Origin: Macrostomum lignano
Taxonomy: Eukaryota
Reading direction: 5' to 3'
Assembly: GCA_002269645.1 (NCBI GenBank)
Contig: NIVC01004600.1
Span: 1 to 30,245, forward strand
DNA: 30,245 nucleotides
Below the pieces are notes generated by a model, which did not search any database, was not told the DNA's origin, and saw only the letters and a program-made list of their open reading frames with translations. The position numbers were made by a program, and so were the translations under genes. This document shows positions 1 through 30,245 of the stretch, one piece after another; positions within the stretch are counted from its first letter, which is position 1; each line of letters begins with the position of its first letter.

Positions 1-54
1 TAAAAAAATTCGTTAAAAAATCTGCACTAGAAAACTCTCTGATTTCTTTAAAGC

Positions 55-215
55 AAGGGGTGAGAAGAAAAGAGAAGGAATAGACGAGACGAGAAGAGAG
101 ATGAGAGGATAGAAGATGAGAAATAGAAGGGGAGAAGAGATTAGAGAGAGAAGATGAAAAAAGGTCGGAAAGGGAGATAGGACTGGAGATGAGAAAAGAG
201 AGTTGAGAAGAGAAT
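55..215. repeat. Purine-rich (GA) low-complexity tract
   Basis: Almost entirely G/A (gagaagagagatgagaggatagaagatgag...). The 141..335 minus ORF partly overlaps it. Confidence 0.8.
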
Positions 216-1084
216 TAAACCTCGAGCATGCCGGATTGCTATCAGGTTAGGACGCTTCAAAAGGCCGGGGGTTGCTGACCACTTCTCTAGATCGAGCATA
301 CTATAGCAACTAATCGAATTGTAATCCTCAGGCATGTACAGTCACTGTGCCTGGGGGACTTGCCCTTGATGGCTGTGAATCGCAACGACAAATCCAGCAT
401 GAATTCGATCCAGTCCTCACACTACGAGTATACAGAAAGTCATTCTTCACTTTCATGTTGACTGGGACTCAAGACGTTGTGTCCACTCGGGAGTCAATGT
501 CATGGCCTGGTTAGTAGCCATAGCCTCTATTGAATCGCGAAGATGATGGATGCTGCTACTCAGTTTGAATATTTTCCTCATCTCACCTGCAGCGGCAGTT
601 TCTATTTCTCCCTATACAATCTATCAGCTCAATTCGAAAAAGTGAGAGCACACAAAGCCGACCCAATGCTCAAGAAATGTCAAAGAGAGCCGCTCCGCTA
701 ACATCTGCTGCTTCCATTTTTGTGCTGTGTGTGCTAATCGGTAGATGGAAGCGCAATGCGAGCGAGGCTTAATGGAGCCTAGGACGGCCCCTCCTTGCTG
801 AGCAAATATTGAGCAAGTCATATGGAGCCAGCGCATTGCAATAATAAATTCATGCCACTGATGCCACTTCTTCTCTGACCGGATCCTCTTATAGGCACAA
901 TATATGCTAAACTGGACAACTCTTCAGCGAAATCTTTTGATGAAGCGACACTGGAGGAGGTCCCGGCCGGGTGTTTGTGTGCTCAAGCCAAGGAGGCTGC
1001 AAACTGAACTGCAACTTGGAGAGGGTAAGCAGCTCAACTCCACTCCACTGCCACAAAAATCCCTTTGTTTTAATTCACGAATAC

Positions 1085-1340
1085 ACTAATAAAACTGCAT
1101 GGTCCACCATCCTACGCCGGCGGCGACTTCAACTGGCGGGCCACGTGATCCGAGCCGAGGGCTACTGCCCCCTAACGTGCGAAGGACGTCCTGCTGCTCA
1201 CCTTCCAGGGCCCGTTCAGGCGGGGTCAGGCCCGAACCAGTCGATACGTGGACTGCCTGCTGTGCGACTCTGCTGTGGCGCCCGACACTGCCAACGGGGT
1301 GAACTTCGTCCACTCTCAGGCTCTGCGGCGCGCCATCTGA
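1085..1340 (+). mobile_element. Degenerate 3' end of an RTE-clade LINE ORF (post-RT C-terminal region)
   Basis: One frame reads WSTILRRRRLQLAGHVIRAEG. After a frameshift another frame reads DVLLLTFQGPFRRGQARTSRYVDCLLCD...RRAI* (TGA 1338-1340). This resembles the RTE C-terminal pattern (RRLRxAGH ... GxRxRGRxxxxYxDxL) recognised from memory. No RT core is visible. Confidence 0.55.
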
Positions 1341-2048
1341 TGCGCCCTGCTCTCACTGTGACTTGCATGAGGGCTGCGTACTTTGCTGTTGATTTTGTTG
1401 CTGTTGTTGGTAAGGACTTTCTTCACCTTGGTGAGATAAGCTCAGTCAAGTCTCTAGATGCCAAGATGGAGAACTTTGTCATCGGCAAGGTCCATGTTCC
1501 AATACAGCTGGACCACGGGACGAAGCAGTCACCGTCATCTCATCCGCCAATGTAATTGAGTCACTGCAGTTTTTAAACTCCAAGTTCTAGCTTTCGGTCT
1601 CCTTGACCCAGGCCGCTCGTGCGGGGCTCTTCATTCTCGGGAAGGAAGGGGGCGAACGAATCTCAAAAAAATGTTGATGATGCAAGCTTGAGATTGAAAT
1701 TCTGACGGCTCACAAGTGGCATAACTTCTCCCCCCGAGTGTCTCTTCCTGTTGCTTATATAATTGCCCTTACCTTTGGACAAACTGCCATACTCTTCATC
1801 AAGTAGATAAGGCTCGTGTCAATTTTAATATCAAGCCCCGACAAGTGTCCACACGTGGACTCCCCGTTGCTCACGCGCCGCTCAGAGTCCAGCAATCAAA
1901 GTGGATCTCAACTCTATGCCGAAAGGCGGGGCATCTTTTTTTTAAAGGGAAAAAACTCATTTTTAATTGTCTGTTCCAGCTCAATTACAATTATGAGATT
2001 AAAATTGTGAAGAGTGAAATTTAAGGAACTAATTTTAATTGCTCACAC

Positions 2049-2466
2049 CTTGACCCGTCAGCCTGACCAACCAGCCTGACCCACCGGCCTGATCCGTTAG
2101 CCTGACCCACCAGCCTGACCCACCAGCCTGACCGACCAGCCTGACCGACCAGCCTGACCCACCAGCCTGACCCGTCAGCCTGACCCACCAGCCTGACCCG
2201 TTAGCCTGACCCACCAGCCTGACCCACCAGCCTGACCGACCAGCCTGACCCACCAGCCTGACCCGTCAGCCTGACCCACCAGCCTGACCCGTTAGCCTGA
2301 CCCACCAGCCTGACCCAACAGCCTGACCGACCAGCCTGACCCACCAGCCTGACCCGTCAGCCTGACCCGTCAGCCTGACCCACCAGCCTGACCCACCGGC
2401 CTGACCAACCAACGTGACCCACCAGCCTCACCCTTCAGCCTGATCAAACATCCTGACCCACCAGCG
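2049..2466. repeat. Minisatellite, ~13-bp unit CAGCCTGACCCAC (variants ...CCGAC, ...CCGT), ~30 copies
   Basis: Direct tandem repetition read from the sequence. Confidence 0.95.
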
Positions 2467-2487
2467 TGAACTTCCAATTTCAAATGC

Positions 2488-2993
2488 TATGGGCGCCACT
2501 TTCTAATCTGATGGGCGCCACTTTCTAATCCGATGGGCGCCACTTTCTAATCTGATAGGCGCCACTTTCTAATCTGGTGGGTGCCACTTTCTAATCTGGT
2601 GGGCGCCACTTTCTAATCTGGTGGGCGCCACTTTCTAATCTGGTGGGCGCCACTTTCTAATCCGATGGGCGCCACTTTCTAATCTGATAGGCGCCACTTT
2701 CTAATCTGGTGGGTGCCACTTTCTAATCTGGTGGGCGCCACTTTCTAATCTGGTGGGCGCCACTTTCTAATCTGGTGGGCGCCACTTTCTAATCTGGTGG
2801 GCGCCACTTTTTAATCTGACAGGCGCCACTTTCTAATCTGACAGGCGCCACTTTAATCTGGTGGGCGCCACTTTCTAATCTGGTGGGCGCCACTTTCTAA
2901 TCTGGTGGGCGCCACTTTTTAATCTGACAGGCGCCACTTTCTAATCTGACAGGCGCCACTTTCTAATCTGGTGGGCGCCACTTTCTAATCTGG
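2488..2993. repeat. Minisatellite, 22-bp unit GGGCGCCACTTTCTAATCTGGT, ~23 copies
   Basis: Direct tandem repetition with a GGCGCC core and occasional GGTGCC variants. It abuts the 13-bp array. Confidence 0.95.
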
Positions 2994-3571
2994 CCACTTA
3001 CTTCCTACCGCATTCCCTTGTCTCGAGTTTCAAATCACCCACTGTTGAACTCCAAGACACTGCCGAACTGAAGGGCCCCGTTCACACCCCCACAGCCTGG
3101 TCAGATGGCCCGGTCATAACTCAACTCAGCTTGCCAATTAACTTCGTGCTCAAGTGGCTCAAGTGGCCACACGGCAGGAGAGAATATCCTCTCCGAGGGG
3201 AGCAGGGAGGGTAAGGGAAAAGGGGAAAGGGGAGATGATCTCCTGGATCCTCAGGGGCGCCGCATACCACTGAGTATAATATATAACATAGTCAAAGAGT
3301 CCGAGAAGCAGAAGACACCACAGCATGAGTATAAGGGGAATTTTTTGTTGAGAATTTTCCCTGTTGATTCCCACGGACTCAACGCATGTTGACTCAAGCA
3401 AGCCGCCAGTCTCAGTTCAACTCAATAAGAAGGAGGAAGCAAATTTAGTGAGGTGGGGGTTGGTGGTTTTTGAGCAGTTTTTGACGGCTATAGTCCCAGT
3501 TTTCTACCCATAGTCCCAGTGTTGAGAACCTGTTGGGCAGTCTGTTGCTGCTCTAGACTGGAGCTCACCGT

Positions 3572-3660
3572 GTTCTCATGCCAGTGAGAATCGAACCCGA
3601 TGTTTCTCCAGCTCAAACCCTTGGAAGACATTGGGAAACTTCAAGACTCAGCTAACCCCT
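3572..3660 (-). mobile_element. Possible tRNA-derived SINE head (box A/box B-like)
   Basis: Minus strand reads GGTTAGCTGAGTC...(~45 nt)...GGGTTCGATTCTC, i.e. Pol III box A-like and box B-like motifs. No full cloverleaf. Confidence 0.3.
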
Positions 3661-4665
3661 GCTGCCCTCCCCCAGCTGAAGATCGCCTGTAATTTAAGGC
3701 AGCGATATGAGGATCTTATTTCGAGTTTCAACTCTTATATACATACCTGCAGTGTGGTTTCTGAGAACCCAGTAATGCTTTGCTCCATTTTTTCTGCTTC
3801 CGTGCAAAAGAGAACATGTAGAAAAGAAAAAATTGCTTTTGAGAATCCAACCCATCTGTGACATCTCATTGTTCCTGTCCTCTCTCCTCACCCATGCTTT
3901 CTCCTGTCTAAGCTGCATGGCTAATTGATCAGGCACAACAAGCAGCTTACCTGTCTTAGCTCAATTCTTAAACTCAATTGCGCTCGAGTCGGAGGACGAC
4001 AGTAAAAAAACTTAATCCCTTTGACAGGCCTTCTCAAGCTCTTGAATTGTTTTGTTGCCAGCTTGACTTAGCACCATGCTTCCCCAGTTCAACAAGTCTC
4101 AAGCCTTTAGTCCAACCGCTAAGGGGGTCGCGTGCCAGCCATTACCCCCCCTTGTCAAACGGTTTCTCATTCAAACCGTTCAAAGTTGTTTTTTGTCAGC
4201 GCGTTCCGGTCCTGTGAGTTCTTCCGAGTCTCTCTGATGGCCGGAATCGGTTTTTGTTGCCACTTTTTTCTCTCTTCGGTAGTTCGCATCCTTTCTCTTA
4301 TTATATTTAGTCTGCCTGCTGATCTGGGCAATTCGCCACTTTCCCTGTCTGAGTCGTGTTCTCATCTCCGCATAGATACAAAGACTCTCTCTCTCCCCCC
4401 AGCCACACAAACAATTTATAGGGAAATTCCCTTGTCTTGTTGCCACCCGGACTGAACAAGACTAATACTGCAGTTGAGGAGGAGGCTCTATTGAGACTCA
4501 TTGTTGCACACCTCGACTTTGCCCGAGTCGAGGCCGGCCGTGTTTGCACTCTCACACACACCGCGCGGACAGCAAGCTGAATCTAACTTATTCAAGATAA
4601 TTATGCGAACCATTTTGTGTATAGAAGATGCTACATTGATGGCACAAGTCACGCCTCCGAGTCTG

Positions 4666-4696
4666 TATATATATATATATATATATATTTATATAG
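4666..4696. repeat. (TA)n microsatellite
   Basis: tatatatatatatatatatatttatata. Confidence 0.9.
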
Positions 4697-5080
4697 ATTG
4701 GATCAATAACTATCCTTATACTGTAGTATCCAACGGAATTGAACTTCCGGAAGTGCAAACTGACACCAACTAAACTGTCTACACAGCATCCCTGATCCTC
4801 ATACAGCATGGCCTTAAGAATGTCGAGAAGAATTCATGTGTTTTCTCACTGTGCACACATTAATGGTGAGCTGCTGGCCAAATAACTGCGGGTCTATATC
4901 GCCTCTATCGTCAATAGGTACAAGTGTCAATGCAGTTTTCAAAACGGGAGAACTTCTGACACCGCCAAGCATAACTCTATGGCCAAAACTGACTGTGTTT
5001 CTATTTGTGTTCACTTTCTTCTTTTTAGGTGTGTGAGCAGCTCAATTTAATTTCTATTAAGCCATTCTGCGTGCAAATTA

Positions 5081-5845
5081 GGTGCGCCAAACACAGGAGC
5101 GCAAGTTTCAGGTGGCGCCAAACACAGGAGCGCAAGTTTCAGGTGGCGCCAAACACAGGAGCGCAAGTTTCAGGTGGCGCCAAACACAGGAGCGCAAGTT
5201 TCAAGTGGCGCCAAACACAGGAGCGCAAGTTTCAGGTGGCGCCAAACACAGAAGCGCAAGTTACAGGGGGGTGTGGCGCCAAACACAGAAGCGCAAGTTA
5301 CAGGGGGGTGTGGCGCCAAACACACTAGCGCAAGTTACAGGGGGGTGTGGCGCCAAACACAGAAGCGCAAGTTACAGGGGGTGTGGCGCCAAACACAGAA
5401 GCGCAAGTTACAGGGGGGTGTGGCGCCAAACACAGAAGCGCAAGTTACAGGGAGGAGGTGGCGCCAAACACAGGAGCGCAAGTTACAGGTGGCGCCAAAC
5501 ACAGGAGCGCAAGTTACAGCACAGGGAGGAGGTGGCGCCAAACACAGGAGCGCAAGTTACAGGTGGCGCCAAACACAGGAGCGCAAGTTACAGGTGGCGC
5601 TAAACAGAGGAGCGCAAGTTTTAGGTGACGCCAAACACAGGAGCGCAAGTTACAGGTGGCGCCAAACAGAGGAGCAAAAGTTTCAGGTGGCGCCAAACAC
5701 AGAAGCGCAAGTTACAGGTGGCGCCAAACACAGGAGCGCAAGTTACAGGGAGGAGGTGGCGCCAAACACAGAAGCGCAAGTTACAGGGAGGAGGTGGCGC
5801 CAAACACAGGAGCGCAAGTTATAGGCGGGGATCTGGCGCCAAATA
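5081..5845. repeat. Minisatellite, 31-bp core unit GGTGGCGCCAAACACAGGAGCGCAAGTT(T/A)CA with longer G-rich variants, ~23 copies
   Basis: Direct tandem repetition with no unique spacers. It accounts for ORFs 5029-5904. Confidence 0.95.
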
Positions 5846-7171
5846 ACAGATCTATAATATTCTTCGGTCCATTCGGTCACTTCATAACTGCATTCAATGC
5901 GTAAGCCACTTCAATGGCTTCCTCTATTCCAACTCCGGCCCGGCCCGTCCCGCGGCAGAGTGTAAAATGAGAAGGGGTGCCCCCGCAGTTTGATACACGA
6001 GAGCTGCTGCAACTCTTACTGCAGTCACTCCACTCCTCAAACTGAACTGAGCAACTTGAGCTTGCATTACATTCCTTTATTCCTCCATTCCCCCCCCCCA
6101 GCGAGTTGAACACCAGAGTGAAAGTAGAGAGAAAATGACTGTCCGGTGGATTGCAAGCGAGAGAATCGCGGCAATATTTGAGAGCTGCACCACGTGTGTC
6201 GCAGATGGCGTCTCTTGTAGGGACTTTCACCCACCACCCAGCCGCCCGCCACAGTAAAATGCATGCTGCGCGGCCTCTTCAATATAACAGTCGCACCTCG
6301 CTGCAATGTGCATGCTCACTTAAAAAGCTGCCTGCACACCCCGTCCCTCAATCAAACGGTGAATAAAATGGTTGTTTCGGATTGGGAAGAATGTCAGCGA
6401 ATGCAAAAAAAAGTTTCCCAAAAAAATTCATTTTTTTCTCGCAGACCAAAACTCAACATATACTGCGTTGAGCACCTTCTCACTCCCCCCCCTTGAGTCT
6501 ATATTTTCCGCGCTGCACTCAACTGACTCGCGGTCACCAAGCAGGGGTTCCAGCAGTTGATCATGGGGCAAGGCAGGTATAGCCAGAGGTGGTGTCGGGT
6601 GCTGCACTGGGGGCCTCTTAAATTACCAAATAGCCGCACACGGGCGCGTTTTCCTCTCGAAGTTTTTCTTAAATATATTCCATTGGCCGGCTCAACTTCA
6701 CGAACCCGCAAGGGCGGTCGCGAGCAACATCTGTTGTTGAATGTCTTCGCTTTCCATTGCTCTGCTCTGCTCTCTCTCTCTATCCCATGCCATGCCTGTT
6801 TGCCTCACCAGTGACTGCCTATAGAGTTGACTGAAGTATGGCTCTAAGTATACGGCTAGCAAAGTATAATCTATAAAGGAATTGAATTAAAACTAATTTA
6901 TAAAAAAGCACACGGCAGCGCATAGCTAATACTGCAGACAGATGTGCATTATAATAAGAACTAAGGGTCATGGCTATTGATCTTAGATTCTTAGAATTCA
7001 TTCGGTTGCAAGGTCAAAGAATATAACTATAGAAGTTTGCCTACATAGATGTTTATTCTGTTGTTTTTTGCACAAGTTTCTCAAATTAATGCTGTATTCA
7101 TTTTGAGTTGATTTTTAACAGTCGAACAAACACGACTTCACGTTTATATGACTCTCTGCTTCAGTCAGCAA

Positions 7172-7975
7172 TACCTGTCTACCAGTCCATACCTACCTGT
7201 CTACCAGTCCATACCTACCTGTCTACCAGTCCATACCTACCTGTCTACCAGTCCATACCTACCTGTCTACCAGTCCATACCTACCTGTCTACTAGTCCAT
7301 ACCTACCTGTCTACCAGTCCATACCTACCTGTCTACCAGTCCATACCTACCTGTCTACCAGTCCATACCTACCTGTCTACCAGTCCATACCTACCTGTCT
7401 ACCAGTCCATACCTACCTGTCTACCAGTCCATACCTACCTGTCTACCAGTCCATACCTACCTGTCTACCAGTCCATACCTACCTGTCTACCAGTCCATAC
7501 TTACCTGTCTACCAGTCCATACCTACCTGTCTACCAGTCCATACTTACCTGTCTACCAGTCCATACCTATACCTGGTCTACCAGTCCATACCTACCTGTC
7601 TACCAGTCCATACCTACCTGTCTACCAGTCCATACCTACCTGTCTACCAGTCCATACCTACCTGTCTACCAGTCCATACCTACCTGTCTACCAGTCCATA
7701 CCTACCTGTCTACCAGTCCATACCTACCTGTCTACCAGTCCATACTTACCTGTCTACCAGTCCATACCTACCTGTCTACCAGTCCATACTTACCTGTCTA
7801 CCAGTCCATACCTATACCTGGTCTACCAGTCCATACCTACCTGGTCTACCAGTCCATATCTTCCGGGTCTACCAGTCTACACCTACCGGGTCTACCTACC
7901 AGTCTACCTACCAGTCTACACCTACCGGGTCTACCTACCAGTCTACCTAACAGTCTACACCTACCGGGTCTACCA
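7172..7975. repeat. Minisatellite, 22-bp unit CTACCTGTCTACCAGTCCATAC (~30 copies) grading into a divergent CTACCTACCAGTCTACACCTACCGGGT variant
   Basis: Direct tandem repetition. It accounts for ORFs 7108..7950 and 7148..8029. Confidence 0.95.
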
Positions 7976-8911
7976 ATTTATCTACCTAAACAGTCCACAA
8001 CTACCACCCTATCATTCCATTTACCATAGTAACAGATTTTGTTCAGAAAAAAATTAGAGTCTATATTACCAAGCGTAATGCAAACAGAGTAATCTATAAG
8101 CACAAAAAATACGTACGAGTATAACAGACACAGGACTATAGCACAGATTATTTAGGCTAAACTGTCAAAGTCACTCTACATAATAAGATTAAGACTGGTG
8201 CCCAGCACCGAATATTGTTGTATAACGTATGTATATCATAAATTCTTCACTGACAACACAACCGACAACCTGAGCTCATTGTACGCTCGTATATTCATTC
8301 AGGACAAGCTTCATAGTATGGGGGGAACCATACCTTTCTGAACCAAAAGTATGTACATAATTAGCTCTTCACCCACCCCCCCCCGAGGGACTTTGTCTCA
8401 CTGTCAAGTGCATAGCACTCTGGCAATAAGGGGATTATTTTCCCAAACAATACTCTGGCTTAGCTAGACTGGGCCGGATTAACAAATCCACGAGGCTCAC
8501 TCACTGCTCCCCCCCCGCTCACGAGGAAGCAAATTCCCAAAATGTGGACAAGCACCTCACCTCACCTCATCCCAAATATGATCCCAAATCCCAATGAAAA
8601 TTATGCTTCTCCAGTCTCCCGATCCCTCGGAGACGCGGCATCGTGAGCTGCACGAAAATTTCCCCAGCGGCACTCGTCCCCATTGGACGGGATAAATCTC
8701 CCGCCAGCCAATAGGAAGAGGCTAGCGGGGATCGGCTGAGGGTTCGGGGCCTCCTCCCCGACTCTGTTTGGGATTTATTAGCCGCCCAGCTGGGGAGCGA
8801 TCGATTCTCCCACCAACATCCCATAAAAATCCCAACAACTAAAGAGCTCCTCCCACAGCCCACAAAATATCCACAAAGCTTGTTCCTAAATATACACAAA
8901 ATAATCTGAGA

Positions 8912-9076
8912 ATGCAGAAATCCCACAGCAAGCGGCTCGCCCCGCCAGAGGCCTGTCTGGCCGGCGTGGTGGCCGCCGAGGCCATCCCGGAGGGCCAGCG
9001 GACCGGACGGCTGGCCGAGGCGCCGCAGTTTGCCCGGACACTGCGCGACGAGCGACAGGTCGCGAACTTTGTAGCG
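8912..9076 (+). CDS. PRDM13: PRDM13 orthologue, exon 1 (start of PR/SET domain)
   Basis: ATG at 8912 with an in-frame TAA just upstream. Reads MQKSH...AEAIPEGQRTG...NFVA, then donor GTAAGT at 9077 (phase 0). It joins in frame to exon 2. Confidence 0.75.
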
Positions 9077-9145
9077 GTAAGTCTTTTAGTTGGCGTTTTG
9101 GGTAACAGACGAGAGTAACTTGACTAAATATCCCTGCGCTTAGAT

Positions 9146-10090
9146 GGGGGGGGGGCGAACTCCGGCCCGCGAATCCTCTCTATCCGGCCGTCGGGTCCTT
9201 TGAAACTTCACAATAGCAATCTGGCCCGCTCAAGGTTCGTCTCTTCTCTCCCCTCTTCTCTCCTCTTCTCTCGCCTCATCTCACCCCTCTTCTCTCCCCT
9301 CTTCCCTCCCCTCTTCTCTCCCCTCTTCTCTCCCCTCTTCCCTCCCCTCTTCTCTCCCCTCTTCTCTCCCCTCTTCTCTCGCCTCATCTCACCCCTCTTC
9401 TCTCCCCTCTTCCCTCCCCTCTTCTCTCCCCTCTTCTCTCCCCTCTTCCCTCCCCTCTTCTCTCCCCTCTTCTCTCCCCTCTTCTCTCGCCTCATCTCAC
9501 CCCTCTTCTCTCCCCTCTTCCCTCCCCTCTTCTCTCCCCTCTTCTCTCCCCTCTTCCCTCCCCTCTTCTCTCCCCTCTTCTCTCCCCTCTTCTCTCCCCT
9601 CTTCCCTCCCCTCTTCTCTCCCCTCTTCTCTCCCCTCTTCTCTCCCCTCTTCCCTCCCCTCTTCTCTCCCCTCTTCTCTCCCCTCTTCCCTCCCCTCTTC
9701 TCTCCCCTCTTCTCTCCCCTCTTCTCTCCCCTCTTCTCTCCCCTCTTCTCCCCTCTTCTCTCGCCTCATCTCACTTCTCTTCTCTCCCCTCTTCTCTCCC
9801 CTCTTCTCTCCCCTCTTCTCCCCTCTTCTCTCGCCTCATCTCACTTCTCTTCTCTCCCCTCTTCTCTCCCCTCTTCTCTCCCCTCTTTTCTCCCCTCTTC
9901 TCTCACCTCATCTCTCCCCTCATCTCTCCCCTCTTCTCTACCCTCTTCTCTCTCTCCTCTCTCCTCTTTTCTTTCATCCCATCTCTCGGCCCTCTCTTCT
10001 CTTCTCTCTCATTTTCAATTCCCTTCCCTTATCTGCAGGCATGAGCTGAATTCTTTATCTATAGCCCTTCAGGTAAAAAGGTTTGTCCGG
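9146..10090. mobile_element. Decayed hAT-family non-autonomous element in PRDM13 intron 1, enclosing the CT-rich tract
   Basis: The left end (G)10CGAACTCCGGCCCGCGAATCCTCTCTATCCGGCC...CTGGCCCGC resembles one end of the intact hAT at 14856-15789 and is also preceded by CTTAGAT. The right end GCCCTTCAGGTAAAAAGGTT (10064-10083) resembles the other end. The outermost TIR bases and TSD are not intact. Confidence 0.45.
9240..10010. repeat. Polypyrimidine tandem repeat, 12-bp period (CCCTCTTCTCTC / CCCTCTTCCCTC, occasional CTCGCCTCATCTCAC)
   Basis: About 770 nt nearly all C/T. It accounts for ORFs 9200..10147, 9208..9495 and 9497..9769. Confidence 0.95.
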
Positions 10091-10174
10091 GTAAACGGCG
10101 TGAGTAACTATTACTACTTTATGATATTTAAATGCTCCGTCATCTAAGTAGCTAAATGCGAATGCTTCCACCAG

Positions 10175-10463
10175 GTCCGCCCGGTGTTCCGTAAGCAGTC
10201 GACGGATGTCGGAGGCATCGTGGACGAGCAGGGCGGCTTGGCCTGGGTCACCCGGCTGCAGGGGGCGCGCGACCGGGCCGAGCAGAATCTCGAGCTGCTG
10301 CTACAGGAGGATCCGACTGAGGAGACGCCGGAGGGAACTCGGAGGGGATTTTGGTTGAGAGCGACTCGCGAGATTCGACCCGGAGAGCAGCTGCTGGTCT
10401 GGTTTTCCGACGCTTGCGCCATGCAGCTGGGAGTTCCCGTGCTGTCTGTGCTCAACATCAGAG
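10175..10463 (+). CDS. PRDM13: PRDM13 orthologue, exon 2 (PR/SET domain core)
   Basis: Acceptor CCACCAG ends at 10174. Reads ...[21 protein letters not shown]...[20 protein letters not shown]..., the PR-domain pattern (WxxxxxxARxxxEQNL; RxIxPGEELxVWY). Donor GTGAGC at 10464 (phase 1). Confidence 0.9.
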
Positions 10464-10469
10464 GTGAGC

Positions 10470-10804
10470 GAGATGGGATCGGAGATGGGATCGGAGATGG
10501 GATCGGAGATGGGATCGGAGATGGGATCGGAGATGGGATCGGAGATGGGATCGGAGATGGGATCGGAGATGGGATCGGAGATGGGATCGGAGATGGGATC
10601 GGAGATGGGATCGGAGATGGGATCGGAGATGGGATCGGAGATGGGATCGGAGATGGGATCGGAGATGGGATCGGAGATGGGATCGGAGATGGGATCGGAG
10701 ATGGGATCGGAGATGGGATCGGAGATGGGATCGGAGATGGGATCGGAGATGGGATCGGAGATGGGATCGGAGATGGGATCGGAGATGGGATCGGAGATGG
10801 GATC
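10470..10804. repeat. Perfect 12-bp tandem repeat (GAGATGGGATCG) x ~28, filling most of PRDM13 intron 2
   Basis: 335 nt with no mismatch seen. It accounts for the GDGI, PSPI, SEMG and SHLR ORFs. Confidence 0.97.
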
Positions 10805-10860
10805 CTATTTCGGAGATCAAATCTCAACATGATCAAATTGTTCCCTTCACCAACCCGCAG

Positions 10861-11185
10861 CGCATCACTGCTACCAGTGCCACCTGTGCCAGAGGAAGTT
10901 TCTCCACCCGAACGTGCTCAAGGCGCACCTGATGCACGCATGCACCAGCGACTCGCTGCACCAACATCAGCAGCACCGCCTGGCCCCTCCACCGCTCCAT
11001 CTGCCGTCGCCGCACCCGCTGCAGCTTCAACAGTTGCAGATGCAGCTCCAGCTGCAGCTGCAGCTTCAGCGCGGCATTCTCGAGTTCGCCGCCAACCATC
11101 GGGTCGCTCCTCCGCCGGACCTGCTCGCCCTGCTCCGCCGGTTCGGCCAGCAGCCTCCGTCATCTGCACCGACGCTGCCACCGCC

Positions 11186-11216
<31 letters not shown>

Positions 11217-11891
11217 CAGCTGATGTCGAAGCCGCGCCATCGCCGACCCTGGGAGGAGGATGATGACGTCATTGTCGATCACAACGACGACGAGATGCAA
11301 CAGCAGCAACAGCATCAGCATCATCGTAATCATCGGCACACGACCTCCTTCGACTGCAGCGTCGCGGGTAGCACAGCATCAACGTCCACACCTTCGTCGA
11401 CGCCGAAAAAGTTGGAGCCCCCGACTGTTGATCGCCAGCAGCAGCAGCAGCAGCGTCAGGAGAAGGACGAGGAGATGGCCGAGTCGCCGCTGATGCTCCG
11501 TGACGTCAGTCCGACTCTGTCCGCTGTCGCTGCGCCGTCAGCCATGGAGCTGCCCAGCGACGCGGAGCCTCTGGACCTGATCCCGCGCTCGCTGTACACC
11601 TGCAAGTCCAACAAGGGCCACCTGTGCATCTACTGCGGCAAAGTGTACTCGCGCAAGTACGGTTTGAAAATTCACCTGCGAACTCATACCGGCTACAAGC
11701 CGTTGAAATGCCGCGTCTGTCTGCGGCCGTTCGGCGATCCCAGCAACCTGAACAAGCACATCCGCTTGCACGCCGAGGGCGACACGCCGTATAGGTGCGA
11801 ATTCTGCGCCAAGGTGCTGGTCCGCCGGCGCGACCTGGAGAGGCATCAACGCTCGAGGCATCCGGACCGACTGATTATGATGGGGAAATAA
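10861..11891 (+). CDS. PRDM13: PRDM13 orthologue, exon 3 (N-terminal zinc finger, polyQ/polyP linker, three C-terminal C2H2 fingers); spliced CDS 1485 nt, 494 aa
   Basis: Acceptor CCGCAG ends at 10860. The first finger reads [25 protein letters not shown]. The C-terminus [83 protein letters not shown] is nearly identical to the PRDM13 finger array as recalled. Intron phases are consistent. Confidence 0.93.
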
Positions 11892-12268
11892 GCTCCAGAA
11901 ACCTTGATTTCTACTTATATGAGTAGCATAGTTAGTAAAACTTTATTTAACTTCCTTGAGAAGCTTATCAATAACTTTTTTAAATTATAACAATCCCTTT
12001 CATTATTGAAATTGCAACAAGACTCTAATAAAAAAATTTAACCAAGCATCCGTGCGTACATGTCTCTTGCGTGTTTTTGCTTTCAGTTCTGCTTGCTTTT
12101 CGTCACGTTTAAAATTATTGATCTCTTAAATATATGAAATTTAAATTAATAATAAATTAGCAAATGCACGATCATATTATTTCAATGCTATGCTATGCAT
12201 GTCAATGCTTCTTACCGATCAACATCCAGCGGCTTGTACTTTAATTTTCTGGCTTGAAGAAAATATCC

Positions 12269-12637
12269 ATTCTGTAATAGTAGGTAGAGATTTGTGTAAC
12301 AGTAGGTAGGGATTCTGTAACAGTAGGTAGGGATTCTGTAACAGTAGTTAGGGATTCTGTAACAGTAGGTAGGGATTCTGTAATAGTAGGTAGGGATTCT
12401 GTAACAGTAGGAAGGGATTCTGTAATAGTAGGTAGGGATTCTGTAACAGTAGTTAGGGATTCTGTAACAGTAGGTAGGGATTCTGTAACAGTAGGTAGGG
12501 ATTCTGTAACAGTAGGGATTCTGTAACAGTAGGTAGGGATTCTGTAACAGTAGGTAGGGATTCTGTAACAGTAGGTAGAGATTCTGTAACAGTAGGTAGA
12601 GATTCTGTAACAGTAGGTAGGGATTCTGTAACAGTAA
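12269..12637. repeat. Minisatellite, 21-bp unit GATTCTGTAACAGTAGGTAGG, ~17 copies
   Basis: Direct tandem repetition. It accounts for the minus ORFs 12212-12953. Confidence 0.95.
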
Positions 12638-12893
12638 GTGCAGGGCATTGTTGAAAGACTTCAACAATGTGAAATTTCAAGCTTTTAAGTGTCGAGCCAG
12701 AGAAAATGGCCTGCTGAATGATTTGGCAGTCTTGTCTTGTGTCTAATTTGTCTATGGCCGAAACCCACCGAAGGTAATACCGCTGTTCATGGGCGAATTG
12801 ATTGTCAACGAAAGCTTTCTCGCGAACTATTGTTATACAGCAATAATTTAACTTATATAAATTATAACAATAATTTATTGTTATAATTGAAGG

Positions 12894-13085
12894 ATGGCAC
12901 GTCAACATGACAAGCCGAAGTACTCCACCATGTGGGGCATGGAGTACACTCACAACGGTAATTTAGTCACACTGCGCAGTCATACGCCTAGCGTTAGATT
13001 TCGCGTTATTGGCGAGTCTCAAACGGAGACCAGGGATGCATTTGAGACTTTTGCGGTGCCCAACAAGCAACGATCTCTGCCTGTG
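12894..13085 (+). CDS. Putative exon 1 of the calmodulin-like EF-hand gene
   Basis: ATG at 12894, an EF-hand helix-E-like segment ETRDAFETFA, and donor GTGAGT at 13086 (phase 0). A phase-compatible acceptor CAG ends at 13689. The junction is inferred. Confidence 0.45.
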
Positions 13086-13129
13086 GTGAGTCTGGGGTTG
13101 CGGCGAATACAATGTTAGAGGGGCCTGCA

Positions 13130-13510
13130 AGAGCCGCCAGCAAGAAGCGCCAGCCGAAACTGGCGCCACCATAAGAGAGGCGCCACAAGCAATGAGGTGG
13201 CGCACACAGTAGTGAGGGGTGCCACCCAGCAATGAGAGGCGCCACCAGCAATCAGAGGCGCCACCAGCAATGAGAGGCGCCACCAGCAATGAGAGGCGCC
13301 AACAGCAATGAGAGGCGCCAGCAGCAATGAGAGGCGCCAGCAGCAATAAGAGGCGCCACCCAGCAATGGGGGCGCCAGCAATGAGAGGCGCCACCAGCAA
13401 TGAGAGGCGCCAACAGCAATGAGAGGCGCCAGCAGCAATAAGAGGCGCCAACCAACAATGAGGGGTGCCACCCAGCAGTGAGGGGCGCCATAAGCAATGA
13501 GGGGCGTCAC
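13130..13510. repeat. Minisatellite, ~19-bp unit CAGCAATGAGAGGCGCCAC, in the predicted intron
   Basis: Direct tandem repetition with a GGCGCC core and GGTGCC variants. It accounts for the minus ORFs 12963-13711. Confidence 0.92.
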
Positions 13511-13689
13511 AGGAACGAAGATGAAGGCAGTAAAAATAAAAGAGCTGCATTGACGTATGCTATTCAGCAGAAACATTATATTTATGATGCCTGATATACA
13601 AGCTACTAATGATAACACTATATGCATTTTTAGTAGAGAGAATGTACGAGCAATTTGGCATCCTGTTGAACTCACCCACCCGCAAGCAG

Positions 13690-14277
13690 TCTGAAGACGT
13701 CGCGTCGCCATTCCCGGACATCAAGCCCCAGAACTACGCCGCGCTGCTATTCAACTGCTACTACAAACGGCAGAGCGACAGGCGCCGACAGGGCGGCAGA
13801 AACCACAAGCACAACGAGCCGAAGCTGTCCGAGTCGGAGGTTGGCAGATTTTTGCGCACCTTCCACGGCGGCCTGTCGGCGCAGCGGGTGGCCACCATGG
13901 TCTCGTCCGCTACTGGGGCCGTAGTGAATCAAGTGGGTCGCAACGAGTTTAATATTCTATGCTCGGCTTACCTACCGGTGATTCCGTGCCTGGATTACCT
14001 GTTGGAATACCTGGAGGCTGACGCTGACGAAGTCGGCATCATCAACGGATCGGTTGCCGCGCAGCTGCTCGAGCGTCACGGCTTCCTTGAAGCTGCCCGT
14101 TGGCTTCGACGACGAAAGGAGCCGTCGGCGACGCCGATCGCCTATCCGCAGCTGCTGCACCTCATGGGCCTGCCAAGCTGCTCGCCTTGGAGCCAGCGGA
14201 GCTCGTCCGGCACCACTGGGACGACTGTATCCACCAACGGCATGGCGCCAGTGACGGTGACCTGCGATCGGCCTTGA
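13690..14277 (+). CDS. Degenerate calmodulin-like EF-hand protein, main exon (259 aa if joined to 12894-13085; alternatively from ATG 13642)
   Basis: LSESEVGRFLRTFHGGLSAQRVATMVSSATGAVVNQVGRNEFNILC aligns by eye to calmodulin EF1 helix F through EF2. DADEVGIINGSVAAQLLERHG aligns to EF3 and IAYPQLLHLM to EF4 (VNYEEFVQMM). GC-rich, coding-like ORF. Confidence 0.65.
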   Translation, partial: SEDVASPFPDIKPQNYAALLFNCYYKRQSDRRRQGGRNHKHNEPKLSESEVGRFLRTFHGGLSAQRVATMVSSATGAVVNQVGRNEFNILCSAYLPVIPCLDYLLEYLEADADEVGIINGSVAAQLLERHGFLEAARWLRRRKEPSATPIAYPQLLHLMGLPSCSPWSQRSSSGTTGTTVSTNGMAPVTVTCDRP

Positions 14278-14855
14278 ATGTTGGAGTGTTGTTTCGATAA
14301 ATAATCGCAAATTCTTATTCTACCGACAAGTTGGAATGTAGAATTAAGTAGATTTTATTGGTTGGTACAGTTGGTACGAGTACGTTGTTACGCCCGACAT
14401 ATCTCTGCATCTGTTTGATTGATTTTGATGAAAAATGACAGATACATGGGCACATATGTAATGAGTTCAGTGCTAAAATTTTAGCTTAATCGAGTTGACA
14501 GAACCAAAGCAATCGATCTCAACTGTGGAACCTACAGAATTAGCAGTACGATTTTAAACTGAAAAAAATGTAAAAGTTGTTCCGGAACTTCAAAAAGCAT
14601 CGGCAACTCATCAATCCACGCCGACCACGTGCCACTAGGTGTCGCTCTGATCAGCCCCTCAGCAGCCGCTTGCAGCTCGGGGGAAGCTGGCAAACCGCTG
14701 GCCTCAGGGACTCATCTTGCGCGATGAACCTGCTCTTGAACTCGTCTCCCAGAGCTGAAACTGCCGTCCTTTGTTGCAAGCAGACTTCGTGTGTCGGCGA
14801 TTCTTCTGCTAAAAAATTCGCTAGCCATTCTTACACCCCATTTGACCCCTTAGAT

Positions 14856-15789
14856 CAGGGGTCGGCAACCTTTTTCCACTTGAGGGCCAGATGAGGTTTT
14901 CAGTTCAAGACGACGGGCCACAGGTCGCCCCCGATTATTTCACCCCCTGGGTCTTTCTTTACCCTCCAGTATCTGCCCCACTGGGTCTTTACCCTCCTGA
15001 ATCCGCCCCCTGGATCTTTACCCTCCAGTATCTGCCCCACTGGGTCTTTACCCTCCAAAATTCGGCCCCTTGGGTCTTTACCCTCCAAAATTCGGCCCCT
15101 TGGGTCTTTACCCTCCAGTATCTGCCCCACTGGGTCTTTACCCTCCAAAATTCGGCCCCTGGATCTTTACCCTCCAGTATCTGCCTCACTGGGTCTTTAC
15201 CCTCCAAAATTCGGCCCCTTGGGTTTTTACCTTCCAGTATCTGCCCCACTGTGTCTTTACCCTCCAGAATTCGCCCCTGGGTCTTTACCCTCCAGAATCT
15301 GCCGCCTGGGTCTTTACCCTCCAGAATTCGTCCCTGGGTCTTTACCCTCCAGAATTCGCCCCTGGGTCTTTACCCTCCAGAATCCGCCGCCTGGGTCTTT
15401 ACCCTCCAGAATCCGCCCCTGGGTATTTACTAAATTACTACATTTGTACTCCAGTTGTTGGCCAGCCACCACCTCACTTTCCTTCGCCCCCAGTTCCCCT
15501 ATTTCTATTCTATTCGAAAGTTTGAACTGATGTGCTGTCCGTCTTCTAGAGTTTGTAAACAGCCAGTTACACGATCAGTTCGTGTCTCATTACTAATTTG
15601 TCATTGAAATTGCCAATTGAGGAAAGAAATTCCCCATTTTAGTGCACAAAACTTTTGTGGGAGAAACAATGAAGTTACAATGAAGGTGCGGGCCGGATTA
15701 TAGTAATTAAGATTAAGGAAGTTCGCGGGCCGCATAGAAAGTCTTTGCGGGCCGGATCTAGCCCGCGGGCCGGAGGTTTCAGACCCCTG
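14856..15789. mobile_element. Non-autonomous hAT (Charlie/MER5-like) DNA transposon, 934 bp, with TIRs and 8-bp TSD
   Basis: Left TIR CAGGGGTCGGCAACCT versus reverse complement of the right end CAGGGGTCTGAAACCT (14/16 match). Identical 8-bp flanks CCTTAGAT at 14848-14855 and 15790-15797. Four GCGGGCCG subterminal repeats near the right end. No transposase ORF. Confidence 0.92.
14940..15425. repeat. Minisatellite inside the hAT element, 28-30-bp unit TGGGTCTTTACCCTCCAGAATCCGCCCC, ~17 copies
   Basis: Direct tandem repetition. It accounts for ORFs 14891-15530. Confidence 0.95.
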
Positions 15790-16214
15790 CCTTAGATAGA
15801 AGTTGGTTCCGCGTCTCAGCATCTGTATCTGACGTTGGTTCTGCGCAATCTGCCGTATGCTGCTTACTGCTTTGTTCTTTTTGCTCTTTTATCTATGGCT
15901 AAACCTTCACAGCTTTGCAAGTAATTAATAATCAATACTAAGCAAAAGCAGCGATATTTTGCTGATTATTTTTCCTAAAAATGAGCAGCGATTTCACCAA
16001 GCTAGGGTCCAGACTCGATGCTCTTCAAAAGTCGTTTTGCTAATTTCGTAGGCTCGTCAGTAAATGATCGATTGCTTTTGCTCTGTCGACCCGAATAAGC
16101 TGAAAAATTAGCACTGAACGCATTTCATATTGGCTCACGTGTGTGTAATTTTTAATCAAAATCAATCAAACAAATGCAGAGATATGAGGGGTGTCTAAGA
16201 ACTTTTTGGACGCA

Positions 16215-16415
16215 CTAAGGTATTTGAGGCAGAGCAGCTCTGAATCTTGCGTCTATTCTTGCCACTACCCTGGTTCGATTCCGTGAGTGGCTCCACATTA
16301 ATTCGGGAGCTTGTGTGCGAAAATTTGTTCGATTCACACCTACATGTAGGAGAGCATAGAAGGCACAGAGAGTGTACATGCCACCCTGTGTGAGCGTGTG
16401 CATGAGTGCGGGCCT
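16215..16415 (+). mobile_element. Possible tRNA-derived SINE fragment
   Basis: Box B GGTTCGATTCC at about 16272, inside a GCCACT...AGTGGC stem, with a weak box A-like motif upstream. It does not fold into a full tRNA. Confidence 0.35.
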
Positions 16416-18039
16416 GTCTACAATATTGATAAGCTTCAGGAGTCAGCAGAATTGTTCCAGCGCTAGTGCTGCGGGATGATCTCCCCGAAGGTTCATTTTT
16501 ACTGAAGGACTTCGTAGGATCATTGTTGATGAACTTCTATTCTTCAGGTATGCTTAAATCGTGTTGAATGGTTTTCTAAAAAGGTCCGCAGCAGCATTAG
16601 TTCAGTATCCAAAGCCGAATACCTAAGTACAGCGCTGAGGTTAATCATTACAAAATATGCATGCCCATTAATCACGGTTTCATCGCAACAAATGTAAATG
16701 TAAATTCGCTACGCAGTTTCTCACCGAAAGTCATTGTGAAGGCAGACTGACAAACTGCAACTGCGTTTCCAGAATTTGCTTATGTATTGCTGCTGCAGGT
16801 AGAAATTCATCTGACGCGTACATGGCCCGCGTAAGAAATGGAGCTTCACTACTCTAAAAAGGACTTAATCTTTCGTCTGCTTAAGATAATAGTTGAGTTA
16901 CGGATGTCACGGGTCAAACATATTTTTAATTAAAAGATTGATGCCCTAAAAACGCAGAGGTATGTTAAACGAAAGCAGATCAAGTTGAAGAGGAATGAGA
17001 GACAGCATATGCTTGAAATATTAGAATGTTTTGAAACCCCGATTGAACGTTTTCACAATAGGCTAAAACTAGAATGCGTTAACACACCAAAGAGGACTAT
17101 TCTAGTCAGTAAACGCAGTCGATCAAGGATGTAAGCGTCGTATGAATTCATGAATATGCATCGATAAAATGGCCACCAAATTGATTAGTCTTACATCGCC
17201 TGACATGCTCGCATTTTTTCACAAAGTGATAAACTTAAATTGGTGCGCCATTTGCGTCTGCGACCGCGAGTAAAATGATCTTTAAGCATGTAAAATGTTG
17301 CGTTCCAATACACGCTGTTTAGGCGGTTAAGACTAATGTCAAAGCGCAATTAACACATTTAATGTAATGTCATCAGACGTGCGTAATAGTTGTACTCGTA
17401 AAACTTGTGAAAGCGTAGATCAGCTTGGATACCGCGCTCACGTCGGATTGGCCACCCCCGTACTTTATAAGCCGAATTTTGTGCCTTGTGTCAGTTTGTT
17501 TTGCGCGCTTTACTTCAGGTGTTACTCGTACTTGAAAGAATTGGTAAGTTAAAAAAAAATATGTCTTTTAAATGAGATTTGATTGTTCTCCATGCTGAGT
17601 AACGTTTTACATTTTAATATAGTTATTTCACTCATTGCATGAACAAAGTTTGAATTAAGTTATGTTATACTACAATATTAGACATCAGAGATAAGATCGA
17701 TAGCTTTAATATAAACCTCTAGCATCCCATGTAGTATGGCTCGCAATTGAAGTGCCGATTTATGCTCTCGATTAGATCATAACTAATCGAATCGAAACTA
17801 AGAACTCCGACTTCCCTGGTCTTCTCTCGAAGCAAACGAATTGATTCTAGACTCCATCGGTTTGTGTTTATCCCTTACAAGTATTTAGATATCCTCGTCG
17901 CTGTTATTGCATGCTATGGTATTTGTAGTCGTTTTGTCGGTGTAATGCATGGTGCAGTTTTATTATAAAGATAATTTTTACACTTTTTAAAATTTCTTTT
18001 AAACTTCAAATTTTTTCAAAGGAAACTAAGAAGACAAAG

Positions 18040-19487
18040 ATGACATCGCGCTCTCTCACCATTCCTGCGGTGGGCCATCCATACAGCCTTGGTGCGCTGT
18101 ACAACAGCAGGACCAGCCAAATCATCCCCGGAGTCAAGTTATTCACCGCCGAGCAGATGAAGAAGATGCTGGATGCATCTAAAAACATCAGCATGGAGAC
18201 CGATATCGTAACAGAAACGTCAGCGAACAGTAAAAACCTGAGCACAAAAGTGAGTGGAAATCTGTCGCTGTCAATTCTATCGGGACTGGTGTCCGCTAGC
18301 GGCTCCGGGAACCATCAAACTGCATTAAAAGAGAAAAGAGAGACGGAGAGCGCCATATTTCGACTGCAAGTTCATGGAAAGTATGAGGAACTTGTTCTCC
18401 CACCGGGTTTGAAGCTGAAGAGCTCAGCGAGCTACAAAGATGCCACTCACGTAGTGTTGGGAATTCAGTACGGCGGGGCTGCTCTGTTCTTTTTCGAGCG
18501 GGACAAAGAAGACTCCGCAACGAGCGACAAAGCCGGAGGCGGTCTAAAAGCTCAGATTGGCAAGTTTGCATCGGTGGTCAGCATCTCTGGAGCTGCCTCG
18601 CTTGACATGACGTCGGAGGAAACGAAAGTCATGCAGAAGATCCGAGTTGCCTACAAAGGAGACTTCCACCTGGCCAGCCCACCGACCAACTTCATTGAAG
18701 CCATGAAGTGCATTCAAACAATCCAAGCTGCTGAAGCTAGATCGCCACTGACGGTCAACCTGCTTCCTCTGTCACTGCTGGTTGAAGACGCTCCACCAGC
18801 TCCCCTGCCACTACCGCGCACGTGCATCTCTAAAACTGTTCGCTGCTACGATGTGCTGAAAGAAGCTCTGACTACTCTGCAGGAAATTACTTACAAGCTG
18901 AGACCGACAGCGTGGACTCACGTGGTGAAGAAGCTGGAAGCGGAACTTCGGGAGCTCGAATCATTCAAGTCTTCCCTTGATGATGCTGTGAGGGAAGCTG
19001 TTCTAGATCACACGGCTGAGCCCGCTAATCGTGCGAAAAAATTGAGTTAAAAACGGGCCTTTTCGATGCCGGAAAAAAGTACGCTCACCTACAGGAATGG
19101 GCCACCGCAGTCGCCGATGCCGGTGACGTTCTGGTTGTGATTTCCAATAAGTTCCGGGAGGCTGGCGCTCAGATAATTCAAAGCCAAGCTCAGAGAGCCG
19201 AATTCATCATGAGGAGCATGACAGAACCCAGCCGAAAGATGTACTGCCTGTCTTGCCCAATGAAACTGTTTGAACTGCAAAACTTCAAGCTCCAAGCTGG
19301 ATTGAAACTCTGGAGCGATGAAGAACTGGAGAAGAAGTTTTACAAAACGTTTGTAAAATACTGCCCCACGACAGGAAATCAAAAACAGAAATTTGAGCAA
19401 TCTCTAGCCGCTGTTGAGCAATCCGAGGTTTCTGATTCTGATGCATCCGGAGTGCAGGTGATCTTCCAGAACCTCTCATTAAATTAA
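18040..19487 (+). CDS. Stonustoxin/verrucotoxin-like MACPF/CDC pore-forming protein 1 (MACPF/CDC, helical and thioredoxin-like regions, no PRYSPRY). One frameshift at the A6 run 19036-19041; 482 aa if one A is restored.
   Basis: The N-terminus LTIPAVGHPYSLGALYNSRTSQIIPGVKLF matches SNTX (LVMPALGRPFTLGMLYDARREKLIPGFSLF). MACPF signature ATHVVLGIQYGG. YKGDFHLASPPTNFIEA matches FHGDFLLESLPTTFEDA; PLTVNLLPL matches PMKVWLAPL. A second frame is open from 19029 to 19487 and continues the similarity. No introns in the CDS. Confidence 0.85.
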
Positions 19488-19804
19488 AATTAAATTTGTG
19501 ACACCTCCGTTCGTGAGAAACGACAATATTTCATTGTGAAAACGTGAACTACCGAGTTTGCAAACTAAAGCGCAAACTTTTAGACAAGACCGGAAAGTAG
19601 ACTATTTTTGCCTTACACATTTTCTCACCTTTCTATACCAAGTGGAGATAGCTTATGGATCCGCTTGTATGCGCCTTACTCCTTCGCGATAAATGATTAA
19701 TCATTGTTTTATTTCATTCTCATTAATTGATTAGTTTTTGTTTTCACTAAATATTCAGATCCGCTTTGCTTTACATTTTCTACTCACGTGTACTTATTCA
19801 GTAG

Positions 19805-20135
19805 GAGAGTGGAGTTTTGGTTTGTAGCCTATCGATTAGGCGGTTAGCAACCCACTCAGAACAATTTGTGCCCTTGAGCAAGACACCCAGCTCTGCATTG
19901 CTTCAGTTCACCCAGCTGTAAAATGGGTGCCAGCATTAGCTGGGGTAATTGAGGCTGTGTGTGGCGACCCCCAGCCCTTGGACTGAACAGCCGTACGCAG
20001 CCTTCAGATGCGCCGCGCAATAGCTGCGGCTGAGCTGTCGGTTGCACATCTAGGTAGGTGGTATCAATTAAAATAATAATAATTATTATTATCATTACTA
20101 TTATTGCTATTATCATTAATATTATTATTATTACT
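19805..20135 (+). mobile_element. CORE-SINE (MIR-like core) with (AAT/ATT)n tail, between the two toxin-like genes
   Basis: 19867-19928 GTGCCCTTGAGCAAGACAC...TTGCTTCAGTTCACCCAGCTGTAAAATGGG resembles the CORE domain (CCTTGGGCAAGTCACTT...CCTCAGTTTCCTCATCTGTAAAATGGG). There is a degenerate box B-like GGTTAGCAACCC upstream and a trinucleotide A/T tail. Confidence 0.7.
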
Positions 20136-20609
20136 AATAGTCGTAAAATACACTCTAATTAAATGTTAATTGGAATCAGATTGGTAAAAGTACTATAAAT
20201 ACGATTTCTCATTGTACTCGTAATATATACTCTCAGTTCTAGTAACAAAATCTTTACATAGTACGAGTACTATTAAAATATTTATGAATATGAAACAGGC
20301 ATATTTTGTTCGCTGTCACTAAACCTTAAGCATGTAATCCAGCTTCGTTTTTTTATTTTCAATAAAAGTTAATAAAAAAATACGGATTGTTAAACAAAAA
20401 ATGTTTTTCTTCTTTATTTTGGATTAGTGCACTAGGAATTATATCAGCGGCATACGATAGCTTGTATCTTCTTCTTAGTATAATTTTAGTACTCTCGAGA
20501 TAAAACATTGACCCTTATTGGGGAAGCTGCTAGGCTTATTAAATGGCGGAACTCGCACTAACAACCATCGGCCAAACATTTCAGCACAATCCTGACGAAC
20601 GACTTCAAC

Positions 20610-22637
20610 ATGCAAACTCAACCGGAGTGCATCCCGTCTCTGGGCCGGCCGTTTCAGCTCGGACAGCTGTACGACATCCGACAGCACCGGATCATTACAC
20701 AGTCGGCCTGGCCATCTGATCGAATTCGGAAAATGACGACTCGGCTGGATGATGCGCCCAGCGTGAGGTTTTCCCTGGACTACGAGTACAGCTCGAAGCG
20801 CCGAGCGGAGCAGCTGGGGCTGAACGCCCAGCTGAGATTTTGCATTGAGTTCAAAGCGTTGTGGTGGACAGTGTACGAGAAGACAATGACAGGATCAGCA
20901 AAATACGTCACCGAGGCAAGCTCCACCGAGACCAGTGGAAGCGTCACTTTGCAGTACGACGTGAAGGGTGCGTTTGAGGAGCTTCAGTGCTGCAACGAGC
21001 TTGTAGACAATGAGAAGAAGTTACTAAGCACTGGTGCAACGCACGTTGTGACAGGAATCCGGTACGGAGGCAAGGCGTTCATTGTCTGCAAAGGCTGGTC
21101 CAATGCGTCCAGCTTCTTCGAGCGAGCAACATCTGACTGTCATGAACTGGTAGATTGGAAGGTGGAACAGTGGATCAGAGATGCTGGGCAGTCTGCCAGA
21201 TCGTTCGCTCAGTTTGGCTTGCCGAACCGCTCTTCAAGTTCTGGCAGCTATCAGATCGAGTGTCACACAGACTTCAAGCAGCCAAGGAAGACAATGAGAG
21301 AGCCACCGGATGTTTTAGAGTATTTTAAATCCTTGGATTCGAGGGATGCGAATCAAGCAATGGAAATCCATCTCACTCCATTGCGCTACTTTTGCCCGTC
21401 GGTTCCAGCTTCAGTCCCAATGACAAAAACGCAACATCTGGAAGATGCCTGCCAGTACCTTCAAGCGTTGAAGGCCGGCTTTGAACATTCCGAGCAACTT
21501 TTGGACAAGATTAGCCGGGAGGCAGAGTTAAACACTTCAATCGGAGAGACACTGCACGGATACAAGAGAGACCTGGACACTCATGTGAGCGAGTACACAC
21601 AGCGGATGCAACAAAGTTTTGTGAATCATCGCACTTCGGACGAGTTTGCTGAAGCTCATCACGCCGGCAGTTTAGACAGCGTCTTCACCTACACCAGCAT
21701 GGACACCTCTTTGAACATGTTTGGTCGCCAAACTACCGACCTCTGCGATTTAAGTGCAAAGCTTCGACAGGGTATTGACGCTACAAGCGCTGAAGAACTT
21801 GAGATGAAAGCAGAAAGATTGGCAAAGGAAATAGAGGACCTTTTTAGCATACACGACTCAAGCAAGCAGCTTGAAGAGCAAATGTCCCCAGGACAGAGCC
21901 AATTTAGAATTAAGCGCACCAGAATCGAAGAAAGAAATCGGGATGATCGGTCCTGCATCACTTGGTGCATCAGGTGTCGAAGTACGTGCCATGAAGACTG
22001 TGGCTATTCCAATAACGAGGATAAAGCAAAGTGCTGTGCCATGAACAGTGATGGATACTGTAAAGAGTGCGGCTGCTACTGGAGACTTCACCGAAACACC
22101 AGCACCGAACAGAGGGAGTTTGAATACTACGAATCTGTTCCCATTGACAAAGTGAGCAAGAAGTATGGAGAAAATACAAACCAGCGCGGTGCTGCGAGGC
22201 GTATCAAGTATCACCTAGGAATGGACGCGAAGATGGCTTTGCAGAAAACGGCCTACAAACTCGTGAGTGCTCACAGGTGCTTCAAAGGCCTGCACCAGGG
22301 CGTCGACTTGGATCAGTTCATTAGAGACAAGCTTCGGTCCAAGCGGCTGGATCCGGAAGATTCCTCCAAATTGATTGAACTGACCAAAGCTATCGATGCA
22401 CGAGTTGAGGATAGAACCGATTACGCTAGGTTTGAATGGCAGTCACGACTGCCGGAACGTCCGACAACGCCGCCGACATTTGGTGCAGTCGGTGCAGACA
22501 GTACAGGCAGTGGTACGGCTCGTATTGGTGCAGCAGTCTTTGGTGCCGGTTCATCCGATTTGTATCGTTCTTTGTACGGTGGGCGACAAAATCGGGATTC
22601 AAATCCCCAGTCTGATCCGGATTGCACTATTAGTTGA
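20610..22637 (+). CDS. Stonustoxin-like MACPF/CDC protein 2, 675 aa, with helical region, Cys/His-rich module and C-terminal CaaX (CTIS)
   Basis: Uninterrupted ORF. CIPSLGRPFQLGQLYDIRQHRII matches the SNTX N-terminus. It has the GSAKY motif, MACPF signature GATHVVTGIRYGG, HTDF and AMEIHLTPL. The C-terminal module reads CITWCIRCRSTCHEDC...KCCAM...YCKECGCYWRLH. Ends GAT TGC ACT ATT AGT TGA. Confidence 0.9.
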   Translation: MQTQPECIPSLGRPFQLGQLYDIRQHRIITQSAWPSDRIRKMTTRLDDAPSVRFSLDYEYSSKRRAEQLGLNAQLRFCIEFKALWWTVYEKTMTGSAKYVTEASSTETSGSVTLQYDVKGAFEELQCCNELVDNEKKLLSTGATHVVTGIRYGGKAFIVCKGWSNASSFFERATSDCHELVDWKVEQWIRDAGQSARSFAQFGLPNRSSSSGSYQIECHTDFKQPRKTMREPPDVLEYFKSLDSRDANQAMEIHLTPLRYFCPSVPASVPMTKTQHLEDACQYLQALKAGFEHSEQLLDKISREAELNTSIGETLHGYKRDLDTHVSEYTQRMQQSFVNHRTSDEFAEAHHAGSLDSVFTYTSMDTSLNMFGRQTTDLCDLSAKLRQGIDATSAEELEMKAERLAKEIEDLFSIHDSSKQLEEQMSPGQSQFRIKRTRIEERNRDDRSCITWCIRCRSTCHEDCGYSNNEDKAKCCAMNSDGYCKECGCYWRLHRNTSTEQREFEYYESVPIDKVSKKYGENTNQRGAARRIKYHLGMDAKMALQKTAYKLVSAHRCFKGLHQGVDLDQFIRDKLRSKRLDPEDSSKLIELTKAIDARVEDRTDYARFEWQSRLPERPTTPPTFGAVGADSTGSGTARIGAAVFGAGSSDLYRSLYGGRQNRDSNPQSDPDCTIS

Positions 22638-23086
22638 ATTTGAATTTTATAATTGTATACGAGTTGACAATTTAATTTAGATTGATCGAAAAGAAGGCAA
22701 AATAGGACGTTACTTCCGAATACGAGCTTAGTAGAATCGAATTATTCTAAATTTAACTGGCTATATATTAGTAATAGCATACGTAGTACCGTCCTGTTTG
22801 CAAATGAATCTTATATAAACTTTAGAGACCCAAGAACGATTACTTACCACTATTTTAGCTATCAGTATTCACCCATGTAATTTATATTATTGAACGTAGC
22901 TTATTCGCATCTTACGCTAATGTTTTACTCTGTAGCTTATATATATTACGAGCAAATCGCACGGTTTGTTACTCTTTTTCAGTATTCGGGTTATAAAATT
23001 AGTATTCGGGCGCAATAAATCACTGTTTCGATGGCGTGTAACTTGGGGTGCATAAAGTGGTCCATTCTAAGACGCTGTCAGGTACA

Positions 23087-23255
23087 GGGCACCGTGTGGG
23101 GCACCGTTTGGGGCACCGTGTGGGGCACAGTGTGGGGCACCGTGTGAGATATAGGGCACCGTATAGGGTATGGGGACATAGGGCACCGTGTGGGGTATGG
23201 GGCACCGTGTGGGTATGAGGGTATGGGGCACTGTGTGGGGTATGAAGCACTGTGT
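23087..23255. repeat. Degenerate minisatellite, ~12-bp unit GGGGCACCGTGT
   Basis: Direct repetition with a GGCACC core, interspersed with GGGTAT. Confidence 0.85.
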
Positions 23256-23330
23256 TGATTATTAGGGCACTTTATAAATTAAAAATTACATACCTAAGCA
23301 AGTGATTACAAACATCCACGGTGTAAAGGC

Positions 23331-24345
23331 CCTTTAACAGTAGAAAGACCACGCTATTTTTCCCCATGGGGATAGACCACGGGGGTGTATTCTCGTACAA
23401 ATGCACACGACTCATTTCACGATGGCTCGCAAACCGAATTACCGATTTTCGTAAAAGTCCACCATATGGATCAAACTTTTCCGCCCTTTCCGACGAACTA
23501 ACTTTCAAAGTCATCCGAAATCAGCATCATCAAGATATTCAACGATTCTTGTCGAAGACACTGGTGGCAAGGGCAACCAACACTACACTGTATAAACCTT
23601 TATGGTGAATCCATATTGGCTCAATAATCTGGGTCCATCTGTCGTAGAGGCCTCTGTTCTCAGCATCCCAAGCACAAGGGTCCCCTTTATCACCATCTAG
23701 AGCATGCTTTTGCACCATGTTAAATTGGAGAGCAACAGATCACGATGTTGGGGGTGCCAGCTAGTCGGGGCCGCGTGGTGGCACTCCGTTGAAGGTCCCG
23801 AAGGTGGCCTGTATGTCTACAGGTCAGCCTAGAAGGTCGCCATCGTCCTTTTCATTCACCGATTTTGTCTACTGACTGGATGCATGCAGAAGAGGATTAT
23901 TCCATTTCAGTTTTGGGAACGCAGCCGTCTCTGAGATGCCGATCGGGTGCTTTTGTTGAAGGTCCCGACGGTCACCGCCGATGCTCCAGACGGTGATAAA
24001 GGGGACTCTAGTGCCTGGGATGCTGATAGCAAAAGTCCCTGCGACTAATATGCAGGGTTTGTTGAGCCAACGTGGTTTCATGATGAGATTTTGTGAGCAG
24101 AAAATTTTTGCAAATGTTAATAGTTTTTGCCACCAGACCCCGAGGAGAATCGTTAAAATATCTCGACTACGCCGATGATTTTTCGTGATTCTCGAAGTTG
24201 CTCCATCGAATACCCTCGTAGAGCGGAAAATTTTAGCCCGTGTTCTGGATTTTCATGGCAGTTGGTTGAATATTTTTGGAGATACAGACAAAGGAAAAAT
24301 GTGTGTATTTGAAATACACACCCATGGTCTTTCTACTGTTAAAGG
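23331..24345. mobile_element. Foldback / long-TIR non-autonomous element: two ~370-bp inverted arms around a ~275-bp spacer
   Basis: Perfect 21-bp inverted match 23331-23351 / 24325-24345 (CCTTTAACAGTAGAAAGACCA). A gapless 100-nt inverted match 23606-23705 / 23981-24080 has 75 identities by hand count. Intermediate shared blocks (TTGCCACCAG, AGAATCGTT, GCGGAAAA) are symmetric about position ~23840. No TSD identified. Confidence 0.7.
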
Positions 24346-26244
24346 CAGCATTGACATACGCTCGTACAGTCTTAAATGATGAAAATCAAAAAACGCACTA
24401 AAACGCTGACTTTGATGGCAAGTGATAGGGGCAATGACCTTTAATGTTATGTCAAAGATAATATATTTTAATTAATAGTAAAGCGCTTCAGCTTAAACTA
24501 AAATATTCGAATAAAGTTGTCAGGATATTTGAGTACATCATTTGAGTTAAAAAGTCTGGAGTGAACTAGAGGAGATTAAATTAATTATAGAGAAATTCTA
24601 CTGCGGTGTAAATAAAACGGCGCTAGCTTAAATTTAAACCAATAACTAGTAACTGATTATCAATTTGATCCCGGAAATACGAAGCGCCTGACGGCCGGAA
24701 GTTGGGCCAGTTCCGGTCAATTTAAAACAGAATTATCCGCACAGCAGATAATCCGGCTGACGTACCTGCCAACTTTCATAACGAGAGCTGATAGTTTTGC
24801 AAAAAGCTTGTCTTCTAAGCTATCACCCGAACGCATTGGACACTTATTGGACAGGCATTTTCATAGCTAAGTTTGGAGCCAGAGTTGCCATGGAACTGCC
24901 GGTCAAGTGCCAAATACAGTTCGGAAATGGTGTTAATTATTATAATAGTTTAGATCATTTTGGATCAGTCATCAGTCTTTAGCTGACGCAGAGTTAAAAC
25001 AAGTATTTATTAACCAGAACTGGAACTCACGGACGAATCAAGTAAAAAATTGGGTGCTTCGACATGCAACGAGACTGCTCAATGCGATCAATGCCAAAGT
25101 TATTAAAAACAAATAATCTTTCTGATTTAAAAAGCATTCTGATTCGTCAAAAGTTTTCTGAAACTGTTTTGACTAATTTGGCTAATTGGCATATTTTATC
25201 GAACTGAGCAGCGTAAACGATTTAAATTGGTGCCAGATTTGAGCACTAGTTGAGTAAGAAAACTACAGGTAGAGGAAGCCTAAGGCATATGGCTCGTAGC
25301 ATTAGTCTAGATAATAATAGCGATTTTGAATATGCATGCGAGGGAGGGGAGTAAAATTTCCATTTTTAGAGCGACGCGCACTTTGTTAAAATTTAGTTGA
25401 CATAATCGGCAGAAATTTTTCCTGGATGGCAAGTAGAAAAATTCGGTAGTAGTTTAAAGTCAGTGAAATAGTTTTTGACGTGACAGTAAACAAAAGCTCC
25501 GCAGAGCTCCCGCTGATGTTTGGACAGTTAGACTAAAGTAGGACGAGTCAGTTTTGCGCACAAAAAATTGCTTTTTGACGCAGGAAGTGTTCGGCTAAAG
25601 AGAAAAGCCAGAAAAACGCAAACCACCTGACACCCTAGCGATTTTCTGACTTATAACGGTTAGCTTAATTTCGAATTCTTGTTCGACACTAAATTCGAAA
25701 GTAAAACAAAAAATAGCAAAAATAAAGTTAACTTGGTTGGAGGCCGAAAAACGGCAATTGAAGAAATTATCAATAAAATAGAAACGTTTTGTGCGAGTTT
25801 TTGTGCATTGTTGTCGTCGCACATCAAAAGGATGGATCGTTTAAAAACACTCGAAAGATTTGATTGATTTTCTTCTTTCAGATTCAATTTATACTTTTGC
25901 TAGTGCCTTCTGCAGTTAAGTAGTTATAGTCAATTACGATTCTCCTCTTGATGAGCACGAGACAATAGCGGGGCGAGATTGGCGTGTTGAGTCTCAGTTT
26001 GTCACGGTTTGATTAGTGACTAAGTCGGGATTGAGTAGTCACTATTTAGCGATTGTACAACGGAGACCTTGCATACTTTTCTTTATAAATTTTGTTCAGT
26101 TAGTAGTAAGTAAATTTGGTAAATTTCGCTAAAGCTATTTTTTTCCTGTGATTTTACCAATTTTTAGTTAGCAAATTATGGGTCTCGTTGTACCTTTGAA
26201 AGACAAAAACGATTGTGTTAGTTTTTCAATGGTCAAAAATAATT

Positions 26245-27319
26245 TTACAGCGCTTCAGGATCGCTGTGACCGTCGTCCATCATTTCAAGTGTTGCCATGG
26301 TGATAGCAAGGCCCATCACCTCGTCGACAAACGCGGAGACGCTCTTTGTGTCGTCCATGATGCTGAGGCCGGCGATGCCAGCGAACTCCCCTCCGCTGGC
26401 CGCGGCAATCTGCGACTCACGGCGTCGATCGCGTGCCATCTCTTTCTGGATCATGACGTCCAAGGACTCGCGTCGCAGCTCCTCCACAATCCCAGCCGTA
26501 GTGGTCGCCTCGCTGATGGTTGACTGCTGGTCGATGCTGGCCGAGCGCGACGATCGAGCGGACGCGGTGGCGGACAACAAGGCGGAAGCACGAGAACCAC
26601 GCCGTTTCGGGCTGACCTCAACTCTACACTGCGTCTGACACTTGTCGTCGGCGGTCTGGAGGCTGAGGGTGTAACAGCCGCTGTCTGAGAGCATCACACG
26701 GTCGATGGCCAGCGAGTAGGACATTCCAGACCGGGTCACTCTATGCCGTGGTCCGTACGTGATCTCCCGACTGCCCTTTGTCCACATGGCAATCGCGCGA
26801 CCTTCGGCAACAAAGATTTTCGTCTCAGTAGAAGCGAATCGCCTTCGTCGATCTCCAAAATACGCGGCAGCGGCTGCTCGATGCGCATCGGCTCGCTGCT
26901 GTAGTCCGTAGCTGAGTTCTGCGTTGCACTGGCTGACTCAGCCGATGGTTCGGCCGCGCCGGCAGCGACAGCCCGCTTGGCAGTTGACGAGGAGTCGTTG
27001 GCCACCCAGAGGAAGGCCGAGTGTTTGGTACGGCCATACGTGTTGAACGCGAGCACCCTATAGAGGCCCTCGTCGGCTCGAGTCACGCCATGAATGGTCA
27101 GCCGGGTTTTTCCTGGTTCAGGCGACTCGGCTTGGACCCTAGCTGGTACGAACGGATCGTCGTCGAGAAGCTCCAAGCCATCCTTCTCCCATTTGAACGC
27201 TGGTGATGGCTGGCCGGAGGCTTCGGCGATCAGCAATACAGTCTGGCCCTGCTCCACTGTCTGGCTGGACAGGGTGCGTGTGAACTTCGGGATGCGGACG
27301 TCCATTGGTGGTGGGCGCT
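26245..27319 (-). CDS. Twitchin/projectin-like giant kinase, last exon: post-kinase Ig5, Ig6 and C-terminal tail (frameshift ~26826)
   Basis: Acceptor TTTCCACAG at 27320. I-set motifs PKFTRTL...F.WEKDG...D.GLY.V.AFN.YG. The second Ig continues in another frame (ETKIFVAEGRAIAMWTKG...DSGCYT). Stop TAA at 26247-26245. Confidence 0.85.
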
Positions 27320-27708
27320 CTGTGGAAAGAAAATCGGTTTATATATAGCTACGAGCGTACAAACGTACGATTATAAACTTGTGGCCATACGAAAGGTCGC
27401 ATGTAGCTTGTACAAATTGAAATTTGTTCCGTAATACCAGTAATTGCTCAATTTTTAAATTCCACTAGATTTGCATGCAGTTGAGCAGCCATTGAGTAAA
27501 ATCTAAAATCTGCTTTAGTAAAGTCTTCATCCATAAGATCTTGAACTCCTGCTCACACTTGAGTACTCGAGTTCAAGCAATTTCTTACATCGAGCTAGCT
27601 GCAACTCTTGAGCAATATTATAGTTCACTTTATTCATAAGCTAAGATTAAACTGAGAAGAAATAGTATTTCCTCTAAAACAGTCCTTATCTTCGAATTTG
27701 TCACTGAC

Positions 27709-28344
27709 CTGCCTCGATGACCCTGCAGGTAGTAGTAGCCTCTCCAGCCATGTTGAATGCAACAGCAGAGAACTCTCCCAGTTCGGCTTGGGTGCAGTTA
27801 AGCACTAGCAGCTCCTGGAAGTCGCCAACATTTTTCACTACAAACTTGCCGCCACTGTTGATTGGCCGGCCGGCGTGGTACCAGCGAACAATCGGCCTTG
27901 GCTGGCCACTAACAGAGCACGCCAGGCTAAATGTCGACTCCAAGTCGACGGCTGTGTCCCTCAGTTTAGCGCTGAACTGCGGCACCCGTTTCAGCGCCAA
28001 CTGCGGTAGAGTCGGCATCGGCTGCTGCTGAGAGGAGACGGCGCGGACGCGCAATGCGCACTCGACATCGTCGAGTCCGTGACGCCCTTCCGCTCGGCAG
28101 GTGTAGACGGCACAGTCCTGCTGCAGCGTGGTCTTGAACCGCAGCATGCAATGGCCAGTCTCTTTGTCAGCTTGCACTTCGATTCTATCCGTGCTGATTA
28201 GCTCTTCTGAGCGGTTCTTTAGCCAGCGCACTCGGTCCCAGGCGCCAGCGCTTCGGTCCAGGAAGCATTCCAAGCGAGTTGCCTGGCCCTCAATGGCTGT
28301 GACGTCCAGCGGGCCGCTTCGGAAGCGCGGACTCGGACCAGGTG
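27709..28344 (-). CDS. Twitchin/projectin-like kinase exon: post-kinase Ig3 and Ig4
   Basis: Acceptor ATTTTAG at 28345 and donor GTCAGT at 27708 (phase 1). Two I-set domains (PRFRSGP...WLKN...DCAVYTC; PQFSAKL...WYHAG...ELGEFS). Confidence 0.9.
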
Positions 28345-28431
28345 CTAAAATAAGCAAAAAATATCGTTGTTTTTTACTATTTAAAAACAATATTGAAATG
28401 AGAGAGCTCTCACCAATTCGTCTGAACTTAC

Positions 28432-28755
28432 CAGAAAGTGCTAGTGTGACTGTAGTAACTGCCTCTCCGTAGATGGAGCTCGCTTTCAGAGAATATTCGC
28501 CGCAGTCGGCAGCAGTCGCCTGAACTATCTCGAGCACGTGCTCGCTGCCTTCAGCGTATACGCGGCATCGATCGGACAGTTCCAGCGGCCGTCCATCGCG
28601 GCACCATCGTACGCTCGGCCGGGACGCTGCAGATGTCACCACGGCGTGGAACCGAGCGTTGGTGCCTGGCACGACCATCTGCGACAGCGGCGGCAGCTGG
28701 ATAATCGGAGCCAGATCAGCCGGCTTCTCCGAGACGGCAACCGAGGATGTTGATT
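28432..28755 (-). CDS. Twitchin/projectin-like kinase exon: post-kinase Ig2
   Basis: Acceptor CCACCAG at 28756 and donor GTAAGT at 28431 (87-nt intron). Reads V.WCRDG...DCGEYSLKASSIYG. Confidence 0.9.
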
Positions 28756-28836
28756 CTGGTGGAATTGTTTTAATTTAGTGGTAAATTTTAGTGTTGATCA
28801 TTGACTAAAAAAGAAAAATAGATATTTTTAGCTTAC

Positions 28837-29700
28837 TCTTGACGCTGACTCGCGCGGAATCCTCTGCTCGACCGCTCTGGTTGACCACTCGGACGCTCCA
28901 GGTTCCTTGATGTTTTTCACTAAGACTCGGCACGTTGACAGTAGTCTCTCCCAGTTTGGTGCGCACGACCACGGAACTGTCGCTTTCGTTGATAGGCACA
29001 TCGTTCAGCGTCCAAACAGGTGTTGGTTCCGGATATCCATTGAAACGGACGCTGAAACTAAGAGAGCTTCCGGTAGCTTGGGTGACGCTGCGAAGCTGAT
29101 CAAGGATCCGAGGCGCCTCAGGCTGTCTATCGAGTCTCACGCTGAGGCTGTTGTCATTGTTGCTAGCATCCTGGCAGGTGCCGCAATGCGCCAGCCGCCC
29201 GATTGGCAGCACGGTCTCGCGGAAACGGCGGCTCTCGGCGATTCTCTGGCGAAGCGAAATTGGATGCAGACGGACGTCGAAGCGCTCCTCACGTGGTGAC
29301 ATGTTGAGCCAGGGATGGTTCAGGCACTGCTCAGCTGTCATCCGCTGTGTTGGCAACGCCACGATAAGTCGCGCAATGAAATCTTTAGCTGTGTCGGAAA
29401 CGTGGGCCCACATCTCGCTGTCAAAGCTGAATTTGCAGTCCCGAATAGCCTGGAAGCGTTGCTGACTGCTTCACCACCGAATGGAGCCAGCCCAGTCAGC
29501 ATGATGTGGCAGAGCACGCCAAGCGCCCACAGATCGGTTGAGCAGCCGCAAGGTTCTTTGCTGACCATCTCTGGCGACAGATACTCCAGGGAGCCAAAGT
29601 TGGCGGTGAAGCTGCGACCCTGCTCGAGACGTTGGCTAAGGCCAAAGTCGATCAGTTTGCAGTCTGATCCGCTGGTTGAAACGAACATCACGTTTTCGGG
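28837..29700 (-). CDS. Twitchin/projectin-like kinase exon: kinase C-lobe, C-terminal regulatory tail and Ig1 (frameshift ~29468)
   Basis: PENVMF...KLIDFG...GSLEYLSPE...TDLWALGV...LTGLAPFGG; AKDFIARL...RMTAEQCLNHPWL. The tail VLPIGRLAHCGT...LDRQPEAPR resembles the twitchin tail (LPPLGRISNYSS...WDRSEAQPR). Donor GTAAGC at 28836. Confidence 0.9.
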
Positions 29701-29785
29701 CTAAAATTACAATTCGAGCATTAATGAAATATACTCCGATCTATTATTAATAACAATTAAAACGCAAGAGTTCGTTTTTGCGCAC

Positions 29786-29927
29786 CTTAACATCCATATG
29801 CACGTAGTTTTTGCGGTGCATGAAGTCTAGACCTTCGCAAACCTGCCTGACGGTAGAGCTAAGCGTTCGCTCCGTCACTGAGTAGTTAGAATCCACGTAC
29901 TTGTCAAATAGATCACCACCGGCAATG
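29786..29927 (-). CDS. Twitchin/projectin-like kinase exon: hinge to catalytic loop
   Basis: (F)IAGGDLFDKY...VRQVCEGLDFMHRKNYVHMDVK. Flanked by an 82-nt and an 85-nt GT-AG intron with consistent phases. Confidence 0.92.
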
Positions 29928-30009
29928 CTAGAATATGATTGGTGACATTCACTTAGAGCTATGTCAGTTGAAAAGTAGTGTTTAAATGGGATAAACGTGC
30001 AACACTTAC

Positions 30010-30245
30010 AATTCCAGCACCAGAACTGTGTCAGTTCGGGAGAAGATGGCTTCGTGCAGGTAGAGCAGCCTGGCGCGTGTTGCAGCTCGCTCATGGTATC
30101 GATTTCATGTTGAACAGCCTCCTGCCGCTGTGCCGCTTGGGGATAAATTTTCCGGCCCAAGTTCGGCCGCTAGTCTTTTCAATCAATCGGCAGACAACGC
30201 CGAAGCCACGCGTCCTAGCTCTTCGCAAACAATGTACTTGGTCTC
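30010..30245 (-). CDS. Twitchin/projectin-like kinase exon: kinase N-lobe (runs off the window; three frameshifts)
   Basis: Four reading-frame segments assemble into KYIVCEELGR(G)GFGVVCRLIEKTSGRTWAGKFIP..AAQRQEAVQHEIDTMSELQH..RLLYLHEAIFSRTDTVLVLE. Breaks at about 30209, 30138 and 30072. Donor GTAAGT at 30009. Confidence 0.8.

Follow-up and report, generated by a model that had tools for sequence, protein, structure and literature searches.

[quoted passage not shown] The pair lies on contig NIVC01004600.1 of the Mlig_3_7 assembly; the window analysed here is the 30,245-nucleotide stretch of that contig. ORF1 starts at 18040 and ORF2 spans 20610-22637, both on the (+) strand. The reading we put forward, which seems to us about evenly poised between right and wrong, is that a live gene, ORF2, and a shorter one, ORF1, belong to the SNTX branch of the perforin-like (MACPF/CDC) superfamily as paralogues that diverged long ago, and that they act independently of each other.

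Homology of the two genes to stonustoxin

ORF1 matches the alpha and beta subunits of stonustoxin (PDB 4WVM) with E-values of 3.4e-32 (4WVM_A) and 9.9e-32 (4WVM_B), and ORF2 matches them with 1.7e-13 (4WVM_B) and 1.8e-08. The similarity begins at residue 2-8 in both partners, and hence an SNTX-type N-terminus is present in both genes. The MACPF signature T-H-V-x6-G-G is found as THVVLGIQYGG in ORF1 (18445-18477, +) and as THVVTGIRYGG in ORF2 (21039-21071, +), within a column block ATHVV.GI..G that is invariant among four aligned M. lignano sequences. Both features had been proposed in an earlier note on this DNA and are borne out. ORF1 scores 201 bits against a family HMM built in this analysis (profile positions 4-324). 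The AF2 model of ORF2 retrieves 4wvm_B in Foldseek with an E-value of 2.3e-09, and its remaining matches are solely MACPF/CDC folds. The Pfam model MACPF_SNTX agrees less well, as ORF2 reaches 20.3 bits with the cut-off at 27 and ORF1 gets no score; accepted family members fall below this threshold too (P0002, 23.3 bits). Judged by sequence, ORF1 and ORF2 are genuine homologues of the SNTX MACPF domain in a flatworm, and ORF1 is much nearer to canonical SNTX than ORF2.

The earlier note was also right that the two genes are highly diverged with different C-terminal halves: they are 24% identical (E 1e-13) and their C-terminal halves are unrelated. Its statement that neither has a signal peptide or a PRYSPRY domain agrees with our data, as no hydrophobic leader was seen at either N-terminus (by inspection only) and a Pfam scan of both found no SPRY/PRY. 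The N-terminal start aligns to SNTX residue 1-3, and SNTX itself has no leader. Amphipathic beta-periodic stretches (z about 2-3.5) occur in both TMH regions of both genes.

The scorpaenoid fish toxins stonustoxin and neoverrucotoxin (PDB 4WVM) consist of MACPF_SNTX (PF24674), Stonustoxin_helical (PF21109), Thioredoxin_11 (PF18078) and PRY/SPRY domains. The M. lignano genes share with them the N-terminal MACPF/CDC domain from residue 1 with its L-G-R-P-F-x-L-G-x-L-Y-type motif, the T-H-V-x6-G-G/A signature, the lack of a signal peptide, a helical domain after MACPF and the tandem arrangement of paralogues. They differ in having no PRYSPRY and no thioredoxin-like domain detectable by the Pfam scan, in the identity between the two genes (24% vs about 50%), and in having no introns, as opposed to the three exons of the sntx genes clustered in stonefish (PMC10566576). 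SNTX has no counterpart of the coiled coil, 8Cys/2His module and CaaX box of ORF2. Moreover, SNTX is a stonefish venom protein, a context not known for the M. lignano pair.

The reading frame of ORF1

The earlier note lists ORF1 as an intron-free CDS; in the window it is not intact but stops after 336 codons (18040..19050, +, stop codon at 19048-19050), covering the SNTX-type MACPF domain (about aa 1-265, 18040-18834) and the beginning of the SNTX helical domain. It terminates there because an A-run at 19036..19041 holds six A rather than the seven found in the three sister contigs L002, L003 and L004, causing a -1 frame break. Read with seven A, ORF1 has 482 aa and runs to 19487, which adds the rest of the helical domain and a tail of ~100 aa; no domain model matches the last ~90-100 residues. 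This continuation (19042..19487) lies in the +2 frame, which is open from 19029 to a TAA at 19485-19487, and the frame downstream of the break is open for 153 codons. The profile alignment stays colinear across the break to position 406, adding about 0 bits. A possible TATA box (TATAAA, 17964..17969) lies 71 nt upstream of the ATG, and two ATTAAA variants of the poly(A) signal (19478..19494) overlap and follow the stop; we read both as candidate elements.

All four assembled copies have a defective ORF1 frame and none has an ORF1 annotation. In L002-L004 the defect is one additional A directly behind the ATG, which brings a TGA into frame. One might therefore take ORF1 for a pseudogene decaying in all copies, with ORF2 alone functional and the tandem a relic of an old duplication. 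A disabling 1-nt indel is indeed present in each copy. The near-identical sister contigs differ solely by private 1-nt deletions, ~1 per kb in two of them, and since the assembly errors seen here are deletions, the insertion shared by the sister copies is probably real. ORF1 also remains unannotated in the four contigs though the annotation uses transcript data. However, the window defect matches exactly the error type of this assembly, the window ATG sits exactly at the start position of SNTX and its relatives, and the downstream frame, as noted, stays open. Against a sister copy, dN/dS is 0.33 upstream and 0.27 downstream of the break, with 44 synonymous vs 48 non-synonymous changes on 337 vs 1097 sites over both halves; an estimate of about 0.3, the post-break frame included, shows purifying selection on both halves. 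We consider general decay of ORF1 a possible but doubtful reading. The A6 run of the window would be a 1-nt deletion of the usual type that cuts ORF1 to 336 aa, so in the real genome this copy probably has an intact frame; the sister-type ORF1 is probably start-disabled by its extra A.

ORF2 and its C-terminal module

ORF2 is a single-exon CDS of 675 aa plus stop (20610..22637, +). Upstream of it, TTTCAG (20579..20584, +) fits the spliced-leader (SL) trans-splice acceptor motif of M. lignano, [T/C]TNCAG (PMC8629364), and the annotated exon begins at the next base; the gene is probably SL trans-spliced at 20585. The annotated 'partial' CDS begins at 20586, though the frame is open from 20562. 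GenBank names the sister copies hypothetical protein BOX15_Mlig004669g2 (PAA49540.1, PAA53511.1). Being intact in three of the four copies (window, L002 and L003) and annotated from transcript data, ORF2 is clearly a live gene. Between the window and the sister copies there are 27 changes with a dN/dS of 0.65, which thus does not demonstrate constraint.

The SNTX-type MACPF domain of ORF2 extends from aa 1 to about 265 (20610..21404), as placed by the 4WVM_B match, the AF2 model and Foldseek, and its pLDDT is about 90 over aa 10-160. It is followed by a helical region with a coiled coil (aa 273-424, 21426..21881), whose first part aligns to the SNTX helical (FAT-like) domain, the 4WVM_B alignment reaching aa 349, and which is modelled as long helices at low confidence. 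The pLDDT falls below 50 at aa 164-174 and 195-215, in the second helical cluster, at aa 304-391 in the helical region, and at aa 602-675. Then come a beta-rich 8Cys/2His module (aa 431-511, 21900..22142), located by tblastn with family members and by the AF2 model, a C-terminal helical region (aa 512-612, 22143..22445; family alignment and model helices), and a low-complexity tail predicted from pLDDT to be disordered (aa 613-671, 22446..22622). The protein ends in the CaaX box CTIS (22623..22634), a predicted farnesylation site present in all copies; CTIS is also the box at which farnesylation of human GBP1 has been validated (bioRxiv 10.1101/2021.06.16.448779).

The putative ligands of the module are C453, C456, C460, H461, C464, C475, C484, C487, C489 and H494. 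It has no relative in Pfam or PDB, has a pLDDT of 86-98, and keeps all ten of the near-invariant Cys/His positions of a family with which it aligns by tblastn (P0002, P0013, P0018 and others). Residues 769-1001 of P0002 align to 21708-22451 of the window, covering also the C-terminal helical region. The library search gave a total of 638 matches at E up to 0.001, many of which fall on the Cys/His stretch.

The family is laid out as SNTX-MACPF, helical, thioredoxin-like, fn3, septin/AIG1-like GTPase, coiled coil and 8Cys/2His module, the last usually C-terminal to the GTPase. It is large, occurring in fish, rotifers, a crab and flatworms, e.g. M. lignano PAA60539.1 and PAA80612.1, Gouania XP_028328301.1 and Scylla KAK8378025.1; P0015 and P0020 are full-length M. 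lignano members. Among the 150 matches listed, 65 align with ORF2 over two or three distinct segments; all seven of those put through a Pfam scan show this layout. CaaX ends recur in six further clusters (CVIM, CVIQ, CNIL twice, CIIV and CIIF), i.e. 7 of about 165 counting that of ORF2. Our literature search found no paper describing this family.

ORF2 matches the family layout at both ends, with the MACPF domain at one and the full C-terminal module at the other. Neither ORF1 nor ORF2 has a thioredoxin-like, fn3 or GTPase domain. ORF2 evolves fast, being at most 37% identical over the MACPF part to the 50%-cluster representatives among the matches listed. It would be a GTPase-less offshoot in which MACPF domain, helical part, coiled coil and the whole Cys/His module are retained and a disordered tail with CTIS forms the C-terminus. 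The cichlid protein A0A3B4FRS8 is one other GTPase-less form.

Origin of the pair

The lack of introns had been taken to hint at retroposition or horizontal transfer. ORF2 is indeed one uninterrupted exon among spliced neighbours (a 259-aa product over 1384 nt and a 706-aa product over 2678 nt); ORF1 has no intron in its coding region either, but its CDS is not intact. SNTX-like genes are in addition among candidate fish-to-fish transfers (PMC12107551). The hint itself finds no support. The paralogue P0020 is a single exon of 3636 nt, and in P0015 the only intron lies outside the MACPF part; few or no introns is a family trait in the M. lignano genome. Neither stop codon is followed by a poly(A) remnant, the GC contents (0.50 and 0.51) are the same as in neighbouring coding sequence, ORF1 has its closest relatives among M. 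lignano genes, and the family is spread across Metazoa. We regard either origin as very improbable.

One pore or two proteins

Could the two genes still encode co-expressed, complementary subunits of an obligate, SNTX alpha/beta-like pore former that assembles hetero-oligomeric MACPF pores? The tandem same-strand order is kept in 4/4 assembled copies (the window, L002, L003 and L004). The pairing is particular to this locus, since no SNTX-like gene lies within 10 kb of the full-length paralogues P0015 and P0020. The earlier note placed the genes 1.1 kb apart on the same strand; the strand is correct, but the distance requires reading across the ORF1 frame break to 19487. So read, the spacer contains an ATT-rich simple repeat (20074..20133) and is close to the repeat-adjusted operon cut-off of 1-kb for M. 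lignano (PMC8629364). Given this and the SL acceptor of ORF2, the two genes may be co-transcribed. Besides the SNTX precedent of a paralogue heterodimer, it has been suggested for other invertebrates that two divergent SNTX-like clades found within a single species could represent subunits (PMC4202326; PMC6410017).

Beyond adjacency, the data do not favour such subunits. Identity between the two genes is 24%, compared with about 50% between SNTX alpha and beta, and ORF1 scores higher with P0020 (153 bits) and P0015 (145 bits) than with ORF2 (58 bits); on these alignment scores they are not each other's closest relatives. The copies of the locus have diverged unequally (dS 0.14 for ORF1 vs 0.019 for ORF2), and the ORF1 frame is broken in each assembled copy and annotated in none. 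PRYSPRY is absent, the thioredoxin-like domain is undetectable, and ORF2 has a coiled coil, Cys/His module and CaaX box of its own. An obligate pair is in our view distinctly unlikely, and ORF1 and ORF2 most likely act independently.

Possible function

Annelids and nemerteans are already known to have SNTX-like genes that lack both PRYSPRY and a signal peptide (PMC4202326; PMC6410017). Such transcripts, from Glycera venom glands, nemerteans and cerianthids, resemble the M. lignano genes in the lack of B30.2/SPRY and leader. They were reported from venom or mucus tissues, whereas here the genes form a tandem pair in the genome of a free-living flatworm, and those papers report no C-terminal module of the GTPase family and no CaaX box, while ORF2 has both.

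With no leader peptide, the two proteins are presumably cytosolic. This is not proof of cytosolic life, since SNTX without a signal peptide reaches the venom, and the pair might be secreted or stored toxins for defence or prey that leave the cell without a classical leader, like stonefish SNTX and the bloodworm transcripts. In Glycera venom glands the leaderless, SPRY-less SNTX-like transcripts are the most highly expressed pore-former homologues (PMC4202326), similar transcripts are reported in nemerteans (PMC6410017), and ORF1 resembles these short forms. The CaaX box of ORF2 and its Cys/His module, the usual partner of a cytosolic GTPase, point instead to the inside of the cell, and we hold a toxin role to be unlikely.

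Because ORF2 is a fast-evolving, divergent member, its MACPF domain may no longer form pores. It could be a scaffold or signalling protein, like astrotactins and other non-lytic MACPF proteins, as the insertions and low model confidence in both helical clusters and the subthreshold Pfam score would allow. Its signature motif is nevertheless intact, amphipathic beta-periodic stretches are retained in both clusters and the core is modelled at a pLDDT of about 90; a non-lytic role seems improbable to us.

We propose that ORF2 may act as a pore former inside the cell. The CTIS motif suggests that it would be farnesylated and anchored at the cytosolic membrane face, where the coiled coil and Cys/His module might drive assembly or target recognition; the MACPF domains would then oligomerise, and the helical clusters (about aa 62-100 and 164-201) would convert into amphipathic beta-hairpins perforating the membrane. 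Human GBP1, a farnesylated cytosolic immune effector with the identical CaaX box, offers an analogy only. The relatives of ORF2 likewise pair a GTPase with a membrane-acting module; ORF2 itself has no GTPase and no sequence homology to GBPs, and its effector would be a MACPF pore former rather than a recruiter of caspases or gasdermin. The outcome could be cell-autonomous defence or regulated cell death in M. lignano, a role that suits the evidence better than one in venom.

Genomic setting of the two genes

The window represents the entire contig NIVC01004600.1 of assembly GCA_002269645.1, which is Mlig_3_7, a draft genome of Macrostomum lignano, a free-living flatworm (PMC10733133), and the contig is ordinary animal DNA. 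Two open reading frames lie on its plus strand, namely 18040-19050 (336 aa; ORF1) and 20610-22637 (675 aa; ORF2), with a C2H2 zinc-finger ORF upstream (10914-11891, plus strand) and a spliced protein-kinase/I-set immunoglobulin gene downstream (26245-30160, minus strand). The counterpart of the kinase/I-set gene in L003, a sister contig with the same locus, is part of an fn3/I-set protein of 7876 residues, which resembles giant muscle proteins of the titin/twitchin type. Minisatellite arrays at 5080-5830, 7100-8030, 9200-10840, 12210-12950, 13000-13700, 14890-15530 and 23087-23255 give rise to long spurious ORFs in several frames and to extreme GC/AT skew (for instance a GC skew of -0.72 at 9001-10000).

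Both genes encode stonustoxin-type MACPF proteins

ORF1 and ORF2 belong firmly to the stonustoxin (SNTX) branch of the MACPF/CDC pore-forming superfamily, as the earlier note had rightly stated. Among all PDB sequences, the alpha and beta chains of stonefish SNTX (4WVM) are the sole matches to ORF1 (E 3.4e-32 and 9.9e-32, residues 3-232 and 3-261), and both chains are also matched by ORF2, with E 1.7e-13 over residues 8-349 in one case and E 1.8e-08 in the other. The N-terminal motif of the family sits at the extreme start of both proteins. The general MACPF signature is (Y/W)-G-(T/S)-H-(F/Y)-x6-G-G and its SNTX form is T-H-V-x6-G-G/A; the SNTX form is present as THVVLGIQYGG in ORF1 (nt 18445-18477, plus strand) and as THVVTGIRYGG in ORF2 (nt 21039-21071, plus strand). 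With the Pfam model MACPF_SNTX (PF24674, gathering threshold 27 bits) ORF2 stays below the threshold at 20.3 bits and ORF1 has no match, the model being insensitive enough that accepted relatives are also sub-threshold (library hits P0002 and P0021, 23.3 and 25.9 bits). Against a custom profile made from 76 N-termini of the family, ORF1 scores 201 bits and ORF2 scores 98 bits.

The MACPF fold consists of a bent central beta-sheet and two flanking helical clusters (TMH1 and TMH2). We predicted the structure of ORF2 with AlphaFold2 using a 102-sequence alignment, and set aside a single-sequence model (pLDDT 38). The predicted model, which concerns ORF2 alone, has the features of this fold, with pLDDT ~90 for the MACPF core and, between the strands of the sheet, helices spanning aa 62-100 and 164-201. 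Its top Foldseek match is 4wvm_B (E 2.3e-09, probability 1.0), and all 50 matches listed are pore-forming proteins of the MACPF/CDC type. The second helical cluster is poorly modelled, and ORF2 is a fast-evolving member of the branch. The beta-periodic hydrophobic moment, a crude measure, reaches peak z values of 2.0-3.5 in both TMH regions of ORF1 and ORF2, TMH2 of ORF2 being taken from a low-confidence part of the model.

Reading frame of ORF1

Two coding sequences had been claimed for this locus; ORF2 is indeed intact, but ORF1 has a broken frame in the window contig. Its stop codon (19048-19050) lies a few bases past a run of six A (19036-19041), and a second frame is open over 19029-19487, so that one added A would fuse both into an ORF of 482 aa. 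Via the ORF2 protein cluster we found three sister contigs elsewhere in this assembly (L002, L003 and L004; together NIVC01003849.1, NIVC01003077.1 and NIVC01002314.1), each ~95.5% identical to window 17834-22900. All three have seven A at the break site, vs six in the window. They also share an extra A right behind the ORF1 ATG, at window position 18042 (ATGAACATCG vs ATGACATCG), which creates an in-frame TGA just ahead of the conserved N-terminus. ORF1 is annotated in none of the four contigs.

Among themselves, the sister contigs show a single substitution in 5 kb, along with 0, 4 and ~7 private single-base deletions. The deletion sites in L003 and L004 correspond to window positions 18113, 19064, 19352, 19717-18, 19835, 19968, 20414, 20911, 22699 and 22747; one of the private deletions truncates ORF2 in L004, and the 447-aa annotation PAA58965.1 stems from such a deletion. 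The characteristic error of the Mlig_3_7 assembly is hence a single-base deletion, about one per kb in two of the contigs. Because such deletions typify the assembly, the A6 run of the window is a plausible artefact, and for the same reason the insertion shared by the sister copies is probably real. Frame breaks in Mlig_3_7 gene models are often assembly artefacts.

Comparison of the window with the sister type gives an ORF1 dN/dS of 0.33 upstream of the break and, once the frame is repaired, of 0.27 downstream of it (in total, 44 synonymous changes at 337 sites and 48 non-synonymous changes at 1097 sites), and therefore both parts have been coding sequence. The alignment to the family profile stays colinear past the break and enters the helical domain, the part downstream adding ~0 bits. 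No domain model matched the last ~90 residues, and Pfam found no family in the repaired ORF1 at E up to 0.1. A thioredoxin-like domain in this tail was considered and is supported neither by Pfam nor by a purpose-built family profile. A short intron at 19050 in place of a frameshift can be dismissed since a single A is all that sets the sister copies apart at this site, and an upstream exon or a spliced-leader ATG would not restore the sister-copy ORF1, given the in-frame TGA right before the conserved N-terminus. Nor are ORF1 and ORF2 the halves of one disrupted full-length gene, as each has its own complete MACPF N-terminus.

The window and its sister copies diverge in a strongly mosaic manner: each 250 nt holds 27-33 substitutions over 17834-18584, which comprises the promoter and the 5' half of ORF1, but 1-8 from 20084 on; the synonymous divergence is 0.14 for ORF1 and 0.019 for ORF2. 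Gene conversion could account for this, as could an old haplotype limited to the ORF1 5' region.

ORF2 derives from a MACPF–GTPase family

A scan of 1.84 billion cluster representatives with ORF2 gave 638 matches at E up to 0.001, the only one below 1e-30 being P0001, ORF2's own gene product. Many of the others are proteins of 1150-1300 aa that align to ORF2 twice, at aa 1-160 and at aa 430-530. Their Pfam order is MACPF_SNTX, Stonustoxin_helical, Thioredoxin_11, fn3, a septin/AIG1-like GTPase and an unannotated C-terminal region, and shorter library matches consist of the GTPase and this C-terminal region alone. From these library matches we defined a large MACPF–fn3–GTPase–Cys/His family, with members in teleosts, a bichir, bdelloid rotifers, the crab Scylla and M. 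lignano itself (PAA60539.1, 1163 aa; PAA80612.1, 1211 aa). Examples are found among hits P0013-P0161, and in M. lignano at two loci, L005 (10001-13636) and L006 (10001-15885).

The C-terminal hallmark of the family, a coiled coil followed by a C-x2-C-x3-C-H-x2-C…C…C-x2-C-x-C-x-W-x2-H module, is present in ORF2 and absent from ORF1. All ten near-invariant Cys/His residues are kept in ORF2 (C453, C456, C460, H461, C464, C475, C484, C487, C489 and H494), and the 8Cys/2His module is modelled as a small beta-rich domain with pLDDT 86-98. It has no sequence match in PDB at E up to 10 and none in NCBIfam, and the Foldseek search with the ORF2 model, dominated by the MACPF domain, assigned it no fold class. 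Pfam detects no GTPase, fn3 or thioredoxin-like domain in either ORF, and tblastn with full-length members found no remnant of these domains within the window. A GTPase-less form akin to ORF2 occurs in at least one fish protein. On these sequence comparisons we firmly regard ORF2 as a derivative of the MACPF–GTPase family.

A word-indexed protein search gave nothing useful for ORF1 alone and only P0001 for a four-sequence M. lignano alignment; this search is insensitive, its 8000-candidate word filter having missed P0015 and P0020, two full-length GTPase-bearing paralogues in M. lignano. One library protein, P0014 (2130 aa, from an ENA assembly), has two complete sets of MACPF_SNTX, helical and thioredoxin-like domains followed by fn3 and GTPase. 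It is either a genuine fusion with two MACPF domains in tandem or a gene model that joins neighbouring tandem genes, and it bears on whether paired MACPF domains recur as an arrangement.

A predicted prenylation box at the ORF2 C-terminus

ORF2 ends in …DPDCTIS in all copies, a CaaX form with Cys at -4, behind a tail of ~60 residues with pLDDT below 50. ORF2 is predicted to be a CaaX-prenylated protein. CNIL is the CaaX box of human GBP2, and CTIS is the farnesylation box of human GBP1 (bioRxiv 10.1101/2021.06.16.448779). Good CaaX ends were found in seven of ~165 match clusters, ORF2's own included, the other six reading CVIM, CVIQ, CNIL (twice), CIIV and CIIF. This recurrence exceeds the expectation from Cys frequency alone, and suggests that prenyl anchoring may be a repeated theme in the MACPF–GTPase family. 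The carriers are P0023, P0039, P0041, P0086, P0137, P0160 and the window (22623-22634), and short MACPF-only members are among them.

Transcription and origin of the pair

GenBank lists the sister-copy ORF2 as hypothetical protein BOX15_Mlig004669g2, 'partial' (PAA49540.1 and PAA53511.1), and the ORF2 frame is unbroken in the window as well as in L002 and L003. The frame is already open at 20562, but the annotated CDS begins at 20586, and therefore the ORF2 exon starts at 20585. Directly before it stands TTTCAG (20579-20584, plus strand), which fits the spliced-leader acceptor motif [T/C]TNCAG of M. lignano (PMC8629364), and ORF2 is likely trans-spliced. If the leader (…TTGCATG) is joined at 20585, the ATG at its end does not share the frame of the ORF2 start codon (20610) and would open an overlapping upstream reading frame. 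The spacer from the repaired ORF1 stop (19487) is 1.1 kb, or ~1.04 kb minus a 60-nt ATT repeat, at the edge of the repeat-adjusted 1 kb criterion for operons in M. lignano (PMC8629364); co-transcription of ORF2 with ORF1 is possible on this spacing.

The intron-free coding sequences had been read as a hint at acquisition by retroposition or horizontal transfer, which our data do not support. Paralogues are single-exon or nearly so: P0020 is a single exon of 3636 nt, and P0015 has one intron, located after its fn3 domain. The clustered stonefish sntx genes likewise have merely three exons (PMC10566576). Neither stop codon is followed by an A-tract or poly(A) remnant, both ORFs have the local GC content, and the nearest relatives of ORF1 are M. 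lignano genes.

ORF1 and ORF2 were further proposed to form a two-component system like the SNTX alpha/beta heterodimer. Adjacency and possible co-transcription speak for such a pair, but we hold it to be improbable. The two proteins are strongly diverged, as noted before, with 24% identity (E 1e-13) and unrelated C-terminal halves, vs about 50% identity between SNTX alpha and beta (PMC10566576), and ORF1 is nearer to P0020 (153 bits) and P0015 (145 bits) than to ORF2 (58 bits). A full subunit of SNTX, VTX or neoVTX consists of MACPF, FAT-like helical, thioredoxin-like and PRYSPRY domains, whereas Pfam finds neither PRY/SPRY, in agreement with the earlier note, nor Thioredoxin_11 in either ORF, and the helical domain is visible solely via alignment to 4WVM and the family profile. 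Every assembled copy of ORF1 also has a frame defect.

Possible role and significance

ORF2 has no leader, carries a prenylation box and contains a module found elsewhere alongside a cytosolic GTPase, which together point to action from the cytosolic side of membranes. We infer that ORF2 may act on membranes from this side with its MACPF domain as the effector; both helical clusters appear to keep beta-amphipathic stretches, even though ORF2 evolves fast and its second cluster is poorly modelled. A broader proposal is that ORF2 and its GTPase-bearing relatives, which occur in flatworms, rotifers, crustaceans and fish, form a hitherto undescribed class of perforin-like effectors that are cytosolic, lipid-anchored and switched by the GTPase/zinc module, with ORF1 as a minimal MACPF partner co-transcribed and co-assembling at this locus. 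We offer this only as a speculation of low probability.

SNTX-branch MACPF proteins have been studied almost solely as components of fish venoms, and SNTX-like sequences without SPRY or signal peptide have also been reported from cerianthids. Similar sequences were reported in nemerteans (PMC6410017) and in Glycera venom glands, where two clades were tentatively read as subunits (PMC4202326); therefore the tandem pair itself is of a familiar type. Leaderless SNTX-branch proteins in many non-venomous animals have suggested an older immune role (PMC12107551). In the literature searched we found no report on Mlig004669 or on flatworm SNTX-like members, nothing linking stonustoxin to GIMAP/AIG1/septin GTPases, and none on the MACPF–GTPase family or the Cys/His module. 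What is new is the architecture of ORF2, i.e. a MACPF domain, the module of a GTPase family and a CaaX box without the GTPase. The locus thereby adds a leaderless SNTX-type MACPF protein that combines a GTPase-associated module with a proven farnesylation box (CTIS).

As judged from sequence, the locus appears to be a good lead for intracellular perforin-like biology, with one partner of doubtful integrity. M. lignano is a model flatworm for which transgenesis and RNAi are available. If ORF2 does not perforate membranes from the cytosolic side, the locus would simply be another case of lineage-specific expansion in a known family. If it does, it would offer a tractable system for intracellular perforin-like proteins. 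The broader proposal, if true, would mean a pore former that reaches membranes on their cytosolic face and is controlled by a GTPase/zinc-module switch, and thus the MACPF equivalent of the logic by which GBPs and gasdermin act in cell-autonomous immunity.

Follow-up and report, generated by a model that had tools for sequence, protein, structure and literature searches.

The locus described here raises the question of whether a pore-forming protein may be deployed from the cytosol on a lipid anchor. MACPF/CDC pore-formers are normally secreted, or else a transmembrane helix anchors them on a lumenal or extracellular face. The DNA analyzed, a stretch of 30,245 nucleotides from the flatworm Macrostomum lignano that we call the window, is placed in this organism by the NCBI gene models as well and carries a gene that a first-pass annotation had read from the letters alone as a pore-forming-toxin homolog ending in a CaaX prenylation box. 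We find that this gene joins a stonustoxin (SNTX)-type pore-forming head to a cysteine-rich module with a predicted lipid-attachment signal at its end, an arrangement suggestive of a pore-former tethered to membranes from the cytosolic face.

Gene Structure and the SNTX-Type Head

The features to which we refer below, all on the plus strand of the window, are as follows.

18040–19487, plus strand: tandem upstream paralog of the SNTX-type head (18040–19050, then 19137–19487 in another frame), from tblastn and the list of open reading frames (ORFs)
20610–22637, plus strand: complete single-exon coding sequence of 675 aa, from the ORF list (M. lignano gene of the BOX15_Mlig004669 type, hypothetical protein)
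20631–21656, plus strand: SNTX-type MACPF/CDC domain and helical FAT-like region, residues 8–349, from phmmer, AF2, and Foldseek
21657–21896, plus strand: linker modeled with low confidence, with a long helix or coiled coil, residues 350–429 (model helices at 375–424)
21897–22142, plus strand: β-rich domain with eight Cys and two His, probably zinc-binding, residues 430–511, from alignments (pLDDT 85–95)
22143–22430, plus strand: helical part of the C-terminal module, residues 512–607, from alignment and from helices in the models
22431–22622, plus strand: disordered tail rich in Gly, Ala, Ser, Thr, and Pro, residues 608–671, from composition and pLDDT below 50
22482–22533, plus strand: three GGTGCAG heptamers coding for Gly-Ala stretches, from a motif count
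22623–22634, plus strand: CaaX box Cys672-Thr-Ile-Ser675, predicted to be recognized by farnesyltransferase, with the TGA stop directly behind it at 22635–22637
23014–23019, plus strand: candidate poly(A) signal, the first canonical AATAAA past the stop and 377 nt downstream of it, from a motif scan only

The cluster of the identical protein includes the NCBI gene models PAA49540.1, PAA53511.1, and PAA58965.1. The N-terminus of the 675-aa protein is hydrophilic, and by hydropathy no segment resembles a signal peptide or a transmembrane helix (highest 19-residue Kyte-Doolittle mean 0.77), as the first-pass annotation had claimed for the signal peptide.

The N-terminal ~350 residues are homologous to stonustoxin/neoverrucotoxin (PDB 4WVM; PF24674 and the helical domain PF21109). 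Using phmmer, the head matched chain 4wvm_B with an E value of 1.7e-13 over residues 8–349 and chain 4wvm_A with an E value of 1.8e-8, and the alignment with stonustoxin begins at residue 8 in both proteins and stops at residue 349. The signatures LGRPF.LG.LYD and ATHVV.GI.YG, which the SNTX toxins and the flatworm head have in common, are present here as LGRPFQLGQLYD and ATHVVTGIRYGG, and the toxins likewise have no signal peptide. The AF2 model of the head has a strand-helix-cluster-strand topology with a core pLDDT of 70–88, and the best Foldseek matches to it were again the two stonustoxin chains (4wvm_B, E value 3.6e-10; 4wvm_A, E value 2.7e-8; probability 1.0), followed by the MACPF/CDC proteins 3kk7, C8, perforin, and PFO; astrotactin-2 is also listed, and MPEG1 is among the weak matches. 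By sequence and modeled fold, the protein is thus a divergent member of the SNTX-type MACPF/CDC proteins. Because the head scores 20.3 bits against the Pfam model PF24674 (MACPF_SNTX), which is below the gathering score of 27, and because its TMH2 region (residues 183–247) is modeled with a pLDDT below 50, its lytic competence is uncertain.

The full architecture of the SNTX toxins (MACPF, FAT, thioredoxin-like, and PRY/SPRY) was not found in this protein, which has no Pfam match to the thioredoxin-like or PRY/SPRY models (PF18078, PF13765, and PF00622). Unlike the toxins, it devotes its C-terminal half to a Cys-rich module and a CaaX-ended tail.

The Cysteine-Rich Module and Its GTPase Family

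The first-pass annotation had passed over this C-terminal half, with its coiled coil, 8-Cys/2-His domain, and helices. The half has no significant match to a Pfam family, and the Cys-rich domain is without a Pfam model; matches to Fzo_mitofusin and EAD9 (E values 0.016–0.09) fall on the coiled coil, and we regard them as noise. A Foldseek comparison of the module model with the PDB gave no match with an E value less than 1, the weak top matches being chains of MetRS, LeuRS, and MCM. Homologs are nevertheless numerous at the level of sequence, as a library of 1.84 billion proteins contained 420 representatives at E values of 1e-3 or less, every one of which aligned to residues ~430–565 of the query. 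Three other proteins contain the same Cys-rich motif as the flatworm module. A word-indexed search with the C-terminal 245 aa gave no match, the query protein included, and one with a profile of 38 module sequences returned just seven proteins, the index evidently being too sparse for this family.

The flatworm domain follows the pattern T.C..C...CH..C...K..C...C..C.C.W..H.N and retains the invariant and nearly invariant residues; all those that are invariant in the family are kept (T451, C453, C456, C460, H461, C464, K472, C475, C484, C487, C489, and H494), and the domain probably binds zinc. Residues 512–607 align weakly with the family motif L..IAL.P.PLS..YI..LI..E...GW..R (LRSKRLDPEDSSKLIELTKAIDARVED...RFEWQSRL), and phmmer matches to the module seldom reach beyond residue ~565.

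Among the 149 best module homologs, 101 contain a GTPase, and 15 combine it with an SNTX head. Proteins of the latter type occur in fish and other animals, and members of the family include Mugil cephalus LOC125010590, Carassius auratus LOC113093306, Bombina bombina LOC128661240, Paramacrobiotus LOC129581725, and Tetrahymena malaccensis ABPG74_015375. The flatworm protein has in common with them the coiled coil and the Cys-rich domain, the weakly aligned helical region, and also a tail, which is 30–70 aa long in the family and ends in a CaaX box in about 10% of members and in aromatic and basic residues in about a third. In contrast, the thioredoxin-like (THX) and P-loop GTPase domains that the relatives have upstream of the equivalent coiled coil, the second of which is the defining enzymatic core of the family, are both missing: a motif scan for G-x4-GK[ST] found no match anywhere in the 675 aa, and the gap between head and module spans only ~80 residues. 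We found no second case of an SNTX head joined to the module without the GTPase in the top 150 matches.

On the strength of these alignments, the C-terminal half is a module conserved among AIG1/septin-like GTPases that form a widespread eukaryotic family without a name, and the architecture is that of a GTPase-less variant of this uncharacterized family rather than that of an SNTX protein that merely gained a tail. The first-pass annotation had called the architecture unfamiliar among SNTX-family proteins; a Cys-rich module with a CaaX tail is likewise not seen in the toxins, and the SNTX-head GTPases have the same module.

The Disordered Tail and the CaaX Box

The tail follows the module as a disordered linker. 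In the module model the pLDDT is below 50 over residues ~604–675, and in the full-length model such low values set in at residue 543. It contains mildly hydrophobic patches (FGAVGAD, IGAAVFGAG, and LYRSLY), the first two of which belong to the flexible Gly/Ala/Ser tail of the earlier description. That description had also derived part of the tail from repeated GGTGCAG. Three copies do lie within 52 nt (at 22482, 22491, and 22527), where ~3.9 are expected over the whole window; however, Tandem Repeats Finder detected no tandem array at these heptamers, which are just three and dispersed, so we rejected a tandem-repeat origin of the tail and regard them as a micro-repeat.

Read directly from the sequence, the ORF ends in NPQSDPD followed by Cys (22623–22625), Thr, Ile, Ser (22632–22634), and TGA, in agreement with the annotation. 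This ending conforms to the substrate pattern of farnesyltransferase (FTase), with Cys at position –4, an aliphatic a2 residue (Ile), and, as the C-terminal X, Ser from the accepted set S/M/Q/A/C. It is also, as had been noted, the box of human GBP1, which is farnesylated (PMC2998424). In human cells, the fusion GFP-G4-CTIS goes to Golgi membranes in a manner sensitive to farnesyltransferase inhibitor, so that CTIS alone is sufficient, and GBP1 without CTIS is cytosolic (PMC2998424). Given the disordered linker and the lack of a secretion signal, the box of the flatworm protein would be accessible to FTase. There is neither a polybasic stretch nor a second Cys near the box, and the residues directly upstream are acidic (DPD), so the membrane affinity conferred by a single farnesyl may be weak.

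The C-termini of the module homologs provide a wider comparison. A strict terminal CaaX is present in 11 of the 149 best distant homologs, compared with 0.76 expected (binomial P ~4e-10), and when the same pattern is moved inward by 1–11 residues it matches zero or one sequence, which confines the excess to the exact C-terminus. The CaaX-ended homologs include proteins from T. malaccensis (CSIF) and from B. bombina (CNIL), the latter with 46% identity in its Cys domain; another, encoded on a TARA scaffold, ends in CTIA followed by a TAA stop. Their boxes lie 191–209 aa beyond the Cys motif, and that of the flatworm query lies 222 aa beyond it. One clade holds seven of the 11, reducing the number of independent origins to about three or four, and in the CxIF clade the ending C-x-I-F/V is preserved although the tails diverge. 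The final 12 residues of the homologs show a 3.3-fold enrichment of Trp and a 2.1-fold enrichment of Phe, and 37 of 108 complete C-termini have aromatic and basic tails (Trp/Phe plus Lys/Arg). Because CaaX and aromatic-basic ends recur in this way, a C-terminal membrane anchor is, as far as these sequences tell, a recurrent trait of the module family.

Closer relatives say less about the box itself. None of the 15 SNTX-head relatives has a terminal CaaX. The library of 1.84 billion proteins holds neither an ortholog nor a close paralog of the flatworm protein (top non-self match 67 bits), and no library homolog match covers residues 608–675. The upstream paralog, which is 28% identical to the head over residues 1–176 (tblastn E value 1e-10), is uninformative in this regard because it lacks the whole C-terminal module, Cys-rich part and CaaX included. 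Within the genome, the stop codon and the entire tail are identical in three other copies (L001, L002, and L003) and in the NCBI models, which upholds the stop codon as first read. The 3′ flank is ~98.7–99% identical between copies, equal to the similarity of the coding DNA, and the coding sequences of L001 and L002 are identical; the shared stop therefore supports the reading of the sequence and says nothing on selection, and we rejected the copies, which are too recent, as a test of CaaX conservation. All told, we consider functional farnesylation of the flatworm protein likely.

Proposed Mode of Action and Its Alternatives

We propose, as the more probable account, that the protein is a cytosolic chimera of an SNTX head, a GTPase-family module, and a CTIS-ended tail that is farnesyl-tethered and pore-forming. 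The SNTX-type head is joined straight to the module of coiled coil, 8-Cys/2-His domain, and helical bundle, without the GTPase and thioredoxin-like domains that lie between the two in the related SNTX-head proteins, and a flexible tail of ~65 residues carries the CTIS end. Farnesyltransferase would modify Cys672, after which -TIS would be removed and the cysteine carboxymethylated. The lipid, together with the Gly/Ala/Phe/Tyr patches of the tail, would then tether the protein to a cytosol-facing membrane, and the higher two-dimensional concentration that results would allow the MACPF head to oligomerize and insert. In the relatives the GTPase would gate this step, whereas the flatworm version would need no GTPase and could be tethered constitutively. 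For this protein we infer prenylation and membrane targeting, as well as pore formation, any action on internal or pathogen membranes, and any role in defense or immunity.

A different reading of the tail, to which we give a modest share of belief well short of an even chance, is that CTIS is the chance end of a fast-evolving low-complexity sequence shaped partly by GGTGCAG micro-duplication, and that the protein is functionally unprenylated and, if it acts at all, is either soluble in the cytosol or released without a signal peptide like the fish stonustoxin. The local heptamer repeat, the acidic residues before the box, the SNTX-head relatives without CaaX, and the lack of a library ortholog that displays conservation of the box are all in keeping with it. 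The strict CaaX pattern also occurs at ~0.5% of positions in the related, Cys-rich family sequences, which makes a chance ending unlikely yet possible for one protein. Against this, the box is canonical and of experimentally sufficient type, it terminates a disordered linker in a protein to which FTase should have access, the tail length agrees with the layout of the family, and the homologous modules have a more than 10-fold, position-specific excess of terminal CaaX besides other membrane-binding tails. It is rather unlikely, in our estimate, that prenylation binds the protein to membranes while the head, instead of making lytic pores, serves in membrane binding, remodeling, or scaffolding, with the Cys-rich module engaged in protein-protein interaction. 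The divergence of the head, its sub-threshold Pfam score, and its poorly modeled TMH2 would suit such a role, as would the existence of non-lytic MACPF proteins, namely the astrotactins, one of which is among the Foldseek matches, and the GTPase family as a whole is functionally uncharacterized; however, the proteins to which the head is most closely related are true cytolysins and its core signatures are preserved (ATHVV.GI.YGG).

Decay of the gene is the account we find least credible. Here the locus would derive, by recombination or deletion, from a gene for an SNTX-head GTPase; having lost the GTPase, it would now be drifting, its CaaX and other features being functionless leftovers. It would explain the absence of the GTPase and THX domains, the low Pfam score of the head, the split of the adjacent paralog across two frames, and a coding sequence no better conserved than its 3′ flank. 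A near-neutral dN/dS of 0.65 between copies and the frameshifting 1-bp deletion in L003 are compatible with relaxed constraint, but the ratio comes from 27 differences only and is without power at a copy divergence of ~1.3%, and the deletion may be an indel of the assembly, which we take to be based on long reads. The 675-codon ORF is, moreover, intact in three copies, and the SNTX signatures have been kept along with every family-invariant Cys, His, Thr, and Lys of the Cys-rich domain.

The farnesyl-tethered chimera that we favor would share with GBP1, a farnesylated dynamin-like GTPase, the logic of a cytosolic protein with a C-terminal isoprenoid anchor, predicted in the flatworm case. We nevertheless reject a relationship with the GBPs: no Pfam or PDB sequence match points to one, neither the GTPase nor the helical domains of GBPs were found, and unlike in GBP1 no polybasic patch precedes the box of the flatworm protein. 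The terminal tetrapeptide alone is common to both (GBP2 ends in CNIL), making the resemblance one of functional analogy only. A like idea, that of a pore-forming domain stationed beforehand on the host's own compartments, or acting from them, instead of being secreted, is embodied by perforin-2/MPEG1 and the gasdermins, pore-formers of cell-autonomous immunity. MPEG1 has the MACPF fold in common with the flatworm head, and its anchor is a transmembrane helix that places it on the lumenal side; proteolysis activates the gasdermins, whose fold is unrelated. In the literature that we searched, we found no prenyl-anchored MACPF protein and no relevant paper on stonustoxin with Macrostomum or prenylation, on MACPF with CaaX, or on SNTX with GIMAP/AIG1.

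More speculatively, and with considerable doubt, SNTX-type heads in general might act as effectors at the end of membrane-anchored machines in the cytosol, built on an uncharacterized AIG1/septin-like GTPase with a zinc-binding module and a lipid or aromatic-basic tail, that form an ancient cell-autonomous membrane-attack system extending from ciliates to vertebrates, of which the flatworm protein would be a minimal GTPase-free, farnesyl-tethered version. The logic of such a system would be analogous to that of GBPs plus pore-formers. A prenyl-anchored cytosolic member of the MACPF/CDC proteins would represent a new way of deploying the fold, and one would then ask whether the cytosol-facing membranes under attack are those of organelles, vacuoles, or intracellular microbes. 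This may be outweighed by the wider result, a large family of GTPases with a Cys-rich module for which there is no Pfam model or significant structural match in the PDB. The wider result offers a testable hypothesis for a non-venom role of the many genes annotated as "stonustoxin-like" in animal genomes, and for it the flatworm protein is a small, GTPase-free test case.

The toxin-like head and the tail of the flatworm protein

The protein considered here is encoded by an open reading frame of Macrostomum lignano that falls in the same 90%-identity cluster as the hypothetical proteins PAA49540.1, PAA53511.1, and PAA58965.1 of this species (BOX15_Mlig004669g1/g2); evidence for expression of the gene consists only of the existence of these NCBI gene models. 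The features concerned are as follows:

20610..22637, + strand: uninterrupted target ORF, 675 aa (ORF listing)
22623-22625, + strand: codon of the CaaX cysteine, Cys672 (sequence read-out)
18040-19487, + strand: tandem paralogue of the SNTX-type head, 28% identical to the target over residues 1-176

The first-pass annotation had described the ORF as a pore-forming toxin homologue, and the database comparisons bear this out. In a phmmer search against the PDB, residues 8-349 matched stonustoxin beta (4wvm_B, E 1.7e-13) and the head also matched stonustoxin alpha (E 1.8e-8), whereas the Pfam model MACPF_SNTX scored 20.3 bits, under its gathering score of 27. An AlphaFold2 model built from an input alignment of 19 sequences gave pLDDT values of 70-88 for the core strands of the head and modelled the TMH2 region poorly. 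Foldseek ranked 4wvm_B and then 4wvm_A first for this model (E 3.6e-10 and 2.7e-8, respectively; probability 1.0), followed by the Bacteroides MACPF protein 3kk7, C8, perforin, and perfringolysin. These matches, the model, and the signatures LGRPFQLGQLYD and ATHVVTGIRYGG carried by the head together indicate that it is a divergent yet genuine SNTX-type MACPF/CDC domain with a helical FAT-like region.

The other end of the protein also reads as originally proposed. The final codons, GAT TGC ACT ATT AGT TGA, place C672-T-I-S675 directly before the stop, and the tail contains both FGAVGAD and IGAAVFGAG, with the heptamer GGTGCAG occurring three times in 52 nt (22482, 22491, and 22527) against approximately 3.9 expected across the whole window; Tandem Repeats Finder reported no array at these repeats. 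The residues just ahead of Cys672 are acidic, and the protein has neither a polybasic site nor a second lipidation site. Because the 19-residue Kyte-Doolittle mean never exceeds 0.77 and the N-terminus is hydrophilic, the protein has no signal peptide, as had been claimed, and no transmembrane segment by this simple hydropathy criterion.

A Cys-rich module shared with a family of GTPases

The C-terminal half of the protein, which was not analysed in the first-pass annotation, proved to contain a module shared with GTPase proteins. Three homologues of the full-length protein, from fish and other sources, combine an SNTX head with a P-loop GTPase (Pfam matches to Septin, MMR_HSR1, and AIG1) and carry near their C-termini the flatworm cysteine pattern CITWCIRCRSTCHEDC...KCCAMNSDGYCKECGCYWRLHRN. 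An exhaustive phmmer search with residues 350-675 against 1.84 billion representatives yielded 420 proteins at E<=1e-3. All non-self matches were confined to residues ~430-565 with a best score of 67 bits; this library contained no detectable orthologue of the protein and no homologue aligned to its tail. In module alignments of 150 and 38 members, a Thr, eight Cys, two His, and a Lys are fully or almost fully conserved, and the flatworm protein keeps every one of them. A model of residues 421-675 shows a β-rich Cys domain (pLDDT 85-95) followed by long helices, with a disordered tail from approximately residue 604 onward. The module matches no Pfam model, and its model matches no PDB fold at E <1.

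Among the 149 best module homologues, 101 contain a GTPase domain, 15 contain an SNTX head plus GTPase, and none contains an SNTX head without GTPase. The 420 proteins represent a large family of AIG1/septin-like GTPases in eukaryotes that is defined by the module. Named members include Bombina bombina LOC128661240, Tetrahymena malaccensis ABPG74_015375, and Paramacrobiotus LOC129581725, and the remainder are mostly metagenomic eukaryote genes. Since the flatworm protein shares the module and has no P-loop anywhere, its sequence identifies it as a GTPase-less variant of this existing, uncharacterised family. One member ending in ...NCIIF lies on an ENA metagenome scaffold (3001-8931), and 400 bp downstream a second gene encodes a product with faint P-loop/GTPase Pfam matches (MMR_HSR1 weak); this pair may reflect tandem arrays of the family in a possibly ciliate-like host.

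Genomic copies and surroundings

The tail is unchanged in three other M. lignano copies of the gene. This exact match carries no weight because the 3' flank is itself 98.7-99% identical and the entire CDS differs at just 27 nucleotides (dN/dS 0.65, with low statistical power). One of these three, the fourth copy in all (NIVC01002314.1, 5294-7344), carries a 1-bp deletion within the MACPF region, which reflects either an assembly indel or pseudogenisation; its annotated product has 447 aa and begins at an internal Met. The paralogue, which ends 1.1 kb ahead of the target gene and starts ~2.6 kb before the target's start codon, shifts reading frame (intron or frameshift) in the interval 19050-19137. 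It lacks the Cys-rich module, has no Pfam match, and terminates in ...NLSLN. Given the deletion and the split of the paralogue over two frames, the gene pair may be under relaxed constraint.

Elsewhere in the window, 2051-15430 is a dense minisatellite run with periods of 12, 13, 19, 21, 22, 30, and 31 nt, including:

9241-9972: 12 nt x 62
7172-7896: 22 nt x 32
2490-2993: 22 nt x 23

Within 10184-11891 (+), the first ~105 residues of one ORF resemble the PRDM2 PR domain at a sub-threshold Pfam score (22.9 bits, cut-off 27), and an overlapping ORF in another frame (10914-11891) encodes C2H2 zinc fingers; these suggest a PRDM-like gene. The PR-domain-like ORF includes a perfect 28-copy GAGATGGGATCG repeat (10470-10804) that would encode (GDGI)n. 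On the minus strand, 26245-30160 encodes Ig I-set repeats and a Ser/Thr protein kinase domain and looks like the 3' portion of a giant gene of the twitchin/titin/obscurin type; a product of 7876 aa with fn3/I-set repeats neighbours one of the other gene copies.

C-terminal endings and a proposed membrane anchor

The distant homologues of the module provided an independent test of whether such a box goes beyond a chance ending. A strict CaaX ending occurs in 11 of the 149 best module homologues (CIIV, CSIF, CIIF, CNIL, CLIF twice, CTIA, CCIF, CVIF, CNIF, and CFIF) against 0.76 expected from how often the pattern occurs per position within these proteins (binomial P 4e-10), and when the pattern is moved 1-11 residues inward it occurs only 0-1 times. 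The a2 residue is Ile in all 11 and in the flatworm protein, and in the CxIF clade the box is retained while the residues ahead of the Cys vary. On a crude NJ tree the 11 form approximately 3-4 groups, which makes the independent events fewer than 11, and none of the 15 SNTX-head relatives among the 149 has the ending. In the TARA scaffold homologue (...SGCTIA) a TAA stop follows directly in the DNA. The Cys motif lies 191-209 residues from the CaaX end in the homologues (family median 196) and 222 in the flatworm protein, and the position of the annotated stop is thus also consistent with the layout of the family. Another 37 of the 108 complete tails are basic and rich in Trp/Phe, and in the last 12 residues of family tails Trp is enriched 3.3-fold and Phe 2.1-fold. 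With CaaX boxes on ~10% of family C-termini and Trp/Phe plus Lys/Arg tails on ~34%, a membrane-binding C-terminal device looks like a recurrent property of the module.

In the CaaX pathway, farnesylation by FTase is followed by the usual -aaX cleavage and methylation. The flatworm protein would be synthesised in the cytosol, farnesylated at Cys672 by FTase, and presumably then processed in the same way. Its flexible tail of ~65 residues with Gly/Ala/Phe and Tyr patches would keep the module and head on a cytosol-facing membrane, allowing the head to oligomerise and insert. Relatives with the GTPase would be expected to regulate this step through nucleotide-dependent assembly, whereas the flatworm protein would be free of such control. 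The CTIS box is sufficient to target GFP-G4-CTIS to the Golgi in an FTase-inhibitor-sensitive manner, GBP1 without CTIS is cytosolic, and CNIL, with which the Bombina homologue ends, is the geranylgeranylation box of GBP2 (PMC2998424). We consider functional prenylation of the flatworm protein reasonably probable, and lytic pore formation or a role in defence considerably less so.

Like GBP1, the protein is proposed to be a prenyl-anchored peripheral membrane protein, without being a GBP. The head belongs to the SNTX branch of MACPF/CDC proteins, but its whole architecture is not that of an SNTX-type toxin, as it has neither the thioredoxin-like nor the PRY/SPRY domains of the fish toxins; its C-terminal module is that of the unnamed GTPase family, but the GTPase that defines this family is missing. 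Our literature search returned no paper linking MACPF or stonustoxin to CaaX boxes or prenylation and no description of the GTPase/Cys-rich family. The most valuable lead is the family-level pattern, in which SNTX heads are joined to GTPases whose tails are of the lipid or aromatic type.
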